Of a DNA stretch of 64,000 nucleotides, positions 1 through 64,000 are shown piece by piece. The position numbers and the translations under genes were made by a program. How positions within the stretch are numbered: position 1 is the first letter of the stretch; each line of letters opens with the position of its first letter. Origin of the DNA: a virus (lineage: Duplodnaviria > Caudoviricetes); the IMG/VR virus record IMGVR_UViG_3300029305_003259, positions 32,001-96,000 of that record; one strand, given 5' to 3'. Below the pieces are notes generated by a model, which worked only from the letters and a program-made list of their open reading frames with translations, did not search any database and was not told the DNA's origin.

Positions 1-473
1 GTGCTCTAGAGACTGCTAACAAGGCCACTCTAGTAAAACTATGCCAGGATATCTCCATGGCTACTGGTTCTGAGGTTACCATCTTTGGTGCCCGTACCGC
101 TCTATCTTCTCTAACTGCTATGGCTGATGTTAACTGGGCTCCTAACTCTGCTAAGGAAGAGTACTATGCCAACGGCGGCATCCTTGGCAACTTCGAGGGC
201 TTCCAGATTGCTGAGATTGGTCAGGGTCTAAAGCGTGGAGCTTCTATCAACAGCGCTTCCGTAGAGTATCAGCTAGACACTGATAGACTATACATTATTC
301 CTACCTCTATGGCCAACAAGTTCATCAAACTTGTCAACTATGGTGAGACTCAGGTTTCTCAGGTTACCGATAAGGAGACCAACAGAGATATGAGCCAAGA
401 ATACGAAGTTCTATATAAGCTCGGCATTAATGTTATCCTAAACAGCGTATTTGGTGTCTGGGAAATCATCTAA
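1..473 (+). CDS. Major capsid protein, C-terminal part (gene starts upstream of window)
   Basis: Frame +3 is open from the window start through ORF 57..473; same highly biased codon usage as the major tail gene; lies directly before neck genes. Confidence 0.65.
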   Translation, partial: ALETANKATLVKLCQDISMATGSEVTIFGARTALSSLTAMADVNWAPNSAKEEYYANGGILGNFEGFQIAEIGQGLKRGASINSASVEYQLDTDRLYIIPTSMANKFIKLVNYGETQVSQVTDKETNRDMSQEYEVLYKLGINVILNSVFGVWEII

Positions 474-517
474 TTCGAGTTTATATTTCGTATTTAATAT
501 TTTAATTTAAAAAGGAG

Positions 518-1261
518 GTGTTTGCAGTGGATAAAGTTTGCGGAGTATATTGTATCGAAAATATGATTAATAATAAAAGATATATTGGTCAATCTGTAGA
601 TATATATAAAAGGTGGAAACATCATAAAAATGAATTAAATAATGGAAAACATCATAATTATCATTTGCAATCGTCTTGGAATAGTTATGGTGAATCGTGT
701 TTTAAATTTTATATTTTAGAGAATTGTGATATATCATTGTTAGATAATCGTGAAATATATTATATAAATTTTTATAATACGAAAAATTGTGATTATGGTT
801 ATAATTTAAATGATGGAGGAAGCGGAAATCAAGCGCCATCTTATGAAATTCGGCGCAGAATGAGTGAAAATCATGCCGATGTTTCTGGAGAGAATAATCC
901 TAATTATGGAAAACATATGTCAGAAGAAACTAAACGTAAAATGATTGCCAATCGAAATACATGCAAAGGCAAAGATCATCCTAATTATGGTAAGCCGCTT
1001 TCTAATGAAACCAAAGAAAAACTTAGTAAAATTAGAAAAGGCATGCATGCTGGTTCTAAGCATCCAAGATGCCGTTCCATATATTGCCCAGAACTTAATC
1101 GAATATTCTGGGGAGCTGCTGAAGTCGAAGAAATATATGGAATTGATAGGACATATATTTCAGCATGTCTATCTGGTAGACAGAAATCCGCTGGCAAACA
1201 CCCTGTAACTGGAGAAAAACTTCATTGGTTTGATGCTAATGAAATTAATCTAAATATTTAA
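518..1261 (+). CDS. Free-standing GIY-YIG homing endonuclease with NUMOD3-like and NUMOD1/HTH-like DNA-binding motifs
   Basis: CGVYCIEN...RYIGQS..IYKRW..H..L motif, conserved E (NREIYYI) and GYN; NPNYGKHMSEETKRKM / HPNYGKPLSNETKEKLS repeats; AT-rich codon usage unlike flanking genes; likely start GTG ~527 after AGGAGG. Confidence 0.92.
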   Translation: MFAVDKVCGVYCIENMINNKRYIGQSVDIYKRWKHHKNELNNGKHHNYHLQSSWNSYGESCFKFYILENCDISLLDNREIYYINFYNTKNCDYGYNLNDGGSGNQAPSYEIRRRMSENHADVSGENNPNYGKHMSEETKRKMIANRNTCKGKDHPNYGKPLSNETKEKLSKIRKGMHAGSKHPRCRSIYCPELNRIFWGAAEVEEIYGIDRTYISACLSGRQKSAGKHPVTGEKLHWFDANEINLNI

Positions 1262-1296
1262 CAATACAAAATTAAAGGATAAAAGGAGAAAATAAA

Positions 1297-1833
1297 ATGG
1301 CTACAAAAAAGAATGTCCAAGAAGATATTATCGAAGAGATTGTTGAAGAAGTTGTCGAAAAACCTAAGAAGGTCAACAAGCCTAAGCACGATCCTAGCGA
1401 GCTAATTCTTTGTAGAAGTGTTCGTTTTGGTGAGCTAATTCTAATTGGCCCTAAGACTCGTATGCCTTATACTTGGGCCAATGAAGGAGATGTTAGAGAG
1501 GTTGAATACCAAGATCTGATGTCTTGGAGAGCACTACGTTCTAGATACCTATTTGAGCCAATGATTATCATTGAGGATGAAGATCTAGTAGAAGAGTGGA
1601 AGGCAGACCTTGGCAAGCTATATGATGAAGTTCAGTCCATTGACATTAAGGAAATGTTCAGACTACCTCATAGACAGTTTGTTGCACAGCTTAAGAAGTT
1701 GCCAACTGGAATGAAGACTACTGTTCAGAACATGGCATATACCATGATTCAGGATGGTACTTTGTACGACCTAAGAACGATTAAGGCAATCGATGAAATT
1801 CTTGGTACAGAGCTAATCATGATGATTGGATAA
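1297..1833 (+). CDS. Phage hypothetical protein of the head-neck module
   Basis: 178-aa ORF with SD AAGGAG; virion-gene codon bias; position. Confidence 0.7.
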   Translation: MATKKNVQEDIIEEIVEEVVEKPKKVNKPKHDPSELILCRSVRFGELILIGPKTRMPYTWANEGDVREVEYQDLMSWRALRSRYLFEPMIIIEDEDLVEEWKADLGKLYDEVQSIDIKEMFRLPHRQFVAQLKKLPTGMKTTVQNMAYTMIQDGTLYDLRTIKAIDEILGTELIMMIG

Positions 1834-1847
1834 GGAGGCTGACATAT

Positions 1848-2273
1848 ATGGCCACCTCTTATGAAACCATTTATGATAGAGCCACACGTAAATTAACTGA
1901 TTTTGATTTAGCGGCAATGTCAGATGTTGACTTGGAAGATACATTACATGGTTATCTTCTAAGCGCTATTGCGCAATTTAGAAGATGCAAGAATGACCTG
2001 TCGGATCGAGACGATGAACTAAGACAGTTTAATACAGATTTGTTAGATGTCGAGCAGGAAATTCTTTCCATTCTCGTGGCCAGAGCCTGGTTGCAACCGC
2101 AACTACAGTCGGTTCTACTTACACAACAAGTATTTTCTGATAAGGAACAGAAATTCTATGCTCAATCGAATCATTTATCTACATTAATAGAACTTGATGA
2201 GAAATTAAAGTTAGAGGCTCAAAAATTGAGTCGTGATTATACTTTCTCAAGCGGATCTTACTGGGAGGCATGA
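1848..2273 (+). CDS. Putative head-tail adaptor/connector protein
   Basis: 141-aa helical protein with SD AAGGAGG; position after capsid; function inferred from synteny. Confidence 0.55.
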   Translation: MATSYETIYDRATRKLTDFDLAAMSDVDLEDTLHGYLLSAIAQFRRCKNDLSDRDDELRQFNTDLLDVEQEILSILVARAWLQPQLQSVLLTQQVFSDKEQKFYAQSNHLSTLIELDEKLKLEAQKLSRDYTFSSGSYWEA

Positions 2274-2572
2274 TTATGAACCCATATAATGCCCCCAGTT
2301 CTTTAATTTCTGCACAAAAGCGTTATCTATATGGGGCCATTATTAGCTGTCTGTATCAGAAAGAGAATAATGACCCTTTTTTAGATGCGCATTTGCAGTC
2401 TATTATTAATCAAGTTAGTGGTTCTATTAAATTATTTAATTACCAGCCTGAAACTTTAACAATTATTGCTTGTTTAGAAAAAGCACGGGATAATGATGCA
2501 CAATTTCGTAAATCTATTCTTGATGCTGCAAATCTTGTAAATGTGTTAAAGGATGGTGATACTGATGCTTGA
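2270..2572 (+). CDS. Phage hypothetical protein
   Basis: 100-aa ORF translationally coupled to upstream gene (ATGA overlap). Confidence 0.65.
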   Translation: MIMNPYNAPSSLISAQKRYLYGAIISCLYQKENNDPFLDAHLQSIINQVSGSIKLFNYQPETLTIIACLEKARDNDAQFRKSILDAANLVNVLKDGDTDA

Positions 2573-3755
2573 TTTATTTAAAACTCGTATGTCGAATCAA
2601 GGTCAGATTCAGGCGAATGCATATTTGCAAAATGCAGATATTGCGATAGATAAAACATTTACTCGTGATCCTGCTTATAGAGAAGTTTATTTAACACATA
2701 TGCCAAGTGGTATTGAGTTGCAGAAGATGGATGCTAAATTCATTATTGATACTAGACGTTCATTGGCTAGTGACGAAGAGGTTTATAAACTTATGTTTAG
2801 GCCTCATGTTAAAGTGCCTCTTGGTTCTTATGTTGATATACCAGATGATGAAGGTAATTTGCAGAGATGGCTTATTATTCTTAATGACCATCAGCCGCAA
2901 TTCCATATGTATTATATCTTGAAGTGCAATTGGATATTGAAGTGGATTCATGAAGGAAAAGTGTATAAGTGTGAATGTGTACAAAGAACACAGTCATCGT
3001 ACAATAGCGGATTGTGGACTGACTACAACTTTACCAGTGTTGAGAACCAAACTATTATGTGGTTACCAACAACACCTTATACACAAACACTTAGTTATAA
3101 TCAACGTGTTCTTATCAATGATGAGGGCCGACATATTCCAATTGCATGGGAACTTTCCAAAGTTCTCGATACCATCCCAATTGGTATTACAAGACTTACT
3201 TTTAAGCAGGTTCAAGCCGACTTGCATACAGACTGCGGCAAATATGGCATAGCGAATTTCTGTAATAGCGGAGATTGTGCTAACTGCGCAATTGCCGAAC
3301 CTGTTTACATTGATGCAGGTCTCCAAATGCCGACTCCAGAACCACGCAAAGGACGCATTACATATAATGGCAAAGATTTAACTCTGCGTGTTGGCGGTAG
3401 CGCTAAAACTTTTACCGCAGAATATTGGGATGAGGAATTTATTCCATATAATGCATTTTGGACAATTTCTCTAGTAGATGGAGAAAATACATTATGTTCT
3501 ATCAATGCTCATTATGATGGCGTTTGGAATGTCGAGGCTGCTTCAAGTGGTTTTGACATGGATACAATAAATGGCGATGTTAGATGTTTTATTGAAAACA
3601 AAGATATTTTTAAGATTAAATTAATTGCATCTGGTGATTCAATGAAATTAAGCTGTGGCCAGTTGTATAGTATGGTAGGTAAGAATATTATTCTTGCTGC
3701 CAAAGATGAAAATGGGGAAAATGAAGCCGAAATTTCTGCGGAGGTGATTAGCTAA
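2553..3755 (+). CDS. Putative head-closure/neck protein with C-terminal Ig-like extension
   Basis: 400 aa; N-terminal half (G.YV..., ILKCNW.LKW, QRVLI...W.LSK.....GI..LT.KQ) resembles neck proteins of large Bacillota siphoviruses; synteny. Confidence 0.5.
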   Translation: MVILMLDLFKTRMSNQGQIQANAYLQNADIAIDKTFTRDPAYREVYLTHMPSGIELQKMDAKFIIDTRRSLASDEEVYKLMFRPHVKVPLGSYVDIPDDEGNLQRWLIILNDHQPQFHMYYILKCNWILKWIHEGKVYKCECVQRTQSSYNSGLWTDYNFTSVENQTIMWLPTTPYTQTLSYNQRVLINDEGRHIPIAWELSKVLDTIPIGITRLTFKQVQADLHTDCGKYGIANFCNSGDCANCAIAEPVYIDAGLQMPTPEPRKGRITYNGKDLTLRVGGSAKTFTAEYWDEEFIPYNAFWTISLVDGENTLCSINAHYDGVWNVEAASSGFDMDTINGDVRCFIENKDIFKIKLIASGDSMKLSCGQLYSMVGKNIILAAKDENGENEAEISAEVIS

Positions 3756-4270
3756 TGGTTAGAGATATACAAACAATAGATGATGATATTTGTTCAATGA
3801 AGCGTCTGATTCGTCAGAAGCTAACATCTGATCCTGATATTATTGAAGTATTAAATAATCAACAGCTAGATCCTTCAAGTCCAGATGATTATTTAAATCA
3901 AAATATTTTTGCTTATATTCGTATTCCACAAGTCCAAGATATTGCAAGCAATTTTATTTGTTTCAGTGTGGATGATATGGAAGCAGACAGATATAATTCT
4001 GTAATGAAAACTCAATATGTGCAATTTGTCGTGTTTTGCCATGGTGACGATATTAAGACTCCATATGGCATTGAAAGACACGACTTGCTTGGGTACCTCA
4101 TAAGAGATATCTTTGGTCATTCAAACATGTTTGGCATGACCGCAAAACTTGTATATAATCGTGAAAGCACTACAGATACTAATTATTCATGCCGCACTCT
4201 CAAATTTGAACTTATTAGAACTAACTCTTTGACTAATAATGTAATTAAGAATAAGTATGAAAAATACTGA
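3755..4270 (+). CDS. Putative tail terminator/neck protein
   Basis: 171 aa, coupled to upstream gene; size and position before the tail tube gene. Confidence 0.5.
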   Translation: MVRDIQTIDDDICSMKRLIRQKLTSDPDIIEVLNNQQLDPSSPDDYLNQNIFAYIRIPQVQDIASNFICFSVDDMEADRYNSVMKTQYVQFVVFCHGDDIKTPYGIERHDLLGYLIRDIFGHSNMFGMTAKLVYNRESTTDTNYSCRTLKFELIRTNSLTNNVIKNKYEKY

Positions 4271-4997
4271 TTTAATGCATATTGAGCCCTTAGAATTATA
4301 TGTTGGGAATCCATATAGAATTAATGACCAGGTTATTTGCCTACAGCCAAAAATTGGGGACATTGTAGATTATGGAGAGTCTGCATATTTTTCAGTGGTT
4401 CATACGGTTTGCGCAACTCCTGCCGATATGAAGGTACGCCTTTTTGATGCTGGTATTAACTGGATGGAGATTGGAGCTTTTGAGCTATTCTGCATGATTG
4501 CCCCATCTTTACCAGTGGAGCAAACAAGCATACTTCTCGGAGACTTAGATTTGTCTGCTTTAAAGACATATCGAAACAAAGAGAATGGCGAAATTGTGTT
4601 GGCGAATCCAGAGCAAAAAGTTAAGATAGATAAGTTAATTTATGAGAGAATGGTAAATTGTTTTCGCAAGATGCATGGCCTTAAGGCCAATAATGAAAAG
4701 GCCCACAATAAAGCTACCATGCGTGCAATGATAGAAAATGATCGGCAAACCATGGAAGTCAATTCTAAGAAGGAGCCAAGCTCCTATTTATTGCCCTTGA
4801 TTTCTTCTGTTCGTTGCAAGATGGGATGGACGAAAGATTATATACTTCAGGAAGGCATTTATTCATTTTTTGATACCGTAAATAGGTTAAACGTTATTGA
4901 TAATGCCGACCATTTGGTGTCAGGTATATATGCTGGCACTATTGATTCCAAAAAGATTTCGAAGGAAAATCTGAATTGGATGCGTGAATTAAAATAA
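4257..4997 (+). CDS. Phage hypothetical protein (possible tail assembly factor)
   Basis: 246-aa ORF overlapping upstream gene, immediately before the major tail gene. Confidence 0.6.
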   Translation: MKNTDLMHIEPLELYVGNPYRINDQVICLQPKIGDIVDYGESAYFSVVHTVCATPADMKVRLFDAGINWMEIGAFELFCMIAPSLPVEQTSILLGDLDLSALKTYRNKENGEIVLANPEQKVKIDKLIYERMVNCFRKMHGLKANNEKAHNKATMRAMIENDRQTMEVNSKKEPSSYLLPLISSVRCKMGWTKDYILQEGIYSFFDTVNRLNVIDNADHLVSGIYAGTIDSKKISKENLNWMRELK

Positions 4998-5028
4998 TTA
5001 TAATAAATTTATTAGGAGGAAAATATTT

Positions 5029-5796
5029 ATGGCTGCTATTAATGTAAATAACCTAGTTTTTGACAAGGTTCTTCGTGTCGTTGCTTTTAGCAAGTCTGAC
5101 GACGCTTATCTATACAGCATGACCCAGGTTCAGGATGCTGCTATCAATGGCGCTGCTGAGGCTACTGAGGTTCTAGACAACGTCGGTGCTCGTATCATGA
5201 CCCTATATCGTGCTAAGACTGCTGAGTTCTCTGGCGCTAACGCTCTATTTGATCTAGGCCTACTTAGCGCTCAGGTTGGCTCTAAGAAGGTTGTAGGCGC
5301 TGCTACTGTTCCCGCTTTTGAGACCCTAGAGGTTGGTGGCGAGATGAAGCTAGCTCATACTCCTGCTGGCGAGATCACTGAGATCTTTGCTCTAAATGGT
5401 GATAGCTCTCTAGGCACCAAGTATGTTGCTGGTACTGCTGCTTCTGAGACTGAATTCGTAATTACTGGTGATGCTATTACTGCTCCTACTGGTCTAGAGG
5501 CTGGCACCAAGCTATTCGTTATGTATGATTACGAGGCCACTGATGCTGTTACTGTTGTCAATGAGTCCAATGCTTTCCCCAAGGCTGTTAAGCTAGTAAT
5601 CGAGGCTCTATGCTATGATCCTTGTGACCAGGATAACAAGATTCTCTGCTACATCACTGCTAAGAATGCCATCATGTCTTCTGACTTCGATGTAACTCTA
5701 GCTGCTGGCGAGACTCATCCTTTCACCTATCAGCTACAGCAGGATTACTGCGACAGCGAGAAGAGACTATACGAGGTAGTTGTCGTAGAGGACTAA
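5029..5796 (+). CDS. Major tail (tube) protein
   Basis: 255-aa acidic, beta-rich protein; SD AGGAGG; extreme codon bias typical of abundant proteins; followed by a terminator. Confidence 0.75.
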   Translation: MAAINVNNLVFDKVLRVVAFSKSDDAYLYSMTQVQDAAINGAAEATEVLDNVGARIMTLYRAKTAEFSGANALFDLGLLSAQVGSKKVVGAATVPAFETLEVGGEMKLAHTPAGEITEIFALNGDSSLGTKYVAGTAASETEFVITGDAITAPTGLEAGTKLFVMYDYEATDAVTVVNESNAFPKAVKLVIEALCYDPCDQDNKILCYITAKNAIMSSDFDVTLAAGETHPFTYQLQQDYCDSEKRLYEVVVVED

Positions 5797-5811
5797 TCTC
5801 TACTATTATCT

Positions 5812-5839
5812 GGGCAGGTGCAATAGTGCCTGCCCTTTT
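5812..5839 (+). terminator. Intrinsic terminator after major tail gene
   Basis: GGGCAGGTGC-AATA-GTGCCTGCCC hairpin followed by TTTT. Confidence 0.75.
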
Positions 5840-5858
5840 AAATAATTAGAAAAGGAGG

Positions 5859-6284
5859 GTGATTATGGCAAAGTCTAAACGTGCGTGCTACTTATGTGGC
5901 TCCAAATATGAGTACTGTGACTGCAATCGCCAACCTGCCTATATGGCTACATTCTGCTCAGAAAATTGCAGAGATATCTTTAGATCTTTATCTTCTTACG
6001 GCGCTGGTCTTATTTCGGCTGAAGATTGTAAAGAATTACTAGATTGCTGTGATTTGAGCAGTAAAGATTCCTATAAAGAGTCAATTCGCAACACCATTAA
6101 TAATTTCTATGCTACTCCTGTAGTAACAATCGAGGAACCCGAAGTAGTAGTTGCGGAACCCATTGTTGAGGAACAAATTGAAGAGACTGTAATAGAACCA
6201 GTTGTGATCGAGGAAATTGTTCCTGAGTATTTTGAGCGTAAAAGCAAGAAACGCAATCATGAAGTAGTTTTAGAAGATATCTAA
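5859..6284 (+). CDS. Hypothetical protein with N-terminal Cys cluster (putative Zn finger) and acidic low-complexity tail
   Basis: CYLC..CDC..CSENC; E/V/P-rich C-terminus; SD AAGGAGG. Confidence 0.7.
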   Translation: MIMAKSKRACYLCGSKYEYCDCNRQPAYMATFCSENCRDIFRSLSSYGAGLISAEDCKELLDCCDLSSKDSYKESIRNTINNFYATPVVTIEEPEVVVAEPIVEEQIEETVIEPVVIEEIVPEYFERKSKKRNHEVVLEDI

Positions 6285-6318
6285 TAAGGTACTACTTTAT
6301 GTGGTGCCTTATTTTTTT
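6283..6318 (+). terminator. Intrinsic terminator
   Basis: AATAAGGTACTAC...GTGGTGCCTTATT stem (with G-U pairs) plus T-run. Confidence 0.65.
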
Positions 6319-6339
6319 AGGCCAAAAGGAGAAGATACT

Positions 6340-6558
6340 ATGACTAAAAGTGGATTAATTCCGGGTGTTGAATATAGTCCAACAAATGTTGCTTATATTA
6401 CTAATTTGCGCCAAGCATATTTATATTTGCGCAATGGTGCCAAATTGGTCGATATTCTATATTTTGATACCAAAAATGATTCCTTAGTATTTTTGTTTGA
6501 AAAGTCTCAACACCTCAAACTATTATATGAACTTTGGAATAAACATGAATTAGTATAA
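6340..6558 (+). CDS. Small phage hypothetical protein
   Basis: ATG at 6340 after SD AAGGAG (the ORF-track start 6301 lies inside the terminator). Confidence 0.65.
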   Translation: MTKSGLIPGVEYSPTNVAYITNLRQAYLYLRNGAKLVDILYFDTKNDSLVFLFEKSQHLKLLYELWNKHELV

Positions 6559-6583
6559 AACTCCAACAGAAAGGAGTGAGAAA

Positions 6584-7444
6584 ATGTATACTATTTTAAT
6601 CAATGAAAACAATGAACTTATTACTACTGTGCGTGAGCGCATTATGCAGCGTAGCAAACTTGTAGATAATCTACACTTTCTAATGGCTCCAACCTACAAA
6701 GGTCTTGATATGACTAAGTTTACTGCCGTTATGGAATTTGTCACTCCTGCCAGTAGAGAATTAAAGACTGAAATTTTGAACAGATCAGAGTCATTGTATA
6801 AAGATATGATTGAATATAAAATGGCAATCGATACTGTCATTACCAAAGAAGCTGGCCCTGTTGAAATTACATTGACTTTTACATATGCTGAAATGGATGC
6901 AGACGGAAATGTAATTCAACATGTTCGCAAGACTGGCGTAACTACTTTGAATATTATTGCCGTCCCAACTTGGTGCAATGTTATTCCTGACAGTGCCCTT
7001 AATGCATTTGATCAACGACTTATTGCAATGGATGCTCGTATCAATGCTCTTGATGAATTGAGCGCTGAGCTTGATGCTGTTAAGGCAGATGACATTACTT
7101 ATAATAAGGATGATAATTCTCTACAATTAATGTCTAATGATAAGTTGATTGGTCAAAAGGTTTATTTAAATAGCTATGGATCTGGAATTACCAAAATTCG
7201 TATTGATGACGATGGTAATCTTATCGTGGTTTATAGCAGCGGAGAAGAGGAAGTTATTGGCAAGGTTTCTGGAGATTGTGGTGGCATTTACGTGCCTACA
7301 ATTACCCCTGATGGAATCTTGACTTTTACACTCCAAGATTCTCCCGGCGAAGAAACTATTAGCTATGATATCAATCCTGATAACGAGTGGTCTGATGACC
7401 CAGCTAAACCTGCTGGTTCAGATTATGTCTGGGACACTTTGTGA
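6584..7444 (+). CDS. Baseplate-upper (BppU-like)/tail fibre anchor protein
   Basis: N-terminal beta domain, short coiled coil, then I.DDGNLIV.YS.G / ITPDGILT repeats typical of fibre proteins. Confidence 0.5.
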   Translation: MYTILINENNELITTVRERIMQRSKLVDNLHFLMAPTYKGLDMTKFTAVMEFVTPASRELKTEILNRSESLYKDMIEYKMAIDTVITKEAGPVEITLTFTYAEMDADGNVIQHVRKTGVTTLNIIAVPTWCNVIPDSALNAFDQRLIAMDARINALDELSAELDAVKADDITYNKDDNSLQLMSNDKLIGQKVYLNSYGSGITKIRIDDDGNLIVVYSSGEEEVIGKVSGDCGGIYVPTITPDGILTFTLQDSPGEETISYDINPDNEWSDDPAKPAGSDYVWDTL

Positions 7445-7496
7445 TAAGAACATGAAGATCATGTTTTTATAAATATTTTAATGAAAGGAGATAAAA

Positions 7497-9077
7497 ATGG
7501 CTAATCAGAATGTAAGATTTTATTCTGTCGATTTGAAATCCAAATTCGACGCATTACAACCAAAAGACGCATATGCACTGTATTGGATCGAAGAAACTAA
7601 AGAGCTATTTAAAGGAGCAACACTCTTTGGTACTGGTGCAGAAGCAAGCGAAAAGGCCGCAGGTCTATTATCCGCAACTGATTATGCAGAACTTAAAAAG
7701 CTTATTGCCTCTGGCCCTGCTAAAACTCTGACACCTGTTGATGGAACTATTTCTATCGAAAACGATAAGATTGGTGTCAAGGTTTCTAAGACCGAAGGCA
7801 ACCTAATCGCAGTTAATGATGATGGTCTATTCGCAGCCGTCAAATCTGTATCCATAGATCAGGTCACTGGCCTTAAAGATGAACTTGATTCCATCAAGAA
7901 TGCTGCTGTTGGCGGAATTCACTACAAAGGCAATGTTCCAACCGTGGATGATCTACCTGACGATGCCGATCAGGGCGATATGTATGAAGTCGTTGCTGAT
8001 GGCTCCGAGTGGGCCTTCAATGGCGAGAAGTGGTTTGAGTATGGCACCGCACATTTTGTTCCAGTATCTGGCGCTGGAATTGATATTAGTGGCAGCACCA
8101 TTTCTGCAAAAATAAGTGCCGCTGCAGATAACTCTCTTGTTGTTGCGGAAGACGGTGGACTATTTGTACCAGAGTGTGATTTCACAGATAAAGACCGTGT
8201 TACCATTGATACCCTACCAATGCTTTATGTGACTAATGACAAAATGAACAATGCGATTGCCCGTGCTATTGCAGACAATTGTATGGTATGGGAAGAGCTT
8301 GGAGCTACTGTTGGAGTTGCAAAAATCGGAAATACATATTATCCAACAATTAATGCGGCTATTGCTGCAGCAAACGCCGGTGATACAATTAAGGTTGTAG
8401 CTGGTACTTATAGCGGTATTGAGTTTACAGATAGCACAAAAGCTAATATCACTCTGCTTGGCGAAGATGGTGTTTATGTTGGCAAGGTTCGTTTAGTAGA
8501 TACTGCCAACTATGGTGCGCCTGATGGCTTGACATTAAAGAACATCACATTCAATGGTGAGGGCATCACCGCACATGATGATACAATTAACAACATGTCT
8601 ATTGTCGGTTGTGACTTTGTTGACGGCGCAGTTATTCATATTGGAGACTGCGTAACCGATGGCCTTATCATTGAAAATTGCGAATTTGAGGCAACTAATA
8701 GTGCTGTAAATAGTCCTGAGAAGACCGCTATCCTGGTTCAGGGCACTTCTAAGAATGTTATTATTCGTGGAAATAATATCAAGGATTCTGAACACAATGC
8801 AATCCAGGTTGTTGGAGTAAGCGGATCTATGCTCGTTGATAGCAATACTATTTCTAATACTGGTAGCCGCGCAATGCGTATTACTACCAAAGATGGCGCA
8901 GTTCTAGCTATTATGAACAATACTATTACTAACGTTAATATCAATCCTTCCGAAGCAGAAGAAAACGATGGCCAAATCATAAAGATTACAGGTTCTGTTG
9001 TCGATGGCGCTATCGCTAATAACACCTATGATAATAACGAAATCGTCTTTAATGACGGTATTGGAAAAATTATTTAA
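7497..9077 (+). CDS. Tail fibre/spike with C-terminal right-handed parallel beta-helix (pectate-lyase-like; possible depolymerase)
   Basis: YPTINAAIAAANAGDTIKV.AGTY cap motif followed by N/I/V-rich beta-helix rungs. Confidence 0.75.
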   Translation: MANQNVRFYSVDLKSKFDALQPKDAYALYWIEETKELFKGATLFGTGAEASEKAAGLLSATDYAELKKLIASGPAKTLTPVDGTISIENDKIGVKVSKTEGNLIAVNDDGLFAAVKSVSIDQVTGLKDELDSIKNAAVGGIHYKGNVPTVDDLPDDADQGDMYEVVADGSEWAFNGEKWFEYGTAHFVPVSGAGIDISGSTISAKISAAADNSLVVAEDGGLFVPECDFTDKDRVTIDTLPMLYVTNDKMNNAIARAIADNCMVWEELGATVGVAKIGNTYYPTINAAIAAANAGDTIKVVAGTYSGIEFTDSTKANITLLGEDGVYVGKVRLVDTANYGAPDGLTLKNITFNGEGITAHDDTINNMSIVGCDFVDGAVIHIGDCVTDGLIIENCEFEATNSAVNSPEKTAILVQGTSKNVIIRGNNIKDSEHNAIQVVGVSGSMLVDSNTISNTGSRAMRITTKDGAVLAIMNNTITNVNINPSEAEENDGQIIKITGSVVDGAIANNTYDNNEIVFNDGIGKII

Positions 9078-9101
9078 TAAATATTTAGGAGGAAATAAAT
9101 T

Positions 9102-11234
9102 ATGGCTGATATGATTAAGTTTTATAAAGGTCTAGTAGGATCCCTACCCGCAACTGGCACTAATGGTGCTCTATACATTACTACTGACGAGGGTGGCATT
9201 TATCTAGGCACCGGCACCGGCATGAAGCGCCTAGGCGACTTTGTACAGGTCGACAACGTTGCCTCTCTACCTGAAAAGGCTCATGAGAACTGCCTATATT
9301 ACTGCGTTGCTGAGAACATTCTCGCTAAGTGGAACGGCACTGAGTGGAAGCAGGTAAATAAGCAGCCCACTACTGAGGAGCTAAAGACTCTACTAGGTCT
9401 AGGCACTCTAGCTTATAAGTCTGAGGTTGCCGAGGGTGACCTAAATGCCGATCTAAAGGCTAAGGTTAATGCCGCTGCCGAGGGCAACCATAGCCACGAT
9501 AACAAGGCCCTACTAGACACTTACACTCAGACTGAGGCCAATCTTGCTGACGCTGTTGCTAAGAAGCATGCTCACGCCAATGCTGATGAACTAGCTAAGA
9601 TCGCTGATGGTGACAAGGCTAAGTGGGATGCCGTTGCTGCTGACCATCTAACTTCTGCCGATAAGACCACTCTTGAGAATTCCATTAAGGAAGCCAAGAA
9701 GGCTGGCACTGATGCCAACACCGCTCTTGAGACTTACAAGGTAAGTAATGATGCTCGTGTCCTAGCCGTTGAGGAAGATATCGCTGAAATCACCAATGCT
9801 GATAATGGCATTCTAGCTCAGGCTAAGACCTATGCCGATGGCAAGGATACTGCTATTGCCGAGGCTAAGGCTGCTGGTACTACTGCTCAGTCTAATCTTG
9901 AGGCTTATCAGACTTCCAACAACGAGGCTCTTGCTGGCGTAAAGGCTACTGCCGATGCCGCTGCTGTCAAGACTGAGGTTGAGACTGCTCTAGCTGGCAA
10001 GGTTGATAAGGTCGAGGGCAAGTCCCTAGTATCTGATACTGAAATTGCTAGACTTGGTGCTATGTCTGATGGCGCTAATAAGGTAGAGGCTTCTACTGTT
10101 AACGGCAAGATCAAGATTGATGGTGTTGAGACTACTGTTTATACACATCCTGCTGAGCATGCTATCTCTGAAATCACTGGTCTACAGGATGCCCTAGACG
10201 GCAAGCAGGCTGCTGGCGACTATGCTACTAAGGCCGAGGCCCAGGGTTATGCCAATGCTAAGGATGAAGCTATTGCCGCTGCTAAGAAGGCTGGCGAAGA
10301 TGCTCAGGCTGATGTAGACAATCTTGAGGCTTATGTTGGCACCTTCACTGCTTCTGAAGGCGTAGACACCGTTGTTAAGTACATCGATGCTAAGACTGCC
10401 AACATCGCTTCTGATGAAACTGTTGGCGCCCTAGCTGATCGTGTTGAGCAGGCCGAGAAGGATATTGATGCCATTGAGGCTGATTATCTAAAGGCCGCTG
10501 ACAAGACCGAGCTATCTGATGCTATTTCTGCCGAGAAGACTCGTGCTGAAGGTATTGAGGGTGGTCTACGTACCGATGTCGATGCTATTAAGGCCGACTA
10601 TCTAAAGGCTGCTGACAAGACTGCCCTACAGGAGCAGATCACCACTAATGCGAATGCTATCGAGAGACTAACCAATGGTGTTAGCGCTGATGAAATCGAT
10701 GGTGTTAATGATCTAATTGAATATGTAAACGAGCATGGTACCGAAGTTACCGGCATGAAGGAAGACATCAAGGAAAACGCTGATGCTATTGCCGCCATCA
10801 ATAACGAGACTACCGGTATTCTTGCTAAGGCTAAGGAGCATGCTGATGGTCTAAATACTGCTATGGATGCTCGTGTTGCCGAACTAGAGGCCATTGACCA
10901 TGATGCTTATGTTGCCGCCGATACTGCTCTAAAGGGTGAGATCGTTGGCACTGCTGACGATGCTTCTTCTGCCAACACCATCAATGGTGCTAAGAAGTAC
11001 GCTGAAGAGAAGGCTGCCGCTGCTCAGTCTGCTGCTGAGTCTACTGCTTCTGGTGCTCTTGCTTCTGCTAAGACCGAACTAGAAGGTAAGATTACTGATG
11101 GCGACGCTGCTACCCTAGCTTCCGCTAAGGAAGATGCCGCTGCCAAGGTTAAGGAGCTAGCAGATGGTGCTGTTGCTGACAATGCTGCTGCTATTGAAGA
11201 TATTAACTCTCAGCTCGAGTGGGGCACTTTTTAA
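9102..11234 (+). CDS. Long alpha-helical tail fibre-like protein
   Basis: 710 aa, Ala/Asp/Glu/Lys-rich; AK.YADG repeats; HxH motifs; I.ADYLKAADKT duplicated; strong codon bias. Confidence 0.7.
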   Translation: MADMIKFYKGLVGSLPATGTNGALYITTDEGGIYLGTGTGMKRLGDFVQVDNVASLPEKAHENCLYYCVAENILAKWNGTEWKQVNKQPTTEELKTLLGLGTLAYKSEVAEGDLNADLKAKVNAAAEGNHSHDNKALLDTYTQTEANLADAVAKKHAHANADELAKIADGDKAKWDAVAADHLTSADKTTLENSIKEAKKAGTDANTALETYKVSNDARVLAVEEDIAEITNADNGILAQAKTYADGKDTAIAEAKAAGTTAQSNLEAYQTSNNEALAGVKATADAAAVKTEVETALAGKVDKVEGKSLVSDTEIARLGAMSDGANKVEASTVNGKIKIDGVETTVYTHPAEHAISEITGLQDALDGKQAAGDYATKAEAQGYANAKDEAIAAAKKAGEDAQADVDNLEAYVGTFTASEGVDTVVKYIDAKTANIASDETVGALADRVEQAEKDIDAIEADYLKAADKTELSDAISAEKTRAEGIEGGLRTDVDAIKADYLKAADKTALQEQITTNANAIERLTNGVSADEIDGVNDLIEYVNEHGTEVTGMKEDIKENADAIAAINNETTGILAKAKEHADGLNTAMDARVAELEAIDHDAYVAADTALKGEIVGTADDASSANTINGAKKYAEEKAAAAQSAAESTASGALASAKTELEGKITDGDAATLASAKEDAAAKVKELADGAVADNAAAIEDINSQLEWGTF

Positions 11235-11251
11235 TTGATTAACTAAATTAT

Positions 11252-11284
11252 GGGCTAGTGGGGAAACTCACTAGCCCTCTTTTA
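11252..11284 (+). terminator. Intrinsic terminator
   Basis: GGGCTAGTG...CACTAGCCC followed by TCTTTT. Confidence 0.75.
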
Positions 11285-11402
11285 AAATTTGATACCTAGC
11301 ACTTTAACTTCGAAAATAATAGTTGGCTTTGGACGGTAAGATACGCAAAGCTGCTTTAACATAAAGCCAACTAAACATATTCTTTAGAAAGGAAATGATT
11401 TA

Positions 11403-12278
11403 ATGGCACTTTTTAAAGTAAATCGTGGAAATAGCTCAAACCTACCTGCTACTATGACAGACGGCTGGGCATATTTTTGCACTGATACCGCAGAGTTTTT
11501 TATTGACTATGCTGATGAAAATGGCGATTTGCATCGTAAGAAAATTAATGCTAAAGATGCCGAAACCATTGGCGGAGTAAGTCTTGATGAGGCTATGGAG
11601 CCTTTAGATCCATATCTGGAATATTGGTGGATAGTCCCAGAAGGATATCAGGTGTATGCTCAACAAGTAGAAGAGAATTATAGTTACACCTACGGTTCTT
11701 CGTCCGCGTGGTTCTCAGATAGTTTCAATCCATCTACTGGTGATTATAATGTTACCGTTTATTATGGCGATTCGTTCACATTTAATCCGGTGACAGGTAA
11801 GTATACCATTGAAAACCCTGTGGAATATACAGATAAGTATACCACTTTTGTTAGCGAAGCACCATCTTTGATGCTTAACAAATTTGTGGCGGCGAACAGT
11901 CCAGAGGCGAATATTATTATGTACTTCGTTTCTGGTACTACTATCGAGGATTATGTATATCAAAATATGTATAATGATATGAGGGTTCGATTCCAACCAC
12001 AGAATGTTACACGCTATTATCGTACACAAGTTGATACTAATTTCGTATCCGCTGAGACACAAAATGCTTATTCTGAAGATGATGGCTTCATCGCTCTAGG
12101 CACCATTAAGGACAAAGTTCTAGACCTAGCGCTAGAAGCAGAATCAACACCAAAATATGATGTGGTAACAGCCTTAAATAATAGCGAAACTGAAATTCCA
12201 ACTTCAAGCGCTGTATATAAGGCGATAGAAACTCAGACAGGTATGGCAAACGTATTTGCCACAGCGACAATTTTATAA
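11403..12278 (+). CDS. Tail fibre-associated protein
   Basis: N-terminus (RG..SNLPAT..DG.AYFCTD) resembles the N-terminus of ORF 9102; IPTSSAVY.AI motif near the C-terminus. Confidence 0.6.
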   Translation: MALFKVNRGNSSNLPATMTDGWAYFCTDTAEFFIDYADENGDLHRKKINAKDAETIGGVSLDEAMEPLDPYLEYWWIVPEGYQVYAQQVEENYSYTYGSSSAWFSDSFNPSTGDYNVTVYYGDSFTFNPVTGKYTIENPVEYTDKYTTFVSEAPSLMLNKFVAANSPEANIIMYFVSGTTIEDYVYQNMYNDMRVRFQPQNVTRYYRTQVDTNFVSAETQNAYSEDDGFIALGTIKDKVLDLALEAESTPKYDVVTALNNSETEIPTSSAVYKAIETQTGMANVFATATIL

Positions 12279-12290
12279 AGGAGTGATAAT

Positions 12291-13532
12291 ATGGCAATTT
12301 TAAATATAACCTTACCGGAAGGCGCAGTTGTATGTAATGGTAAACAAGTAACATTCCGTGCCCCATGTGATTGCGTCGGAGTAACCGGTATTGCCATTGA
12401 AGGCGTAACATATGCCCTTTTGGATACAACTGATGCACCAGTTAATTCTATTAGTGCATTCGTAACAGGCGCATTGGTTACCGTAGTTTTGGATACTGAA
12501 AACAATAAAGCTTACATTCAGAATGGTAGCGCCGCAGCTGCTGGTGTTCCTAGAAGAGTTGCCGTAAAGCTACTTGCTTCTGGATGGGATTCCGAAAATT
12601 CTCAGATTGTTGATGTTTTAGGTTTGTCCATTGATGAAACCGAGCAACTTGTTCATATATTCCCAGCGAATAATGTTGTATATGCCGAGTCTGGCATTGT
12701 TGCAGAAACTTATGAGGCTGGTAAGCTAAAATTCACAGCGGAAACAATTCCAACAGTCGATCTTGATATCTCCATTATTATTGAAGAATTAGGCACTCAA
12801 AATCCTGATGCTCCTAGTAATGTAGAATTCGTAGCAGTTGATCTGCCCATTTCTTCTACTGTTCCTACTAGCCATGATGTTTGGGTAGATCCAGAAGATG
12901 ATGGAACCGTAGAGGTTGCATCTAATGCTGTAATAAAGTATAAGGATCCTGTTACTGGAGATATTAAAAAAATTGGCGGCGGTGGATCAGGTATTCTTAT
13001 CAGCGAAGAAATCCCTGATAACGTTGAAGTCTGGATCGATCCTGATGAAGAGGATCAGACCGATAATTTCTACACCATGGCACAGAGTGATGCGAGATTT
13101 GCAGGCATTGATTTGTCCAACGTGTCCAATGAAGACATGTTGGCGAAGATGCAGGCATCCGGGTATAGTCTGCCTGGAAACATTGGTGAGTATTACTCCG
13201 CAACTGGAACAGTTGCTTCTGTTTACAAAGAATACACTGAGATTGCTTCTTTGACAGTGCCAGCTGGTACTTATTTGTTTATAGCTTACACAGAAATAAG
13301 CATTGATGCTGCGGATACTGTTATCAATGCGTCATTTAATTTTGGCAACACCTCGCCCAGCGGTTGGACTTGCGGCGCTGTTAGAACCACTGGTGCTGGA
13401 GGTGGCGGTGCTGTTAGTGTGGGTCTTGGAGTGAATGAAATCGACAATATAACCGCCACGCTCACAGGTTATGGAGGCAAAAATGCAACCTATAATTATA
13501 TTGGCAAAATTTTGGCTGTGCGTTTGGCATAA
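12291..13532 (+). CDS. Modular tail fibre/receptor-binding protein
   Basis: Several beta modules, W(V/I)DP linkers, C-terminal 'LTVPAGTYL...AVRLA' fibre-tip-like domain. Confidence 0.6.
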   Translation: MAILNITLPEGAVVCNGKQVTFRAPCDCVGVTGIAIEGVTYALLDTTDAPVNSISAFVTGALVTVVLDTENNKAYIQNGSAAAAGVPRRVAVKLLASGWDSENSQIVDVLGLSIDETEQLVHIFPANNVVYAESGIVAETYEAGKLKFTAETIPTVDLDISIIIEELGTQNPDAPSNVEFVAVDLPISSTVPTSHDVWVDPEDDGTVEVASNAVIKYKDPVTGDIKKIGGGGSGILISEEIPDNVEVWIDPDEEDQTDNFYTMAQSDARFAGIDLSNVSNEDMLAKMQASGYSLPGNIGEYYSATGTVASVYKEYTEIASLTVPAGTYLFIAYTEISIDAADTVINASFNFGNTSPSGWTCGAVRTTGAGGGGAVSVGLGVNEIDNITATLTGYGGKNATYNYIGKILAVRLA

Positions 13533-13538
13533 GAAGGG

Positions 13539-13931
13539 GTGAAAGAATTGTTTATTATTGAGATTACGTCTAATGAAAACGGTTTTCACCGGATGGAAAG
13601 CCAGAGTCATAAAACAGAGAATTGGAAGGACGGTTATGCCGTAGTTCCCGAAGAAATGGTTCCCGCCATTGATGCCACTTTTGGTTTCTGTGATATTGAA
13701 GTGGTGGACGGTGTTGTGGTTTCTTTTACCGCAATGGAACATCCTGCGCCCCCTCTTTCTATTGAAGGCCAGATCGCGGAATTGAAGGCACAGTTGGCGG
13801 CAACAGATTACATGGTTATCAAGTGTTCTGAGGCTCAGCTAGTAGGTGAAGAATTTCCCTACGACGTTGTTGCTTTGCACGCTGAGAGACAAGAAATAAG
13901 AAATAAAATTAATGCATTGGAGGTACAATAA
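13539..13931 (+). CDS. Tail fibre assembly/chaperone-like protein
   Basis: C-terminal ELKAQLAATDY..IK..E...RQ.IR.KIN.LE motif common downstream of fibre genes. Confidence 0.55.
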   Translation: MKELFIIEITSNENGFHRMESQSHKTENWKDGYAVVPEEMVPAIDATFGFCDIEVVDGVVVSFTAMEHPAPPLSIEGQIAELKAQLAATDYMVIKCSEAQLVGEEFPYDVVALHAERQEIRNKINALEVQ

Positions 13932-14248
13932 TGGCTGTATTAAAATATAAAGACCCAACTACTGGCGAAGTTTGCACAGTAGGAGCACCTAAGATAAAAG
14001 CTCCAACTTATGTATCTTCAACTATGTTAGCCACCTCTTGGGTAGACAACACTTATAGCTTCGAAGCTGACTACCCACATGTAGATTTTGATATTTCAAT
14101 TGAGGTAGCTCCTACTGCTACCGTAGAACAATTCGAGGCATTTGGAGAAGCAATGATTTGTGGCTCAGCCGATACTAATATTGCCACTGCGATTAATGGA
14201 GCACCTTCTATTGACATTCCAATTGTCATAAAGGTGGTGGGTAAATGA
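13931..14248 (+). CDS. Small tail-fibre adaptor-like protein
   Basis: LKYKDP.TG motif shared with ORF 12291; W...P.IDI.I beta module. Confidence 0.55.
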   Translation: MAVLKYKDPTTGEVCTVGAPKIKAPTYVSSTMLATSWVDNTYSFEADYPHVDFDISIEVAPTATVEQFEAFGEAMICGSADTNIATAINGAPSIDIPIVIKVVGK

Positions 14249-17200
14249 GCTTACAAGTATTAACTCAAGGTGGTGCTGGCGGAGCTTCTGCTAGTATCCA
14301 AGTTAATGGTCTAAGTGAAACTGATAGTGTTAAAGCTGTTCAGAAGATTAAGAATGTTATTGAGAATCCTGATTATAAGGAATATAGAGTATTAAAAGGT
14401 CAATTGGCTCTTGGAGATGTAGCAGTTGGCGAGACTGTCAGACTGAATGTCAGTGGAGTAGCAACGGAATTCATAGTAGTTAATCAAGGTAAACCTTCTG
14501 ATCTATATGATGATAGTTGTGATGGTACATGGTTGTTGATGAAGGGTATTGAACAAGGTAGTACCTGGAACAACTCTAACTATAGTGGCAATAGCTATGG
14601 TTCATCTGCAGTCCACAGATACCTTAATAGCACCTTTTTAGGTACGTTGGATGCTGGCATACAGTCTGTTGTCATCCAAGCAAAGATTCCATACGTCAAT
14701 GGGACAGGTTCTGGTGGCTCTGTAGCATCTGGTTCTAATGGTTTGTCTGCAAAAGTTTTCTTACTTTCTGGTTACGAGGTGGGTTTCACTACAAGTGATG
14801 ACTCTCGTTTTCCAATTGATGGTTCAAAGTTGAGTTACTTCTTGTCAGGCTCAGGCACTTCCGCTAATAATAAGCGTATAGCTTATCTGAACGGAAATGA
14901 CGATTATAGTTGGTGGTTACGTTCTCCATATACCGCAGGAACAGAAATGGTTTTCTTGGTAAACGATCAAGGTATGAAAGGTCAATCACTACCAAGTCCA
15001 AAAAGAAATCGTCCAGCAATGATTCTCCCGACCAATCTTTCCGTCAAAGACGGATTCATTGACGGTACTGAGGTACAACAAGGAAAATTACTTAGCTCTG
15101 CATCCGTTGGAGACATTGTTAAGATGAATGTTGGCGGTACTCCTACGGAATTTATTGTGGTGCAACAAGGTAACCCTGATTCGTCTTTGTATGATGAAAG
15201 CTGCGATGGAGCTTGGCTGTTGATGAAAGATATTCACAATACTGCTATGTACACCACAATTGGTAACGCATCTTATAATTTTGCAATGATACAAAATTCG
15301 TTGAGTATATTCTTAGGAAAATTAGATGAGAATGTATTGAATGCAGTAAAGACAGTAAAAATACCATATTTAGAGATAGAGGGAGCCAAGAATGATATTA
15401 AGAGAACCCTATTCTCTGGAACGGAAGGTCTATCAACTAAAGCGTTCCTATTATCTGTCTATGAGGTAGATCCTAGTAGGACAGGTTCTCCTAAAGATGG
15501 TACATGCTTAGACTATTTTAAGTCTGCTAGCACGAGTGATCGTATCGCTTCTTTCGAAGGTACAACGACTGCCTGGTGGACTCGTACAGGATGGGGGACT
15601 TACGCTGATACTCAATCATATCTAGTTGGCGATAATGGCAGCACATCGACAACAAGCGTTAAGACATATTGCGGTGTTCGTCCCGCTATAATTCTTCCTG
15701 GTGATACAATAATAACCGACGATTTCATTGGTGGTTCAATATCAGAGCCTAGCAGTGTAGAAACTTATACTCCTCTAGAGTATATCGAGAGTACCGGTAC
15801 ACAGTATATTGATACAGGATATCTCCCTCAGCAGCATGACGAAGTCTCAGCAAAATTCGAAATGACCGAGATATTAGAATATAACAGATTAATTGGAGCT
15901 GCTACTGGTAGTAGCGGTGCAGCCTACTACGGATGCAATCCAATTACTCAATTAAATGGGTACTTCGATATAGGTTATTATAACTGGTATAGACCTAACT
16001 CCATTCCATGTGAAAAAGATACTATTTACGATTATTACGCATCTCTTAGCGATGGAAGTCAGGAATATACTATCAATGATGCAAATATGAGTGGAGACTT
16101 GACTGGGTTCGTAGAGATACCTTGTTCTTACTTTGTGTTCTCGGTGAACCATGATGGTAGTCCTGAATGGGGTAGCTCTGAATCTAGTTGTTGTCCTGCA
16201 AAATTGTATGGTTTGTCAATCAGCAATAATTCGGTATTGATTCGAAACTTTGTCCCAGCTAAGCGTAATTCAGATGGAGTTCTAGGCCTATTTGATACTG
16301 TAAATTCTGTCTTTTATACCAACGCAGGTACTGGTGACTTTGTTGCTGGCCCCGAGGTTTCTCAGTATATTGAGGCGGTTGTCGATGGTAGAACTGTGAA
16401 TGGTAGATGGGTCGATATGATTAATCCTGAGTATGTTGAGCTACCTGTTACTGAGAATGAGGCAATTGATGGATATACCAGACTTGAGTACATCGAAAGC
16501 AGTGGCACGCAGTACATTGATACCGGGTTCACCCCTTCCAGCGCAAGAAGTTTTAAGTTCTCTTTTGATGCGGCGTTCTTGAGTGAGACTAATGCTATTT
16601 ACGGAACGGGTCGCTCTTATGCGGGATTCTATAGTAGCCCCTCAATAGCACAATTTGCTCTATATCAGACTATAGTACAAATATCATCCGTATCATATGA
16701 TACTAATAAACATCACTTTGTTCTCGATGGTGTAAATTTAACTGCTACAATTGATGATAATTCTGCGTCTATACCTTATTCGTCTGGTTCACCTTCAGAT
16801 TATACATGGGTACTTTTTGGATACTCTCACGCAAGTTTTAATGCAAGTAGGCTGTGGGGCGCACAGATTGAAGAAAACGGAGTGCTGGTACGCAACTTTA
16901 TCCCCGCAAGGCGGGATTCCGATTCCGTGGTTGGCCTGTATGACCTTGTGAACGGCGTGTTCTACACCAATGCCGGAAGCGGCGAATTTGTAGCAGGAGA
17001 AGAATTGTCTCAATTTACTAAGGAATATATTCAGTTAGAGTACATTGAGAGTACTGGCACACAGTATATTGATACTGGTTATAAGCCCAACACAAATACA
17101 AAGCTTGAAATTGGAGCATCTACTACCGATACTACAAACGATAAGCCTCTATTTGGTGTACGTAAATCAAATGGCGTAGATGGATTCTTGTGTTGGTTTA

Positions 17201-18357
17201 ACCCACAGGTTGCAGAACAACCCGGTTTTGCAGTAGGTTCTATGTCTAATACTTATACTAGTTATGGTATAGCTACTGGAGTTCGTTATGATGTAACGCT
17301 ATCCAATTCATTATTTACAATGAATGAATTGTCTTATCCTTTTGATGCACAGACTTTCACTTCTAGTTATAATCTTTATCTACTTGCACTTAATAAAGCA
17401 GATGTTCTAGATAATAGATTGTTCTATGGTAGATTGTATTATACTCGTATTTATGAATCTGATGTTTTAGTTCGTGATTATGTTCCAGTTAAGAGGGTAT
17501 CTGATGGCGCAATTGGTCTATACGATAAAGTCAATCAAACATTCTACTCTAACGCAGGCACCGGGAACTTCACAGCTGGTGCAGAGGTTCCTGAATCATT
17601 TAGTTATTTCTTGATTTCCCCAATTAAAGCTTATGGTACTTGGGAAGTAGGGACTACCAGCAGTGTAAGTATTAACAATCAGAATGTTGATATCGATGAG
17701 GCTACCATCTTTAATCTAGACTTTGTAAAACTAGTTAGATTCACTACTGACTTTACAGCAAAAGGTGATGATTGGATTGAGGAGGGTGGCACATTCACTT
17801 TCAATCCGGCAACCGCAGCCTATCCCGGATTGTATCAAGCGGAAGGCAGTACACAATTCGGCACACTTACAACCTATGATAGTACGGAATGGAAAGCAAA
17901 ACGGTTAATAATTCCGTTAGGCGGTTCTCTTGAAACTTTCCACGCAGAAACGGAATGTTTCTGGGTATCATCCGATGCAAACAGAATGGGTCGCTTGATG
18001 CTATGTTTCCAAGACGAGGATGGAAACTTTTTGTTCCACATCATTATTAATGATGGTTGGGGTCGTTCCAATAGCATAAGCATCGCCTATTTCAACGCAT
18101 TGAACTCTAATCTGTTGAAATTCGTAGATGCCGTATCTGTCAGCCCGTATAACAATGTTCCGTTGCGCTTTACGCTGGATTATGACGGCAACAAGATGAA
18201 CATTGGATTTTCTTATAACGGCGGGGGATTTTCCTATAAATCGGAAACCTATGCTTTCCCTGCGATTGCAAATGCGGTGGTATATTTCGCCTACTATCCG
18301 ACATCTAACCCGACCCCGCTGATGAATATTCGTTCACTAACAGTAGAACAAGCATAA
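14245..18357 (+). CDS. Large multidomain receptor-binding/adhesin protein (two DUF6273-like domains, three LEYIESTGTQYIDTG lectin-like repeats, C-terminal beta-sandwich)
   Basis: Two VG..V..NV.G..TEFIVV.QG.P...YD.SCDG.WLLMK...FLLS..E...WW.R...RPA.IL units; three LEYIES.GTQYIDTG...LVR.(F/Y).P..R.SD...GL.D.VN..FY.NAG.G.F units. Confidence 0.75.
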   Translation: MSLQVLTQGGAGGASASIQVNGLSETDSVKAVQKIKNVIENPDYKEYRVLKGQLALGDVAVGETVRLNVSGVATEFIVVNQGKPSDLYDDSCDGTWLLMKGIEQGSTWNNSNYSGNSYGSSAVHRYLNSTFLGTLDAGIQSVVIQAKIPYVNGTGSGGSVASGSNGLSAKVFLLSGYEVGFTTSDDSRFPIDGSKLSYFLSGSGTSANNKRIAYLNGNDDYSWWLRSPYTAGTEMVFLVNDQGMKGQSLPSPKRNRPAMILPTNLSVKDGFIDGTEVQQGKLLSSASVGDIVKMNVGGTPTEFIVVQQGNPDSSLYDESCDGAWLLMKDIHNTAMYTTIGNASYNFAMIQNSLSIFLGKLDENVLNAVKTVKIPYLEIEGAKNDIKRTLFSGTEGLSTKAFLLSVYEVDPSRTGSPKDGTCLDYFKSASTSDRIASFEGTTTAWWTRTGWGTYADTQSYLVGDNGSTSTTSVKTYCGVRPAIILPGDTIITDDFIGGSISEPSSVETYTPLEYIESTGTQYIDTGYLPQQHDEVSAKFEMTEILEYNRLIGAATGSSGAAYYGCNPITQLNGYFDIGYYNWYRPNSIPCEKDTIYDYYASLSDGSQEYTINDANMSGDLTGFVEIPCSYFVFSVNHDGSPEWGSSESSCCPAKLYGLSISNNSVLIRNFVPAKRNSDGVLGLFDTVNSVFYTNAGTGDFVAGPEVSQYIEAVVDGRTVNGRWVDMINPEYVELPVTENEAIDGYTRLEYIESSGTQYIDTGFTPSSARSFKFSFDAAFLSETNAIYGTGRSYAGFYSSPSIAQFALYQTIVQISSVSYDTNKHHFVLDGVNLTATIDDNSASIPYSSGSPSDYTWVLFGYSHASFNASRLWGAQIEENGVLVRNFIPARRDSDSVVGLYDLVNGVFYTNAGSGEFVAGEELSQFTKEYIQLEYIESTGTQYIDTGYKPNTNTKLEIGASTTDTTNDKPLFGVRKSNGVDGFLCWFNPQVAEQPGFAVGSMSNTYTSYGIATGVRYDVTLSNSLFTMNELSYPFDAQTFTSSYNLYLLALNKADVLDNRLFYGRLYYTRIYESDVLVRDYVPVKRVSDGAIGLYDKVNQTFYSNAGTGNFTAGAEVPESFSYFLISPIKAYGTWEVGTTSSVSINNQNVDIDEATIFNLDFVKLVRFTTDFTAKGDDWIEEGGTFTFNPATAAYPGLYQAEGSTQFGTLTTYDSTEWKAKRLIIPLGGSLETFHAETECFWVSSDANRMGRLMLCFQDEDGNFLFHIIINDGWGRSNSISIAYFNALNSNLLKFVDAVSVSPYNNVPLRFTLDYDGNKMNIGFSYNGGGFSYKSETYAFPAIANAVVYFAYYPTSNPTPLMNIRSLTVEQA

Positions 18358-18370
18358 AGGAGGTCATCAA

Positions 18371-19354
18371 ATGTCTATTTCAATTTTAAACAGAGGCGCA
18401 TCTGGTGGCCTTAAACCAGAATTAATTATTACCGCTCCTGCAGGAAGCACTATTGACCTCCTGCAGGGTGGCATTATTATTGACACTTATACGTTAGGAT
18501 TAAGCGAGACTACTCATGTGTTTGTGGTAAAAATGGGTAGTTATACAGTAACTGGTACCCTTGGTGCGAATGTAGTAGATTATGATATTATTGTCGATTC
18601 TGTAAAACAGTATGAAATGGAAGTAGTGCCTTCTGCAAATTATATCATGCTCTATGACCATGGAGATGAATGTACTGATGTAACAGGTGGTTGGGTTGCA
18701 GAGGGTAAAACTTCCGCAGATAACTATAATCAGCAAGCAGGATTCTTAACAGCAAACAGTTTTAATATGGGAGAGTATAGTAGAGTTGGACTATTAGGGC
18801 TATTAAGCGCCTCGAATACTTCATATACAGGATATTTTGGGTTAGCCGAAAGCCAAACTCTTAAGACAGGTGTAACTTCTTTTAGACTTAAATTTGGGAG
18901 TTCTAAGACATTTTGTTCTGCAGCATTAGCTGTCGATGGAGATAAATATGCAACAGTTCATATTGCGTGGTCAAGCGATTCTTCCTTTACTTTCGTTAAT
19001 ACAAAAAATAGTGATCATCTGTATGTAAACAGTTATCGTAGCACGAGCCGTTATAGTCGCGCTTCTTACTATGCCGTTGCGCTTTTTAAGCCAGATGACT
19101 GGCAGACGCTTTGTGCAAAAGCAGGTGTTTCTGCACCGTCTACCTTGGATGAATTGACGGCTGATACAACTGCACTGACAACTATTCTGTCCAATAAATC
19201 TGCGGTTGATTTCATGGCGAAACGATGCACTGGTGACTTCATGTGTGCGGCAGTCAGTACAGAAGCATTTTTGACAGCTCTTGAGGCATCAGTATATAAA
19301 GAATTTGTTTATGCTAATGAACATTGGGCAAAATTCTTGGCTATGGTGGGATAA
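18371..19354 (+). CDS. Tail fibre/receptor-binding-like protein
   Basis: N-terminus similar to that of ORF 14245; LYD.GDECTDVTGGW motif; helical C-terminus. Confidence 0.6.
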   Translation: MSISILNRGASGGLKPELIITAPAGSTIDLLQGGIIIDTYTLGLSETTHVFVVKMGSYTVTGTLGANVVDYDIIVDSVKQYEMEVVPSANYIMLYDHGDECTDVTGGWVAEGKTSADNYNQQAGFLTANSFNMGEYSRVGLLGLLSASNTSYTGYFGLAESQTLKTGVTSFRLKFGSSKTFCSAALAVDGDKYATVHIAWSSDSSFTFVNTKNSDHLYVNSYRSTSRYSRASYYAVALFKPDDWQTLCAKAGVSAPSTLDELTADTTALTTILSNKSAVDFMAKRCTGDFMCAAVSTEAFLTALEASVYKEFVYANEHWAKFLAMVG

Positions 19355-19484
19355 GCTAACATATTAATGCTACATGTAGTGTAGAATTGCCTGTACAAAA
19401 GTATATAACATTAAAGTCAAATTTATTTATTATATAAATAGATTATCTCAAGTAGCTTAACATTAACGCCACTATAACAATCAA

Positions 19485-19511
19485 AGGAGCGGCTTAGTCC
19501 GCTCCTATTTT
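19485..19511 (+). terminator. Probable intrinsic terminator ahead of the radical-SAM cassette
   Basis: AGGAGCGG-CTTAGT-CCGCTCCT followed by ATTTT. Confidence 0.6.
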
Positions 19512-19537
19512 AAAATTTTAATAAGGAGGTAAGTAAC

Positions 19538-19822
19538 ATGATTATAAATCCTTCCTATGGCAATGGCAACGGAGACTCTTATGAAAAAGAAGAAGTTTTA
19601 TCAAATGATACAAAGGCACTGTTTGGACTAAGCGAAGAAGCTACGCCAGACGATGTTTTTAAAGCGATAGCCTCTGAAGAAAATTTTTCATGTGGATTTA
19701 TTGCTCAGGAAAGTGAACCGAGTAATACCAACTTGTTATGGATCGATACTACTGCCGAAACAGGTGGCTTAAAATATTACAATGGAAGTGCCTGGGTTCA
19801 TGTCCCTGTTGCTTATACTTAA
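19538..19822 (+). CDS. Small tail-fibre-like protein
   Basis: SD AAGGAGGT; P...LLWIDT....LKYYNGSAW motif typical of fibre linker modules. Confidence 0.6.
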   Translation: MIINPSYGNGNGDSYEKEEVLSNDTKALFGLSEEATPDDVFKAIASEENFSCGFIAQESEPSNTNLLWIDTTAETGGLKYYNGSAWVHVPVAYT

Positions 19823-19847
19823 TTTTTTGGGAAAAAGGTGAAAATAA

Positions 19848-21482
19848 ATGGATAAAAGGATTAAAATAACCGAAGGATTACGAGATTATGTTGAAAGACT
19901 AAATTTCGAGGCAATCAGATATAGAGATTTACTTCACTCTGTTAGAAGAGATTCTTCTCCTATGACAGATGATGAATGGCAAAGTTCGCTCGATTATTAT
20001 AGGGAACTGAATGCTGAGGCGCAGTATTGCCTTAAAGTTGCCATGGATGAAATTTATGATATGTATAAAGATGAAATAAAAGATTCCCCTTGGCATATTA
20101 ATTTCTCTGATTGTGATCTCGTAATTGGGAGCACCTCGAGTGAGCCAATAATGATTAAAGAAGAAACTTATAACGACAAATTAAGAAGACTTTATCCGCC
20201 TGAAAAAAATGTGCCGCTTGCTATTAATGGTACATATACCAAGGACATCACATTGCAGGTTACAGACGCATGTAATATGGCTTGTACATACTGCTACCAA
20301 CATAATAAGGGAACGCACTCTATGACTTTTGATGTTGCAAAGAAGTTTATCGATATGATTTTGGATGCCGATGAACGAACAAACACATATATCACTTCTA
20401 CGAAGTGCGATGGTGCAATTATTAATTTCATAGGCGGTGAACCTTGGCTGGAAATTGATTTAATCTCCAAGGTCAGTGATTATTTTATTGGCGAAGTATT
20501 TAGACGCAAGCATCCTTGGGCTATAAAGTTTGTATTTAGTGTATGCTCAAATGGCCTCCTACATTTTGATTCAAAAGTTCAAGAGTATATGAAAAAGCAT
20601 ATTGATCATTTTGGATATAACATTTCTATCGATGGCAACAAGGCTTTACATGATTCGTGCAGAATTGATTTGACTGGCAATGGCACATATGATAGAGCCA
20701 TTGCTGGTGTTAAGGACTTTAAAGAAAATTTTGGCGGAAATATGGGCAGCAAAATGACCATTGCACCTGGTAATATTGATAAAGTATTTGATGCGGTATC
20801 TTTTATGATAGGAGATAGCGGATATAGAAATATTAATCTAAACTGTGTTTATGAGGAAGGTTGGACACTAGAGCATGCCAATACTCTTTATTGGCAATTG
20901 CATAAATTGACTGACTGGTTATATGATAATAATCTTTTACATACGACCAGATTATCCATGTTCACAGAAATGTGTGGCAAGCCTATTCCAGAAGACAATG
21001 ACAGTAATTGGTGTGGAGGAGTAGGCCTCATGTTAGCTGTTGATTATAAGGGAGATATTTTCCCATGTCTTCGTTATATGGAATCTTCTGTTGATAATAA
21101 AGTTCCTGCTTATGTTATAGGGAATATTCATTCAGGTATTAATATTGAGAAAGAACATTGTGATCGTGTAAATTGCCTCGGATGTATCACAAGAAAGTCT
21201 CAGTCAACAGATGAATGTATTAATTGTCCGATTGCAATGGGTTGTGGTTGGTGTAGTGCATATAATTACGAAGTATTTGGCACGCCAAATAAAAGAGCGA
21301 CCTATATTTGTTGCATGCATAAAGCAAGAGTTCTTGCGAATGTTTATTATTGGAGACTTAGAGGCATAGATTATCCTATGAATTGCCCAAAAGAATGGGC
21401 AATTGAAATAATAGGAGAAGAAGAATATGAAAAATTGAATTCTATGAAAGTGGGTGAAAGAAATGGGGTTAGTATCTGCTGA
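19848..21482 (+). CDS. Radical SAM/SPASM peptide maturase (CXXX-repeat target family, TIGR04115-like) with fused N-terminal accessory domain
   Basis: CNMACTYC (CxxxCxxC), FIGGEP, SNG, ISIDG, NWCG...G.IFPC, CINC.IA.GC.WC...C.MHKARV.AN.YYW. Confidence 0.9.
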
Positions 21483-22062
21483 TAGATTTAATGAACTTAA
21501 AGCTAGAGTTAAGGCTGAATGTGCTAGAAGAGCTTATGCAGATAGCGTTGCTTCTTATGGTGGCACAGATTATGACTATACTACTACACCTGCGTCTGGC
21601 ACATTAATTAAGCAAGAACATAGAGACAAAATAGCTATTCCCCTTAATGCCATAAGTGAGGATATGATTCCAATTGCTTCAGGACTTCCTGTTGTATTAG
21701 ATGAGGATTTATTATCAATGGAAGCCTTTATTACGGTGTTAGAACAAAGAAGTCCAACAGATAGCGAAGGAACAGACTGTTCAGGCGGATGTGCAGGAAT
21801 GTGTTATGGATGCCAGGGGACTTGTTATAATAATTGTTCTGGTTGTGGTAATAGTTGTAGTAATAATTGCTCTGGTGGTTGTAAAGGCGGCTGCACTAGT
21901 GATTGCGGTGGTTGCGGAGGAAGTTGCGATGCCTCTTGTGAAGGAGGATGTTTATATAGTTGTTATGACATTTGTTCCGGTTGTGGAGGCGCTTGCTCCA
22001 ACGATTGTAAGGGAAGCTGCGCTGGATGCGGCGCTACGTGTGCCTCTAGCTCAACACAATAA
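21463..22062 (+). CDS. Cys-rich CXXX-repeat protein, putative radical-SAM substrate
   Basis: Overlaps the rSAM stop codon; ATG 21463 after GGGTG SD (ORF track 21454); C-terminal ~90 aa hold 24 Cys spaced CxxxC (18 times) or CxxC (5 times). Confidence 0.85.
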
Positions 22063-22084
22063 TATGTAGATATTGGAGGCATAT

Positions 22085-22636
22085 ATGAACGAGTTATATC
22101 ATGCAAAATATTTTTTATGTTTAGCAGATGCAAAGGTAAATGAATCCGTAAGGCTTAACTTTTCTTCATGTATTGATTATTCGAATTTGGTTGCATGTAA
22201 TAATATTTTTTCATTAATAATATCGACTGTTGTTGATGGTATTAAAATCGGTATTTACACTGAAAATTCAGCCAAACTAGCCATAGAGGAAGAATTTTCA
22301 AAATTAGGTTTAGAAATAATATGCGGCAATTATTCGCAATTTAAACATTTTATTAATTTAGTCGTAAATTCGTGTGCTATATCTAATTTTAATGTTCAAG
22401 ATTTTATCGGAATGTATAAATCATTTATTGAAATTGCTGACAATATGGACATGTGTTATAAGATTGACATTTATTATGCAATTTTAAATTCTATTGTTAA
22501 TTTTTCTCATATACTTGTTGATATTGAATTAACTGAAAAACTAGTAAATTATATTGAATCATTGGATGATGTTAAAATTGGCTCTTTTTCAAAAATAGTA
22601 TTATCATCATTAGATTATATAAGAAAAAATAGTTAA
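22085..22636 (+). CDS. AT-rich hypothetical protein, possibly part of the rSAM cassette
   Basis: ATG 22085 after GGAGG; 22 nt after the Cys-rich gene; no recognised motif. Confidence 0.65.
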   Translation: MNELYHAKYFLCLADAKVNESVRLNFSSCIDYSNLVACNNIFSLIISTVVDGIKIGIYTENSAKLAIEEEFSKLGLEIICGNYSQFKHFINLVVNSCAISNFNVQDFIGMYKSFIEIADNMDMCYKIDIYYAILNSIVNFSHILVDIELTEKLVNYIESLDDVKIGSFSKIVLSSLDYIRKNS

Positions 22637-22683
22637 CTTATGAAATTTTAATTTAAGACAATGCATTTAATAAATTAAGTTCG

Positions 22684-23010
22684 GTGATAAAAATGAAAAA
22701 GAAGAAAATTAATAAAAAAAATGTAAATCCTTTTAATTTTATAAAAACTTTTTCAAAAGTCATAACTGCTGTATGGGTTGTAATATGGGTTGAAGTGATT
22801 ATCTTCTCACAGATTGCCACAATTTTTTCTCTAGGAGATGCTACTTCAATTCAGGTCATTAATGATAATGCCAAGGAAATTGGTCTAGTTATAACTGGCG
22901 CATATTTCGGTACTAAATGTTTTGAAAATTTGGCCAAAGGCTATGAAGAGCATCAATTGCGCATCCTTGGTATTGATAGAGCAGATTATGAGGAAATGGA
23001 AGAAGAATAA
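22684..23010 (+). CDS. Putative holin (two TM segments)
   Basis: Basic N-terminus, two hydrophobic stretches, YF.TK..EN motif; directly upstream of an endolysin. Confidence 0.6.
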   Translation: MIKMKKKKINKKNVNPFNFIKTFSKVITAVWVVIWVEVIIFSQIATIFSLGDATSIQVINDNAKEIGLVITGAYFGTKCFENLAKGYEEHQLRILGIDRADYEEMEEE

Positions 23011-23021
23011 GGAGGTTCAAT

Positions 23022-23771
23022 ATGAATGAGAAGCAATTAAGAGACAAGCTGGTAAAGAAGGCGGTTTCTTACTTGGGCACTAAGGCAGGCAGTGCTAGAC
23101 ATAAGAATATTGTTGATACTTATAATAAAATTGTCCCACTGCCAGCTGGCTATAAGGTAAAATATACAGATCCTTGGTGCGCCACATTCGTATCATTTTG
23201 TGCTTCTGTTTGTGATATGTTAGATATCATTCCAGCAGAATGTGGATGCTCCAGACAAATTGAGCTATGGCAAAAATTGGGCAGATGGCAAGAAAGGGAT
23301 TCCTATGTGCCTCAAACTGGCGACATTATATATTTCGACTGGGACGATTCTGGTAAGGGCGACAACACTGGTTGGTCTGACCATGTAGGAATTGTTGTAT
23401 CTGTATCTGGTGGAAAAATTAAGACTATTGAGGGAAACAAAAGTAATGCAGTAGGATATAGAACTATTGCGGTTGATGGCAAATATATTCGAGGATATGG
23501 TTTGCCAGACTTTGCCTCAAAGTCAACAGAAGACACTAAGATGGACACATGCAATGTTGAATTAAATGTTCTCGCAAAAGGATGTAAGGGCGACAGCGTA
23601 AAGGCCTTGCAGATTTTGCTCAAAGGCTATGGATATTCTATTGGTAGTAGCGGCGTAGATGGAAGTTTTGGGCCTTCTACTTTGTCTGCTGTAAAGAAAT
23701 ATCAAAAAGATAAGGGATTATCTGTTGATGGGTCTGTTGGCCCAGCCACATGGAAATCATTACTTGGATAA
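23022..23771 (+). CDS. Endolysin: CHAP domain + peptidoglycan-binding domain
   Basis: WCATFVS (catalytic Cys), DHVGIV (His), IEGN; C-terminal G.SVK.LQ.LL...VDG.FG..T..AV..YQ...GL.VDG.VG..TW. Confidence 0.9.
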   Translation: MNEKQLRDKLVKKAVSYLGTKAGSARHKNIVDTYNKIVPLPAGYKVKYTDPWCATFVSFCASVCDMLDIIPAECGCSRQIELWQKLGRWQERDSYVPQTGDIIYFDWDDSGKGDNTGWSDHVGIVVSVSGGKIKTIEGNKSNAVGYRTIAVDGKYIRGYGLPDFASKSTEDTKMDTCNVELNVLAKGCKGDSVKALQILLKGYGYSIGSSGVDGSFGPSTLSAVKKYQKDKGLSVDGSVGPATWKSLLG

Positions 23772-23814
23772 TATTGAATGGCGCTAAAATATTTTAAAGA
23801 AAGGGGTGTGGCCA

Positions 23815-24507
23815 ATGGTATATAAAGTTACGGAAGAAACGATTACTGGGATTGCTAATGCGATTCGTGCAAAAACAAATTCAACCGAAGAAATCAAAGT
23901 CCAAGATTTTGCGGAAGAAATTTTAAACATAGAAACTGGCGAAAATACTATTTCTGCGGCACAAAGCGCCAGAGACGCAGAAGCTAGTGCCATTAGTGCC
24001 GCGTCTAGCGCACAGGCTGCTAAAGAAAGTGCTGCCATGATTGTGACAGAGGTTGATATCGCTAAATCATGGGCTACTGGCGACGGCACATTAGAGGGTG
24101 ACGATGCTTATCAAAATAATGCCAAATATTATTCAGAAGTAGCTAAACAACATGCCGATGACGCAGATAGCTATCGTGCTGAAGTTACCGCAAATGCTGA
24201 CGCAGCTAGAATTGCCGCAGAAAATGCAGCTGCAAGTGAATCTGCTGCTGAGCAGTTAAGGGATGAGACCAATCAGAATCTGGATCATGCTATTGAGATG
24301 GTTCAGAATCTTGAAGGTTTTAATTCTGAGGCTTGGGCTGTTGGAACTAGAAATGGCATAGAAGTAACTGATGGCGATCCTACATACCAGAATAATTCAA
24401 AATATTGGGCTGATGTTACACGTGCGACAGCTACAGATTTTCAGGCCAATGTTGGAGCTTTTAATATTTTAGCCACAGCTACCGTAGTAGAAGAGGTGAC
24501 AACATGA
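23815..24507 (+). CDS. Tail fibre-like helical protein
   Basis: IANAIRAKT motif, Ala-rich helices, duplicated WA.G...D..YQNN.KY unit; ATG at 23815. Confidence 0.55.
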   Translation: MVYKVTEETITGIANAIRAKTNSTEEIKVQDFAEEILNIETGENTISAAQSARDAEASAISAASSAQAAKESAAMIVTEVDIAKSWATGDGTLEGDDAYQNNAKYYSEVAKQHADDADSYRAEVTANADAARIAAENAAASESAAEQLRDETNQNLDHAIEMVQNLEGFNSEAWAVGTRNGIEVTDGDPTYQNNSKYWADVTRATATDFQANVGAFNILATATVVEEVTT

Positions 24508-25037
24508 TTTATGGGAACAAGATAGGTGGATCTCGAGATACAAAGACATATATTATTTCTGTTGTCGACGAAGATCAAAATGAGATTATGCAAGCTACAG
24601 GAGTAGTTGTGGATAAGGAAGAAGTATTTGATGCAAGCTCCGTAGATGTAATGTATGGGCGCAAATTTGCAAGCGAAGAAGGCGTAATGGTTGGAGTTAA
24701 CGACTCCCCTTGTTGCCGTATTGTTAATGGCATTCATGAAGTTGTACCTGGTGTTGAATTCTTGCTCAAAATGGAAGAAAGAGATCAGTGGGATTATACC
24801 ACTTTTACCGCAATGATGTGGCCAAAATTGGATGAAGATAATCCCACTCCTCGTGTAGATAAGGTCGTTGTTGATGATGCGGTCTATGATCCAGATGGCA
24901 ACAAGGTTGCTGACGTGGTTAAAGATCCATCGACAAAAACTATTAGATTTCTTTTGAGTAACGGTGATAGGTTGATGAACAATACACAATTTCCATATTT
25001 ACTCTACTTCTGTGTTTGTAAGGAGGAGTTTGTATGA
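24504..25037 (+). CDS. Phage hypothetical protein (fibre-associated?)
   Basis: 177-aa ORF coupled by ATGA overlap. Confidence 0.6.
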   Translation: MIYGNKIGGSRDTKTYIISVVDEDQNEIMQATGVVVDKEEVFDASSVDVMYGRKFASEEGVMVGVNDSPCCRIVNGIHEVVPGVEFLLKMEERDQWDYTTFTAMMWPKLDEDNPTPRVDKVVVDDAVYDPDGNKVADVVKDPSTKTIRFLLSNGDRLMNNTQFPYLLYFCVCKEEFV

Positions 25038-25258
25038 GATATATGTATGCCGTTATAGATAACGTTGGCAAATGTTATCAGGTACATAGAAGTACGAATT
25101 ATGTTTGCAATAAATATTATGTGCCTATTAGAGAAGTTTCAGTCAAATATTTATCGAAATATTATTATCCTATGCCAAATGTAGTAGATAATGACGCAGA
25201 TTTTCTTGGCAAATGGTATAAGGATATTAATCATACAATTGAGGAGGTGGCATTATAA
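25034..25258 (+). CDS. Small hypothetical protein
   Basis: SD AGGAGG; coupled to upstream gene. Confidence 0.6.
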   Translation: MRYMYAVIDNVGKCYQVHRSTNYVCNKYYVPIREVSVKYLSKYYYPMPNVVDNDADFLGKWYKDINHTIEEVAL

Positions 25259-25602
25259 TGTCAACTAAAAAGCTACAAATTATAGAAGGAAAAGTGCTGC
25301 AATCAGGTACAATGGCTCATGCTTCTTTGAATGCCGCCAACTGGGTAGGTTCTGGAACATATGCGCAATCAGTGGCGCTCCATGTAGATTCTAATAACAA
25401 GATAGATATTCAAGTGGATGTGGCTACTATGGATGCGATAATTAGCAATGGCTATTGTTTGTGTGCAAAGAACGATAATGGTGTAGTTACAATTTACGCC
25501 ATTGGAAAGAAACCAACTACTGATTTAAATGTGCAGCTAACTATTACTTCTGTTAAGAAACCAAGTGTAAATGATGTTATTTGGGGAAATGTATTGAGGT
25601 GA
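25258..25602 (+). CDS. Small beta-domain protein related to the C-terminal repeats of the Dit gene
   Basis: NW...Y.Q.V.....I......NDNG....YA.G..P..D...Q.TI pattern shared with ORF 41068. Confidence 0.6.
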   Translation: MSTKKLQIIEGKVLQSGTMAHASLNAANWVGSGTYAQSVALHVDSNNKIDIQVDVATMDAIISNGYCLCAKNDNGVVTIYAIGKKPTTDLNVQLTITSVKKPSVNDVIWGNVLR

Positions 25603-25606
25603 TTTT

Positions 25607-25999
25607 ATGAATGAATTGCTGAATGTTGTTTTGACTAATTTAACCGATGTTGGTATTGGAGTATTGTTATTTGTAATGGCTTATGTGTCCAATATGGCTC
25701 TTAGCTTGTATTACAACATTAAGATTTTAAAGCAGCCTTTTGACAAGAATAAATTGATTGATTCTGGATTGAAGGTTGTGGCATTTGGCGTTGGCACGGC
25801 GCTGTTGTGTGTGTGTATTACTACTATTCCCGCTTTTGCGAATCATGTTGGATTTGTAATTCCAGAGGAATATAGCACCGTGTTTCAGGATCTTGCCATT
25901 CTGTCTGTATTCATTATCAGCAGCTGCAAATATTTATTGGAAGCGTACACGAAGTTTTCTGCAATTCTAAAAACTTCCTCTACGGACAAAGTAGTTTAA
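25607..25999 (+). CDS. Putative holin (three TM segments)
   Basis: Three hydrophobic stretches; upstream of an amidase. Confidence 0.65.
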   Translation: MNELLNVVLTNLTDVGIGVLLFVMAYVSNMALSLYYNIKILKQPFDKNKLIDSGLKVVAFGVGTALLCVCITTIPAFANHVGFVIPEEYSTVFQDLAILSVFIISSCKYLLEAYTKFSAILKTSSTDKVV

Positions 26000-26000
26000 T

Positions 26001-26031
26001 AGGAGGAGGGGTTTACCCTCCTCCTTTTTTT
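26001..26031 (+). terminator. Intrinsic terminator between holin and amidase
   Basis: AGGAGGAGGG-GTTTA-CCCTCCTCCT plus T-run. Confidence 0.75.
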
Positions 26032-26044
26032 ATAAAGGAGATGA

Positions 26045-26701
26045 TTGATTATGACAAAAATTTATCTTTCACCAAGTTCACAGCCTGAGAATAAATATGC
26101 TTATGGGAACACAGATGAACAAACGCAATGCAGAAAAATTGCAAATGCATGTGAAAAGGCGTTGAAAAGATGTGGATTTGAAGTTAGGAACGGGCAAACT
26201 GGTGATCATATAAGTAGAACTAAGGAATCTAATGCTTGGAAGGCTGATTTACATGTTGCAATTCATACGAATGCTTTTAATGGTTTGGTTAGAGGAACAA
26301 GGATGTTCTATTTTAATGAAACCGGAAATAGCTATAAAGCGTGTAAAGCAATTTATGATATTTTATCTAAAAATAGTCCAGGAACAAGTGATAATATGAC
26401 AAGGAATCAGAATTTGTACGAGGTTTATTATACTAATTGTTCTCCAGTTTATATAGAGGTAGCGTTCCATGATAATGAATATGATGCTAAATGGATTGTA
26501 CAAAATACAGTTCAAATCGGAGAGTGGATTGCTCATGGAATTTGTAATTACTATGGAGTTAAATATATTACATCTGGTACAAATTCTGTTTCTAAAACAT
26601 ATCAAGTTGTTTGTGGTTCATTTGGAGTAAAAACGAATGCGGAAAAGAGAAAACAAGATCTTGCTAAAGCAGGTTTTGATTCATTTATACAAGTTAAATA
26701 G
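26045..26701 (+). CDS. Endolysin: N-acetylmuramoyl-L-alanine amidase (Amidase_3) + SPOR-like domain
   Basis: E...L...GF.V, R...SN...ADL..AIHTNA, YIEVAFHDN; C-terminal YQV.CGSF..K.NAE....L...GFDSFI. Confidence 0.85.
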   Translation: MIMTKIYLSPSSQPENKYAYGNTDEQTQCRKIANACEKALKRCGFEVRNGQTGDHISRTKESNAWKADLHVAIHTNAFNGLVRGTRMFYFNETGNSYKACKAIYDILSKNSPGTSDNMTRNQNLYEVYYTNCSPVYIEVAFHDNEYDAKWIVQNTVQIGEWIAHGICNYYGVKYITSGTNSVSKTYQVVCGSFGVKTNAEKRKQDLAKAGFDSFIQVK

Positions 26702-26702
26702 C

Positions 26703-26725
26703 GGAGGCCAATGGCCTCCTTTTTT
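26703..26725 (+). terminator. Intrinsic terminator
   Basis: GGAGGCC-AAT-GGCCTCC followed by TTTTTT. Confidence 0.75.
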
Positions 26726-26727
26726 GA

Positions 26728-27228
26728 TTGGAGGGATTTAAATTGAAGATATTATCATTTGATCAAAGCACCACTAGATCAGGATATGCCATATTCATAA
26801 ACGGTAAATATGACCATAGTGGCGTTATAGATAAACATACAATAAAAGATTCAGAAGCTAGATTCAAGGAAATGTATGAAGGCATACATGATTTGATAGT
26901 TACAGAAAAACCAAATATTGTAGTTTTGGAAAATACCCAAGCACAGGGAAATAATATGGCAGTGTTTAGATTGTTGTGTCAATTACAAGGTGCAATCATG
27001 GGCATGTGTTATGCAAGAGGAATTAGATTTTGCGTGCTGGCTCCAACAATGTGGAGGCGAATTTTGCAATTTTCACAAGGGCCAAAGATAAAAAGAGAAG
27101 AACTTAAGCGGCAGAGTATGGAATATGCTAAGAGATTTAATATTGAGGACTCAGAAGATAGAGCCGAGGCAGCATGTATTGGGGCTGCTTACATTATAAA
27201 TAATGCCGAAGGCATAGATATAGAATAA
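26728..27228 (+). CDS. RuvC-like Holliday junction resolvase
   Basis: ILSFDQS...SGYA, VVLE, P..WR, ED.AEA..IG acidic motifs of the RuvC fold; likely start TTG ~26743. Confidence 0.8.
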   Translation: MEGFKLKILSFDQSTTRSGYAIFINGKYDHSGVIDKHTIKDSEARFKEMYEGIHDLIVTEKPNIVVLENTQAQGNNMAVFRLLCQLQGAIMGMCYARGIRFCVLAPTMWRRILQFSQGPKIKREELKRQSMEYAKRFNIEDSEDRAEAACIGAAYIINNAEGIDIE

Positions 27229-27250
27229 TTATTTTAGGAGGAGTTTAAAA

Positions 27251-27775
27251 ATGACAATTAAGGAATTTGTGGAACTAACTAAAACTAAGGGCTGGATGCC
27301 CATGACTGTTGCAGACCAGAATGAGAAGATTAAGGCCACATTAAATGTTAAGTCTTATCTTAGCATTAAGGATAAGAAAAAACTGGTAAATGATATTGTT
27401 GATGAGACCGTTATTTATGAAAACGGACTTATTAAATTCAATGGCATAGATCAGTTCCTCTGTTACACGATGAGATGTATCGAAGCTTATACTGATTTAG
27501 AAATTGATGATATGGAAGACAACTATGACCTACTGTGTTCCACTGGTCTATTAAATAAAATCTTACGCACTTTTGAAGAGGAATACAATTCTATTCTGTC
27601 TCTACTTCAGATGCAATGTGATTATGTATTAATGGATAATAGTGTTACTGCCAATATCAATGTATTATTGACTGCGGCTACAAATGCTATTAATAAGTTA
27701 GGCGACTCTGCTGGCGACATGTTCAAAAATGTTAATCCAGCAGATTTTGCTGCAATTCTATCTAAATTAAAGTAA
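27251..27775 (+). CDS. Hypothetical protein, possible tail assembly chaperone
   Basis: 174-aa helical protein, SD AGGAG, two genes upstream of the TMP. Confidence 0.5.
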   Translation: MTIKEFVELTKTKGWMPMTVADQNEKIKATLNVKSYLSIKDKKKLVNDIVDETVIYENGLIKFNGIDQFLCYTMRCIEAYTDLEIDDMEDNYDLLCSTGLLNKILRTFEEEYNSILSLLQMQCDYVLMDNSVTANINVLLTAATNAINKLGDSAGDMFKNVNPADFAAILSKLK

Positions 27776-27780
27776 GGTAG

Positions 27781-28371
27781 GTGGGTTTTGTGGCAAAAAG
27801 ATATGATGATTTTAATAAAGTTTACAAAGCAGTAAAGCAAAACGCTAAAAGGGCCGCAATATCTGCCGCAAAACAGACAACAAAAAGAATAGCAAATGAT
27901 ATGCATAAAGAGGCCCTTAAAGGATTGGAATATTATTATAAAAATTACGACCCTGATGTATATGAAAGAACTTATAATTTAAAAAACGCAATTAGACCAT
28001 ATTTTAAAGATACCTCTACAGATAAAAAAATTAATGTTGAAATAGGCATAGTATATGATGAGTCTTATTTAGAGACATATAAAAGTAAATCTTGGAGGCA
28101 TCAAAGTGGAAATGATTGGATTTCCAGAGAAGATGATGGGTTTGATTGGGATTCAGGCAATAATGGCGTTCCCGAACCTGATTGGATTTTAGAAAACTTT
28201 TTACGTGGTATTCACCCAAGAACTACAGTTGGATATGCTTATGCACCGGTGCAAGACCCTAAGAGCCAAATCCAAATTATGAATGATTTTATTAATGATA
28301 AAGTTCAAATATTAATGGATGAATACATGAATACCGCTCTTTTACGAGAATTTACAAAACGTATGCGTTAA
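27781..28371 (+). CDS. Putative tail completion (HK97 gp10-like) protein
   Basis: Basic N-terminal helix followed by Y.P..Y.RT..L..AI; immediately upstream of the TMP. Confidence 0.45.
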   Translation: MGFVAKRYDDFNKVYKAVKQNAKRAAISAAKQTTKRIANDMHKEALKGLEYYYKNYDPDVYERTYNLKNAIRPYFKDTSTDKKINVEIGIVYDESYLETYKSKSWRHQSGNDWISREDDGFDWDSGNNGVPEPDWILENFLRGIHPRTTVGYAYAPVQDPKSQIQIMNDFINDKVQILMDEYMNTALLREFTKRMR

Positions 28372-28386
28372 GGAAGGTGAAGTAAG

Positions 28387-31300
28387 TTGAGAGAGTTTAA
28401 ATTTAGAATAACCACAGATATATCCGACCTTGAAGCACAATTTAAGGGCGGTGCAGATGCTCTGGCTAAAATGGCCAAAGCAGCTGGTCAGGCGGAAAAT
28501 AAATTAGATTTTTTAAAAGAAACAGGAACATATTTAGATCAAATTGATGCCGCACTTAGCGAATTAAAGACAAAATACCCAGATTTGTTTAATAAAATAT
28601 TTAATAATGTTGATAAACAGATAAAAGATGCTATCGCTCCAATTAAACAAATGACAAAAGAAATGGACACATTGTTTGCGCATGTTGGTGCGCAGCTACA
28701 AGGAATGTCAAGTGGTAAATTAGATGGTAGTAGAAAAGAAATTAATCAAATAATTGTTGGCATGAAGGCTCTTGCCAATGCATTAAATGTAAAGATTGAT
28801 TTTAAAGTTTTTGAAGATATGGTTAACAACGGAGATGAAGCAAAGGTCATAGCAAATTCTATGATTGGCAGCCTTGAAAAGATTGCTAGTGCATATACTG
28901 ACATTGGCAAAACATCTTTAGAAGCTTCAAAATCTATAGATAGTATTGGTAAAAATAAAACTATAAAGGACGCTGCCGAAGATGCCAAAACTCTTAATGC
29001 GGAGTTAAAAAATACCAAAAAGGCTGCTAAAGAAGCAAAAAAAGAAGTAGAGACTCCTGTAAAGCAAAAAGATAGTGGTTCTAAGCCACAGAACGCAATG
29101 AGTTATGACGATTTGCTGAAAGCTGTAAATAAAGCCAAAGATTTATCAAAAAAAATAGATGATGGCGATGATAGTGCGTTTGATAAAATGGACTCGCTTT
29201 TAGGCTCTTTGCAGAAAAAATTCAAGCTTAATGAAGATGGCGTTGCTAGATTTGAAGAGGCAATGCAAGATTTAGATATAACCACAGAAGAAACAATGCG
29301 AAAATTGCAGACTATACTTGGTGATAAATTTCCATCTGCAATCCAAGAAAGCAAAGAGGAAGTCAAAGAATTAACCAACGCTATAAATTCTGCGGATAAA
29401 GATTTAAACAATGTAAGCGTTGCTGAGGCTAATGCAAAAGCAACAGAAGAAGCGGCGGACGCTGCGCGAAGAATTGCCGATGAAACAGAAAGGGCTAAAA
29501 ATGCTGCCTTAAAATTAGACGAAGCATTAAAAGGAGCTGGAAAAAGAACAGAGGGCGCAATTCTTTACGATTCACAGACAGGAGCATATGGTGATGCTAT
29601 AAAAGGTGAAGACCATCAGGTAAAAATACCAACTTCTGATGGTAAAAAATATGATACAGAAATGCATACTCACCCTTGGGATTTTGCCGCTCCATCTGTC
29701 GAAGATTTTGATGTATGGATTAACAATTTCGATGAATTTAAAAAGTTTGCAATTCGTGCAAATAAAGAAATATTATCTATTGATTTTTCATCCATTGATG
29801 CTGATGGTTTAAAAAACATTAGAGACCAATATGCTGTAGCAGTTCAAAAGATAGAAGAAGAATTTGGTCAATATGCAACGGATATTAACGCGATGAATGG
29901 AAAATTTGGATCATATGATGGATGGCAAAATGCAGCACAACAAGCTATGCAAAATGCTCTGAAGAATATGCTTGATCCAAAAATGTTTTCAACTATCGAT
30001 TTCCAAAAAGTTGTCGAACAATCAGGGTCTACAAAGGCAACAGTGCCTCTATCTGAACAATATGCTGGAGCAAGTGAAGAGGTTAAAAGATTAGTTAATG
30101 AACTTGCAAAGCTTGACGATCTTGATGAAACAGACGAGATTGCTGCAAAGTGGAACCATTTAGCAGAAATTGCCCCAAATATTTATAAATCAATGCGCGG
30201 AGATGCATGGGAGAATTTAAAACAAGACATTCTTTCTAATACTTCTGCTGTTGAAAATTTAGGAGAAGAAATAGATGAGGCATTAACGCTAGAAACTGGT
30301 AATCTTGAGTCAAAATTGGAGAGACTAAAGGATCTTGCCGATGAATATGGCATGCAGATTACTCAGCGAGATCGTAATACTTTAGAATTTTTAATCGACC
30401 AGGATAATGAGAAAGAATTGACTGGCGCAAAAGCAGACAGACTTTCTGAATTGCAAGACAAAATTGATGCGGCAGATGATGCGTTAATTGCATTTGAAGA
30501 ACAATACGATAAAATAATTCTAAAACTTGAAAATGGCAAAAAGGTAGAAATTCTACCTAATGATAAAGGCCTTCGTGATTTATATAAATTCATGGATGAA
30601 GGCGACGGAAGAACTTTTAATGGTATTGATGTTGCCGATGTTGAATACGTCCGAGCAGAACAGTTTGTAAGAACACAAATTGAGTCATATGAAGAATTAT
30701 GTAAAGTTGTCGAAAGATATAATGAATTGCGTCATAAAAAGGACAGAACTTCAAAAGAAAACATTGAATTTCAATCACTTCTTGACCGTATTAGAGCAAC
30801 TGAGCCAGAAAACGGCATAACAAGTCCAGATTACGATAAACGATTAATAGAATTTACTAGAATATTTAAAGAGTGGCTTTTAAATACGGATTCTCTTGCA
30901 AAATATCTTGGCATTGAAATTCCGCAAGCAGCAGTGATTGCTGAATCTGCGGTTGAAAATCTTGGACAAGAAATTAAGGAATCTTTATCTCCAGAAGCCG
31001 TAGACTCTAAGTCTGTTATGAAACAATTCCAAGATATTTGGAAACTGAAAAACGACTTAAAATATGACCTTAATTATAATGCAAAATATATTGGCGATGA
31101 TGCTGCAGTAAGCGAAGCAAAACAACAAGTTGCCGAATATGATGAAAGACTAAAACAACTTGCCGTATCTTATGTTAGCCTTGGTGGCGCAGTTGATGAT
31201 TTTAAATCTAAGGAAAAACGTGAGTTTGCAGCGGATGTTGTTAACAATTTAAACGAGCAAAATCAGCAGGCAGAAAGTCAACTCGAAGAAACAAATCAAA

Positions 31301-34300
31301 AGTTAAGAGAGCAAGAAGATCTTTATCAACAGGTTCGCACTGCAATTAAAGGCACTTTAGAAGAAGTTGTAGGTATGGATTATACCGCAGTTGCTCTTGA
31401 AGACATCGAAAGAGAAATCAAAGATGGTCTAATTACTACTCTTGAAGAAGCCATTATTCGTTTTAAAGAAATGAATAATATAGCCGACGATGTTCGTATT
31501 GCCGCTGTAGGTGAATATCAACGTGTAGCTGATAGCTGGGATTATTATCAAGGAAATAGATATGTTGATGAAGATAATGAAACCGTTGTTAATAAAAACG
31601 AATATGACTCTTTAAAGCAAAAATCATCAGGTGAAGATATTGGACAAGAGTATAAAGATTTAGAAGCTTTACGTAAAAAGGTTGAAGAAGTAGAAGCTGC
31701 TATTATAAATAAAACATTAGCGTTTCATCAAGAGGCGGACGCTGTAGAGGTTAATGTAAGAGATGAAATTGATAGGCTCGAGTTGCTGCGTATTGCAATT
31801 ACTCAAGTGGAACAAGCAATCAAAGATAAAACTGCAGCATTCTATAAAGAACGTGATGCGGTTGAGTTCAATGTTGAAGACGAAATATATCAACTTGAAA
31901 AGCTACGCAAGAAGCTTGAAGAGGTTGCTGGACAGGTACAATTAGTTGGCAAAATTAATTTGGGCGCCGATGGTTCAGGAGAAATAAATTCTCATATGCT
32001 GACTGATCCACAGGGAAACATCGTAGAGGGATTTAGAGGTCTGCATGGATCTTATGGCGGACTCACTTCTAGTAGGCCGGATGGTGCTACATTTTTTACA
32101 GATAATATAGATGTTGCCAGGTCTTACGCTGGAATTAATGGTAAAATTGAAAAATCTAACTTTTCAATGCGCAATCCATTTGAAATAGACGCAAATGGGG
32201 CCTTTTATGATGAAATTGAATATTTAGGCAATGGCGCAGACGAAGCAAGTAATAAAGTTATAGATTTAACTAATGCAATCATAGGGTTGGAATTTAGGTT
32301 ACAATCATTAGATGAATACGATTTACATTCAGATGATCTTCAAAATGAAATTAAAAAAATAAACGAAGAAATAGAATCTTTATTGATTGAGCGTCAAAAA
32401 ATATTTAATGATAAATCAAACCCTTATGGGATCTATTCTACAGATGAATTAGTTGATTTGGCAAAGTCTAAAGGACATGACGGTATGGTAATAAAAAATC
32501 TTCGCGATGTCGTTGATGATGGTCGTACCGATCCTATTCCGTCTACGATAATTGTTACTTTTGATGATAGTCAGATACAATACCTTGAAACAATTGCTAG
32601 TTTTGAAAATGGCAACAATAATATTTCCACTCCTCTTGAAGGCGAAGACCTTAAAGGCGAACAACTTGGCATGGATCTCGATGCCGCCGTACAAGATGCT
32701 AAAGAGTTAGCTGCGGCTGAAGAAAAGGTTGAGGCCGCAGTAGAGCAAATAAATGATACACTTGATGAACAAATATATAAAAGGAAGCAATTGCTTGAAG
32801 CATCGGATACACAAAAATATGTAGACCTTTTGAATGAGCGTAGTAAAAATCTTCCAAAAGATTCTATTGGTTATGGACATAAAGAAAAGATTGAAACCGT
32901 AGCTAATAGCAATATGCTAAAAATTTTTAATTCTTTAAAAAAACAAAATGGTTCTATGAGTTTTATTGGGGATAGCGATGAAACTCGAATTAGGTTATCT
33001 TCAATAAAAGAAATGTTGGAACAAATAGGTTATACTCTTTCTGAACCAGTATTTAATAAAAAGAACGGCTTATTATCTACTCAAATTATACCTATAGATG
33101 GCCAAGCCGTAACAGATTTAGAGAAAGCTAATCAAATTCTAAAAGATATTTTTATAAATAATACTAGAACATTTCAAAGTGCAGATGAACTTACTGCTGA
33201 GGCACAAAAGGCAAATGAGCGTGTGATAGCAGAAGAAAAGGCCGAAGCAGCCGTAGAACAAACTAATGATGCTCTTGATGAACAGATTGCTAAAGAATCT
33301 GAATTAATTAAACAAAAAGGAACATTAAATTTCTTAGAAAATGAAGCAAAAGAACATTCTAAGATTGCTAGTACCAAGTGGTCTGATGATCAAAAAGAAG
33401 CATATGAACAGCTTATAGCTAAGATTCAGGAATATAAGAAGTCTAAGAGCAAGTTAACAGATGAAGAGCTAAATAGCATTAGAAAGATCGTAAATGGGTA
33501 TAAGATTCAGGCGCAAACCATTATTAATGCACAGGAATCCGCAGAAAAGCGCTCTAAGGCGTTTGGATTAAAGGAGCTTAATAAGGCTACTGGTAGTAAA
33601 AATAATCTCGAAGCATTAGGTAGAGGGTTTGATTCTAAGACCGTAAAAGATGGGCTCGAGAGCGTTCGTCATGCATATACGGCTTTGGTTGAAGCTCAAC
33701 AGAAGTTCAATGATGGTCATGAGCCTACCGAAGATGAGAGAATTGCGTACCAGCAATTAACAAATGAATATAATCAGGCTGCGAAAGCTCTTGATACTTT
33801 ATTTAAGGCATCAAAAAAGATGTCTGAGAATAGTCGTTGGTCTGTTGATATTGACCAATCAGAATTAGACAATCTTGAGAAGTCAATGCAGAAGGCTATT
33901 CAAGCATCCGAAAATGGTAGAGTAAAGTTTGGACAGTTTAATGCTGAAACTGGACAACTTGAATATTCTGTTCGTAGAGCAAATGGTACTTGGGATCATT
34001 TTACTGCTCAGGTCGATCAAGCTGGAATGGCCGTCGTTGGTCTGAATGGCAAGATTAAGACGACCAATGGAATAATCAGAGAATTTACTGCTGGTGTTGC
34101 CACTAAGTTCAAGAATGCTATGCAAGTATTCTCAGGTTATGACCTATTCTTTGAAGCCGTAGCACAAGTAAAGCAAGGTATTCAGTATGTAAGAGATATT
34201 GATACGGCTTTAACGGAACTTAAAAAGGTAACTAATGAAACAGATGAAGCATATGCACAATTTTTGCAGACTGCTTCTAAGACGGCTGGAGTCGTTGGTA

Positions 34301-37300
34301 GTACTGTAAAAGATATTACTACAATGACTGCCGATTGGGCAAGACTCGGATATTCTATGCAAGAAGCTTCTTCTCTTGCAGAAAGTACCGCTGTCTTATT
34401 AAATGTTTCAGAGTTCACTGATGCGACAGATGCATCAGAGGCACTAATTAGTACCATCCAGGCATATGGATATGCTGCTGATGAGAGTGGCATTGTTGTC
34501 GATACATTAAACGAGGTAGGTAACAATTTTGCCGTATCGAGCGATGGATTAGCGACAGCATTACAAACATCTGCAAGCGCTCTAATGTCTGCAGGCAACG
34601 ACCTGAACCAATCAGTCGCACTCGTTGCCGCAGCTAACAAGGTTCTACAAGACCCATCTCAAGCAGGCGCAGCTCTCCGTACTATTGCTCTACGTATCCG
34701 AGGAACTTCACTTAAAGTTCTCGAAGAAATGGGCGAAGAAACTGACGGCGTAATTGAAAGCGTCAGTAAGCTACAAGAAAAAGTTAAAGCAATCAGTGGA
34801 GTAGATATCCTTGATGATACTGGCGCATATCGTGATACATATGATGTACTTAAAGATTTAGCAGAAGTCTGGGAAGAAATAGGTCAAAAGGATCCTCGTG
34901 GACAGGCTGCGCTTCTCGAACTATTAGCCGGTAAGAACAGATCAAATGCTCTTGCAGCAATTCTAACAAACTTAGATGACTTAGAGGGTGCATATGATGC
35001 CGCATTACAGGCAGAAGGTTCTGCACAAAAAGAGTTAAATACTTATTTGGATTCTATTGAAGGGCGAGTATCAATATTCACAAATTCAGTCCAAACAATG
35101 TGGATGAATGCTATGAATACTGAGGCAATAAAATGGTTTGTAGATAAAGGCACGCAGCTTGTGCAAATATTTGATGCCATTAACCAAAATAATCCTATTG
35201 GTATTTTTGGTGGACTAGCTACTGTTGGAGGACTTTTATTTGGCGCATGGAAAGGAATACCAGCTCTATGGACTGCCGTTGGAGCAGCATCTAAAGCAAA
35301 AATTGCTGGCATAGTTGGCGAAACTGCAGCAATTCAAGAATTAAACGTACAACAAGGAATTGCTAATCTAAATGCATCAACCGCAATTACTTCTGACATA
35401 AAACAAGCAGCAATGTCTGCTATTTTGACAGGGGAAACAGGCAAGGAAACAATTGCAACAAATCTTAATACTAAAGCTGCAATTTTAAATGCTTTAGAGA
35501 AAAAAGGAATAGTTGGTGCTGATGCAGAAGCGATACTTTCTGCTTTTGGGCTATCGGCCGCAAATACTACTCTGACTGGCACGTTTACCATATTAACGGC
35601 ATCTGTTAAAAAATTATGGGCAGCATTTTTAGCAAGTCCACTTATGCCCATTGTTGCCGGTCTTGCAGTATTAGGAGCCAGCTTATGGGCAATAGATGCA
35701 GCAACCACGTCTTTCAAGGAAGCCAAAGAACAATTGGAAGAAACTTCTGAAGAATTAAATAATGTTCAGGAAAACATTAAATCTTTAAATCAAGAACTAG
35801 AAACAACAAAGAATCGTATCGATGAATTGTCTAAAAAAGATGATCTTACTTTCTTGGAAAAGGAAGAGCTCAAAAATCTAAAAACATACAATGCTGAGCT
35901 TGACCGTCAAATTGCTCTGGAAGAACAAAGAAAGAAAATTCTTGAAAGACAACAGATTTCCGATGCTCTTGAAACATTCAAAAAAGATGACTCTTTTAAA
36001 AAGATTACTTATTCTGAAACTGATGAAAATGGCGTTATAACCGGAGTAGTCAATGAGTTGGCCCCAGAAGTAGACCGCAAACTAGAAGACATAAAAGAGG
36101 CACAACAAGGTCTAGAAACTGCAAGAGCCGAACTTGAGTCTGCAAATGAAAAATATTTATCTAATGATGATAAAGAATCTAAGAAGGCCGTAGAAAAGGC
36201 ACAAAAGAGCGTTGATGAGTATACGGATATTATTAGAGAATCTGAAAATGATATTAATGAAATTTTAGCAGAACGCGCAGAAACGTATGGAAATCTTGAA
36301 TGGCAATTTGGAGATCCCGATCAATTAACTAATGATCAAAAAGAATTAAATGCATTTTTAAAACAAATGTATGATGATTCAGATAGATTTGCTATATCTA
36401 TGGATAGTACGGGGAAAGCTCTGGAAGCGGCATTTTCTCGTGTATCTGGTCAAACTGAATTCAATGATAACTTAAAAGATATTCAAGCAAATGTTGGAAT
36501 TACAGGCGAGCAACTTCTTGAGATGTGGGAGAATGCTACCCCTGAAACTGAAGACCCGTATGGTTTACGTGCATTTATTCAGAATCTAATTGACGCTGGA
36601 GTTATTGCTGATACTTCTGCTGAATCTATGCAGAAGGTTGTCGATATGTCCATCATGTTAAGCGATGGAACCAGTGAGATGGAGCGTGCAAACAAGAAAC
36701 TTGCTCGTTCTCAGAAGAGACTTGAATATTATAATCTAGCAAAAAAATTAAATAGTTATACGGATGGAATTGAAGATTTAACCGATGCACAAAAAGATGA
36801 GATTTCTCAAATCAGAACCAAAATGAGTGCGTTGGCCGTAGAGATCGATGCTTATGATATTCTTGGTGCTAAGATTTCCGAAGTCAAACAATCTTTTGAG
36901 GAGTTCTCTCAGGCACAAGAGGCCGATACTGCAAGTGACTTTACCGATGACATTTCAACAATGCTTCAAACAATCGTTGAGGGTTATCAAAGTGCGGAAA
37001 TGGGCTCTGAAGCATTTAAGTCTGCATTTACATCATTAATTCCAGATAGTGTATATGAAGACATTGATACTCTTCAAGGAAAATATGAAGCTGCTGCAGC
37101 ATATATTAGAGACACTTTAAGTGATTACTTCAAGATAGAATATGATGACGATGGCTTAATTAGCAGCATTGAAGTAACCACTAAAAACATTCAGAACTTT
37201 ATCGAAGATGCCAAGGCCAAGGGCCTAATGAATTTCGCCAATGGTGTTTGGCAAGTAAATGAAACCGACTTTGAAACATTTGCTGAGAAGATGGGCATTA

Positions 37301-40300
37301 CTGAGGAAATGCTCGTTGCTCTTGGTGAACAAATGGATAAAGTTGATGCTGACTGGATAACCGGAGACCTTACCAGCTTCTTTGACTCGTTTGAGATGGG
37401 CACTGAAGCAGAAATTTATAAAAATGTTCAGGCTTTGGCTGCTCTAGATGGTCAACTTATTGATGGCGAAATTACACTTGATGAATATACTGCGGCATAC
37501 AAAGAATATACGAGTGCAATAGAATCAAATACAGATGATGCAATTGCAAATATTCAAAAGTATAATGACGCAACCATAAATGTTGATGATATTACTGCGC
37601 AATTAGATGAGGCTCAGAAAAAGTTAAGCGAATTAACATCGAATCCAAATGCCGATGAAGCAGAGATACAAATTCAAACAACAGAAGTAGATAATTTAAT
37701 AACTAAACTAGGCGAGGCAATTCAGGAAAAGGGTAAACTTACAGCTCCTAGTTTAATTGAAATTCAATTTGCTCAAGATTCGATTGATACACAAATAGCC
37801 GGCGTACAGCGGCAACTGATTGATGCGAATATTTCCTTCCCGGCAATGATAGACGGAAAATTAAATCTAGAAGAAAATGGCTCAATCATTGAAAAGGATG
37901 GTAAATATGTAGTCAATACTGAGCTGGAAGGTTTGGAAGAATCTGAGCTTGCGTTATTACAAGAATATGCAGATCTTGCGAATACTCAAGGTGTCATTAA
38001 TGTTTATGTGAAATCTTCCGAAGATACCCAAAAGAAAGTCGATGATTTAAAGAAAACTGCGGAAGATACTCAAAAAATTCTAGAAAATCTATCCGTTGAA
38101 GTTGAAGCTGCTCAAGCAATTTCAACTTTGAAAGAAATAAAAACATTAGCTGATTCTCTCAAAGATAAAGAAATTAATGTAACAACATATACTGAAACCG
38201 TTGATAAAGGTACAAGAAAAGAAACATTTTGGGAAAAATTATGGCCATTTGCAAAAGGCACTGCTTATTCAGATGGCAACTGGGGAGCTGGAGTAAGTAC
38301 TAATAAAGCTCTTGTTGGAGAACTAGGCCCAGAGTTGCGTGTACGTAATGGTAAGTACGAACTTATTGGAGAAAATGGCGCTGAATTTACCGACGTAAGA
38401 CCTAATGACATAATCTTTAACCATAAGCAAACTGAAGAAATTTTAAAGAATGGCCATATTAGTTCTCGCGGCAAAGCTTATGTTGAAGGTAAAGCATTTG
38501 CAGGGACTAGCGGAACTATGTATACTGGCGGCGCAATTGCATCTCAATTTGGCGGCGAAGTTCCGAATTGGTTCCCTCGTAATAGTACATTACAAAATCT
38601 TGGGCATATTGTTGAAGATGCATCTAAGGATGCCAAAGATGAATTTGATGAAATTATTGATTGGTTCGAAATCCTAACAGAAGAAATTGAGCATCAAATC
38701 TCTGTTATGGAAGCTCAACTTGATAATGCGGTTGGCGTTCAAGAAAAGTCAGGCATTTATGCAGGTCTTGCAGTCCTTGAAAAGAATAAAATGTCTGCAT
38801 TTACAAAGGGGATCGACTTATATACTAAAGAAGCAAATAGATTCTTAAGTCAAATTCCTGATAAGTATAAAGCTATGGCTAAAGATGGTAGCGTTGCGAT
38901 TACAGAATTTGTTGGAGAAGCTAATGAATCTACTGTAGAAGCAATCAACAACTATCGTGAGTATGCAAGCAAAGTAGATGATTTACAACTTCAATTAATA
39001 GAGACAGAGACTCGCATTTCTAACCTCAGAGTAGAAAAGTTGCAAATGATTTCTGAGGAATATGAAAATCAAATTAGTCTTGTAGAACATCTAAATAGCA
39101 AAATCCAATCCCAGATTGACTTGCTAGAGGAACAAGGTGAACGAGTATCCAAGCATTATTATGAAGCCATGATTAAGAATACTGAGAACCAAATTAATCT
39201 TATGAAGGCTCAGAAAAATGCAATGCAGGCGGAGCTTAATAGTGCTGTATCTAGCGGAGATGTTGAATACGGTTCAACTGATTGGTATGAGATGCAAGGC
39301 GCTATTAATGATGTTGAGACTAGTATTCTTGATGCAACGGTCAGTATTGAATCTTTCAATAACGCTATTCGTGACCTACACTGGCAAGAATTTGACCGCA
39401 TTGTTGAAGCCGTATCTAATCTAGCAGATGAATCAGCAAACCTTCGTGAACTTCTTGGTGAAGATTCCGACATGGTTGATGAACTTGGCGAGTGGACTGC
39501 CGAAGGCGTTACTTCTATCGGTCTATTGGCCCAAGAGATGGAAAATGCTGAGTATCGTGCAAAACTATATGCCGATGAAATTAAATGGCTAAATGAGAAC
39601 TGGAAAAAAGAAGGCTATAGTTTAGATGAGTACAACGAGAAACTACAAGAATTAAAAGATGGTCAATGGGATTCTATCGAAGCATATGAAGCCGCAAAAG
39701 ATGCTATTCTTGACCTCAATGAAGTTCGTGTCGATGCAATCAAGGAAGGTATCCAGAAAGAAATTGATGCCTATGAAGAACTAATTGAAAAGCAAAAAGA
39801 ATCTTTACAGGCACGCAAAGACGAACATGATTGGGCCAATACCATTGAAGAGCATACAGATGAAATAGGTTCTATCCAACGTCGTATCGATGCGCTTAAT
39901 GGTGACACATCTGCATCCGCTGCAGCACAGCGCAAACAACTGCAAGAAGAATTAGCTGAAGCAGAAGAAAAACTAAGAGAAACTTACTATGACCATGAAA
40001 TTGAAACTCAGCAAGAAGCTCTTGATAAAGAACTTGAAATGTATCGTGAGAATAAAGAGGATGAGATGGCAACATGGGACGAGTATCTCACTCACGAACA
40101 ACAAGTGCTTCTCGATAGCTTTAATACTGTTAAGACAAATACGGAATTAATTCATAGTACAATTCTTGATACTGCTACAAGATATGGTATTGAAATTACA
40201 AAGAATATCACCGAGCCTTGGAAGCAAGGTCAAAATGCCGTAGCGTCTTATAGTACTGATTTTGACAACGCAACGAGTCATTATATCTCTCAACTTGGTC

Positions 40301-41022
40301 TTGTTAAGCAAAATCTTATTGATTTGCAGACTCAGGCAGATGCGACTGCAAAAGCATTAGCTGCTGCACTTAATCAAAAATCAAATTATGTTCCAAGTGC
40401 TACGCCTTCTGCGCCAGCTGGGAACAATAAGCCTTCTAGCAATACTGGAAGTCAACCAGCCAATTCCTCAAAATCAGGAACCGAAAATTACACGGTTAAA
40501 TCTGGAGATAACCTTTGGAATATTGCTAAAAAAGAACTGGGAGACGGCACTAGATGGAAAGAAATTTATGATTTGAATAAAGATAAAATTAGTAATCCTA
40601 ATCTTATTTATAAAGATCAGAAATTAGAAATTCCAAAATATGCAAAGGGCACTACAGGTGTTAAGACTGATGAGTTAGCATGGATTGATGAAAACGGGCT
40701 AGAAGAAATTGTTATGCATGCTCAGGGTGGTAAGCTTTCTTATTTAACCAAGGGTAGCGCCGTTATTCCTCATGATATTAGCGAAAATCTAATTGAATTA
40801 GGAAAAGTTGATCCGAAGACTTGGATAGATAAGAATAGGCCCAATACTACTCCTGCCAATATTATTGCCCAAAATAATAATATTGAACTTAGTGTTGGGA
40901 AACTAATTCATATTGAACATGCAGATAAGGATTCTATCCCAGAGATTCAAGCTGCTGTTCAGAAACAACTGGACTCTTATATGAAAAACTTAAATGCCGG
41001 TATAAAGAAATATGCTAGATAA
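28387..41022 (+). CDS. Giant tape measure protein (4211 aa) with N-terminal JAB and ART-like domains, TP901-type TMP core, hydrophobic segments and LysM
   Basis: [13 protein letters not shown]...[11 protein letters not shown]...G.ALRTI..R core at ~34190-35100; hydrophobic stretches ~35190-35700; Lys[13 protein letters not shown]...NPNLIY..QKL.IP at ~40489-40635; followed by Dit/Tal. Confidence 0.92.
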
Positions 41023-41027
41023 ATTAT

Positions 41028-41054
41028 GGGTGGGCGTTATCGCCCACCCTTCTT
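41028..41054 (+). terminator. Hairpin/terminator after TMP
   Basis: GGGTGGGCG-TTAT-CGCCCACCC followed by TTCTT. Confidence 0.6.
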
Positions 41055-41067
41055 ATAAGGAGGTGTA

Positions 41068-42528
41068 TTGATGGCTGTATACCAAAAAAAGTTTATGTTA
41101 AATAATCGTAGTAATACCGATTTTGGACTTATTGTTTGCGCAATTTCTCCAGATGATGGTGAAACCGATAGTTACTTAACTGTCGAGTCTGTATATACGG
41201 AAAGTTTTGACGGAAGCAGAAGACATGATTATGGTGCAAAATATACGGAAACAGCAGTTCTATATATTACAATGCTGAAAAATAATTATGCAGATTTTAC
41301 TAAAAAAGAATTAAGAGAAACTTTAGACTGGTTAACCGGATTGCGCAAAGTATCATGGTTAGATTTGTATAATGATGATAGTGGCGAAATATCATTTTCA
41401 TTTCTTGGCCGTGTAACCGATGTTAAGTTGCAAAAATTAGATGCCAGAGTAGTGGGACTGAATGTTGAATTTACATCTGTTAGTCCATGGGCATATTCAG
41501 GTATTAATCACAATGAAATGTCATTGGACGGGAATGCCACAAGATACTCAATTTGCAATGGTTCGGATGAAATAGGTGTTTATGTATATCCAAATGTTAC
41601 TTTCATTAATAAAATTGCAAATGGAACTTTAAAAATTATGAATTATACAACTGGAGAAGAGACTATTCTTCGTAATTTGGGAATGAATGAAGTTGTTAAG
41701 TTAGACAGTAATAAGACAATTTATTCAGATAAGCCAATGAAAATTTTTGGCGATGACTTTAATTTTAATTGGTTAAGATTCGCACAGGGATATAATCATA
41801 TAGAGATTACCGGTATAGGACATCTTACTATTGAACACAGAGATATTATGAAGGTTGCGGATGCATTTGATGATAACTGGGATATGAATACAAATCCTGC
41901 GGCAATGAATTTATTATTGCGTACTAAGGTAGATCTGCCAGCATCAAATTGGACTTATGTTAATACCGCACCTGGCGTTATTACTACGTATTCTCAGCCA
42001 GTAAATTATTTGAATGTTACAAGCAATTCTATGATTAATCTTCAGGCAAATGAACAACAAACACTGGACTTACAGGCTTCCGATATAGAAATCCAAATAG
42101 TGAATGACAATGGTGATGTTACCGCTTTTGCATATGGCGGAGCACCAGTAATAGACTATGTCTTTCAGGCCACTATAGAAGAGACAAATGTAGATATATC
42201 TCATCGTTATGATATCGTTCATTTATATGCTAACGGATGGACTGGTCAGGGGAGCGTATATACGCAACCAGTTTATATTAAAGATATGACTAAGAATTCC
42301 ATCATTGATTTAGATTTGTCCGATGTACAAATTGCAAAACTTGAAGGTTCAGAAACAACTTTATTAGTAACTAATGATAATGGTACTGCCATTGCTTATG
42401 CTTTAGGATTTAAACCCGATGAAGATTATCATGTCAATGTCATTATTACAGAAACAACAGACGATGTAGCTTTGGCTAGAGCCGCATTGGACGATGGACT
42501 AATTTATGCTGAACCATTACCATTTTAA
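41068..42528 (+). CDS. Distal tail protein (Dit) with two extra C-terminal beta repeats
   Basis: First gene after TMP; S.DFGL.V, WL, F...SPWAY, FNFNWLR...GYN.I motifs. Confidence 0.7.
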   Translation: MMAVYQKKFMLNNRSNTDFGLIVCAISPDDGETDSYLTVESVYTESFDGSRRHDYGAKYTETAVLYITMLKNNYADFTKKELRETLDWLTGLRKVSWLDLYNDDSGEISFSFLGRVTDVKLQKLDARVVGLNVEFTSVSPWAYSGINHNEMSLDGNATRYSICNGSDEIGVYVYPNVTFINKIANGTLKIMNYTTGEETILRNLGMNEVVKLDSNKTIYSDKPMKIFGDDFNFNWLRFAQGYNHIEITGIGHLTIEHRDIMKVADAFDDNWDMNTNPAAMNLLLRTKVDLPASNWTYVNTAPGVITTYSQPVNYLNVTSNSMINLQANEQQTLDLQASDIEIQIVNDNGDVTAFAYGGAPVIDYVFQATIEETNVDISHRYDIVHLYANGWTGQGSVYTQPVYIKDMTKNSIIDLDLSDVQIAKLEGSETTLLVTNDNGTAIAYALGFKPDEDYHVNVIITETTDDVALARAALDDGLIYAEPLPF

Positions 42529-42542
42529 AGTAGTTAGGAGGT

Positions 42543-45149
42543 GTGTTTCATTTGAGACTGCCAAAAAATTTATTATCAGATACATATAGGCCACCAGCTG
42601 TTTATTTATGCCAAACAAATAAGGATCGTATAGGCGAACTGATAGTCAATGATTTTAACGGCACATTCAAGTGGAACGCCTATAGCGATATTTCTTTCAG
42701 TATTGATAGAGAATATTGCGATATCACACAGGGAAATGTAACTGTTAATCCATATTATGACTTAGTAGAGGCTTTAAGGCTTGTTGAAGTTGAAGGATTT
42801 GGATTTTTCCAATTACAAGATCCTGATATTGAAAGCGATGGTATTAAAGAAATTAAAAACATTAATGCCAATTCACTTGAATATGATTTATCAAATCGTT
42901 ATCTTGAAAATTTTATTATAAACAAGGGCATTGCAGGTAGTATTGATGGCGTTCAATTGTATAAACAAAGCGACGCATCTCATTCATTGTTGCATCTTAT
43001 AATAGCGGAAAAGTGTCCTGACTGGAAAATTGGACATGTTGATGCTACATTAGCTATGCAAAGACGTTCTTTTGAAATTGATAGGGAATCCGTATATGAC
43101 TTTTTAATGAATGAAATGGCGCCTACATTCAAATGTGTTGTCATTTTTGATACATTTAATAATACGATTAATATCTATGATGAAGAGAGCGCTGGAGATG
43201 ATACTGACGTTCTTGTTACATTCGAGAATCTTGCCAATGAAATCAATGTAAAATATTCTGCCGATGATATTAAAACCGTACTTACAGTCTCTGGTGCTGA
43301 AGATCTGAGCATCAGAGAAGTAAATTATGGATTGCCGTATATTACCGACTTATCTTATTACCATACAGTAGAGTGGATGGGCGAACATTTATATAATGCA
43401 TACAGTGATTATCTGCAGGTTTTAGCAAGCAACCAGCAATTATATCTTAATGCCGCAGCAGAAGTACGTAGATTAAATGATATTCTTACCGATTTACGAA
43501 ATCGTGTAGGAGAAAATATTAATGCACTTAAACTAAATCATTTTTCTCAATTCCTCGTATATTATTATAGGGATAACAAAATAGATGCTGAGAAAATGGA
43601 AACATTGGATTCAGATTTTGCATATTTAGATGATGCAGATTGGTTATCATTTAAGATGACATTATCTGACCCTGATGCTACCGACAATGATAAAGAAAAT
43701 GCAATCATGGATATATTGGCAATTATATGGGAAGATTATGGTTTAAATAATTTAAAAATTTATGAATCTTCTTATAAGGAAGTTCAGACAGCTCAAACCA
43801 GTAATGGAATGTCGGACCCTGCTAATGACACATATTATCAGTATCATGCTAATTTTATGATGCTTGATTCGTGTCAAAAAGCAATTTCTGTCAGAGAGGC
43901 TTCTATTAATGTTGCGCAATCACAACTCGATGCAGTAAATAAAGAGATTGATAAAATAACTGAAAAGGTAGCAATGAAAAATAACTTTGCACAAGAAGAT
44001 ATTATTCGACTTGCTCCTTTTTTGCGTGAAGATGAATATAATGATGATAATTTCGTAGTGACCGATATTGATACGGACAAAGAAATACAAGAAATTCAGG
44101 CCGAGTTATTGAAAGCAGGTTCTGTTGAATTACACAAATTGAGTCAACCGAAATTGTCATTCTCTACATCTATTGCTAATATCTTTGCATTGGACGAATT
44201 TGCAAATATCATTCATCAATTCCAATTAGGCAACTTAATTAAAGTTGAGTTAAGACCTGATTATATTAAAAAGTCACGTCTTATGGAAGTACAGATCAAT
44301 TTCCACGATCTTAGTGATTTCGGAGTAACATTTGGAGACTTATTATCTGTGAGAGATGAATCAGATATTCATGCTGATTTATTAGCGAATGCTATTAGTG
44401 CAGGTAAGAGCGTTGCACGTAATTCTTCTAATTGGCAAAAGGGCTCGGCTACTGCTAGTTCTATACAGGACGCTATTAACCAGGGATTGCTTGATGCGGC
44501 CACTGAGATTAAAGCTATGGATGGGACTCAATCTGTAAGCATGGACAAATATGGAATACATTTAAAGAAAATAGAAGATGGAGTTGTGAGTCCAGAACAA
44601 GGTTGGATTGTTTCAAATAAATTCTTATATACCAACGATAACTGGAAAACAACCAAGGCCGTATTCGGTAAATATACTCATAATGGCGAAGAAAAATGGG
44701 GAGTGATTTCCGAGGCACTTATCGGTGGTTACGTACAAGGTACAGAAATCGAAGGTGGCAGTCTCAAAATCGGAGACCGTGGAGATGGGACTTATGCATT
44801 AGTAGTAAACTCCGATGGTACTGTCCAAATTAATGCTTGGGGCGGAGAATTAGCTGATACTATTACAAGCATTGAGTCAACTGCATATGATGCAATTGTA
44901 AGCACTTCTACTACACCTATTTTCAATGAAAGTGTACAATCTACTGTATTAACATGTACTGTATATCAAAATAATAATGAAGTTTCTCCAGACGGAGCCA
45001 CGTATAGTTGGATTAGAACATCGACCGATCCTACTGGAGATGCTGCATGGAATGCGGTGCATGCAAATTTAACAACAAATACTTTAACCATCACAGGGGA
45101 TGATATTGAGCATAGTGCCCAATTCTCCTGTAATGTAAATATTCCTTAA
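42543..45149 (+). CDS. Baseplate hub/Tal-like (phage tail endopeptidase-type) protein
   Basis: Position after Dit; W.IG.VD, FDT.N.TIN, LGNLIKV...R..E..I motifs; coiled-coil insert; C-terminal Ig-like domain. Confidence 0.7.
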   Translation: MFHLRLPKNLLSDTYRPPAVYLCQTNKDRIGELIVNDFNGTFKWNAYSDISFSIDREYCDITQGNVTVNPYYDLVEALRLVEVEGFGFFQLQDPDIESDGIKEIKNINANSLEYDLSNRYLENFIINKGIAGSIDGVQLYKQSDASHSLLHLIIAEKCPDWKIGHVDATLAMQRRSFEIDRESVYDFLMNEMAPTFKCVVIFDTFNNTINIYDEESAGDDTDVLVTFENLANEINVKYSADDIKTVLTVSGAEDLSIREVNYGLPYITDLSYYHTVEWMGEHLYNAYSDYLQVLASNQQLYLNAAAEVRRLNDILTDLRNRVGENINALKLNHFSQFLVYYYRDNKIDAEKMETLDSDFAYLDDADWLSFKMTLSDPDATDNDKENAIMDILAIIWEDYGLNNLKIYESSYKEVQTAQTSNGMSDPANDTYYQYHANFMMLDSCQKAISVREASINVAQSQLDAVNKEIDKITEKVAMKNNFAQEDIIRLAPFLREDEYNDDNFVVTDIDTDKEIQEIQAELLKAGSVELHKLSQPKLSFSTSIANIFALDEFANIIHQFQLGNLIKVELRPDYIKKSRLMEVQINFHDLSDFGVTFGDLLSVRDESDIHADLLANAISAGKSVARNSSNWQKGSATASSIQDAINQGLLDAATEIKAMDGTQSVSMDKYGIHLKKIEDGVVSPEQGWIVSNKFLYTNDNWKTTKAVFGKYTHNGEEKWGVISEALIGGYVQGTEIEGGSLKIGDRGDGTYALVVNSDGTVQINAWGGELADTITSIESTAYDAIVSTSTTPIFNESVQSTVLTCTVYQNNNEVSPDGATYSWIRTSTDPTGDAAWNAVHANLTTNTLTITGDDIEHSAQFSCNVNIP

Positions 45150-45161
45150 GGAGGTGGCAGA

Positions 45162-48100
45162 ATGCCAATTATTAAATCGGCTCCTATGACAGTTATTGAT
45201 AGTTCTTCAAGCGTCAATCTTGAACTGTTTGTAGCGAGCAATTTACCTACTTCTCAAATTATGAAATCAAGTGGCGCTGTCACTCCCTCTTGGGTAGATA
45301 CACCATTAGTATTAGAGCCATCTGCATATGTTAGCAATACATTGGTTTCTAATCCTAATATTACATGGCAAAGACGTTCTGGTGCAGGAGAATATACTGC
45401 TTTGATTGCCGGGGAATCCGTGGCTAATGGTGTATTAACAGTTAATCAAAATTTATTGACCAAAGACGCAAACGGCATAATTACATATAAATGTACTGTT
45501 ACTTACGGAGCAATTACAAGATTTACCGAAGTTACATATACTTTAAATATAGCTGGAATAGATGGGAAAGATGGTTCTAGTGTAAGTATTATTGGAACTG
45601 CATATGTTGCGGAATCTATTACAGAATGTGTTATTGGTCAAAATTATACATTATATTCTGATCCAGAATTGACAATACAAATTACTGGCCCAGAACTTGG
45701 CGATGGATATTTAGTCCAAGGTCACTTGTTTACGTATAGCGGCGCTGCAAATGATCAGTTTAACTGCGTTGGAAGTATTCAAGGCGTTGGTATTACATCT
45801 ATCACTGGGCCAGTATCGAATGGTGAAGTTGATACATATACAATTCATTATTCTGATGGAACCACCACTACTTATGATGTTGTAAATGGTAAGTCTGTTT
45901 TTGTAACTTATCATGACAGTATTGAAATGCCAGCATTTCCTGTTGGAGATGGTACTACAGGTGGTTGGCATACAGAGATGACTACTAACTCCGTGTGGAT
46001 GAGTCAAAAGGTGGCGGATTCCAGTATAAATGGCACTTGGGGTGCCCCAGTTAGATTCAAAGGTATTGATGGTAAAGGAATTTTGGCCACAAATGTTTCT
46101 TACCAAGCTTCAACCTCTGGAGCAACTGTTCCTACTGGTAATTGGCAAACCACTATTCCATATGTCGGACAAGGACAATATTTATGGACTAGAATTACAA
46201 CCGTGTATACTGATGATTCAAGTATAGATGCATATAGCGTTGGGCGTATTGGCGAGAATGGAGTAAATGGTAGTTCTGGTAGAGGAATTAAATCTACTGT
46301 AATTCATTACAAGGCACATACAAGTGGCACTTCTGCGCCTACTGGTATTTGGTCTACTACTATACCAGATGTTCCCGCAGACCAATATCTGTGGACTAGA
46401 ACAACTATTGTTTATACTGATGATACAGAGACTGCTTCATATAATGTTGGTAAAATAGGTAAAAACGGTTACGATGCACTATCAGTTATTCTTACAAATG
46501 ATACGTATACATTTGCTGGAACAACGAGTGCGGCAATAGCAGATAGTGTTACATGTAATGTTCTTGCTTATAGCGGTGCGTCTCAAGTTGCCGCAACTAT
46601 AGGAGCTATTACAGGTGCTCCGGTTGGTATGAGTGTTAATATTTTAAATAATGGCACTAATAATGCTAACTTTACAGTATCGGTTGCGTCTAATATGAGA
46701 ACTGCAAGCGGATTTTTAACTGTTCCAGTTACAGTAGGAGCCAATACATTTAATAAGACATTCTCATATGCAATAGCTTTTAAAGGAGCTACTGGAGCAA
46801 AGGGAAATGATGGTGTTGTATTTAATATATATTCAGAAGATGGTTTTGTTTTCCATAAGGAGCAGGACGTCTTAACGTTGCAGCTTCAAAAAATGTATGG
46901 ATCTGCGCCAATAGCAATTGGAGGCTCTACTAGTGTTCAATGGAGCAAATTTGTAAATGGACAATGGATTACAACTTGGAAATATGATAGTGGTAATACC
47001 GATAATGTTGTTACGAATGCCGAAACTCTAATCGTTAGACATGAGGAAATTAATGGTTCGCAATTATATAAATGTGTCCTTACATATGGCGGTGTAACAT
47101 ATACTGATGTTGTTACAATTACTGATAAACTAGATGCTTATCAGTCACAAATTATAGCAATCGGAGGAACGGTTCTTACTGGTGGAGATATGGGTGTAGT
47201 GGCTTACGCAGTAGTATTCCATGACACTACCGAAGAAGACCCATTGTTGTATCCGATTTATGAAGAAGGTACTACGCCAGTTGCTAATGCGACATATTAT
47301 ATTGTAGATGACGGCAAAGTTTCTATGAAAACATATGCCAATGGAGCGTGGGCCTTAAATGAGACAGTGCAACAAGATTATAATTATAGCTGGTTTATAT
47401 TAGACCAATATACTGGTGAAGAACATGAAATAGGAAGCGGTAAGGTAGTATATATTTCTAGCGATGCAATATCTTCTTCTGGTATCGTACAATGTCGCAT
47501 CAACGATATATCAATGTGTACTGAAGTTTTTTCTGATGCAAATGACCCAATTGTTGGTGCAGAAACTCCTTTGTCTACATCGGAAGGACAGCTGTGGTAT
47601 AACACAAATGATAATGTTTTATATGCTTATAATTCTGAAAAGGGAGAATATGTAGCAGTAAACAATGGTAAGAGCCGCACATATTTAACAGCCCCAGTGA
47701 CAATATCGGAAGGTTATTATTATCATAAAGGAGATTTATGGATCGTTAATGATAGTGATTCGTCATATACCGATGCGTCTGTTGGTTCCATACTTATTGC
47801 AGTAAATGACTTTATCAGTGGCGGTGGCTCATGGGATGCTGCAACATGGAAGGGAAGACTTGCTAATGACTGGGAAGATAAACTTTATTATGATCAGAAA
47901 TTAAATGAGATTTTAGATTATCAATCTAAGCTCTATGCATATTTTGATTATCAAATTGATGGCTTAAAGATTGGTGCTACTAATACCGAGTTCTATACCA
48001 AAGTAACTCCTTATGATTTAGGGTTTTATCAGGGCGTTGAAAAGGTTGCTTATATTAATAACAACAAAATGTACAATACTTCGCTGGAAGTATCTAATGA

Positions 48101-48569
48101 TGTGCAAATTGTTAATCATCGAAGCGACACCCAGCCAAATCCGCCAAAGCCATATTTAAATTTGGGAAATTATAAGTTTATTATTGAAGAAAACAACAGT
48201 CTATCAATTGCATACACACTTATTAATGCGCCAATTCCAAGTATTAGCAATTATGGCGTATTTAATTCATATATTAACCTATTTTTCGAGCCATGGTCTA
48301 CGCAAAATAGTTATGGTTACGTATCTTCGCATAATACAACTGAAAAAGATAATATTATTGTAACTGATTTGGATGGCAATGTTATATCTACAACTGTTGC
48401 AACTGGACGTGGTTATTTGCAGGTTAAAGCAACTTCATTCCCTGATACCGTTATTGTTCATGTGCCAGCACGTTCAGTATATAATAAAGGAGTCGCTGGC
48501 AATACATTAGGATATGATACGGTCGAGTCTCCTAATGATGCGATAACATTAACATTAAATAAAACTTAA
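45162..48569 (+). CDS. Minor tail/central fibre protein
   Basis: G..G.GI.S....Y....SG...PTG.W.TT.P.V...QYLWTR unit repeated twice; short GxxG spacers; Ig-like modules. Confidence 0.7.
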   Translation: MPIIKSAPMTVIDSSSSVNLELFVASNLPTSQIMKSSGAVTPSWVDTPLVLEPSAYVSNTLVSNPNITWQRRSGAGEYTALIAGESVANGVLTVNQNLLTKDANGIITYKCTVTYGAITRFTEVTYTLNIAGIDGKDGSSVSIIGTAYVAESITECVIGQNYTLYSDPELTIQITGPELGDGYLVQGHLFTYSGAANDQFNCVGSIQGVGITSITGPVSNGEVDTYTIHYSDGTTTTYDVVNGKSVFVTYHDSIEMPAFPVGDGTTGGWHTEMTTNSVWMSQKVADSSINGTWGAPVRFKGIDGKGILATNVSYQASTSGATVPTGNWQTTIPYVGQGQYLWTRITTVYTDDSSIDAYSVGRIGENGVNGSSGRGIKSTVIHYKAHTSGTSAPTGIWSTTIPDVPADQYLWTRTTIVYTDDTETASYNVGKIGKNGYDALSVILTNDTYTFAGTTSAAIADSVTCNVLAYSGASQVAATIGAITGAPVGMSVNILNNGTNNANFTVSVASNMRTASGFLTVPVTVGANTFNKTFSYAIAFKGATGAKGNDGVVFNIYSEDGFVFHKEQDVLTLQLQKMYGSAPIAIGGSTSVQWSKFVNGQWITTWKYDSGNTDNVVTNAETLIVRHEEINGSQLYKCVLTYGGVTYTDVVTITDKLDAYQSQIIAIGGTVLTGGDMGVVAYAVVFHDTTEEDPLLYPIYEEGTTPVANATYYIVDDGKVSMKTYANGAWALNETVQQDYNYSWFILDQYTGEEHEIGSGKVVYISSDAISSSGIVQCRINDISMCTEVFSDANDPIVGAETPLSTSEGQLWYNTNDNVLYAYNSEKGEYVAVNNGKSRTYLTAPVTISEGYYYHKGDLWIVNDSDSSYTDASVGSILIAVNDFISGGGSWDAATWKGRLANDWEDKLYYDQKLNEILDYQSKLYAYFDYQIDGLKIGATNTEFYTKVTPYDLGFYQGVEKVAYINNNKMYNTSLEVSNDVQIVNHRSDTQPNPPKPYLNLGNYKFIIEENNSLSIAYTLINAPIPSISNYGVFNSYINLFFEPWSTQNSYGYVSSHNTTEKDNIIVTDLDGNVISTTVATGRGYLQVKATSFPDTVIVHVPARSVYNKGVAGNTLGYDTVESPNDAITLTLNKT

Positions 48570-48583
48570 AGGAGGTGTCATAG

Positions 48584-50749
48584 ATGGCAACAAGTGGATC
48601 TTTTACTACTACTTCTTATGAGGGTAGAAGTTTAACCTTTTCATGGAATAGAACAACTTATAGTGTAGCCAATAATACATCTACAATTGCATGGTCTGTT
48701 AAAGGTAGCGGATCTTATACTGGCGGATGGGTTACATGCGGAGATATTGATGTGGTCGTCAATGGCACCACTGTATATAATAGTTCTGCAGAAAGTCGTA
48801 TTAATGTTTGGAGTGGAGATGTTGTAGCTAGTGGTACGATGACAATTGCGCACGATGCAAATGGTAATAAAACATTCTCTGCAAGCGTCAAAGCTGCTGT
48901 TTATAACTATGCGCAAAATGTTAGTGGAAGCAGCAACTTCTCTCTTAATAATATTCCTAGAGCTGCCAGTATTGATAAAGTCGCAAACACTGGTGGGGCC
49001 TCTATTACATCTCTTGGAACAGGTAACGCAGTTAGGGTTTATTTTACTCCAAAATCTACCGCATTTAAATATCGTGTTACTGTTTCTATGAATGGCGAAT
49101 GGGTTCAAAATGATGGATCTGGTGTATCAGTTTCTTCTACTTCTCAAACTTATTATCAATCTGGAGTTATCCCACATAGTTGGATTCCAAATGCTACGTC
49201 TGGCACTTTAACATGTAAACTTGAAACATTAAATGGGACAACTGTTATTGGTACAAGCACTAAGACAATTACAATGACTGTTCCATCATCTGTAGTTCCA
49301 ACAATTTCTAGTCTGACCGTTGCGCCTTATAATACAAATAGTGTAATTAATGGTTGGGGAATATATGTAGCGAATTATTCAAAGGCGAGATTATCCTGTG
49401 CAGCATCCGGTAGCGGAGGCTCTACTATTAAAAAATTTACTATTAGCAATGCAGCGTCTGCAACAATAAACGGAGCATCAATGTCATATGATGCAACTTT
49501 AAATAGCGGTGGGTCGAAAACATTTACAGTTGTGGCAACAGATAGTCGTGGCAGAAATAGTGCAGCTAAATCTGTAGCTATTAATGTTGTAAATTATTAT
49601 ACTCCAGCTATAGCCTCATTTGATGTTATACGTACCGATGCTTCAGGCAACGCAAGTGATAGCGGCACTGCGGCAAAACTATCATTCTCTGGAACATATA
49701 CAAATATTGGAGCTAATGGAGCAACAGCTAAATTTTTCTATAAGCTTTCTACTGCATCTGGATATACTGCAATCAGTACTACATCTGCTGGATCTGGTGG
49801 CAAAGTTAATGGCGGTATAGTGGTAAATAACGTAACTTTTGCCACCGCTAGTGAATATGATTTCCAAATGCAAATTACTGACTCAATGGGCAATACTGTA
49901 TCTAGGACTGTTAGACTTGGCACTGTAACTAGAACTATGAATATTGCTAAATTTGGCAATGGTGTAGCTATTGGTAAAATGTCGACCATCACAGCTTCAA
50001 ATAGCGCAGGTAAATTTGAATGTGGTTGGGATGCAGATTTTGATAAGAATGTTAATATCGATGGAAAAATTGATGTAACAGGAGTTGCCAATCTTAAAGG
50101 AAATACAACTATTTCTGGCACAACACATATAAATGCATCTACTAATATGAATTCAAATGCATTTTTAAAGGGCCACTTATATATGGGTGGTAACTTTGAA
50201 AGTACTGGCGAAAAACATGTCAAATTTAATACTATTGCCGATGGTACATACCCTCATAATGTTTATTTATATGGAGGAAATCCAGACTCAGTAGTAGCAA
50301 TAGGGTGTTATGATGCTAAAAATACTAGAACTGTTTTTACATATGATGACACTGGTAATACATTTAGAATAGGAAATGGCTCTTGTAATATTAATTTTAA
50401 TGGTAGTAATTTAAAAGATTTTATTGTAGAGCAAGGAACAAGTGGATCGTGGTTTTATCGTAAATGGTTTAGCGGTGTTTCTGAGTGTTGGGGAACTCTT
50501 GCTGGAACATTAAGTTATTATACTACGATAAATTCATTTTATGCTTACGAGGGTTCGGTAAGTTTTCCGGGCATATTTATTGCCGTACCTAATGTTCAAT
50601 TTCAACCATACATAGGTAATGGATTTGCCATTCCTGCTCGAGGTGTTATATCTACTGCAACACAATGTAAATGGGTAGCGTTATCAAATGTCGGAACTGC
50701 CAATACTTCTGTTAAGGTAGATGTCTATGCTTTTGGTAAATGGAAATAA
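48584..50749 (+). CDS. Minor structural protein (DUF859/Gp37-like)
   Basis: MATSG, HDANG.K, IPRA.S, VP.I, TDSRGR, GVAIGK motifs; C-terminal W.YRKW.SG..ECWG fibre-tip motif. Confidence 0.75.
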   Translation: MATSGSFTTTSYEGRSLTFSWNRTTYSVANNTSTIAWSVKGSGSYTGGWVTCGDIDVVVNGTTVYNSSAESRINVWSGDVVASGTMTIAHDANGNKTFSASVKAAVYNYAQNVSGSSNFSLNNIPRAASIDKVANTGGASITSLGTGNAVRVYFTPKSTAFKYRVTVSMNGEWVQNDGSGVSVSSTSQTYYQSGVIPHSWIPNATSGTLTCKLETLNGTTVIGTSTKTITMTVPSSVVPTISSLTVAPYNTNSVINGWGIYVANYSKARLSCAASGSGGSTIKKFTISNAASATINGASMSYDATLNSGGSKTFTVVATDSRGRNSAAKSVAINVVNYYTPAIASFDVIRTDASGNASDSGTAAKLSFSGTYTNIGANGATAKFFYKLSTASGYTAISTTSAGSGGKVNGGIVVNNVTFATASEYDFQMQITDSMGNTVSRTVRLGTVTRTMNIAKFGNGVAIGKMSTITASNSAGKFECGWDADFDKNVNIDGKIDVTGVANLKGNTTISGTTHINASTNMNSNAFLKGHLYMGGNFESTGEKHVKFNTIADGTYPHNVYLYGGNPDSVVAIGCYDAKNTRTVFTYDDTGNTFRIGNGSCNINFNGSNLKDFIVEQGTSGSWFYRKWFSGVSECWGTLAGTLSYYTTINSFYAYEGSVSFPGIFIAVPNVQFQPYIGNGFAIPARGVISTATQCKWVALSNVGTANTSVKVDVYAFGKWK

Positions 50750-50772
50750 ATAATGTTTGGAGGTGATGTATC

Positions 50773-51339
50773 TTGAAAGGACTTGAGCAATTTTTAAATT
50801 TGTTCGGCAATATGACGATATTACAAGTCGTAGAAATTATACTTACTATTGTTTTTCTTGTAACTTTATGGAAAAAAATAGAAAAGAATGCAAATGATCG
50901 CCATGATGCTGAACAAAGACGAGACGCAGAACTACAAGAAGCATTAGATGGCGTTCGTATGTATCCTAAATATAGAGAGCAAAGCATAGAAATACAGAAA
51001 CAACTTGAGAGTAAATTTGATGTTGTACACGAGATGTGTATTAACATTATAGATAGATTAGATAAAATGGAAGAAGCCCGTCGCGATAGCAAAAGAAAAG
51101 AGTTGCAAGCGACCTTATTACAAAACTACAGAATTTTTACTGACACAATAAAAAATCCTATGCAAGCATGGACTGAGATGGAGGCCAATGCATTCTGGGA
51201 GCAGTTCTCTGAATATGAGGACAATGGCGGAAATGGACATATGCATACAATTGTTCAGCCAGCAATGAATAAACTTATGGTCATCAGTATGTCAGACCAT
51301 GAGAAGTTATATGAATTGATGCATAGTAGAAAATTATAA
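50773..51339 (+). CDS. Membrane-anchored hypothetical protein (holin/lysis-accessory-like)
   Basis: One N-terminal TM helix, coiled coil, Y...GGNG.M motif; last gene of the late operon. Confidence 0.55.
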   Translation: MKGLEQFLNLFGNMTILQVVEIILTIVFLVTLWKKIEKNANDRHDAEQRRDAELQEALDGVRMYPKYREQSIEIQKQLESKFDVVHEMCINIIDRLDKMEEARRDSKRKELQATLLQNYRIFTDTIKNPMQAWTEMEANAFWEQFSEYEDNGGNGHMHTIVQPAMNKLMVISMSDHEKLYELMHSRKL

Positions 51340-51343
51340 TTTA

Positions 51344-51375
51344 AGGGGTAGCCTAACGGCTACCCCTCTTTTTTT
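51344..51375 (+). terminator. Intrinsic terminator ending the late arm
   Basis: AGGGGTAGCC-TAAC-GGCTACCCCT followed by CTTTTTTT. Confidence 0.85.
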
Positions 51376-51517
51376 GGTTTTCAAAATATTCCTTTATAAT
51401 AAATGTAATTAAATTATTTACAGATCTGTTTTGTCTAACAGCCTCCTTCTCTATTTCGAATTTTAAATCTCCTGGTATTCTTAAACTTAAAGTTTTAGTT
51501 CCTTCTTTCATGACCAT
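51353..51517 (-). CDS. Arc-family ribbon-helix-helix repressor, 54 aa (not in ORF track)
   Basis: Hand translation MVMKEGTKTLSLRIPGDLKFEIEKEAVRQNRSVNNLITFIIKEYFENQKKRGSR; L.LR.P..L...I...A....RS.N..I pattern; SD GAGGTG; consensus promoter upstream. Confidence 0.85.
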   Translation of the reverse strand: MVMKEGTKTLSLRIPGDLKFEIEKEAVRQNRSVNNLITFIIKEYFENQKKRGSR

Positions 51518-51536
51518 TATATATCACCTCGAAAAT

Positions 51537-51565
51537 ATTATAATAAATTTACAAAGTGATGTCAA
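51537..51565 (-). promoter_or_regulatory. sigmaA/70 promoter for the RHH gene
   Basis: TTGACA (51565-51560)-N17-TATAAT (51542-51537), exact consensus. Confidence 0.85.
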
Positions 51566-51571
51566 ATGTAG

Positions 51572-51601
51572 TTGACAAGAGTGCATTAAAGGTGCTATCA
51601 T
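51572..51601 (+). promoter_or_regulatory. sigmaA/70 promoter for the wHTH-tubulin operon
   Basis: TTGACA (51572-77)-N18-TATCAT with extended -10 TG. Confidence 0.7.
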
Positions 51602-51615
51602 AAATTCAAGGAAGT

Positions 51616-51635
51616 GATTGCACGTGTGTGCAATC
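51616..51635. promoter_or_regulatory. Inverted repeat, putative operator or leader hairpin
   Basis: GATTGCAC-GTGT-GTGCAATC just downstream of the + strand -10 box. Confidence 0.5.
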
Positions 51636-51656
51636 TTATGGAAGGGGAATGTATCA

Positions 51657-51908
51657 ATGGCAATCAATCGAACTCATTTGATATTAATGACAATTTTATC
51701 CAAACATAACGCAACATCGGCAGGTACGGCAATTAGCACAGAGGAGATAAAGCAATTCTGCGCTATTGGCAAAAGCAATACAACATTGCATAGAGCCTTC
51801 TGTTTCTTGCGTTCAAATAACTATATAGAACAAGGTGTTAAGGATGGAAAATTCTTTACATACTACATTACAAATCAAGGAATACAATTATTAAAGGAGA
51901 TGTTATAA
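51657..51908 (+). CDS. Winged-helix DNA-binding protein, TubR-like
   Basis: ATG 51657 after AAGGGG; ...TTLHRA...L...NYI..G......YYIT..G wHTH pattern; abuts the tubulin gene. Confidence 0.7.
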   Translation: MAINRTHLILMTILSKHNATSAGTAISTEEIKQFCAIGKSNTTLHRAFCFLRSNNYIEQGVKDGKFFTYYITNQGIQLLKEML

Positions 51909-52928
51909 ATGAGAGAACAATTTGGAATTTTAGCTTTGGGACAATGCGGAGGTAATATAGGAAAGGAATTTGATGACCTTGGATATACTACTGTTTACGT
52001 TAATACAAGCAAAGAAGATTTAGCAACTATTAAAGGGACTCATAAGATCCATATACCGGGAGCAGATGGTGTTGCGAAGGACAGGAAGAAGGTATTGCAA
52101 CTTGCATCAGAACATATAGGAGATATAGTAGAAAAGATTACTACTCTCCTTCCACAAAAATATATTATTTGCACATTTAGTGCTAGCGGTGGAACTGGTT
52201 CAGGATTGAGTGTGCCTTTAATGGCTTATTTAGCCCAAATAGGACGTGTTTGTATTCCAGTTATAGTTTTACCGAATGATGCAATAGAGAGCGCTAAGGC
52301 ATGCGAGAATGCGTATAATGCATGTGTAGAGATTATGGGCATTAAAAATTTAGGAGCAACATTCCTACTTGATAATTCTAAGTATGATAAATTTGCAATC
52401 AATAGTAGATTTGCCAGAGAGCTAGATGGGTTCATTAGTTTGAAAAATTCAAGTATGTATGGAAATATAGATAAGGCTGAGCGTAAGCAAGTTTTATCTT
52501 GCCCAGGCATATCTATCATCGGAAGGTCAAGCAAGGCTAAGAGCACTGCTCCTGAGATTGTAGAAAGCATGCATAATGGAATATATGCCGAAATTGCTTC
52601 AAAAACTGCATATTACTTAGCAATTTCTACCTCAAATAAATCTCTAGATATAAATACTATATCTAAAACATTCAATGGAATTTATGATATATTTTCAGGA
52701 ATTTCTGAGTCTACAACGATTGCTGTTGTTACTGGTCTTCAGTGGCCGCAACAAAGAATTTTAAAATTTAAGAATAAATTAGAGGAAACTGTCAAGACTA
52801 TGAATGATACTAACTTTGTTCAAGATTTTGCACCGCTAGAGCCGTTGAAAGGATTGTCATTCACACCGACTACTGTTCAACCTCAAGTATCTAGTGCTAG
52901 AGACATTTTACTAAGCTTAATGAAATAA
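51909..52928 (+). CDS. tubZ: Tubulin/FtsZ-family GTPase (TubZ-like)
   Basis: GQCGGNI, vNTS..DL, G.AKD, SGGTGSG signature, NIDKAE T7-like loop; short amphipathic C-terminal tail. Confidence 0.85.
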   Translation: MREQFGILALGQCGGNIGKEFDDLGYTTVYVNTSKEDLATIKGTHKIHIPGADGVAKDRKKVLQLASEHIGDIVEKITTLLPQKYIICTFSASGGTGSGLSVPLMAYLAQIGRVCIPVIVLPNDAIESAKACENAYNACVEIMGIKNLGATFLLDNSKYDKFAINSRFARELDGFISLKNSSMYGNIDKAERKQVLSCPGISIIGRSSKAKSTAPEIVESMHNGIYAEIASKTAYYLAISTSNKSLDINTISKTFNGIYDIFSGISESTTIAVVTGLQWPQQRILKFKNKLEETVKTMNDTNFVQDFAPLEPLKGLSFTPTTVQPQVSSARDILLSLMK

Positions 52929-52930
52929 TG

Positions 52931-52959
52931 AGGTCACCGAAAGGTGACCTTATTTTTTT
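52931..52959 (+). terminator. Terminator of the tubulin operon
   Basis: AGGTCACC-GAAA-GGTGACCT followed by TATTTTTTT. Confidence 0.85.
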
Positions 52960-52971
52960 ACGCTTATAGTC

Positions 52972-53000
52972 AAAAGAAAAGCCCTATGCATACGCATAGG
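52972..53000 (-). terminator. Terminator of the recombinase transcript
   Basis: CCTATGC-ATAC-GCATAGG preceded on + by AAAAGAAAA (U-tract on -). Confidence 0.7.
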
Positions 53001-53008
53001 ACATTGTA

Positions 53009-54991
53009 TTAATATAGTTTTCTAGATGTATTGTTAATATCATTTTCAATCCATTTATTAATATTCATTATATCTGCAAAAGTTATAGTTTCAATAATAT
53101 CATTGTTATAACTCCACCATGTGGTGCTATTGGCAATAGTGTTATTTAGGAAAGCATTAATAGCTTCTTTTTTAGAGCCTACTAAAACTCGATAGCCTTT
53201 ACGTAATCCTATATGCTCTATAATTTTCAATTCTTCAAATTTATGAATTTGGTCATAGAATTTTCTCGTACCTATTGCAAATCCTTTTTCAACAGATATA
53301 TATTCAAACGCTCTGCTTCCTATAAATTTATCTTTATGTTCAAACATATAATCTATAAGAGCTTCGAATATCCTATTTTCTGTTCCTTTTTTATGAATTA
53401 TTTGTCTAGAGCATGATTTATAAAGATCTCCTTTTAAGACAATATCAAGGCCCTGATCTTCATGTACAACGATATGTTTTATAATTGTTGCTACTTGTTT
53501 TTTTGTTAATGTTTTAGTAGCAATAATATGGTCAAATATGTTTCTTGCAGTTAGTAAATTGTCTTTAATATTTATTTCATCAATTGTATTGTCTACTAAA
53601 TCATTTAATTGTATTTCCAATGATTTAATTTCATTTAGTTTTTCTCTTTGCATAACATCATATGTATCATGAATTAATTCTGCCATTGATGGATTTGCTA
53701 TAGATTCTATCATTTTCTTTTCCATTATATATTTCAATGCAGCCTTGGCATCACTCAATGATTTCTCTACACGAGTTATAGAACTTGTGTTGTTACCTCT
53801 TTTTTTATATTCTTCTCTTATGATGCTATCAAAATTGTCAATTGTTTTATCTAAATTTTCTCTGCAATGATCTAAAAATAAAATTAATGATTCTGTTATA
53901 TTCTCTTCTAATATTGAATGACTTTTACAGAATTTTATACCTCTCTTATTATAGGTATTACAAATAAATCTTGTTTTCCCACTACTGGTTGTTGGAGTTA
54001 ATTTTTTGCTACAGTCTGCACATACTAGCATACCTGAATATGGGCTATTTCTATCGACTTTCTTTCCACGATAAGAATTAATAGATCTATCTGTCATTAT
54101 TTCTTGAACAATATTAAATGTAGTTTTATCAATTATTGGCTCATGCGCATTTTTGAAGATCAAATGTTCTTCTTTATCTAATTTAATCTTTTTCCCTCTG
54201 ATAGATCTACGTCTTGTTTTACCCAAAGTAAGAGTACCTATATAAAATGTATTTTTTAATATATTTTGTATTGTATTATCATGCCATATATTACTTGCTT
54301 TGCCACGATATGGTCTGCCCATACTTTCTAATCTTTGTTTTGTTAGTATACTATGAGTAGGAACCCCTTCTTCTGTTAATGTCAATGCAATTCTTCTAGT
54401 TCCCATTCCATTTATATACATATCAAAAATTCTTCTAACATATATTGCAGCGACTTCATCAATATAATATTGCCCTTTTACTATAGGATCAATTACATAT
54501 CCATACGGAACGCATGAAATAAATTTTCCCTCTTTTTGCATAGCACGAATAGAGTCTTTAACTTTTCTGCTTATTTCTTTTAGATAACGTTCTCCTAGCC
54601 ATGAGTTTATATTCAGCATATCGCTAGAATTCTCATCATCGCTATCATAATTGTCTCCAATTGCAATTAATCTTTTATCATCTTTTTGAAGATTTTCTAC
54701 AAATGTTAACATATGACCGCTATTTCTTCCAAGTCTACTTAAGTCTTTTACAATAATAGTATCAATTTTATTTGCGTTTAGATCTTCTTTTAATTCATTA
54801 AACGCAGGTCTCTTACTAAATGAGAAACCAGATTCACCATCATCTATATAGAATTTTTCAATTTTGATATTATTTTTTTCTGCATACTCAAGTATTATTC
54901 TTCTTTGGTTTGATATAGATGTACTCTCATCATTTCCATCCTCTCGTGATAATCTTAAATATGCTACTACTACTTTTGCTTTTTTGCTCAT
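53009..54991 (-). CDS. Large serine recombinase (integrase-type)
   Basis: YLRLS (catalytic Ser), D.GESG, RP.F, KDLSRLGR, PYGY, HEPII, Zn ribbon CADC...C...C, coiled coil, extra C-terminal domain. Confidence 0.93.
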   Translation of the reverse strand: MSKKAKVVVAYLRLSREDGNDESTSISNQRRIILEYAEKNNIKIEKFYIDDGESGFSFSKRPAFNELKEDLNANKIDTIIVKDLSRLGRNSGHMLTFVENLQKDDKRLIAIGDNYDSDDENSSDMLNINSWLGERYLKEISRKVKDSIRAMQKEGKFISCVPYGYVIDPIVKGQYYIDEVAAIYVRRIFDMYINGMGTRRIALTLTEEGVPTHSILTKQRLESMGRPYRGKASNIWHDNTIQNILKNTFYIGTLTLGKTRRRSIRGKKIKLDKEEHLIFKNAHEPIIDKTTFNIVQEIMTDRSINSYRGKKVDRNSPYSGMLVCADCSKKLTPTTSSGKTRFICNTYNKRGIKFCKSHSILEENITESLILFLDHCRENLDKTIDNFDSIIREEYKKRGNNTSSITRVEKSLSDAKAALKYIMEKKMIESIANPSMAELIHDTYDVMQREKLNEIKSLEIQLNDLVDNTIDEINIKDNLLTARNIFDHIIATKTLTKKQVATIIKHIVVHEDQGLDIVLKGDLYKSCSRQIIHKKGTENRIFEALIDYMFEHKDKFIGSRAFEYISVEKGFAIGTRKFYDQIHKFEELKIIEHIGLRKGYRVLVGSKKEAINAFLNNTIANSTTWWSYNNDIIETITFADIMNINKWIENDINNTSRKLY

Positions 54992-55057
54992 TTCTATTGC
55001 TCCTTTATCATTGTTACTTTATTTTATTATCATTGTAACATAAAAAAAGGAAAAGCA

Positions 55058-55231
55058 CTATGGGTTTGTTGCAGATTTTATGAAATCATATAAAGTTTCT
55101 TTGAAATCGCAATTCCCACTTATTAATATATTTAATTTATCATTATTATTTTTATATTGTTCTCTAATTTGTTTAATGTCCTCAGTTGTTGCCGTAGCTG
55201 GGACAGAAATCATTATTATTCCGTCTTTCAT
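55058..55231 (-). CDS. 57-aa hypothetical protein upstream of the recombinase (not in ORF track)
   Basis: Hand translation MKDGIIMISVPATATTEDIKQIREQYKNNNDKLNILISGNCDFKETLYDFIKSATNP; SD AAAGGA; co-oriented with neighbours. Confidence 0.65.
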   Translation of the reverse strand: MKDGIIMISVPATATTEDIKQIREQYKNNNDKLNILISGNCDFKETLYDFIKSATNP

Positions 55232-55302
55232 TATTGTGCATCCTTTTGTGTATATAATTTATATATATTGGGTATCATATAAATGACATCGGGGAGTGGC
55301 AT

Positions 55303-55345
55303 AAAAATAGGGACTGTAGCTTCACACCACAGTCCCTTTATTTTT
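55303..55345 (-). terminator. Bidirectional intrinsic terminator after dut
   Basis: AGGGACTGT...ACAGTCCCT flanked by an A-run and a T-run. Confidence 0.7.
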
Positions 55346-55805
55346 AATTAGTGCCAGTGCTACCAAAACCACCTGAACCACGATCTGTGGAATCAAGTTC
55401 ATCTACTTCAATTAGATTTGCTTGCTCATAAGGAACGAACATTAGCTGTGCAATGCGGTCACCGTGTTTAACAGTCTGAGTATAATTGCCATGATTATGA
55501 AGAGAAACAATATATTCTCCAGTATAATCTTCATCACAAAGCCCGATTTTGTTAGAAGGAGCTAAACCATGTTTATTAGCCATACCACTTCTAGCAAGAA
55601 TTAACCCACAATAATTTTCAGCAGGTTGAAATGAGAAACCAGTTCCAATCATAACGGTTGTATGAGGAGGAATATCTACTTGATCCGGACAATTATCATC
55701 TATATAACCTAGATTAGCATACAGATCCATTCCTGCTGCCTTAGCAGATCCATATGTAGGTACAATTGCAGTATCTGATAGCCTCTTAATCTTTACATTT
55801 AGCAT
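55344..55805 (-). CDS. dut: Trimeric dUTPase
   Basis: AAGMDL, RSG, G..DEDYTGE, GDRIAQ, RGSGGFGSTG motifs. Confidence 0.95.
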   Translation of the reverse strand: MLNVKIKRLSDTAIVPTYGSAKAAGMDLYANLGYIDDNCPDQVDIPPHTTVMIGTGFSFQPAENYCGLILARSGMANKHGLAPSNKIGLCDEDYTGEYIVSLHNHGNYTQTVKHGDRIAQLMFVPYEQANLIEVDELDSTDRGSGGFGSTGTN

Positions 55806-56559
55806 TTAAAAATTCCTCCTTTGGAATCGTAATACCATAGATACGATCATTTAGTTGCTTATAAACTTCAATCTTTTCTTTTAATTCTTTCTTTGTGGGA
55901 TATGCTCCACAGCCCTTCTTGCCTTCTGGGCACCAAAGTAAAGCTTGACAATTAGGGACAAGCTTATCTTTTAGTTCTGGTAGAATTTCCAGAGAAACGT
56001 TTCGAATCTTTTGAGCAAGCTCTCTATGGATATCTTCTGTTCTTACACATAGACGCATATTACAAAAATGAATTAATGCCTCAATGTCCATGGCAATTAC
56101 AAAACTAGAATGAGTTGAAATAGGCAGAACATATCTTGCTTGTTCATTAGCCCTTTCATCGGACTTTGTCTTATCTGACACATATGATTGAATATCTCCA
56201 TAAAGAATAATGGCTTCATTCATATGTGCGATATATCTATTTAATAGTTCTTTATTATCTTTAATTTCAACGGGAATTTCATAAGCAAACATATGCTTGC
56301 TTACATATCGAAAGCTCTGAACATTTTTCATCACACCATCTTCATGACGAATGGCTTGGTCAATAGTAAATCTGGGACAGTCATCTACTTGGAATAAAAT
56401 ATACTGAGAACGACTACCGGAGAAATGGCCAGAGTTCATACAATGCTTGCCAACAGCGGCAGGGTTGCTGGTTTGAGTATCATAGCAAACTTTAGATGCC
56501 ATACCCCACCAATAGAATAATTCTTTTGCTATATCTGGATTGAGAATTGTTACCCTCAT
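55786..56559 (-). CDS. thyX: Flavin-dependent thymidylate synthase
   Basis: GH.S, Q..RH........SFRY, E.ARYVLP, HF...R.C motifs. Confidence 0.85.
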   Translation of the reverse strand: MRVTILNPDIAKELFYWWGMASKVCYDTQTSNPAAVGKHCMNSGHFSGSRSQYILFQVDDCPRFTIDQAIRHEDGVMKNVQSFRYVSKHMFAYEIPVEIKDNKELLNRYIAHMNEAIILYGDIQSYVSDKTKSDERANEQARYVLPISTHSSFVIAMDIEALIHFCNMRLCVRTEDIHRELAQKIRNVSLEILPELKDKLVPNCQALLWCPEGKKGCGAYPTKKELKEKIEVYKQLNDRIYGITIPKEEFLNAKCKD

Positions 56560-56572
56560 AGCAACCTCCTTA

Positions 56573-56854
56573 TTAGAACCACCAAGTCTTATTGCTGAAT
56601 AGTAGCTTTAGGTATGGATATTCCTTATGAATCTCTAGGCGCTCATATTCCTTGAAATGCTTCTTTAGAGCATCTTCTGCGACTTCTACAGCATCAATAG
56701 CAGCCTTCTCGCTCTTTTCACGAGCTTCAGCTTCCTTCTTTAGTTTCTTGAGTTCCTCTCTCTTCTTTTCGTCTGCTAAACATTGGGATTCGCACTTAAC
56801 ACGTTCCTCAATGGATTCATAATCCTTTCCGCAGATTGCACAAGTATAAATCAT
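56573..56854 (-). CDS. Hypothetical protein with N-terminal CxxC
   Basis: SD AAGGAGGT; YTCAICGK...C...C followed by a charged helix. Confidence 0.7.
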   Translation of the reverse strand: MIYTCAICGKDYESIEERVKCESQCLADEKKREELKKLKKEAEAREKSEKAAIDAVEVAEDALKKHFKEYERLEIHKEYPYLKLLFSNKTWWF

Positions 56855-56857
56855 AAA

Positions 56858-57406
56858 TTATACCTCCTTTAATTTTGTATTGTAACTGACAGCGCATCCG
56901 TGTTGTAAAGATTTTTTTACGTCAATAATCCTTTGATTACTAGATCCTCTCCATTCAAGGGTTAGATCCTTTAGTTCTTCCATGAATGGGCCATCAATAA
57001 AAATATCAACATTTTTAATTAATTCTTGTCTGTATTCACGAATAATATTGAAATCATCTGTAATAACAATTGGGAAAATCTGCTCCCAAGTAAATCCAGA
57101 CCATAACCATACTGTTTTGCCCAAATCATGAACTCTATGACAAATGTCGATAAGCTGCAACAGTCCGTTCATGTTTTGACAAAGCGGATCTCCGCCTAAA
57201 ATAGACAACCCGTTAATCTTTGTATCTGAAACATATTCAATAAGCTTTGTTAAAGCTAATGTATTAAAATCTTCGCCGTAATTGAAATCTTGAGCTTCTT
57301 TATTAAAACATCCAGAACAATGAAAATTACATCCGCTAACGAAAAGGGTGGTTCTCCACCCTTCTCCATTCGCACAATCATATTGAATTAGATTTGAGTA
57401 ATTCAT
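56858..57406 (-). CDS. nrdG: Anaerobic ribonucleotide reductase activating enzyme
   Basis: GCNFHCSGCFN, LGGDP, DG.F...L.....WRGS.NQR; adjacent to nrdD. Confidence 0.95.
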   Translation of the reverse strand: MNYSNLIQYDCANGEGWRTTLFVSGCNFHCSGCFNKEAQDFNYGEDFNTLALTKLIEYVSDTKINGLSILGGDPLCQNMNGLLQLIDICHRVHDLGKTVWLWSGFTWEQIFPIVITDDFNIIREYRQELIKNVDIFIDGPFMEELKDLTLEWRGSSNQRIIDVKKSLQHGCAVSYNTKLKEV

Positions 57407-59589
57407 CTATGTTTCACTCTCATTTCAACTTCTTGTTGCTTGCCAAGATTAAATGCCGTTGTATAGTTACCGGTTAGATAACCAGTTACACGACGTAGGC
57501 GCTGAATATCTTCACAACTACACTGTGGACATTCATTTCCAATTTCATCTGTATATCCGCAATTCATACACGTATCATTTGGAACATTTAAAGCAAAGTA
57601 AGGAATATCCTTATCCATTGCATAATTTACAATTGTCTCAAGTGCTTCGATATTATTCTTACAAGTACTGTCTAGTTCTACATAAGTAATACAACCAGCG
57701 CTTGAGTATCCGGTTAATTGCGATTCAATATCGATCTTTTGGAATGGATTCATATTCTTCCATACAGGAACGTGCATGGAATTAGTGAAGAATTCCTTGT
57801 CAGATACATTTGGAATTTCGCCATACTTGGCCTTAAATTTCTTCATTGCCGTATAGCAAAGATTTTCTGCAGGAGTATAATAGACACCGAAATTTAGCTT
57901 ATATTCCTGCTTAAATTGAGCACATCTGTCCTTGAATAACTGCTCAATATGCTTAGCTAGTTCCATACCTCTTTCTTCTGTATGGTCGCATCCAATAAGA
58001 ATTTGAAGCGTCTCTGCTAAGCCAAGTTGCCCAATTACCACAGTGCCATGCTTTAGAGCTGAGCGGATACCCTCTTCTGGAATGTATCCTGCCATTAGGC
58101 CATTCTCATACATGAACTTTGCTGATGCTGGATCTTGAGAACAAATCCATTCGAAACGCTCAATGAGCATATCTTTTGCTTCATGAATTTTATCATCTAA
58201 TATTTCAAAGAAGATATCTTCACTAATTGAATCTGTTTTTTCAGCAATTTCTTTAGCTTCCATGGCTAAAGTTGGCATAATAATTGTTACGGGACAGATG
58301 TTTCCTCTGCCATCCTTAAGTTGGCCAAGACCATTAATGTCCATACCATTTGCTGTACGACATCCCATTGTGCTAAAATATGTCCTCGGGTCATTGATAT
58401 CGTATCCTGCATTACCAGACCAATCTACATTGGCATAATTAGGATACAGTCTCTGGCTTGTAGACTTTAGGGCTAACTGGAATAAATCATAGTTTGGATC
58501 TCCAGGTTTACGGTTTACACCATTCATACACTGGAATATACCACAAGGGAAAATGCTTGTCTTATGCAGTCTACCAATACCCTTAATAGAAACATCAAGT
58601 AGAGCCTTTGTTACCATGCGACCTTCTGGAAGAGTGCATGTGCCGTAATTAACAGAAGTGAACGGAAGTTGATTCCCAGATCGTGATTGGAGTGTATTTA
58701 AATTATGATACATTCCTTCAACGGCCTGATAACATTCACGAGTTGTCATATCTAAAGCATAATTGTACGCTCTCTCAGAATATGCCTGATAATCGCTTTC
58801 ATCAATTGGCAGAGCATCATGAAAACTATAGTCTAAATCATGCCCTTCTAAATACTTTACGCCATCCTTATAATGTTTGAAAAAGCTCTTTCGTACATAA
58901 GGAACCATTGTCCAATCAATGTGGGTTGCGCTAACGCCACCAAACTGTTGTAAGCTCTGTAATTGGAAAATTACAGCAACAAGTTGAAATGCCGTATTCA
59001 CAGACTGAGCGGGTCTTACATCAGTCTGCCTAGTATTAAAGCCTTTTGCTAGCAAATCATCAAAAGGAATAGAAAGGCAATTATGACTTCCGACAGCATA
59101 AGAGTTTAAATCATGAATATAAATTTCATTATTTTCATGATTTGCTCTTGCCATAGGAGACACTAAATATTCAAGAGCATACTGCTTAGTTACAACATCA
59201 CTAGCCTCACCAATACGACCACCAAAAGAATGTTCATCTACATTTGCATTCTGATTCTTAACATCCTTGGCTTGAAGCTTTTCAGCAACAGCCTCCATCA
59301 GCTCCTTATATTGAGATCTCGCCATATGGTGTAGTTGTCGATACTGAACATAATGTGCCGCTACATCTTTACGTGAGCTTGCCATGAGTTTATTTATAAC
59401 AATATCTTGAATCTCCTCAACGCTCATGTCTTTGTCTAGAGATTCTACATAATTAGCGATCTCTCTAGCCTTATCTTTGGCAAAAGAAGTTTCCTCGCCA
59501 TCGACATCCAAAAATGCTTTTCCTACGGCAAGCTTAATCTTGTTCTTATCAAATTCGACTTGGCTCCCATCACGCTTTTTTACAATCAT
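57403..59589 (-). CDS. nrdD: Class III ribonucleoside-triphosphate reductase with ATP cone
   Basis: VKKRDG ATP cone, IYIHD, MGCR, TPAE, FFTNS, CxxC..CxxC, RRVTGY glycyl-radical motif. Confidence 0.96.
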   Translation of the reverse strand: MIVKKRDGSQVEFDKNKIKLAVGKAFLDVDGEETSFAKDKAREIANYVESLDKDMSVEEIQDIVINKLMASSRKDVAAHYVQYRQLHHMARSQYKELMEAVAEKLQAKDVKNQNANVDEHSFGGRIGEASDVVTKQYALEYLVSPMARANHENNEIYIHDLNSYAVGSHNCLSIPFDDLLAKGFNTRQTDVRPAQSVNTAFQLVAVIFQLQSLQQFGGVSATHIDWTMVPYVRKSFFKHYKDGVKYLEGHDLDYSFHDALPIDESDYQAYSERAYNYALDMTTRECYQAVEGMYHNLNTLQSRSGNQLPFTSVNYGTCTLPEGRMVTKALLDVSIKGIGRLHKTSIFPCGIFQCMNGVNRKPGDPNYDLFQLALKSTSQRLYPNYANVDWSGNAGYDINDPRTYFSTMGCRTANGMDINGLGQLKDGRGNICPVTIIMPTLAMEAKEIAEKTDSISEDIFFEILDDKIHEAKDMLIERFEWICSQDPASAKFMYENGLMAGYIPEEGIRSALKHGTVVIGQLGLAETLQILIGCDHTEERGMELAKHIEQLFKDRCAQFKQEYKLNFGVYYTPAENLCYTAMKKFKAKYGEIPNVSDKEFFTNSMHVPVWKNMNPFQKIDIESQLTGYSSAGCITYVELDSTCKNNIEALETIVNYAMDKDIPYFALNVPNDTCMNCGYTDEIGNECPQCSCEDIQRLRRVTGYLTGNYTTAFNLGKQQEVEMRVKHR

Positions 59590-59593
59590 AAAG

Positions 59594-60148
59594 TTACATC
59601 ACTCCATTTTTATTTAATTTATTAATAACATCCAGTGCTTCGCTCCAGTTTTGTACTCTATGAATGTCATATACTTCATCATGAACATCTCTGTTCCAAG
59701 GATAATCAAAAAGCACACGGTCATAATGATAGCCGCCTAGCAGATTGTCTAGATTATCTTCTACCATGACATCGCATTTAAACAACCACTTATGCTTCAT
59801 TGAAATAACATGCGAATGGTCAATATCGAAATTATACTTAATCCAATTAACCTTTTCTTCAATCATCGAAGGTGCAGAATCGGTTACAATATAAATTTCA
59901 TGCCCAGACTTCTTTAGTCTCTGGATTGCATTCTTTGCGCCATTAATGACATTTACACAATCATAAATGCCAGTTTTTACATATAGTTTCTTCATATTAA
60001 GAGCATCATTTTTATTAAGACATTCAGAAATATCATAATGCGTAAAGTCATTCAAAGAATATGAAGTTCCATATACATCGTTAGAAATTTTAGTAACAGT
60101 TTCCTGCAGATTACACAAAATATTATCCATATCTACGCAAATAATCAT
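59594..60148 (-). CDS. 5'(3')-deoxyribonucleotidase (HAD, NT5C-like)
   Basis: VDMDNIL, IVT, K..W, K....CD.MVED, P.N motifs. Confidence 0.8.
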   Translation of the reverse strand: MIICVDMDNILCNLQETVTKISNDVYGTSYSLNDFTHYDISECLNKNDALNMKKLYVKTGIYDCVNVINGAKNAIQRLKKSGHEIYIVTDSAPSMIEEKVNWIKYNFDIDHSHVISMKHKWLFKCDVMVEDNLDNLLGGYHYDRVLFDYPWNRDVHDEVYDIHRVQNWSEALDVINKLNKNGVM

Positions 60149-60155
60149 ATCGAAC

Positions 60156-60638
60156 CTACTTTCTTAATTTACCATTTTGTTTAGTAACTTTGGTTTGTCT
60201 AAAATCTTTCAATAGTTCTTCGAATGGTTTGTGTGCTTCACATATATGGTCTGTTATTGTTAAATCATTTCTTTGCCTAGGTCTATAAATACGTTTGCTA
60301 TGAGCATCTGAAATTTTAGCAGCGTTGCTTTGTATCTTTTGCATAGAAGATTTAAAGATTTGGCCCTGTTGAGTTTTAAAGAATTCATACATATCTTTTA
60401 ATATTTCATTCTCATCTTTGGCCAATCTTCTTCGCTGTCTAACTTCGCGAATCTGTTTATACATTAGATACCCTTTATACATATCTTTTGGTTCCGATAA
60501 TTCACATTCATGATTTAGATCATTGAGCTCTTCTTCTGCTTGCTTGATAATATCGAGATTATTTTCATATCTATTTATAACTGATTGATAAATAGATATA
60601 ATGGTTGAACTATATTGATTAACAATATTATCTGACAT
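60156..60638 (-). CDS. Coiled-coil hypothetical protein
   Basis: 160 aa; DL.H..E...RQ.RR..KDE...YRPR. Confidence 0.7.
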   Translation of the reverse strand: MSDNIVNQYSSTIISIYQSVINRYENNLDIIKQAEEELNDLNHECELSEPKDMYKGYLMYKQIREVRQRRRLAKDENEILKDMYEFFKTQQGQIFKSSMQKIQSNAAKISDAHSKRIYRPRQRNDLTITDHICEAHKPFEELLKDFRQTKVTKQNGKLRK

Positions 60639-60649
60639 TATATCCCTCT

Positions 60650-61219
60650 TTAATTTTGTGCTGTTTTAACTTCAATAATCTTTTTTAAAACTTCAAAAGC
60701 ATCATCATTATTTAGATTGCTTACTGCCCAATCAAATCCTCCATGCCCTTTCATGCGAACAAATTGCTCCGTTTCCGCAGAAGTTCGAGATGCAAATACT
60801 TCGATGTCGTCACCTCTAGACAGGGCACGATTTAGACGAATATTAAATGGTACGTTGACATAAATAGAACATAGGTCGATATCGGATAACCCTAAATCCT
60901 CTAATGTCTGTAATCCAAGTGCATCAATAATGTATATATCATTATCGTACAATTGTTCGATTGTAGACCAGTAGTGATAACCGTCAATATTGGTATATGC
61001 AGCGATATTGCCAATATCTTTCATGTCATAATATACGCTATCATCTACAAAGATATGAGTTCCAACCTCTCCATTACGAGGAGGACGTGTAGTATAACTA
61101 ATTACTTGCTTTAGTCCAAGCTCTTTACATAATCTTTGAGTTAGAGTATCTTTCCCAGATGCGCTCTCTCCCATAATACAAAAAAGTTTATGCTTCTTCT
61201 CCATCAGAATCCTCCCCAA
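60650..61219 (-). CDS. Guanylate-kinase-like protein
   Basis: P-loop GESASGKDT, SYTTRPPR.GE...H.FV. Confidence 0.85.
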   Translation of the reverse strand: MGRILMEKKHKLFCIMGESASGKDTLTQRLCKELGLKQVISYTTRPPRNGEVGTHIFVDDSVYYDMKDIGNIAAYTNIDGYHYWSTIEQLYDNDIYIIDALGLQTLEDLGLSDIDLCSIYVNVPFNIRLNRALSRGDDIEVFASRTSAETEQFVRMKGHGGFDWAVSNLNNDDAFEVLKKIIEVKTAQN

Positions 61220-61463
61220 ACTTCGGTACTTCTACCTCATGGTCAATTGCAATCTGACAGAACTTTCGTACTTCCTTGATAATGCGCTTCATATCATTCA
61301 TCGTTCTCTTACCAGGCTTATTCATGTCCTGGTCGATCATTCTTGCAATCATAAGAGCCATAGATCTGCCGCCAAGTAGCATAGATTGAGTGCGAAGCTT
61401 TTCCATAACTTCTTGAACGTCGTTCTTTAGCTCTTCGACATTTACATTGTTCTCTTCATTCAT
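61188..61463 (-). CDS. Hypothetical protein
   Basis: 91 aa, SD GGGGG, consensus promoter upstream. Confidence 0.7.
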   Translation of the reverse strand: MNEENNVNVEELKNDVQEVMEKLRTQSMLLGGRSMALMIARMIDQDMNKPGKRTMNDMKRIIKEVRKFCQIAIDHEVEVPKFGEDSDGEEA

Positions 61464-61494
61464 ATATATTACCCCCTTTTAATTTTGTGTTGTA

Positions 61495-61523
61495 ATTATA
61501 CCACAAAATTCCTGATTTGTCAA
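61495..61523 (-). promoter_or_regulatory. sigmaA/70 promoter for the nucleotide-metabolism operon
   Basis: TTGACA-N17-TATAAT exact consensus with extended -10 TG. Confidence 0.85.
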
Positions 61524-61527
61524 TAGG

Positions 61528-61674
61528 TTAAATGTCTTTGATGATTTTGCTTAATTCATCTATAATGTTTAAATAGCTACCTCTGGATACAGCCCACTTC
61601 CCGTCTACATATAAATCATAAACATTGTCGCCACGAAGCTTAATTGTAAAATTGTGGATAGTACTATTATTCAT
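61528..61674 (-). CDS. 48-aa hypothetical protein (not in ORF track)
   Basis: MNNSTIHNFTIKLRGDNVYDLYVDGKWAVSRGSYLNIIDELSKIIKDI; SD AGGAG; own promoter upstream. Confidence 0.65.
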   Translation of the reverse strand: MNNSTIHNFTIKLRGDNVYDLYVDGKWAVSRGSYLNIIDELSKIIKDI

Positions 61675-61707
61675 ATAACCCATCTCCTAAATTAATTTTG
61701 TATTGTT

Positions 61708-61736
61708 AATATAACACTGATTTAATTATTTGTCAA
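61708..61736 (-). promoter_or_regulatory. sigmaA/70 promoter
   Basis: TTGACA-N17-TATATT with extended -10 TG. Confidence 0.75.
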
Positions 61737-61743
61737 TATATTT

Positions 61744-61775
61744 TTAGGCACGAATTTCTCCGTGCCTAATTTTTT
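61744..61775. terminator. Terminator-like hairpin
   Basis: TTAGGCACG...CGTGCCTAA; the T-run lies on the + side although flanking genes are on -. Confidence 0.5.
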
Positions 61776-62730
61776 AATTCATTAACATTTTTCTTGTAGC
61801 TGGGCCACAGGAACCGTCTGCTTCTAGTCCAACGCTTGATTGATATGCCTTAAGCTGTTTTAGGGTAGTAGGCCCAAAACTTCCGTCAATTTCACAAGGG
61901 AATCCGTGTGCGGTAAGTTCCCACTGTAACCACTTATTATATTCCTTATGTAGATTCTTGTACTTTAATGCAACAGTTGGAACTTTATATGGATTCTTTG
62001 TAGTCTCCTTCTCAGTGTCTCCAAATAAAATAATAGTATTTACTCGTCTATTCTCCAGAGTAGACTTTGTAACCCCATCTGCATTAAAATAGAACGATCC
62101 TCCGCCGTCCAGCTTTATGACATCGTAAAATCCAAGCTTCTTAAACTTCTTAAATGCCTCTGCAGAGAGAATCATATTTGAACTAGATGTCTTCATTGCC
62201 ATGCAATATACAGTGTCCGCATTCTTTTCTTTGATTCCAACAAAGATATGCCAAGTACCATATAGGGAGCCACCTCCCCATCCTTGGCCCTTAACATAAG
62301 TTGCAAACTTTACATCATTGCCATCACGCATAATTGGTACACCAGCAATAGCATAATCTACTCCCTTTGGGGCACTAAACAAATCATTCATGCTTGCGAT
62401 ACCCTTATGTACGATAAGAGTTGTTTGAGAATTTCCGTAAAATGGATTCATGTAGTTGAAAGAGCCAGAATCAAAGCGGAATTTATCCCCCTTTAATTCA
62501 CCTCTCTCTTTACAATAAAACTCTGTCCATTTACTCTTTGCGTCATAATCGCATACTAGATGCCCAACAGGAAGAGTAAACTTATCCTTGCCCTCATTGA
62601 AATTTCCAAAAAATCCAGCATTGCAAGAATTCTTAGGAGAGTTTTTCTTTCTATCATCCACCATTACAATTTTAAAGTCTTTTGCTGGCACTTCTGCTAT
62701 ATGAATATTATTAGATACACTATATTTCAT
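61774..62730 (-). CDS. Phosphodiester glycosidase (NAGPA/DUF2233-like) + peptidoglycan-binding domain
   Basis: NAGFF and LDGGGS motifs; C-terminal WLQ..L......IDG.FG..T...LK.YQ...GL..DG.CGPAT. Confidence 0.8.
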   Translation of the reverse strand: MKYSVSNNIHIAEVPAKDFKIVMVDDRKKNSPKNSCNAGFFGNFNEGKDKFTLPVGHLVCDYDAKSKWTEFYCKERGELKGDKFRFDSGSFNYMNPFYGNSQTTLIVHKGIASMNDLFSAPKGVDYAIAGVPIMRDGNDVKFATYVKGQGWGGGSLYGTWHIFVGIKEKNADTVYCMAMKTSSSNMILSAEAFKKFKKLGFYDVIKLDGGGSFYFNADGVTKSTLENRRVNTIILFGDTEKETTKNPYKVPTVALKYKNLHKEYNKWLQWELTAHGFPCEIDGSFGPTTLKQLKAYQSSVGLEADGSCGPATRKMLMN

Positions 62731-62733
62731 AAA

Positions 62734-64000
62734 TCAACCTCCACACATTTTTAAAAATTCATCTTCTGTTATAATAGGAACATTTAGAGATACAGCCTTT
62801 TGGTATTTGCTACTACCAGAAGCTTCGTTGGTGATTAAATAATCAGTATTCTTAGAAACAGATCCTGCCGTCTTGGCTCCAAGCGAAGTAATCTTTTCAT
62901 TAATTGAATCTCTTGTGAAATGGTTGAGCTTGCCAGTTACAACAATGGTCTTACCAGTGAATGGGCTTTGTTTTATATTATCCGTGATATCGGGAAGAAT
63001 AAAAAATAATTGCTCAGATGTTTTTAGCATAAGATCATTATTGCTTTCAAACCAACTGTATAGAGATTTATTCATAATTTCACCGAAATCGCTTAATGTA
63101 GTAAAATCAAATTGGCGTGTAAGTGCATTCCAAAAATCAAGAAAACTACCATTAAAGTGCTTAGAAATGGTTTTTGACGCAGACAGCCCAATATTAGGAA
63201 TACCCAATGCGCAAATAAAATTCTCAAGCCTTACATTCCTTGAATCTTCGATAGATTTTAGCATATTTAGAATGGATTTTTCACCAAAGCCTTCTAGCTG
63301 TACAAGTTCATTCTTATGATCCTTGAGGTGATAAATATCCACATAGTTATGGATAAAATTATTGGAAATTAGGGTTTCTAGCGTTGCTTCTGACATACCT
63401 TGAATGTTCATAGCTTTGCGGCTTACAAAATGATTAAATTTGCCAAGTATTTTACCAGAACAATTATTATTCATACACATCAAAACAGTAGAATCATTTT
63501 CTTTGATAAGATTTGCAATACCGCCGCATACAGGACATTTCGATGGAATAGCAATGTAATCTGAATCTTTGCCAAGTGATTCTCTCTCATCGGCAGAAAT
63601 ATTTCGTTTTACTTGTGGAATGATTTGATTGGCTTTTACAATTTCAATTGTATCTCCAATATGTAAATCTAATTTTGTTAGAATAGAAACATTATGAACT
63701 GATGCTCTCTCAACAGTTGTCCCATCGATCTCAACAGGCTCAAACACCGCAGTAGGAGTTAGTACACCAGTCTTGCCCATTGTCCAGTCAATGTCGATTA
63801 GTTTTGTCTCATGTGCCTCATCATAGAACTTAAAAGCAAGTTGAGAACGCAAATGATGGCCAGTAGCTCCTAGCGATTCACCATAAGCTACATCGTCATA
63901 ACCAAATACGCATCCATCAATTGGATAACCTGCATTTTTGCAAACTACCTTAATCTGCTCAATAAGATTATTAATATTTTCTTTTGATGTATTATGATGC
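62734..64000 (-). CDS. ligA: NAD-dependent DNA ligase, C-terminal part (starts beyond window)
   Basis: Frame open to the window edge (YPIDG); AFKF, G.TG.LTP, RAS.HN, KAN.IIP, Zn finger CPVC..C..C, HhH repeats, BRCT. Confidence 0.95.
   Translation of the reverse strand, partial: HHNTSKENINNLIEQIKVVCKNAGYPIDGCVFGYDDVAYGESLGATGHHLRSQLAFKFYDEAHETKLIDIDWTMGKTGVLTPTAVFEPVEIDGTTVERASVHNVSILTKLDLHIGDTIEIVKANQIIPQVKRNISADERESLGKDSDYIAIPSKCPVCGGIANLIKENDSTVLMCMNNNCSGKILGKFNHFVSRKAMNIQGMSEATLETLISNNFIHNYVDIYHLKDHKNELVQLEGFGEKSILNMLKSIEDSRNVRLENFICALGIPNIGLSASKTISKHFNGSFLDFWNALTRQFDFTTLSDFGEIMNKSLYSWFESNNDLMLKTSEQLFFILPDITDNIKQSPFTGKTIVVTGKLNHFTRDSINEKITSLGAKTAGSVSKNTDYLITNEASGSSKYQKAVSLNVPIITEDEFLKMCGG

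Follow-up and report, generated by a model that had tools for sequence, protein, structure and literature searches.

A large gut phage carries a four-gene cassette in which a radical-SAM/SPASM enzyme is encoded together with a protein that bears a ladder of regularly spaced cysteines, and this cassette is placed between fibre-like genes and lysis genes. The cassette is a real feature and represents a variant of a known enzyme-target system; the function proposed for it is deduced from gene content and protein families, and we see about an even chance that it is a phage late-gene module making an enzymatically cross-linked Cys-ladder protein attached to the tail fibre. The broader proposition, according to which many phages of gut Clostridia carry a virion tail-fibre tip made of a Cys ladder in which a phage radical-SAM enzyme has formed successive thioether rings, is tentative and we would place it somewhat short of even. 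The window analysed here is a stretch of 64,000 nucleotides (positions 32,001 to 96,000) of the IMG/VR record IMGVR_UViG_3300029305_003259, which is about 128 kb long and 78% complete. The features discussed are the following:

14245..19354, + strand: fibre or receptor-binding-type genes (1370 aa and 327 aa) upstream of the cassette, from family matches of the 1370-aa protein
19485..19520, + strand: GC-rich hairpin (8-bp stem), then T/A-rich run, then strong AAGGAGG ribosome-binding site, from direct reading of the sequence
19538..19822, + strand: first gene of the cassette, 94 aa (ORF)
19848-21482, + strand: gene of the 544-aa radical-SAM/SPASM enzyme (ORF)
19848..20132, + strand: N-terminal domain of the enzyme, about 95 aa, TIGR04116-like accessory homologue (BLASTP, collinear alignments, hhalign)
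20238..21350, + strand: radical-SAM/SPASM catalytic core, enzyme residues 131-501 (TIGR04115 match)
21454/21463-22062, + strand: gene of the Cys-ladder protein, 202/199 aa; public gene calls start at ATG 21463
21463..21777, + strand: conserved N-domain of the Cys-ladder protein, about 105 aa, predicted helical (A3 profile search)
21778..22062, + strand: Cys ladder, 24 Cys in CxxxC/CxxC register (spacing count)
22073..22636, + strand: gene of a 187-aa protein (ORF)
22684..23771, + strand: small membrane-like ORF (candidate holin) and CHAP/PG_binding_1 endolysin, downstream of the cassette (PHROGs, Pfam)

The four tightly spaced, co-oriented genes that the first-pass annotation had claimed between 19538 and 22636 were all recovered as open reading frames on the + strand, the Cys-protein gene overlapping the enzyme gene up to its stop codon by 20 nt. 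The hairpin at 19485..19520 possibly terminates the fibre-like gene before it, in which case the cassette may begin its own transcription unit at 19538; the terminator scan lists this hairpin on the - strand only and gives, on the + strand, no strong terminator between it and position 26001. Judged by their family matches, the flanking genes are fibre-like or carbohydrate-binding: the 1370-aa upstream protein matches DUF6273 (3.5e-52), the Hoc-like phrog_10993 (4e-73) and the Dit-like phrog_202, and its 327-aa neighbour has no family match. On the other side, the endolysin matches endolysin PHROGs at 1e-30 and the Pfam domains CHAP and PG_binding_1, and an amidase of the Amidase_3+SPOR type is also encoded downstream of the cassette. 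The location first assigned to the cassette, the tail-fibre/lysis region, is borne out by these flanks and by a placement that is conserved across many phage lineages.

As the first-pass annotation had recognised, the 544-aa protein is, on profile and motif evidence, an intact TIGR04115-family radical-SAM/SPASM enzyme. It scores 399.7 bits against TIGR04115 (curated cut-off 350; 401 bits in the genome search) over model positions 1-359 of 359, and all ten Fe-S cysteines, invariant in 14/14 homologues, are retained, three of them in the CX3CX2C radical-SAM motif at residues 142-149 (Cys 142, 146 and 149) and seven in the SPASM domain (389, 407, 457, 460, 466, 469 and 488). The closest solved structure is that of CteB (5WGG, E 1e-15). 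Models of characterised families match the enzyme below their own cut-offs, with 172.7 bits for the PapB family (NF047865, cut-off 340), 110 bits for the QhpD type (TIGR03906, far under 453), 89.9 bits for the SCIFF maturase (under its family cut-off) and 72.4 bits for the CrpC family (TIGR04463, cut-off 525). Because the best-scoring characterised relatives (PapB, QhpD, CcpM and the SCIFF maturase) all form Cys-to-carbon thioethers, a thioether linkage is favoured here; a seven-Cys SPASM domain is typical of such enzymes. These relatives and this domain speak against another modification of the cysteines, be it formylglycine as made by anSME, carbon-carbon or other cross-links, or inter-chain polymerising links. 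Such a modification would be in line with a weak match to the anaerobic sulfatase maturase model (57.7 bits), with the rarity in the ladder of the acidic acceptors typical of ranthipeptides and with the literature, in which we found no biochemical study of any TIGR04115 member; we regard it as very improbable.

The second radical-SAM maturase that accompanies such enzymes in bacteria had been reported as lacking, and we indeed found no TIGR04119 match at E<=1 in the entire 128-kb record (78% complete), the positive control, locus L002, giving 235 bits. The accessory protein, which might seem absent as well, appears instead to be fused to the N-terminus of the enzyme. In most relatives it is encoded by a separate gene of about 95 aa; the N-terminus of our enzyme matches the separate 94-aa ORF of locus L001 (BLASTP E 4e-6), and alignments of the fused and separate forms (A1/A4) are collinear. 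The TIGR04116 HMM has no match in the N-extension of the window enzyme, nor elsewhere in the 128-kb record. The enzyme of locus L009, 63% identical to that of the window, matches TIGR04116 at E 0.036 over its full length, and hhalign aligns the phage accessory profile with a bona fide TIGR04116 protein over 80 columns (probability 63%, E 7e-5); from these two results the domain in the window is read as a divergent, fused TIGR04116 homologue. One protein, P0163, joins the Cys-protein to the accessory protein and was set aside as a possible read-through of a recoded stop codon.

The pairing of this enzyme with a two-domain Cys-repeat protein, encoded by the overlapping gene, was likewise confirmed. 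After the N-domain of about 105 aa come 24 cysteines between residues 106 and 193, whose spacings are solely 3 or 2 residues, and the structure model predicts the unmodified ladder to be disordered. Family members, of which 153 were compared, have a median of 22 Cys (range 6-36), with 80% of the spacings in CxxxC and 17% in CxxC form. Fillers of the ladder are rich in G, S, T and N, Asp and Glu together reach at most 8% at any filler position, and the whole is an S/T/G-rich low-complexity sequence of neither amphipathic nor cationic character. In this the fillers differ from the acceptor patterns of PapA (Cys-x3-Asp) and CrpA (C-x-x-Q/D), a point that counts against the cross-linked reading. 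Against TIGR04114, the target family, the window ladder protein scores 8.1 bits (E 3.9, below the cut-off of 20) and its L001 homologue 21.3 bits, and many homologues bear the precomputed Pfam assignment PF27846 tSAM_targ_Cxxx_rpt ('rSAM target CXXX repeat'). A tblastn search of the phage collection with the Cys-protein gave no match, probably on account of the low-complexity filter, and the family was recovered by other routes. We propose that the Cys ladder is the substrate of the maturase.

With its A3 profile the N-domain is found in 487 clusters (50% identity, E<=1e-3) among 1.84 billion representatives. The family is thus a large one, and its enzyme and putative substrate form a pair of modest size. 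Nearly all of these clusters consist of proteins 160-260 aa long that carry the domain N-terminally. The alignment of the N-domain shows invariant positions for K, E, RR, K and P, and its model, of moderate confidence (pLDDT 60-79), places helices at 6-22, 51-64 and 80-95. Foldseek searches of this model against BFVD returned uncharacterised family members only, and the best VIA match (Z 6.3, rmsd 3.7, 90 aligned) is within the noise quoted for helical models. We propose that it serves as a recognition and/or docking domain. Some family members contain an extra domain of 100-200 aa inside or before the N-domain, and a folded, displayed protein fits such architectures better than a leader peptide does. 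A Pfam scan of five of them (P0059, P0063, P0124, P0135 and P0151) gave no match; our impression is that the extra domain of P0059 resembles a carbohydrate-binding module.

How far the cassette departs from known systems can be stated for four of them. The bacterial CXXX-repeat system is defined by bioinformatics only and consists of TIGR04115, the TIGR04114/04117 targets, TIGR04116 and TIGR04119; L002, a Bacteroidota-like contig with a TAT-signal precursor, TIGR04116 and TIGR04119, is an example of it. The phage cassette has in common with it the TIGR04115 enzyme, a target with Cys at every fourth residue and, probably, an accessory homologue of about 90 aa, whereas it has no TIGR04119 partner, carries this putative accessory fused to the enzyme, is encoded directly behind a tail-fibre-type gene and has as target a two-domain protein of about 200 aa that is devoid of a signal peptide, where the target of L002 is a TAT-signal peptide. 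PapB (freyrasin) and CteB, the closest characterised relatives in sequence, process repeated Cys motifs one by one; the phage enzyme scores under their cut-offs, and their substrates are short, with leader peptides and Cys-x3-Asp (PapA) or six-Cys cores, in contrast to the phage ladder with its few acidic residues. In the QhpD/QhpC system, a radical-SAM/SPASM enzyme installs Cys-to-Asp/Glu thioethers in the gamma-subunit of quinohemoprotein amine dehydrogenase, that is, in a structural protein subunit and not in a secreted peptide; the phage enzyme is recognised by its model far below the cut-off, and the product is an enzyme subunit with three cross-links, not a 24-Cys ladder, in no phage context. 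Among systems studied by experiment, CrpC/CrpA of Methanococcus voltae (Dieter et al. 2026, PMC13692751) comes nearest: there, a SPASM enzyme makes thioether (ranthionine) links in a Cys-rich, protein-sized substrate whose N-terminal domain aids engagement, and a small companion protein improves processing. The phage genes predict a comparable ensemble of SPASM enzyme, protein-sized Cys-rich candidate substrate with N-terminal domain and putative accessory. The archaeal system differs in that CrpC belongs to TIGR04463 and has an in-built RRE domain, that the CrpA repeats are 17-residue units with C-x-x-Q/D, and that it is chromosomal with no virus link.

For CrpA, whose operon is pyrite-induced, a metal-related function has been proposed (PMC13692751), which would agree with an intracellular, non-structural role of the phage protein as well. 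The ladder would then bind metal or Fe-S, as a metallothionein-like store, a redox buffer or a donor for phage radical-SAM enzymes, or else the protein would be an anti-defence or host-takeover factor, the enzyme either modifying the ladder for that role or having another substrate. In line with this are the very high Cys content, the predicted disorder of the unmodified ladder and the jumbo-type relative L006, in which two further radical-SAM genes and a SAM synthetase lie nearby. Such a role leaves unexplained the strict coupling to a tail-fibre motif and the tail/lysis neighbourhood, and it sits badly with TIGR04115 being defined by adjacency to CXXX-repeat targets and with the enzyme and target genes overlapping here; we consider it quite improbable.

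The coupling to the tail fibre comes from the small first gene. The 94-aa protein itself has no match in NCBIfam, Pfam or PHROG, and its last 40 or so residues are a motif that elsewhere ends true tail-fibre proteins encoded directly upstream of the cassette, so that this small ORF is regarded as the most tightly linked partner of the cassette. Over its C-terminal 41 aa the protein shares 78% identity with the ends of proteins of 228 and 344 aa (L009/L010), and the longer genes that share the motif upstream of the cassette in other phage lineages are tail fibres by PHROGs. A motif search yields 100 clusters of 166-1612 aa, a few of them with PF03406 Phage_fiber_2; in the window the motif occurs once. 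Hence the proposal that the 94-aa protein may act as an adaptor through which the Cys-ladder protein docks on the fibre.

Dozens of gut Clostridia phages share this set of genes. Fibre motif, enzyme and N-domain protein occur together, in two gene orders, in 56/61 related loci, far beyond what chance would give. Of the 57 loci that allow the distance to be measured, 47 have 16-52 nt between the end of the motif and the first cassette gene. In the reverse test, when fibre proteins were picked by the motif alone, the cassette followed in 4/4. Across 92 flanking ORFs from 10 lineages, the annotated families in the top 25 are all tail, baseplate, structural or lysis families. Rather than residing mainly in bacterial chromosomes with random placement in phages, an outcome that the first-pass annotation held would refute it, the two-domain target form turned up in phage contigs and, within Clostridia MAGs, in regions of phage-like character, with the cassette in a conserved position. 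Judged by the MAG matches, Oscillospiraceae, Ruminococcus and Blautia are the likely hosts, and one prophage belongs to Evtepia. TAG-recoded relatives have 8 in-frame TAG codons in the enzyme gene and 5 in the target gene; in recoded phages such codons reportedly mark late genes (Borges et al. 2022), and on that work both would be late genes. The jumbo-type relatives L004 and L006 show no recognised tail gene beside the cassette in the parts examined; the cassette of L004 adjoins a tRNA array, and L006 encodes a protein with the motif of the 94-aa protein about 3 kb upstream.

A RiPP-like product freed at lysis, as the first reading of this DNA had also entertained, would have the N-domain as a long leader (cf. 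Nif11/NHLP-type precursors) and the ladder as core; outside the cell it might, for instance, target competing bacteria, bind metal or serve in signalling, and its linkage to the fibre would reflect shared late timing. A conserved N-part followed by a hypervariable C-part of variable length is indeed the usual arrangement of leader and core, the enzyme family and its accessory stem from bacterial peptide systems such as that of L002, the candidate holin and endolysin genes adjoin the cassette, and L004 has no recognised tail gene next to it. This alternative is weakened by the absence of any leader peptidase, exporter or immunity gene in the loci examined, by the short and regular distance from the fibre motif in both gene orders together with the 4/4 motif-picked fibres, by the whole domains that some members have within or ahead of the N-domain, and by a ladder that is low in complexity and neither amphipathic nor cationic. 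The leader/core pattern still counts in its favour, and we think it rather unlikely.

If the cross-linked appendage is retained as the preferred reading, with thioether chemistry and a virion location both inferred from sequence, the following mechanism can be put forward. In the anaerobic cytoplasm of the host, the accessory domain would grip the target by its N-domain, in the manner in which RiPP leaders and the N-domain of CrpA are bound, and the enzyme would bond each Cys sulfur to carbon in a residue close by, giving a thioether of ranthionine or sactionine type. The floppy tail of about 90 residues would thereby become a chain of small rings, for which an oxidising environment is not required and which would resist reduction and gut proteases. 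The N-domain would attach to the fibre protein, or to the adaptor, at its C-terminal motif, and the stapled ladder would form a distal tail appendage with a role in adhesion or in mechanical/chemical stability.

We found no phage example of such a cassette in the literature. Were the mechanism to hold, it would be the first modification of a virus particle installed by a radical-SAM enzyme and would define a new type of host-binding or gut-resistant appendage, the chemistry of peptide antibiotics being used because disulfides cannot form in an anaerobe. It would mean that viruses build parts of their particles by RiPP-type radical chemistry, beyond the small peptides of cells, would extend phage structural biology by a class of post-translational modification new to it, would assign a function to the uncharacterised enzyme family TIGR04115, and would explain how exposed appendages can be kept stable in phages of strict anaerobes, where disulfides are not available. 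A thioether-stapled ladder might also be of interest to protein engineers.

The fourth gene of the cassette encodes a 187-aa protein whose model consists of ten helices (pLDDT 89.9). Foldseek searches against the PDB gave nothing significant (best E 0.1, a 14-3-3 protein, TM 0.3), and the best VIA match (Z 7.3, rmsd 3.5, 82 aligned) is within the noise quoted for helical models. Our guess would be an assembly factor or chaperone, and in the mechanism above this helical protein possibly assists assembly. It had been labelled an AT-rich orphan, and a homologue search with it indeed returned itself only; the label does not hold, as BLASTP among the loci leads from the window to L011 (1e-16), from there to 182-aa proteins of L012, L016, L018 and L030 (1e-4 to 1e-7) and on to L006 (7e-8). 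It thus belongs to an all-helical family of about 180 aa whose gene has a conserved place behind that of the Cys-ladder protein in the loci in which the enzyme gene comes first.

The window spans bases 32001-96000 of an IMG/VR virus record of 128,431 bp, estimated to be 78% complete, and in it the cassette occupies four packed genes:

19538-19822, + strand, 94-aa protein, first of the four packed genes
19848-21482, + strand, 544-aa radical-SAM/SPASM enzyme
21463-22062, + strand, 199-aa Cys-ladder protein (202 aa if the GTG at 21454 is used)
22073-22636, + strand, 187-aa protein

The arrangement of four + strand ORFs with fibre-like and lysis neighbours, as described in the first-pass annotation, was borne out. 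The Cys-ladder gene overlaps the enzyme gene by 20 nt across the enzyme's stop codon, the 94-aa gene is preceded by a GC-rich hairpin that runs into a T/A-rich stretch and by a strong ribosome-binding site, and a terminator scan of the window found no strong + strand terminator 3' of the cassette before 26001. Upstream stand a 1370-aa protein that matches DUF6273 and Hoc-like and Dit-like families and then a 327-aa protein; downstream come a CHAP+PG_binding_1 endolysin, a fibre-like 233-aa protein and an Amidase_3+SPOR amidase. It is worth mentioning that the window holds two lysis gene sets with 2 kb between them, one with a small membrane-like ORF and the CHAP/PG_binding_1 endolysin (22684-23771), the other with a 130-aa membrane-like ORF and the Amidase_3/SPOR amidase (25607-26701) and a strong terminator after each of its last two genes (26001, 26703); one 4211-aa ORF (28387-41022) lies beyond this lysis region.

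Residues 131-501 of the enzyme cover the full model of the CXXX-repeat maturase TIGR04115 at 399.7 bits against a curated cut-off of 350, which upholds the family recognized earlier from motifs. The models next in rank, all under their thresholds, are those of the PapB family (172.7 bits), the QhpD type (110), CcpM (103) and the SCIFF maturase (89.9). The PapB, QhpD, CcpM and SCIFF maturases each join a cysteine sulfur to carbon. Both the CX3CX2C motif (142-149) and the seven SPASM cysteines are kept in 14/14 aligned homologues, and the nearest solved structure is CteB (E 1e-15). By its sequence, the enzyme belongs to a family that is catalogued yet itself uncharacterised. The second, degenerate maturase TIGR04119 is absent throughout the 128,431-bp record (78% complete), in line with the lack of a second radical-SAM partner reported before.

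Since the TIGR04115 match begins at residue 131, about 130 residues stand ahead of the catalytic core. This extension has no direct match to any model, and TIGR04116, the accessory protein of the bacterial system, has no match anywhere in the record. Yet the accessory does not seem to be missing, but to be present within the enzyme. The first ~95 residues are collinear over their whole length with 91-98-aa ORFs that adjoin the enzyme as genes of their own in relatives; the enzyme of the related locus L009 (63% identical) gives a weak, full-length match to TIGR04116 (E 0.036); over 80 columns, the phage accessory profile can be aligned to a genuine TIGR04116 protein, which scores 104.6 bits on that model (probability 63%, E 7e-5); and by tblastn, accessory and enzyme share one reading frame in the window, L006 and L009-L011, the accessory being a separate gene elsewhere. 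On these grounds, we read the N-terminal ~95 residues as a fused, divergent TIGR04116 homologue.

The putative target likewise proved to be the two-domain protein of about 200 aa proposed earlier, and it belongs to a recurrent family. A single cysteine occurs in its first 105 residues; the stretch from 106 to 193 has 24, with 19 gaps of three residues and 4 gaps of two. A word-indexed search with the N-domain recovered 43 clusters, and an exhaustive profile search 487 at E<=1e-3 (277 at E<=1e-10), nearly all of 160-260 aa with the N-domain at the N-terminus; its invariant positions include K, E, RR, K and P. Across 153 members the ladder varies from 6 to 36 cysteines (median 22), with gaps that are 80% CxxxC and 17% CxxC and fillers that are mainly S, T and G, Asp+Glu reaching at most 8% at any position. 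In relatives, Pfam assigns the label PF27846 'tSAM_targ_Cxxx_rpt', and the window's own protein scores under the cut-off of the target model TIGR04114. AlphaFold2 predicts a helical N-domain with moderate confidence and a disordered ladder; fold searches with the N-domain returned uncharacterised family members only and no known fold. Among the family variants (P0124, P0135, P0151, P0059, P0163), some have a 100-200-aa domain inserted within or right after the N-domain, one has an additional ~175-aa domain at the N-terminus, and one is a fusion of Cys-protein and accessory protein that could be an artefact of read-through. The 187-aa protein is not the orphan it was first taken for: relatives linked by a BLAST chain (1e-16 to 1e-4) lie directly 3' of the gene for the Cys-protein in all the enzyme-first loci examined. 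Its model has ten helices (pLDDT 89.9) and found no significant match in structure searches.

The last ~40 residues of the 94-aa protein share 56-78% identity with the extreme C-terminus of the pre-cassette gene in other phages, and PHROGs identify the products of those genes as true tail fibres: a 783-aa collagen-like fibre in L032 (E 4.6e-72), a 443-aa tail fibre in L016 (E 4.7e-22) and a 349-aa virion structural or tail fibre protein in L018 (E 1e-50). In the reverse direction, a search with the 45-residue motif alone returned 100 clusters of 166-1612 aa, and the gene neighbourhoods of four proteins differing in length all had accessory, N-domain protein and radical-SAM gene within the next one to four genes. 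Three of these have DNA, and there tblastn confirmed the arrangement, though the enzyme itself was confirmed in L073 and L074 alone (in L072 the stretch runs out at a second accessory gene); for the fourth, Pfam labels gave the confirmation.

Searching with the target alignment collected 53 loci from IMG/VR, on contigs of ~4 to 170 kb, and 8 from genome contigs, seven of them MAGs of Ruminococcus, Oscillospiraceae, Blautia and other Clostridia and one a Bacteroidota bacterial system. Fibre motif, enzyme and N-domain protein stand together in 56/61 loci, 32 enzyme-first and 24 target-first; the other five comprise two cut at or near the contig end, two divergent and the bacterial system. In 47/57 measurable loci, 16-52 nt separate the end of the motif from the first gene of the cassette. 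When 92 flanking ORFs from ten lineages were scanned with PHROGs, the annotated families in the 25 most frequent were all tail, structural or lysis (tail fibre, tail, baseplate hub or wedge, tape measure, virion structural, endolysin, amidase, peptidase).

The feature is real and recurrent. To our knowledge, the bacterial CXXX-repeat system is defined by HMMs only; we found neither a biochemical study of it nor a phage case in the literature. The phage form is a new variant, with an accessory that is fused or separate, a protein of two domains as target, a conserved helical partner and an obligatory link to the C-terminal motif of tail fibres. As an aside, L002 (MT837480.1, 2222-6270), deposited as 'Bacteriophage sp.', looks like a bacterial (Bacteroidota-like) CXXX-repeat locus, with a TAT-signal Cys-repeat precursor, a TIGR04115-like enzyme, TIGR04119 (235 bits), TIGR04116 (104.6 bits) and, beyond these, genes TatA-/TatC-like by eye; no phage genes were seen in the stretch. 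The nearest experiment is that of Dieter et al. 2026 (PMC13692751), which mentions neither phages nor TIGR04115: the SPASM enzyme CrpC (family TIGR04463) puts ranthionine links on CrpA, a 28.8-kDa Cys-rich protein whose N-terminal domain takes part in engagement, and processing is better with the companion CrpB.

That the phage enzyme would act with the Cys-ladder protein as a pair is as well supported as sequence data allow. The bond type, suggested by the enzyme's relatives, is uncertain because the phage ladder is without the acidic acceptors of PapA and CrpA. We infer that the Cys-ladder protein is probably located in the virion, given its strict coupling to the fibre motif in both gene orders, the tail and lysis surroundings, and family members with whole extra domains inserted into or before the N-domain, which are easier to reconcile with a folded protein on display than with a leader peptide. 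The chief rival, less likely yet credible, is a RiPP-like product set free at lysis, which would fit a conserved N-part and a variable C-part; these extra domains speak against it, and so does the cassette's company, as no peptidase, exporter or immunity gene was seen with it in the loci examined, which also favours the virion. Metal binding or another intracellular role would account poorly for the fibre linkage. A modified Cys-ladder protein in the virion is a plausible, proposed function for the cassette, and one open to direct testing.

Two jumbo-type relatives are partial exceptions to the tail linkage. In L004 the cassette adjoins a tRNA array, with no tail gene recognised beside it in the part read; in L006 its neighbourhood includes a SAM synthetase and two further radical-SAM genes, with the motif protein ~3 kb upstream. 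These extra genes (438 and 423 aa, plus a full SAM synthetase with MetK domains; 11078-15426 of a 145-kb TAG-recoded contig) sit a few genes downstream of the cassette, and the SAM for radical chemistry may come from this phage itself. Upstream of the L004 cassette, a 731-aa protein (2242-4437) has an N-terminal half that by eye resembles a formylglycine-generating (sulfatase-modifying) enzyme domain, which would be another cysteine-modifying activity. L004 and L006 read TAG as Gln, a reading seen in several relatives (L004 5194-7338, L006 6358-8699, L073 5001-8615), whose TAG codons align with conserved-position Gln of the window enzyme; L004 has eight in-frame TAG in the enzyme gene, five in the Cys-protein gene and none in the small accessory gene. 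The 2022 work of Borges et al. on recoded phages is said to have found that in-frame recoded TAG marks late genes. In L072 (8451-9791) and L073 (9681-11024), an unannotated ~446-aa gene, not a TIGR04115-like enzyme by tblastn, stands between two Cys-ladder genes and could be a further cassette partner. Finally, in L055 (7007-10570) and L057 (3013-7297), two N-domain Cys-ladder genes flank one enzyme, with two copies of the fibre motif upstream.

Follow-up and report, generated by a model that had tools for sequence, protein, structure and literature searches.

A cysteine-ladder protein linked to a radical-SAM/SPASM maturase and a tail-fibre end module: a putative phage form of the CXXX-repeat system

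In the stretch of viral DNA analysed here (the window, 64,000 nucleotides in length), large receptor-binding-type proteins are followed by a 94-aa open reading frame, the gene of a radical-SAM/SPASM enzyme and the gene of a short protein with a long array of regularly spaced cysteines, the start of which lies 20 nt inside the stop end of the enzyme gene (Table 1). The hairpin ahead of the cassette is a possible transcription boundary, whereby the scan flagged the minus strand only and placement on the plus strand is our own reading. A protein of 172-202 aa follows the target in related cassettes as well, with 10-18% identity in a five-way alignment; for the representative in the window no family was found, only weak TPR-like look-alikes, and comparison with a TIGR04119 protein showed no similarity (BLASTP E 0.19).

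Table 1. Genes and features of the cassette and its surroundings (positions counted from the first nucleotide of the window)
Feature	Position	Strand	Remark
G+C-rich hairpin with a T-rich run after it, in the 183-nt gap ahead of the cassette	19485..19506	not assigned	
94-aa protein ending in the LLWIDT...GGLKYYNGSAWVHVPVAYT module	19538..19822	+	module in last ~40 residues
Radical-SAM/SPASM maturase, CXXX-repeat-target family, 544 aa	19848..21482	+	TIGR04115 match
Fused TIGR04116-like helper domain, maturase residues 1-~95	19848-~20130	+	profile comparison
Maturase CxxxCxxC motif, C142/146/149	20271-20294	+	
Ladder-protein ORF	21463-22062	+	translates to 199 aa + stop
N-terminal domain of ladder protein, residues 1-105	21463..21777	+	predicted helical bundle
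Cysteine ladder, residues 106-193	21778..22041	+	presumed modification site of maturase
C-terminal tail, six residues (ASSSTQ) and stop codon	22042..22062	+	
187-aa helical protein	22073..22636	+	candidate chaperone or adaptor
108-aa membrane (holin-like) ORF, then CHAP + PG_binding_1 endolysin	22684..23771	+	
Further tail-fibre-like gene, after endolysin	23806-24507		

The cysteines of the ladder protein, as counted by script, occupy position 20 and subsequently positions 106, 110, 114, 117, 121, 125, 128, 132, 136, 140, 144, 148, 151, 155, 159, 163, 167, 171, 174, 178, 182, 186, 189 and 193. The 24 ladder cysteines are separated by 23 steps of 4,4,3,4,4,3,4,4,4,4,4,3,4,4,4,4,4,3,4,4,4,3,4, which amount to 18 CXXX and five CXX steps, the latter reading CYGC, CSGC, CGGC, CSGC and CAGC. 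A first-pass annotation had described this geometry as 24 cysteines with three or two intervening residues, CxGC at every short step, a lone cysteine in the N-terminal region and no signal peptide, and the translation agrees on each count, with CxGC at 5/5 short steps, Cys 20 as the only cysteine ahead of the ladder and no signal-peptide-like stretch visible upon direct reading of the hydrophilic N-terminus. The 88-residue ladder is composed of 24 C, 23 G, 12 S, 6 N, 5 A, 4 D, 4 Y and 3 T, corresponding to 27% cysteine and 26% glycine, and is modelled as disordered in the full-length AF2 model (pLDDT <40). The ATG at 21463 is preceded by a GGTGA Shine-Dalgarno-like site and agrees with the N-termini of 17 homologues. 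No second cysteine ladder is encoded in the 128,431-bp virus genome. At the DNA level, Tandem Repeats Finder reported no more than two marginal arrays of 2 copies each, and this lack of real tandem arrays indicates that the periodicity is kept at the protein level and does not stem from recent slippage. Chance does not account for the periodicity, as the same cysteine register recurs in hundreds of homologues and changes between the ladders of close relatives are biased towards synonymous ones.

The protein belongs to a sizeable family. A word-based search with the N-terminal domain retrieved the 17 homologues (45-67% identity), all of which combine this domain with a ladder, while an exhaustive search through 1.84 billion cluster representatives with a profile yielded, at E<=1e-3, 478 mostly viral clusters (family clusters at 50% identity), of which 247 reach E<=1e-10. 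Among the 148 best clusters, 109 possess a ladder run of at least six cysteines (median 22, maximum 36), and the ladder-less rest are mostly contig-end fragments. One mostly viral cluster bears the ESM Atlas label 'Modification target Cys-rich repeat domain-containing protein'. A pattern search derived from the profile at the ladder start found no conserved stretch to use. The relatives are all uncultivated, with no homologue of the ladder protein retrieved by tblastn from 50,697 INPHARED phage records; a distant cassette on the human-faecal record MT835573 was found through the enzyme. According to the titles of metagenome-assembled genomes, relatives occur in Oscillospiraceae, Christensenella, Clostridium sp. 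and Eubacteriales, which fits a family residing mainly in gut phages of Clostridia and agrees with the Gram-positive-type endolysin and the oxygen-sensitive enzyme.

In 32 distinct ladders, 635 CXXX, 171 CXX and 16 other steps were counted, whereby Ser/Thr makes up 46% of X1, Gly 49% of X2 and Gly/Ser/Thr 68% of X3, while Pro (0.1%), D (4%) and E (1.7%) are rare and Gly is allowed at every X position. The repeat-number variation for which the first-pass annotation had suggested to look is considerable, with 13-56 cysteines per ladder in this set and 62 in two further loci. In a set of nine close relatives whose proteins measure 240 aa, both the N-terminal domain (pN/pS 0.04) and the ladder (pN/pS 0.07) are under strong purifying selection; between the ladders of one pair, 32 changes are synonymous and 0 are non-synonymous. 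This substitution pattern clearly points to a protein that is made and constrained, X positions included, over short times; over long times X positions and repeat number drift.

With respect to the enzyme, the maturase reaches 399.7 bits and thereby exceeds the curated threshold of 350 bits for TIGR04115 of NCBIfam ('radical SAM peptide maturase, CXXX-repeat target family'), in an alignment that spans the full profile (positions 1-359 of 359). Its radical-SAM and SPASM cysteines (the latter C389...C407 and C457/460/466/469) are all intact. The next-best characterised families, PapB (172.7 bits), QhpD (110.3), CcpM (103.5) and the SCIFF maturase (89.9), all stay far under their own family cut-offs, so that with respect to the PapB family NF047865, for example, with its cut-off of 340 bits, the enzyme is a relative and not a member; among solved structures, CteB (5wgg) is the closest. 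The closest characterised relatives all link cysteine sulfur to carbon, which favours cross-linking of the ladder over metal binding and suggests, by kinship of the enzyme only, thioether chemistry on the ladder. With few Asp and Glu residues in the ladder and glycine allowed at each X position, the sequence gives no lead on the acceptor atoms.

A metallothionein-like metal or iron-sulfur polymer, in which most cysteines stay free and chelate while the enzyme makes few changes or none, would be in line with 27% cysteine, Gly/Ser spacers, at most 0.1% proline and no histidine, and equally with the finding that a thioether acceptor residue is fixed at no X position. However, translational coupling ties the target to a maturase from a family that takes its definition from such targets, and the nearest characterised relatives of this maturase form cysteine thioethers. 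CX3C/CX2C in long uniform runs does not correspond to any known spacing of cluster-binding cysteines, and a match to a metallothionein or ferredoxin family was not found. Even though metal cofactor binding is predicted for many cysteine-rich proteins of archaea (PMC13692751), we consider a metal-binding polymer improbable.

The cassette encodes no TIGR04116 protein detectable by hmmscan. A profile built from the N-terminal extension of the enzyme, together with stand-alone phage proteins of ~90 aa encoded at the corresponding position of related cassettes, matches a bona fide TIGR04116 protein with 90.7% probability (E 1.3e-6, 80 columns), and by this comparison the helper of the catalogued system is fused to the maturase in the window. 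A ladder start 'C..SCTGLC' common to phage and cellular targets was considered as the site read by the helper domain and rejected, as Bacteroidota targets start otherwise and are conserved in their twin-arginine signal region instead.

The CXXX-repeat system was reportedly defined on bioinformatic grounds by Haft and Basu in 2011. Its catalogued parts are a target repeat (TIGR04114/Pfam PF27846), a maturase (TIGR04115), an associated protein (TIGR04116) and a second maturase (TIGR04119). As judged by sequence, the window cassette is a phage form of this system, sharing with it the long runs with a cysteine at every fourth residue, a maturase that passes the TIGR04115 cut-off and a TIGR04116-like helper, here fused; no neighbour in the window matches the SPASM-only second maturase TIGR04119. 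The ladder protein of the window has no Pfam match and scores 8.1 bits against TIGR04114, below the cut-off of 20, while the orthologues P0009 (25.0 bits) and P0015 (30.3 bits) pass it and PF27846 (tSAM_targ_Cxxx_rpt) is precomputed on 8 of the 17 homologues. With its own TIGR04114 score being low, membership of the window protein rests on orthology of the N-terminal domain and on context. The designation 'substrate' of the first-pass annotation therefore holds on the level of family and context, through the TIGR04115 score, the gene overlap and the orthologues, and does not extend to the repeat score of the protein itself.

A cellular form of the system is seen in MT837480, which is filed as a faecal 'phage' and is evidently a Bacteroidota fragment, with the order twin-arginine signal and ladder, TIGR04115, TIGR04119, TIGR04116 and TatA-/TatC-like genes. 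Twenty cellular relatives of its target were retrieved, 13 of which were examined; these are 95-153 aa long (most 95-118) with ~12-17 cysteines, their conserved part is the very conserved twin-arginine (TAT) signal region, and one bears the source annotation 'CXXX repeat radical SAM target protein'. Compared with the cellular form, which carries a twin-arginine signal and, in the one full locus, adjoining TatA/TatC and TIGR04119 genes, the phage form lacks a signal peptide and TIGR04119, reaches up to 62 cysteines and possesses a conserved 105-aa helical domain and a link to a tail-fibre end module. Already known are the repeat, the enzyme family and the helper (TIGRFAMs/NCBIfam, Pfam PF27846), while new here are the N-terminal domain family and its size, the selection on it, the helper fusion recognised by profile and the near-obligate linkage to the fibre module. 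In the literature searched, nothing was found on CXXX-repeat chemistry, a role in phages or experiments on either form.

The 'folded N-terminal domain' of the first-pass annotation receives moderate support. An AF2 model of this region based on 111 sequences (pLDDT 73.7, pTM 0.66) displays a three-helix core with predicted helices at residues 6-22, 51-64 and 80-95, the region is under the strong purifying selection described above, and K13, V16, A18, E19, R22, R23, Y32 and P60 are invariant across 14 diverse homologues. A Foldseek search of the PDB with residues 1-105, one of the checks proposed at the outset, gave zero matches at E<=0.001, VIA-align retrieved only generic helical bundles (best Z 6.0) and a fold search of BFVD only members of the own family, so that no structural relative emerged; gp38 entries were not among the Foldseek and VIA matches. 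The domain is variable in its architecture, as some homologues carry insertions of 100-170 aa between its helices and one, a genuine gene within a cassette, a 175-aa N-terminal extension. Such whole-domain insertions fit a structural scaffold easily and a disposable leader hardly. Fusions to long proteins were not found by word search, and the exhaustive profile search revealed insertions and extensions in the N-terminal domain and no fusions to recognisable fibre shafts. On a 1.7-kb contig, a 224-aa protein joins residues 1-72 of the domain to a tail-fibre-type repeat.

The 94-aa protein of the window ends in a module of ~40 residues with the consensus P.N..LLWIDT...TGGLKYYNGS.WVHVPVAY(T/S), which is located at the extreme C-terminus of its carrier. 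In almost all related loci, carriers of 54-843 aa directly precede the cassette and several match tail-fibre or virion-protein PHROGs; while the module resides on a separate open reading frame in the window, in most relatives it ends the tail-fibre protein. The 45-aa module alone as query identified 79 viral loci in IMG/VR, 10 of which end at a contig edge, and in 65 of the 69 usable loci, those with enough downstream DNA, the enzyme and the ladder protein with its N-terminal domain directly follow, a fraction that does not represent 65 independent events, as the loci share ancestry. Two of the remaining loci possess a different cysteine-repeat protein, built of 12-residue units, and then two radical-SAM genes, and two have neither the cassette nor another cysteine-repeat protein after the module. 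Upon clustering of the enzymes at 70% identity, the triad of fibre module, enzyme and target is kept in 15 lineages, in the order fibre-enzyme-target in nine, fibre-target-enzyme in five and divergently in one. That the linkage has outlived changes of gene order and deep divergence of the lineages speaks for a functional connection. That ladders constitute the far end of tail-fibre proteins themselves was a candidate that was dropped; a pattern scan for this arrangement yielded radical-SAM-adjacent ladder proteins of 481 aa and at least 524 aa, with N-terminal parts devoid of a PHROG match.

In many phages, tail-fibre assembly genes directly follow the fibre gene. The position of the target directly after the fibre gene and its link to the C-terminal module of the fibre would accordingly also suit a fibre assembly factor which, together with the 187-aa protein, folds or trimerises the fibre C-terminus and subsequently leaves the particle. 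On the other hand, a ladder of 13-62 cysteines with a radical-SAM enzyme of its own is more than a chaperone would need, and the searches brought up no resemblance to known families of tail-fibre assembly proteins, which leaves an assembly factor with a low probability.

Our preferred reading, to which we assign a probability of roughly one half, is that the ladder protein is a dedicated substrate of the co-encoded enzyme and a tail-fibre-associated component of the virion rather than a free peptide. Under this reading, the four genes between 19538 and 22636 would be expressed late in infection together with the fibre genes, and the TIGR04116-like helper domain fused to the enzyme would allow it to grip the 199-aa protein. 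Some or many of the ladder's 24 cysteines would then be converted into carbon-sulfur (thioether) cross-links, turning the disordered Gly/Ser/Thr-rich tail into a compact, protease-resistant and redox-independent knot or rod. The helical N-terminal domain would dock the product onto the 'LLWIDT...VPVAYT' module, on the 94-aa protein in the case of the window, and the ladder would end up at or near the fibre tip, similarly to gp38 capping the long tail fibre of T-even phages. The sequence features, the family assignment of the enzyme, the linkage of the genes and the selection are observations; the thioether chemistry, docking on the module and presence in the virion are what we infer, and a function of the N-terminal domain as the attachment domain for the fibre is, at this stage, purely conjectural.

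Several observations speak against the preferred reading. The window protein scores low on the repeat model, no structural relative of its N-terminal domain was found, its ladder is modelled as disordered, and the loci behind the fibre linkage are related by descent. A helper of the RRE type in combination with a conserved N-terminal helix is classic leader recognition, the cellular homologues are short TAT-exported peptides, i.e. secreted products, and the Asp/Glu acceptors of PapB/QhpD are rare in the ladder, such that the chemistry may differ. A RiPP-like product outside the particle has to be weighed, with the N-terminal domain as a long leader and the modified ladder, cleaved or not, freed at lysis and acting outside the virion, for example on competing bacteria or phages or in signalling. 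The fusion of the TIGR04116-like helper domain to the enzyme and, at the C-terminal side of the target, to the target in one homologue, the conserved N-terminal region next to a variable core, the exported nature of cellular CXXX targets and the position of the window cassette just before holin and endolysin are all compatible with such a product. However, it leaves the near-obligate linkage to the fibre C-terminal module unexplained, the N-terminal domain tolerates the insertion of whole domains and, in close relatives, the whole ladder sequence, beyond its cysteines, is under strong purifying selection. Furthermore, an immunity gene, a peptidase or an exporter was not seen in the phage cassettes looked at; with respect to leader cleavage and export by a host transporter, which the first-pass annotation had set against its own interpretation, neither a peptidase nor a transporter family was present in the window cassette and its immediate neighbours, nor in the Pfam lists of two related loci. 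Taken together, we regard a free RiPP-like product as unlikely, albeit less so than the metal-binding polymer or the assembly factor.

As for the N-terminal region being an anchor and not a leader, as originally proposed, the cassette without protease and exporter, the large insertions and the linkage to the fibre module provide circumstantial support, while the RRE-like helper domain fused to the enzyme is a feature of leader-type recognition and counts against it; the N-terminal domain may serve as anchor and enzyme-recognition region both.

On top of the preferred reading, we tentatively propose, at odds well below even, that phages of strict anaerobes stiffen a fibre-tip appendage by radical-SAM carbon-sulfur cross-links as a redox-proof substitute for disulfides, which would be the first post-translational modification by a radical-SAM enzyme in a virus particle. 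Taken to its boldest form, this proposal has the enzyme also create a covalent bond between ladder and module, through the invariant Asp of the module or its free C-terminus, and such stapling would explain that the module is always located at the extreme C-terminus.

With respect to significance, radical-SAM/SPASM peptide maturases are known for small secreted natural products, and here one is apparently aimed at a virus-particle protein. If confirmed, this would represent a new type of covalent reinforcement for phage structural biology, explain the disulfide-free stabilisation of exposed appendages in phages of anaerobes and provide a first function for the orphan CXXX-repeat system. One enzyme, a 199-aa substrate and a putative docking partner of 94 aa would also constitute a compact system for thioether installation on the protein scale, whose conserved framework with variable X positions would be of interest as a receptor-binding scaffold.

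Among characterised systems, the closest enzymes by HMM score and structure are those of PapA/PapB (the ranthipeptide freyrasin), QhpC/QhpD and the SCIFF maturase CteB. Their acceptors are Asp, Glu and Thr in fixed motifs, which are unconserved in the ladder, and these enzymes modify short peptides or a small enzyme subunit, unlike the 199-aa ladder protein. In comparison with a classical RiPP precursor, the 'leader' would be a folded domain of 105 aa, and peptidase and transporter families were not found in the window cassette or the related ones looked at. As a functional analogue, with no homology claimed, the gp38 adhesin of T2/S16-type phages is likewise a small protein encoded after the fibre gene. 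It is monomeric, its N-terminal attachment domain holds the distal end of the fibre, and its tip-exposed distal domain is glycine-rich and repetitive with a conserved framework and variable positions in between (PMC12032242). Gp38 differs in having neither a cysteine ladder nor a modifying enzyme, and no sequence or fold similarity to it was detected.

The closest parallel on the substrate side is CrpA/CrpC of Methanococcus voltae, where a radical-SAM/SPASM enzyme (TIGR04463) installs ranthionine cross-links within short C-x-x-X motifs of a protein-sized cysteine-rich substrate, whose N-terminal domain aids engagement of the enzyme (PMC13692751). The two systems differ in that TIGR04463 scores 72.4 bits on the enzyme of the window (cut-off 525) and in that CrpA consists of 17-residue repeats and is cellular, whereas the ladder has a period of 4 and is viral. 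What they have in common is a protein substrate composed of an N-terminal domain and a repetitive C-terminal cysteine region, and an enzyme that combines an RRE with a SPASM domain.

The 94-aa ORF, whose C-terminal end carries the LWIDT module (LLWIDT...VPVAYT) and which precedes the cassette of maturase and Cys-ladder target, is itself preceded in the window by a gap in which a G+C-rich hairpin and T-rich run are followed by a strong AGGAGG ribosome-binding site (Table). The four cassette genes may constitute a separate transcription unit within the fibre module. A 1370-aa protein in the window matches two PHROGs, one for Hoc-like head decoration (residues 55-271) and one for Dit, distal tail (residues 1181-1368), an odd combination for a single protein.

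Coordinates of features in the window and in related loci
Feature	Location	Coordinates	Size
1370-aa protein	window	14245-18357	1370 aa
Gap 5' of the 94-aa ORF	window	19355-19537	183 nt
G+C-rich hairpin (followed by T-rich run)	window, in the gap	19485-19506	
Target variant P0026	L056	775-1902	
Target variant P0187	L147	10673-12115	
First cassette	L003	5246-7534	
Second cassette	L003	12202-14534	
Collagen-like fibre locus	L073	4110-5126	
Sister gene set	L094	4304-8453	
Sister gene set	L095	3889-8404	
Cellular CXXX gene set	L002 (MT837480.1)	2222-6270	

Two complete cassettes differing in gene order, so that both orders occur in one phage, are encoded on the 159.8-kb JGI contig L003, each preceded by its own LWIDT-ending protein. 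On the 244-kb contig L073, a collagen-like (GPTG-repeat) fibre protein terminates in the LWIDT module, and the subsequent target possesses 43 Cys and a more divergent N-domain.

In two related phages (L022 and L027; records G002 and G003, loci L049-L053) TAG is read as a sense codon: in their TIGR04115-type maturase genes TAG occurs in frame 4-6 times and is the only stop codon present. Three radical-SAM paralogues (416, 335 and 110 bits) are encoded on the 157-kb record G003.

Six targets (P0150, P0026, P0076, P0138, P0073 and P0187) vary in architecture, with the TIGR04116-like helper domain fused C-terminally, a 175-aa N-terminal extension or beta-rich N-domain inserts of 100-170 aa, which have no Pfam or PHROG matches. 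In the representative-library proteins P0038 and P0097, N-domain residues 1-~80 continue into sequence resembling, as judged by eye, the C-terminal part of a SAM synthetase and an aldo-keto reductase. A phage SAM synthetase adjoining a radical-SAM cassette would make sense; both proteins are probably assembly or gene-call chimeras.

In the G+C-rich phage loci L094 and L095, two small proteins share an LWIDT...VPVAW module as C-terminal end. After them come a ~360-aa protein that carries 12-residue NGTCS.GSKS.G repeats and two radical-SAM genes whose matches are weak. The gene set looks like a sister system to the CXXX cassette with a different Cys repeat. The cellular form of the CXXX system is represented by MT837480.1. 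Its deposited name is 'Bacteriophage sp.', but the record looks like part of a Bacteroidota chromosome. In it, genes for a TAT-signal CXXX target, TIGR04115, the second maturase TIGR04119 and TIGR04116 are followed by TatA- and TatC-like genes.

Follow-up and report, generated by a model that had tools for sequence, protein, structure and literature searches.

The window analysed here, a 64-kb stretch of DNA taken as a whole, contains the tape measure protein (TMP) gene of an uncultured gut phage (28387..41022, plus strand), which is open for 4,211 codons. The gene starts with TTG, 16 nt past the end of the preceding open reading frame (ORF), a spacing that homologous loci share together with an identical gene order around the TMP. 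Its core is a PhageMin_Tail domain (aa 1970-2174; 34294..34908, plus strand; Pfam, 2.2e-20), a LysM peptidoglycan-binding domain lies near the C terminus (aa 4035-4083; 40489..40635, plus strand; Pfam, 3.8e-10), and directly after the gene comes a distal tail protein-like (Dit-like) gene with the N- and C-terminal domains of DUF6558 (41068..42528, plus strand; Pfam). Two ORFs of 174 and 196 aa stand directly upstream (27251..28371, plus strand). Neither has a match in Pfam, but a pair of 160-195-aa ORFs is kept upstream of the TMP, always directly adjacent to it, in loci L001-L012, and judged by their position only the two are probably tail assembly chaperones. The first-pass annotation had called ORF 28387-41022 a TMP, and this is borne out by the PhageMin_Tail and LysM domains and by the Dit-like gene immediately downstream; the protein has the core domain expected of a TMP and lies between the chaperone-like ORFs and the Dit-like gene.

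The core is 25-31% identical to those of the TMPs of Sundance, PMBT24 and SPbeta, and is the only part of the TMP in common with cultured phages. Everything 5' of it, about 1,900 aa, forms an N-terminal extension, along which G+C is flat at 0.35-0.37, so that a recent foreign insertion is not indicated. Besides the JAB-like domain described below, the TMP has a second enzyme-like island, an ART-PolyVal-like ADP-ribosyltransferase domain (aa ~1232-1397; 32080..32577, plus strand; Pfam PF18760, E 6.8e-7), whose match of 30.6 bits is 0.6 bits under the cut-off of 31.2. Homologues carry further domains, namely PBECR5 (1.2e-24) and, in a 728-aa relative, a BrnT RNase (1.3e-9). Because the extension holds swappable effector-type domains (ART-PolyVal here, BrnT in the relative), the TMPs of this family are 'polyvalent'; in the present phage a JAB-like, an ART-PolyVal and a LysM domain are combined in one virion-associated polypeptide.

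The JAMM motif and its conservation

An intact JAMM motif had been claimed at 29530-29800 inside the TMP, and E-xn-H-x-H-x7-S-x2-D is present within that range with exact spacing (E389, H427, H429, S437 and D440). Glu389, the predicted general base, lies within T-E-G-A-I-L (29551..29553, plus strand), and the other four residues lie in H427-T-H429-PWDFAAP-S437-VE-D440 (29665..29706, plus strand), where conservation and alignment point to the two His and the Asp as zinc ligands and to the Ser as the oxyanion residue. In PDB profile alignments, the HxHx7SxxD of the TMP is in register with that of Cap3, AMSH and AfJAMM. This pattern has a single match across the six frames of the window. His is rare in the TMP (33 of 4,211 residues), composition predicts 0.0013 chance matches to the motif, and it turned up in 23 of 20,000 shuffled TMP sequences.

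Searched with a profile, a set of 1.8 billion proteins gave 52 relatives of the domain, nearly all of them metagenomic proteins of 1,400-4,700 aa with the domain at position 350-1050; PhageMin_Tail was found in 14 of the 15 long relatives. A further profile search aimed at longer proteins yielded three new sequences only, and IMG/VR only one further contig. Conservation in homologues had been set as a refuting test for the motif, and equivalents of H427, H429 and D440 occur in all 55 family members, that of E389 in 54 and that of S437 in 51, with Thr in two more. In 13 diverse family slices none of the five catalytic positions varies, and relatives are 20-35% identical. The word 'canonical' in the first-pass annotation fits this TMP exactly but not about half of the family, since the Ser-to-Asp gap is 2 in 28 of the 55 members and 3-14 in the other 27. 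Strict purifying selection acts on the catalytic residues.

This conservation bears on the idea that the island is a structural spacer or oligomerisation knob of the TMP, its motif being a relic or a chance occurrence with no enzymatic meaning. Many MPN domains (MPN-minus) are indeed scaffolds, the window sequence is below the threshold of every curated model, and the fold-match scores given below are middling. However, MPN-minus scaffolds characteristically lose catalytic residues, whereas here all five positions are kept at that low identity and the motif is hardly expected by chance; we therefore consider such a relic very improbable.

No carrier of this JAB family was found among cultured phages. 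The window domain and a 159-aa member (P0025) had no match in 50,697 GenBank phage records by megablast and tblastn, a pattern scan of 185,579 species genomes gave no relative, and an HMM search did not find the domain in the records of Sundance or PMBT24. PMBT24 has a related TMP that lacks the N-terminal extension and also lacks the JAB, and the domain is patchy among SPbeta-like TMPs. Wherever both can be placed, the JAB domain precedes the ruler core, in the N-terminal extension. It is a signature of these giant TMPs, which make up a small family in uncultured SPbeta-like siphoviruses from metagenomes. Their metagenomic origin and the PMBT24 relative suggest gut Clostridia such as Enterocloster as hosts.

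A predicted JAB/MPN+ fold

The AlphaFold2 model, fold searches and family alignments together place a JAB/MPN+-like domain at aa ~360-550 (29464..30036, plus strand). Its predicted elements are helix alpha1, the strand with E389, a beta-hairpin, a strand ending in H427-x-H429 and a helix starting at S437/D440, followed by a beta-hairpin with a family-specific D466-F-S468, then three helices and finally one more strand. The model of residues 360-575, built from a 49-sequence alignment, reached a pLDDT of 91.3 and a pTM of 0.81, and was used instead of one from a 6-sequence alignment, which was discarded (pLDDT 55). It is a mixed alpha/beta domain after a long helix, with (in model numbering) a helix at 2-21, strands at 29-35 (Glu at 30) and 65-69 (His 68 and 70) and a helix at 79-87 (Ser 78 and Asp 81). 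As modelled, the Glu follows alpha1, the central strand ends in HxH and the next helix begins at Ser/Asp, which is the MPN arrangement. The globular island described earlier is recovered as a modelled alpha/beta domain, although its C-terminal limit is about 550 and not 480 as had been guessed.

Structural comparison agrees with this arrangement. The top rows of Foldseek against the PDB were BRCC36, CSN5, RadC (rows 6 and 8), AfJAMM, Sst2 and Cap3, with no E-value at or below 1e-3. Matches in BFVD included A0A8S5MAK6 and A0A8S5P082, annotated as 'minor capsid proteins'. VIA-align, run against 48,161 chains, gave Cap3 9ild_A at Z 6.7-6.8 (113 of 152 residues, 3.6 A), Sst2 at 6.2 and PfJAMM1 at 6.1, followed at Z 5.1-5.7 by RadC (2qlc, 5.6), Rpn11, BRCC36, the Bil DUB (8tyy_B, 5.2) and AfJAMM; BubCD 9ea4 reached 6.9 in a second structure comparison. 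JAB chains lead both the Foldseek and the VIA-align rankings, and the aligned portion covers 70-90% of the small JAB chains, at Z values of 5-7 that are modest, all being below 8. An AlphaFold check for the MPN fold, as the first-pass annotation had proposed, thus returns a confident model for which JAB/MPN enzymes come first in two independent structure aligners.

Sequence comparison is fainter and points in the same direction. Pfam gave no JAB match on the whole TMP or on the island alone, phmmer of the island against PDB sequences gave nothing significant, nor did PHROGs with the island and the 13 family slices, and no curated family model reached threshold on the window sequence. Among 13 weak PDB profile matches, eight were JABs aligned on HxHx7SxxD, the best JAB being Cap3. 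When the Pfam models Prok-JAB (PF14464; cut-off 25 bits), JAB (PF01398) and RadC (PF04002) were considered, Prok-JAB matched 4 of the 13 family members below threshold (best E 3.2e-5), and one member each gave weak matches to Toxin-JAB1 (E 0.0098) and RadC (E 0.06). In PADLOC, 18 of 19 matching models were JABs (window domain 9.2e-4; best member 8.7e-6), and the CBASS-type JAB models matched 8 of the 13 members, again below threshold. All of these Pfam and PADLOC matches are confined to the motif region, and DUF4329 was absent from them. In sequence the family is more like Prok-JAB than RadC.

The last point matters for the suggestion that the domain is a RadC-like or other non-peptidase hydrolase effector, using the JAB scaffold to act on nucleic acids or nucleotides. 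RadC JAB domains do occur in polyvalent proteins, where they are predicted to process nucleic acids (PMC5512222); RadC is among the structural and the weak Pfam matches cited above, as is Toxin-JAB1 among the latter, and deaminase-fold enzymes rank after the JABs in the fold lists. Prok-JAB and Cap3-type models nevertheless match far more members with better E-values, and the nuclease role of RadC is itself a prediction only, so this suggestion seems unlikely.

Taken together, the motif, its conservation across 55 members, the AlphaFold2 fold and the sub-threshold JAB matches lead us to regard aa ~360-550 of the TMP, with a probability of about 0.9, as a real, very divergent and probably active JAB/MPN+ (JAMM) zinc-hydrolase domain. 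The modest fold scores, the curated models that stay below threshold on the window sequence and the non-canonical Ser-Asp spacing in 27 of 55 relatives weigh against it. With the MPN arrangement in the model and the motif kept in homologues, the earlier claim that this TMP harbours a real JAB domain, its JAMM motif intact, is upheld.

Possible roles: maturation protease or deconjugase

The domain holds the complete predicted catalytic set (E389, H427, H429, S437 and D440) and may be an active metallopeptidase. The role that we tentatively put first, at somewhat short of even odds, is maturation cleavage of the phage's own proteins, either the TMP with its cargo or tail proteins. It would cut a peptide or isopeptide bond after an extended tail lying in a groove, like Cap3, HvJAMM1 and the lambda gpK-type JABs. 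The substrate would be either a partner tail protein or the TMP, which could be cut in cis or by another of its three chains. Cleavage, while the tail is assembled or once ejection has taken place, would shorten the N-terminal extension that bears the cargo, or detach it from the ruler and channel part.

A precedent within tail modules is lambda gpK, which we take to be the one established JAB of siphovirus tail modules. It is a tail-tip assembly protein that combines a JAB with NlpC/P60, and its partner gpI carries a ubiquitin-like domain (Ubl); Iyer et al. in 2006 reportedly assigned the tail protein gpI as the substrate of the gpK JAB. Three folded domains of ~22 kDa side by side are, by simple reasoning, unlikely to fit the lumen of the tail tube, and this favours maturation, as does the PMBT24 TMP, which is without both the extension and the JAB. 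Cap3 cleaves a linear cGAS-cGAS fusion (PMC10097602), and JABs of the Cap3 type can therefore act as polyprotein endopeptidases. Embedded domain-releasing peptidases are also the rule in polyvalent proteins, although those peptidases are zincin MPTases, and the JABs found there (RadC) are read as effectors (PMC5512222). Zincin/MPTase families are absent from the Pfam matches of the TMP and of 15 long homologues.

Against maturation stands the search for a substrate, in which no cleavage site, family-wide cleavage motif, Gly-Gly tail or Ubl partner was found in the TMP, its neighbours or the family. Pfam detected no Ubl partner and no E1 or E2 gene in the TMP or its neighbours, and no NlpC/P60 domain or Ubl-fronted neighbour in the TMP or the flanking ORFs. 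Three candidates were considered. The repeated AVENLG spacer is conserved only in this phage and its closest, 73%-identical relative, and is therefore not a family feature. A conserved helical and small beta-beta-alpha-beta module (aa 630-770; 30274..30696, plus strand), considered as a ubiquitin-like partner, has no known relative by sequence and occurs in only ~14 family members, where it is usually downstream of the JAB but not always adjacent, so that its linkage to the JAB is inconstant. A Gly-rich G-T-G-D stretch after this module is present in several relatives but not in this TMP.

We favour maturation over counter-defence, which we nevertheless consider a possible if less probable role. 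In that case the JAB would act in trans and remove the Ubl or CD-NTase that Bil-type and type II CBASS systems couple to their targets. It could do so once the TMP carrying it has been ejected, before the DNA, or at a late stage of infection, when unassembled TMP is near Bil-modified tail-tip proteins. The closest solved relatives are defence deconjugases (Cap3 9ild_A, BubCD 9ea4 and, at a lower score, the Bil-type DUB 8tyy_B), Cap3 is the best JAB match by sequence in the PDB, and the CBASS-type models of PADLOC match a majority of the 13 members. However, the Z values spread within 1-1.5 among JAB subfamilies, which are therefore not discriminated, and PADLOC holds defence JABs only, so that a match there cannot show a preference over housekeeping JABs. 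The other cargo is also consistent with delivery into the cell, as the ART-PolyVal-like effector domain on the same polypeptide needs cytoplasmic NAD+, and PBECR5 and the BrnT RNase in relatives fit the injected-effector logic of polyvalent proteins (PMC5512222). In phages attacked by Bil, Ubl is coupled to the central tail fibre (bioRxiv 10.1101/2023.09.04.556158), and the patchy occurrence among SPbeta-like TMPs resembles that of accessory counter-defence genes. On the other side, no phage-encoded JAB deconjugase was found in literature searches. The nearness to Cap3/Prok-JAB-type deconjugases thus keeps the counter-defence idea alive without proving it. In its fullest and still more doubtful form, the TMP cargo would be a Cap3-like deconjugase, the first phage-encoded eraser of Bil or type II CBASS conjugates, and an ADP-ribosyltransferase would accompany it on the one ruler; the deconjugase would either travel with the ejected TMP or work on the growing tail, close to its tail-tip target.

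Relation to known systems and implications

The RadC-type JABs of polyvalent proteins resemble the present case in that a JAB sits in a giant multi-effector virion protein with ART and PBECR-type domains, but the carriers there are MuF, portal, N4-vRNAP-like or conjugative-element proteins rather than a TMP, and the term 'tape measure' is absent from the text of that study (PMC5512222). With Cap3 and the other Prok-JAB proteins (PF14464) of type II CBASS, Bil and Bub, the TMP domain shares the E...HxHx7SxxD motif, the order of secondary-structure elements and a similar minimal JAB size, and these proteins are its best matches in structure (9ild_A and 9ea4) and in sequence. They are, in contrast, free proteins of ~150 aa in defence operons, whereas this JAB is internal to a 4,211-aa phage structural protein, adds C-terminal helices and the family-specific invariant D-F-S motif, has an insertion between Ser and Asp in half of its family and matches below curated thresholds. 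Unlike in the Cap3, Bil and Bub systems, no E1, E2 or Ubl genes are seen near the TMP.

Lambda gpK is likewise a JAB metallopeptidase from the tail module of a siphovirus and probably processes a tail protein during assembly, but it is a separate small protein in which the JAB is joined to NlpC/P60, whereas the JAB described here is internal to the TMP, and the two have no detectable sequence similarity. Enzymes embedded in TMPs are known from SPbeta (the muramidase and DD-endopeptidase of YomI/CwlP), T5 (pb2) and mycobacteriophage TM4 (an Rpf motif); in these, too, a catalytic domain lies inside the TMP and leaves the tail at infection. They attack peptidoglycan, whereas here a JAB peptidase stands beside an NAD-dependent ART-like domain, and the SPbeta enzymes occupy the C-terminal, first-exiting part of the TMP, whereas the JAB occupies the N-terminal, last-exiting part. 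A more distant likeness, with no homology, is the eukaryotic herpesvirus UL36, a large tegument protein that the particle brings into the cell and that has an N-terminal deubiquitinase (a cysteine protease): both are giant virion proteins with a deconjugase-type protease towards the N terminus.

TMPs are known carriers of peptidoglycan hydrolases. A JAB with an invariant active site and an ART-like domain in an extension of ~1,900 aa suggest that the ruler may also serve some large siphoviruses as a polyvalent carrier of effectors; until now this role has been assigned to MuF, portal and N4-vRNAP-type proteins. The family comprises ~50 sequence clusters, and given that no Pfam or PHROG model reaches threshold on it and that no cultured phage is a member, a family model would improve the annotation of gut phages. 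To our knowledge, the enzyme of TMP maturation has not been identified even in lambda; if the JAB does process the TMP, it would supply a protease for this step. If it is instead a deconjugase, it would add to the known classes of phage counter-defence one that is directed at bacterial ubiquitin-like immunity.

The tape measure gene and its surroundings

The 12.6-kb open frame at 28387-41022 (+) encodes a protein of 4,211 aa that we assign as a tape measure protein (TMP), because it contains a PhageMin_Tail core (aa 1970-2174, Pfam 2.2e-20) and a LysM domain (aa 4035-4083, Pfam), lies among tail genes and resembles known phage TMPs over its core: identity to the tape measures of Brevibacillus phage Sundance, Enterocloster phage PMBT24 and the Bacillus SPbeta/phi3T group is 25-31%. 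The source record of the window, from IMG/VR, measures 128,431 bp with a completeness estimate of 78%. Downstream of the TMP gene come a DUF6558 gene resembling Dit, genes for large tail proteins and one for a siphovirus protein with DUF859; upstream are two small ORFs that are kept in related loci. The region 26045-27228 (+), directly 5' of the chaperone-like ORFs and the TMP gene, encodes an endolysin of the Amidase_3 type (2.1e-19) and a resolvase similar to RuvC (2.7e-4); the order RuvC then TMP recurs in the homologous loci L001-L011 and in PMBT24. The tail-fibre and lysis region upstream also encodes a 544-aa radical SAM protein (19848-21482 (+); PF04055, 6.9e-7) and a protein of 1,370 aa in which DUF6273 occurs twice (14245-18357 (+); 3.5e-52).

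The TMP core is preceded by an N-terminal extension of about 1,900 aa, across which, as across the JAB domain within it, the G+C content is flat. The TMP of PMBT24 lacks a JAB domain and has about 80 aa ahead of its core, and that of Sundance has a 700-aa extension without a JAB domain; therefore, the extension and the JAB domain are accessory to the ruler function.

A conserved JAB domain with a complete JAMM site

The first-pass annotation had read an intact JAMM motif within the TMP, and the motif it quoted is present: E389 lies within T-E-G-A-I-L, and H427-T-H429-x7-S437-x2-D440 is located at 29665-29706. HxHx7SxxD matches once in the window, all six frames considered; the TMP contains only 33 His residues, and the pattern is expected 0.0013 times from composition and was seen in 23 of 20,000 shuffles. 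Word-indexed searches recovered eight relatives of the JAB domain (aa about 360-550), and a profile of six domain slices, run against 1.84 billion representative proteins, recovered 52 proteins at E <= 1e-3; for 43 of these, E was 1e-10 or lower. These proteins are almost all 1,400-4,700 aa long, with the JAB domain at position 350-1050, and they are TMPs, as PhageMin_Tail was found in 14 of the 15 long members. By sequence, then, the island is a conserved domain family and not a stray motif. None of the cultured phages, bacterial genome representatives or PHROG families searched holds the domain, and no match to the family reached threshold in Pfam or PHROGs.

The TMP gene of several relatives is split by an insert of about 1.2 kb that lies within the conserved core (L005, 13782-14973; L007, 9790-11044; L001, 15269 onward; and the record behind the protein P0035) and carries an ORF of 240-315 aa faintly similar to DUF2726 or DUF723/CapR. 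For L005, aa 2045 of the window TMP corresponds to the end of the first ORF and aa 2046 to the start of the next, and in L007 the break falls at 2107/2115. The inserts look like intron or homing-endonuclease invasion, and as a result many family members are called as proteins of 1,400-2,200 aa.

The motif is kept in homologues, as the first-pass annotation required. In an alignment of 55 family members, H427, H429 and D440 are present in all 55, E389 in 54 and S437 in 51 (two others have Thr and two Gly), and the family-specific residues G407, D466 and S468 in 52, 54 and 50, respectively. None of the five JAMM residues varies among 13 slices, whose identity to the window is 23-42% except for two close relatives. 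That the domain is a non-catalytic relic is contradicted by this invariant active site and is scarcely credible. Two residues separate the Ser from the Asp in 28 of the 55 members, including the window TMP, and 3-14 residues do so in the other 27, which implies a loop inserted before the Asp-bearing helix; the longer stretches often read F-S-G-K-D-N or I-S-S-x-x-N. In the aligned sequences, this variation is a departure from the canonical motif that is unusual for a JAMM site.

AlphaFold2 gave a useless model with a 6-sequence alignment (pLDDT 55); with 49 sequences, aa 360-575 were predicted at pLDDT 91.3 and pTM 0.81, and the predicted layout is the MPN layout on which the earlier proposal depended. 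In the model, helix alpha1 leads into a strand that has the Glu at its start; a beta-hairpin comes next, then a strand with HxH at its end, a helix that opens with the Ser and Asp, a second hairpin, three helices and a final strand. The numbering is nearly equal to that of AfJAMM (E22/H67/H69/S77/D80), in agreement with a PDB profile alignment that places the motif at residues 67-88 of 1oi0_A. Foldseek returned no PDB match at E <= 1e-3, and its list is almost purely JAB/MPN (BRCC36 at 1.3e-2, CSN5, RadC, AfJAMM, Sst2, Cap3, Rpn11 and Prp8). An independent fold search of 48,161 representatives with VIA-align placed Cap3 first (9ild_A, Z 6.7 over 113 aa at 3.6 A), then Sst2 (Z 6.2) and PfJAMM1 (Z 6.1), with RadC, Rpn11, BRCC36, a Bil-type DUB and AfJAMM at Z 5.1-5.7 before the related deaminase fold, and a second look added BubCD (Z 6.9) and a Caldiarchaeum Rpn11 homologue (Z 6.5). 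As these Z values are middling on the tool's own scale, the case for the predicted fold rests jointly on the dominance of JABs in two independent lists, the almost full coverage of small JAB chains and the agreeing sequence evidence. Among viral predicted structures (BFVD), Foldseek found 22 matches at E <= 1e-3, the best at 1.7e-7. Uncharacterised proteins of gut phages are among them, as are several 'minor capsid proteins' (520-630 aa) from uncultured Siphoviridae and some proteins of giant viruses. These matches suggest that the fold occurs on other virion-borne carriers, and a related fold may be present on MuF-type head proteins.

All sequence links to known JAB models are sub-threshold yet in register. 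A 13-sequence profile gave 13 matches to PDB sequences at E <= 10, eight of which are JABs (Cap3 0.12, AMSH 0.3-0.4, AfJAMM 0.7, an MPN protein 1.2 and AMSH-LP 2), and the residue-by-residue alignments shown, with Cap3 and AMSH, each register on HxHx7SxxD. In Pfam, 4 of 13 members matched Prok-JAB (best 3.2e-5), with Toxin-JAB1 at 0.0098 and RadC at 0.06; one full-length TMP scored 4.2e-5. RadC is found in both structure lists; a role of the domain as a RadC-like non-peptidase hydrolase is improbable. In PADLOC, which covers defence JABs only, CBASS-type 'JAB' models make up 18 of the 19 models matched; the window domain matched five JAB models (best 9.2e-4), and PDLC00901 was matched by 8 of 13 members (best 8.7e-6). 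Given family conservation, fold and in-register sequence links, the island is very probably a genuine JAB/MPN+ domain whose active site is intact. Its nearest relatives by fold and sequence are deconjugases of the Bil and type II CBASS systems, and the domain might act as a deconjugase against such defences, but score differences among JAB subfamilies are too small to discriminate.

Exchangeable cargo in the extension

Besides the JAB domain, the extension holds two other islands. The first is an ART-PolyVal-like domain (ART, ADP-ribosyltransferase) at 32080-32577 (+), aa about 1232-1397 (PF18760, 6.8e-7; its 30.6 bits fall short of the cut-off, 31.2); this adjoining domain implies a cytoplasmic site of action, which would suit a deconjugase. 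The second is a strongly conserved module at 30274-30696 (+), aa 630-770, in which helices precede a small beta-beta-alpha-beta unit; its core motif reads K-I-I-L-K-L-x-N-G-K-x-V-E-I-L-P-x-D-K-G-L-R. This module occurs in about 14 family TMPs in varying order, usually 150-400 aa after the JAB domain and before it in one, P0049. Sequence search revealed no known relative of the module, which might represent a small unit of the ubiquitin-like or beta-grasp kind.

The C-terminal half of the closest relative, P0002 of locus L003 (4,762 aa, 73% identical), includes PBECR5, an RNase-like domain (aa 3242-3341, 1.2e-24), and P0002 also has a GA-like domain (aa 2102-2181); neither is found at the corresponding place in the window TMP, indicating that cargo is swapped between close relatives. 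In the 728-aa metagenomic protein P0056, a JAB-like domain of this family (match over aa 183-257) is fused to BrnT, an RNase toxin domain at the C-terminus (PF04365, 1.3e-9), so the JAB family also exists outside full TMPs, in effector-type fusions. Judged by their domain matches, the ART, PBECR5 and BrnT domains of this family are those of 'polyvalent proteins', for which RadC-type JABs and ARTs have been described on MuF, portal and N4-vRNAP carriers, in a text where the term 'tape measure' is absent (PMC5512222).

Proposed processing of the phage's own proteins

What the domain does, beyond being a conserved JAMM-site domain in a TMP extension, we infer. Our preferred reading, to which we give a probability of about 0.4, is that the domain cleaves the TMP or other tail proteins of the phage itself during maturation. 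Lambda gpK, the one JAB established in siphovirus tails, has a phage tail protein as its assigned substrate. Three folded 22-kDa domains and three ART domains would also be hard to fit into the tail-tube lumen unless trimmed or kept unfolded, and the JAB domain accompanies the N-terminal extension. In addition, embedded peptidases that separate modules are a general logic of polyvalent proteins (PMC5512222). In JABs of this type, a groove accommodates an extended C-terminal tail, and the bond that follows the tail is hydrolysed; Cap3, whose Glu is essential, cuts even a linear cGAS-cGAS fusion (PMC10097602). Against maturation cleavage, the processing peptidases of polyvalent proteins are normally zincins (PMC5512222), and we found neither a cleavage motif nor a Ubl partner. 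AVENLG repeats were considered as a family cleavage site and rejected, being present only in the window phage and its nearest relative. The less likely role in counter-defence would accord with the finding that Bil marks the tail tip, which assembles with the TMP (bioRxiv 10.1101/2023.09.04.556158); however, the literature searched offers no precedent for a phage deconjugase of this kind.

Neither the JAB superfamily nor enzyme-bearing TMPs nor polyvalent proteins are new; the literature searched contained no Prok-JAB/Cap3-like family located in the N-terminal extension of giant TMPs. In summary, polyvalent TMPs carry in their N-terminal extension a conserved domain whose JAMM site is catalytically complete; the observation is well founded, the architecture uncommon, and the function of the domain directly testable.

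Follow-up and report, generated by a model that had tools for sequence, protein, structure and literature searches.

An arginine-type relative of the ART-PolyVal ADP-ribosyltransferase domain inside the tape measure protein of an uncultured gut phage

In the window analysed here (the whole stretch of 64,000 nucleotides, derived from an uncultured gut phage), one uninterrupted open reading frame encodes a protein of 4211 aa (P0001), which is a phage tail tape measure protein (TMP): the TMP core, the position within the tail module and the hydrophobic segment are all present. In a Pfam scan this protein matches PhageMin_Tail (PF10145) with 73.8 bits and LysM with 40 bits, and it aligns to the tape measure family phrog_4211 with an E-value of 3e-88. 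The next gene encodes a tail protein of the DUF6558 type, followed by genes for a minor tail protein, a fibre and a DUF859 siphovirus protein. The features to which the text refers are the following:

28387..41022, + strand, gene of the TMP (P0001), a single open reading frame of 4211 aa
29665..29709, + strand, JAMM motif H-x-H-x7-S-x2-D (aa 427-440), identified as a sequence motif in the same N-terminal extension as the ADP-ribosyltransferase (ART) domain
31993..32229, + strand, N-terminal half of the ART domain (aa 1203-1281), from the AF2 secondary structure and the alignments, with the codons checked
32035..32040, + strand, codons of R1217-G1218 in strand 1, where canonical ART-PolyVal members have H-G (hhalign, alignment A2)
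32230..32427, + strand, alpha-helical hairpin insert (aa 1282-1347) with the conserved base motifs DEAS and SNPYG (AF2 model, hhalign gap)
32428..32598, + strand, C-terminal half of the ART domain (aa 1348-1404): a helix, a strand within a stretch of 12 residues, and the last two strands (AF2 model)
32479..32508, + strand, D1365 through D1374, the two near-invariant Asp residues flanking the fifth strand (alignments, codons)
34294..34908, + strand, TMP core, PF10145 (aa 1970-2174; Pfam), about 570 aa downstream of the ART domain
35614..35709, + strand, strongly hydrophobic segment of the TMP (aa 2410-2441; Kyte-Doolittle scan, peak 1.95) that may insert into the membrane
40489..40635, + strand, LysM cell-wall-binding domain (aa 4035-4083) near the C-terminus of the TMP (Pfam)
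41068..42528, + strand, phage tail protein with the N- and C-terminal domains of DUF6558, the next gene after the TMP

The N-terminal extension of the TMP spans about 1900 aa and houses the ART domain and a JAB peptidase domain. Pfam scans of the remainder of this extension gave nothing above threshold. The ART domain itself is globular and occupies residues 1203-1404 (31993-32598 in the window), only a few bases away from the limits proposed in the initial annotation (31990-32590). It stands out from its surroundings in composition, as E, K, Q, A and L together make up a fraction of 0.28 of this stretch versus 0.36-0.54 in the other 200-aa blocks of the TMP, the nearest blocks being those of the LysM domain (0.35) and of residues 3201-3400 (0.36). 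The motifs that had been read from the sequence are all found, in order, between residues 1202 and 1401 (a stretch of 28 residues, the helical insert, and two further stretches of 10 and 11 residues). In the N-terminal half, the conserved TDPQG is followed by strand 1 (F-R-G-L), strand 2 (T-F-F-T-D, in which the aromatic residue is F1236), a helix ending at Y1247, and strands 3 and 4 with N1263-P; in the AF2 model these elements correspond to strands at 25-31 and 46-49, a helix at 52-59 and strands at 63-71 and 76-79. The C-terminal half comprises a helix (163-172) and three strands (177-184, 196-202 and 208-215). Between both halves, the fold is split in two by a 66-residue hairpin, whose helices cover positions 97-119 and 127-151 of the model, where a coiled-coil insert had been anticipated. 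Against canonical members this hairpin appears in hhalign as a 65-residue gap; among the Arg-type homologues it is absent in 11 and longer than 25 aa in 67 of 78.

Several comparisons agree on the nature of this domain, and the match lies far beyond what chance would give. Both a Pfam search and a structure prediction had been suggested along with the original proposal of an ART-PolyVal-type domain inside the TMP, and Pfam, hhalign and AF2/Foldseek all sustain it. ART-PolyVal (PF18760) matches residues 1190-1410 alone with 31.4 bits (E 3.8e-7), at a gathering score of 31.2; this is a borderline match, since a longer piece scores 30.5 bits and the full-length protein yields no reported match. 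The alignment covers profile positions 30-131 only, and strand 1 is unrecognised by the Pfam model because of that start. In profile-profile alignment, the Arg-type profile (A4) and the His-type profile (A5) align over 140 columns with 99.7% probability and an E-value of 3.8e-27. The AF2 model of the domain reaches a pLDDT of 90.6 and a pTM of 0.85 (a single-sequence model, with a pLDDT of 44, was useless), and Foldseek finds 45 matches to it in BFVD at E<=1e-3, many of them named ART-PolyVal-like, PolyVal ADP-ribosyltransferase or N4-like vRNAP. Against the PDB, Foldseek gave no match at E<=1e-3. The VIA structure lists are dominated by the helical hairpin, so that only the rows spanning residues 11-221 are informative; all PDB matches spanning the globular part belong to the ART superfamily, with Z scores of 8.0 for MbcT (117-118 residues aligned), 7.8 for ParT, 7.8-8.0 for PARP2, and 7.6 for NatT and PARP1. 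The split beta-sheet of the ART fold is thus found in the AF2 model and in its BFVD and PDB matches. A phmmer search with the domain and an hmmsearch with profile A3 returned only noise from the PDB sequences, and hence there is no residue-level alignment to any solved ART.

Related domains are numerous. An exhaustive phmmer search retrieved 122 related cluster representatives (clusters at 50% identity), 54 of them at E<=1e-10, and most of these clusters lie in TMP-like giant proteins from gut metagenomes. In 50,697 GenBank phage records, tblastn found nothing that matched the domain, a related-locus search of viral contigs with the single protein gave no relative, and neither did a search for relatives of near-equal protein length, the latter because all the relatives are giant proteins. 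JAMM motifs are present upstream of the ART domain in about nine homologous proteins, and one relative (P0002) carries two ART copies together with PF10145. Alignment A1 proved too diverse to be scanned for patterns. In alignment A2, with 50 relatives, position 28 (R1217) is Arg in 39 of 39 Arg-type sequences and His in 11 of 11 His-type ones, and it is the sole core position at which each group is fixed on a different residue. In the hhalign alignment the Arg-clade consensus mYRGi likewise faces the His-type vyHGt, with R opposite the invariant H, which bears out the early reading of Arg instead of His at the first catalytic position. G44, I88 and G92 are conserved in the Arg type only, the His type being merely variable there, and both groups share G29, A55, Y58, N74, P75, G82, A170, G174, D176, G177, N182 and D185. 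Over a larger set of 87 aligned copies, 78 have Arg at this position, and there is no exception among the 57 copies whose protein shows TMP-core similarity, the ART domain being N-terminal of the core in every such protein. The members P0065, P0066 and P0091 pass the PF18760 threshold at 44-57 bits.

Residues 1203-1404 are, with very high confidence, a folded ART domain from an Arg-type clade that is sister to, and distinct from, ART-PolyVal (N4-ART / Tox-ART-HYD2). The family has been described as H-Y-D (PMC5512222), and it is the replacement of the invariant His by R1217 that leads us to file the domain as a sister variant and not as a canonical member. The strand-1 change from H-G-[ST] to R-G-[VIL] leaves the stacking Tyr (Y1247), the N-P turn, G-x-D-G (D1365) and N-x-x-D (N1371, D1374) in place. 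Y1247 (Y58) is invariant in A3 and is Tyr in 90 of 96 copies, with Phe in the remaining six; D1365 (D176) and N1371 (N182) are each kept in 86 of 96, and D1374 (D185) in 95 of 96. A small subclade (P0063, P0068, P0069, P0075, P0077 and P0088) has lost D176, which shows that an incomplete set of these residues is compatible with the fold. Judged from these alignments, the Arg is a conserved feature of the whole clade and no lesion or sign of decay; a lone, pseudogene-like copy is ruled out by the same conservation. Membership in the R-S-E clade was also considered. Published tables give R-G-V in strand 1 for R-S-E ARTs and H-G-S/T for PARPs, and define the R-S-E clade by Arg in strand 1, S-T-S in strand 2 and [QE]-x-E before strand 5 (PMC7955679); only the Arg (R-G-L) fits, strand 2 being T-F-F-T-D and the residues before the penultimate strand P-S-T, and this assignment was rejected. 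As for the catalytic Glu, its absence, as initially annotated, is real: no aligned member has a conserved acid before the last strands. It is not a peculiarity of this copy, since for an H-Y-D family with both conserved Asp (D1365 and D1374) present a missing Glu is normal. This leaves the Arg as the one argument for an "atypical enzyme or decoy".

What could such a domain do inside a TMP? The reading that we favour, by a little over even chances, is that of an NAD+-using effector ejected with the TMP and modifying a host macromolecule at the start of infection. The domain would still bind NAD+, with the Arg taking over the His contact as in R-S-E-type ARTs. TMPs are ejected ahead of the genome (PMC12617516), and ARTs of the ART-PolyVal family are predicted virion-delivered effectors (PMC5512222). 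If this TMP likewise exits the tail before the DNA, the ART domain would enter the host just as infection begins; the TMP thus probably brings an enzyme into the cell before the DNA, and joint delivery of the ART and JAB domains at DNA entry, as proposed from the outset, is a reasonable inference. Read from the C-terminus, the chain presents LysM, the hydrophobic segment and finally the N-terminal enzymes, an order in keeping with successive encounters with wall, membrane and cytoplasm. Once inside, and perhaps after being freed by proteolysis, the domain may ADP-ribosylate a macromolecule, most likely a protein, either aiding the take-over of the host or disarming its defence. Three to six folded copies of a domain of this size (about 200 aa) would not obviously fit into the lumen of the tail tube.

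Other readings start from the same residues. The domain could be a pseudo-enzyme, that is, an ART fold without transfer catalysis, serving to bind NAD+ or ADP-ribose (for instance, as a sink for an NAD+-derived defence signal) or filling a structural or spacer role in a very long TMP. The H-Y-D triad lacks its defining His in strand 1, the position equivalent to Glu988 of PARP1 (by range-mapping) holds Ser/Thr and no acid, a large helical hairpin is inserted, and the subclade lacking D176 retains the fold. Nonetheless, the replacement is identical in 78 copies and coupled to the change from G-[ST] to G-[VIL], reproducing the motif of active R-S-E ARTs, and all the other conserved pocket-type residues stay constrained at an overall identity of 30-45%, when in pseudo-enzymes such residues are usually lost piecemeal; we consider this reading unlikely, yet deserving of real weight. 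Less probable still is the consumption of NAD+ without modification of any macromolecule, by an NADase or by an NAD+ phosphorylase like the RES-domain toxin MbcT, which would deplete or reshape the host NAD+ pool at entry. The RES-type MbcT and NatT, which carry Arg in strand 1, are among the best solved neighbours over the whole globular part; however, their Z scores (8.0 and 7.6) are tied with those of PARP1/2 (7.6-8.0), and consequently the structure search does not discriminate between RES and PARP. Moreover, sequence similarity to RES is missing (no Pfam RES match at E<=1), the few molecules delivered per virion fit poorly with a bulk depletion of NAD+, and the homology is clearly to ART-PolyVal, which its describers related to protein-modifying ARTs (PMC5512222).

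Instead of a host target in the cytoplasm, the domain could modify parts of the phage (virion proteins or the phage DNA end, at assembly) or work in the cell envelope. This would agree with TMPs being made late and assembled within the producing cell, which can supply NAD+, and with the existence of DNA-modifying ARTs such as DarT, as cited in PMC9503650. Such an action is quite improbable, as the locus suggests no self-modification system, NAD+ is absent outside the cytoplasm, and the other contexts of the family (MuF fusions, N4 virion RNAP, polyvalent proteins) all indicate delivery into a recipient cell. Finally, helical flanks and a Pfam score just at threshold might evoke a chance similarity in low-complexity, coiled-coil sequence, which is refuted, and left with a negligible probability, by the hhalign E-value of 3.8e-27, by a confident model matching many ART-PolyVal models, and by motif-level conservation across the 122 clusters. 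Beyond the NAD+-using host effector that we prefer, a broader proposal may be formulated, although it is speculative and unlikely to hold in full: that the TMPs of gut Clostridia phages are modular effector-delivery vehicles ("polyvalent tape measures") with cytoplasm-acting enzymes in their N-terminal extensions, and that an H-Y-D ART independently repeated in them the His-to-Arg switch dividing the two great ART clades, gaining a new substrate or chemistry (e.g., against NAD+-dependent defence) and a target-recognising hairpin.

A literature search for ARTs together with tape measure or polyvalent proteins found no description of an ART-TMP fusion. An NAD+-dependent domain in a TMP implies that some portion of the protein enters the cytoplasm still functional. 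If true, the "polyvalent protein" idea of co-injected effectors would reach beyond heads and conjugation systems and cover phage tails as well. A clean His-to-Arg switch that leaves all other conserved residues in place offers a natural experiment on how the strand-1 residue tunes NAD+ binding in ARTs, and the domain is a defined, testable candidate for modification of the host at the immediate-early stage by gut Clostridia phages, of which none is in culture.

Among known systems, the closest are the ART-PolyVal domains of phage and conjugative-element polyvalent proteins (PF18760; Iyer et al. 2017, PMC5512222), to which this one is homologous by HMM, profile-profile and predicted-structure comparison, with the same order of motifs (strand-1 x-G, FFTD, A..Y, NP, G-x-D-G-hhh-x-N-x-x-D, h-h-V-x-F and Q-I) and the same setting, next to a peptidase-type domain within a virion protein of very large size, from which co-delivery with the DNA follows. 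Unlike them, it has R-G-[VIL] for H-G-[ST] in strand 1, a hairpin insert (52-124 aa, 66 here), and a tail TMP as carrier instead of a head/MuF protein, the N4 vRNAP or a conjugation protein. With the R-S-E virion ARTs (T4 Alt; the Alt/VIP2 family) it shares the Arg-Gly-aliphatic sequence of strand 1 and, by analogy, the proposed role, Alt being a virion-carried ART active at the start of infection; it lacks, however, their S-T-S in strand 2, their [QE]-x-E before strand 5 and any detectable sequence homology, and it is the head, not the lumen of the tail, that carries Alt.

PARP (H-Y-E), MbcT, NatT and ParT have the ART fold in common with it (Z 7.6-8.0 over 111-123 residues), and in PARP1 the spacing from Y-F-A-D to Tyr907 equals that from F-F-T-D to Y1247 here. 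Identity to PARP, RES and ParT proteins is only 8-15%; a Glu at the Glu988 position and the helical regulatory domain of PARP are missing, as is the antitoxin partner of the RES/ParT toxins. As regards the carrier, enzymatic modules inside TMPs and released on ejection have precedents in the Rpf-like motif of TM4, in T5 Pb2 and in the muramidase TMPs of staphylococcal phages. Known TMP enzymes are peptidoglycan hydrolases, the modules so far reported being, as far as we found, wall-degrading, and no TMP was found in the literature to have been shown to deliver a cytoplasmic enzyme. Whereas those modules degrade peptidoglycan in the wall, the one described here is predicted to be NAD+-dependent and, needing NAD+, would have to act in the cytoplasm.

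The alignments and the predicted structure together show a folded domain of the ADP-ribosyltransferase (ART) family, under strong residue-specific constraint, in the N-terminal extension of tape measure proteins (TMPs) of uncultured phages. In the source viral record (128 kb in IMG/VR, ~78% complete), one uninterrupted frame encodes a product that matches phrog_4211, "tail length tape measure protein" (E 3e-88), and that is a TMP:

Window 28387-41022 (+): TMP gene, 4211 aa
aa 1203-1404 (window 31993-32598): ART domain
aa 1970-2174: PF10145 PhageMin_Tail (TMP core), 73.8 bits
aa 2410-2441: strongly hydrophobic segment
aa 4035-4083: LysM
3' of the TMP gene: DUF6558 phage tail protein, minor tail protein, fibre-like protein and DUF859 siphovirus protein

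The extension ahead of the recognisable TMP core comprises ~1900 residues, and the ART stretch within it is a compositional island, with an E+K+Q+A+L fraction of 0.28 versus 0.36-0.54 in all other 200-aa blocks of the protein, the nearest of which are only the LysM block and block 3201-3400. Two separate endolysin-like genes (window 23022-23771 and 26045-26701, both +) lie in the structural block upstream of the TMP, and a RuvC-like Holliday junction resolvase gene (26728-27228, +; phrog_159, E 1e-14) is found inside the tail module, two genes 5' of the TMP gene.

The initial annotation had proposed an ART-PolyVal identity from a set of motifs, every one of which is found at aa 1202-1401, and this identity is borne out by the agreement of a Pfam match, a profile-profile match and an AlphaFold2 model with its Foldseek matches. 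Residues 1190-1410 alone match Pfam ART-PolyVal (PF18760) with E 3.8e-7 and 31.4 bits (gathering score 31.2), and a longer TMP piece reaches 30.5 bits; the match spans profile positions 30-131 only, and strand 1 therefore escapes recognition. Short relatives, P0065, P0066 and P0091 among them, clear the Pfam threshold comfortably (44-57 bits). Searched exhaustively with HMMER, 1.84 billion cluster representatives yielded 122 relatives (54 at E<=1e-10), nearly all of them within proteins of 1500-5000 aa. When a profile of 12 close relatives (Arg in strand 1) was compared with one of 12 canonical members (His in strand 1), they aligned over 140 columns with 99.7% probability (E 3.8e-27). Since the sequence and structural evidence agree, the ART fold and the relationship to the ART-PolyVal family are established.

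That model (pLDDT 90.6, pTM 0.85) was built from a 50-sequence alignment, a single-sequence model having not succeeded, and predicts the following elements (domain residues; add 1189 for protein numbering):

25-31: strand 1, containing F-R28-G29-L
46-49: strand 2, T-F47-F-T, followed by D50
52-59: helix with Y58 at its end
63-71: strand 3
76-79: strand 4, with N74-P75 just before
97-119 and 127-151: helical hairpin
163-172: helix
177-184: fifth strand, with G174-H-D176-G177 before, N182 inside and D185 after
196-202 and 208-215: last two strands

Among predicted viral structures, 45 Foldseek matches were obtained at E<=1e-3, many of them bearing the name "ART-PolyVal-like domain-containing protein", "PolyVal ADP-Ribosyltransferase", or that of the virion RNA polymerase from an N4-like roseophage, in which the family has its prototype context. 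The solved structures that span the globular part (model residues 11-221; 111-123 aligned) all belong to the ART superfamily (Z scores: MbcT 8.0, ParT 7.8, PARP2 7.8-8.0, NatT 7.6 and PARP1 7.6), and the remaining matched structures align to the helical hairpin alone. The top Foldseek PDB row, 9k3a_B from the cyanophage A4 pre-ejectosome (E 1.5e-2, probability 0.82), is a podophage internal protein that undergoes ejection, and its match may rest on the hairpin only. By its sequence distribution the hairpin is an insertion: it faces a 65-residue gap in the canonical members, is absent in 11 Arg-type homologues and exceeds 25 aa in 67/78 (52-124 aa where present), with the conserved motifs D-E-A-S and S-N-P-Y-G at its base.

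According to Iyer et al., ART-PolyVal has a His in strand 1, a Tyr in strand 2 and an Asp in strand 5 (PMC5512222). The Arg noted earlier in place of the first catalytic His is indeed present (R28, R1217 of the protein) and is widely shared: in an alignment of 50 sequences, position 28 is Arg in 39 and His in 11, with 100% uniformity inside each group. The remaining conserved core positions are common to both groups, namely G29, A55, Y58, N74, P75, G82, A170, G174, D176, G177, N182 and D185. Across 96 domain copies, 78 carry Arg and nine His. Arg is found in 57/57 copies from proteins with detectable TMP-core similarity, where the ART is always N-terminal of the core, and all nine His copies are in proteins without such similarity. 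This association of Arg with TMPs applies within the present clade and does not extend to TMPs in general. The TMP-core count is an underestimate: P0002 was missed by phmmer, though it combines PF10145 with a tandem pair of Arg-type ARTs. In this protein (4074 aa), the copies occupy aa 1143-1362 and 1615-1829, each with a hairpin insert, and PF10145 aa 2479-2689. A quick maximum-likelihood tree, short and weakly resolved, places the His forms on one side, with one Arg pair (P0074, P0093) nested among them.

As for the catalytic Glu reported as missing, it is absent here, but this is not peculiar to this copy: when the structural alignments are mapped by range, model residue 220 falls opposite PARP1 residue 1009, so PARP1 Glu988 maps near S197/T198, ahead of the penultimate strand, and a conserved acid is lacking at that spot in all aligned family members, whether of the His or the Arg type. 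The conserved acids of the family flank the fifth strand instead (D176 in 86/96, D185 in 95/96), both are kept in this TMP, and either is a candidate for the family's "D in strand 5". A small subclade (P0063, P0068, P0069, P0075, P0077 and P0088), with Y-R-A for Y-R-G and Lys/Leu at position 176, retains the Asp of N-x-x-D; it looks degenerate in sequence, and its copies are possibly inactivated or re-purposed.

Other parts of the extension deserve mention. Upstream of the ART there is a JAMM motif (window 29665-29709, aa 427-440) with an exact fit, H-T-H-x7-S-x2-D, and H-x-H-x(6-8)-S-x2-D precedes the ART in ~9 homologous giants (P0006, P0010, P0012, P0018, P0031, P0033, P0074, P0124 and others), so that the pairing of JAB and ART recurs. 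Downstream, aa ~1440-1620 (window 32700-33250) look globular and lie between copies of a helical spacer, EEK.EAAVEQ.ND.LDEQI; with no Pfam match and a single homologue in the set of proteins that bear an ART, this segment may be another cargo domain.

In lambda, T5 and SPP1 the C-terminus of the TMP is at the tail tip. Assuming the same here, the chain order of LysM, hydrophobic segment and N-terminal enzymes would mirror that of wall, membrane and cytoplasm. TMPs fill the tail tube and have to leave it ahead of the genome (PMC12617516), and ARTs of the ART-PolyVal family are predicted to travel with the DNA into the host (PMC5512222; PMC9503650). The Arg variant would still bind NAD+, and the domain, which may be freed by proteolysis, would modify a target in the host as infection begins. 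Alternatively, it could bind without catalysing or serve as a spacer, consume NAD+ as a RES-type enzyme, or work in assembly; its simple decay is argued against by the pattern of constraint, with core residues conserved and the Arg uniform.

The ART-PolyVal family and the concept of virion-delivered ARTs are already known, and the enzymes known to be built into TMPs are peptidoglycan hydrolases (PMC12617516). In the searchable literature, no description was found of an ART inside a TMP, nor of the Arg-type clade or its hairpin insert, and automatic annotation lists PF18760 and PF10145 together in at least one relative, P0124. No relative from a cultured phage appeared in 50,697 GenBank phage records (tblastn) or in cluster look-ups, the only genome matches, all distant, being to gut Clostridia MAGs (Lachnospiraceae, Oscillospiraceae, Christensenella and Eubacterium). 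ART-PolyVal has been placed in the Tox-ART-HYD2 clade, kin to PARPs and diphtheria-type toxins (PMC5512222). After the strand-1 Gly, the His type has Ser/Thr and the Arg type mostly Val/Ile/Leu. The strand-1 motifs of the two types coincide exactly with those tabulated for the two large ART clades, which are H-G-S/T for PARPs and, for the ecto-ARTs of the R-S-E clade, R-G-V (PMC7955679).
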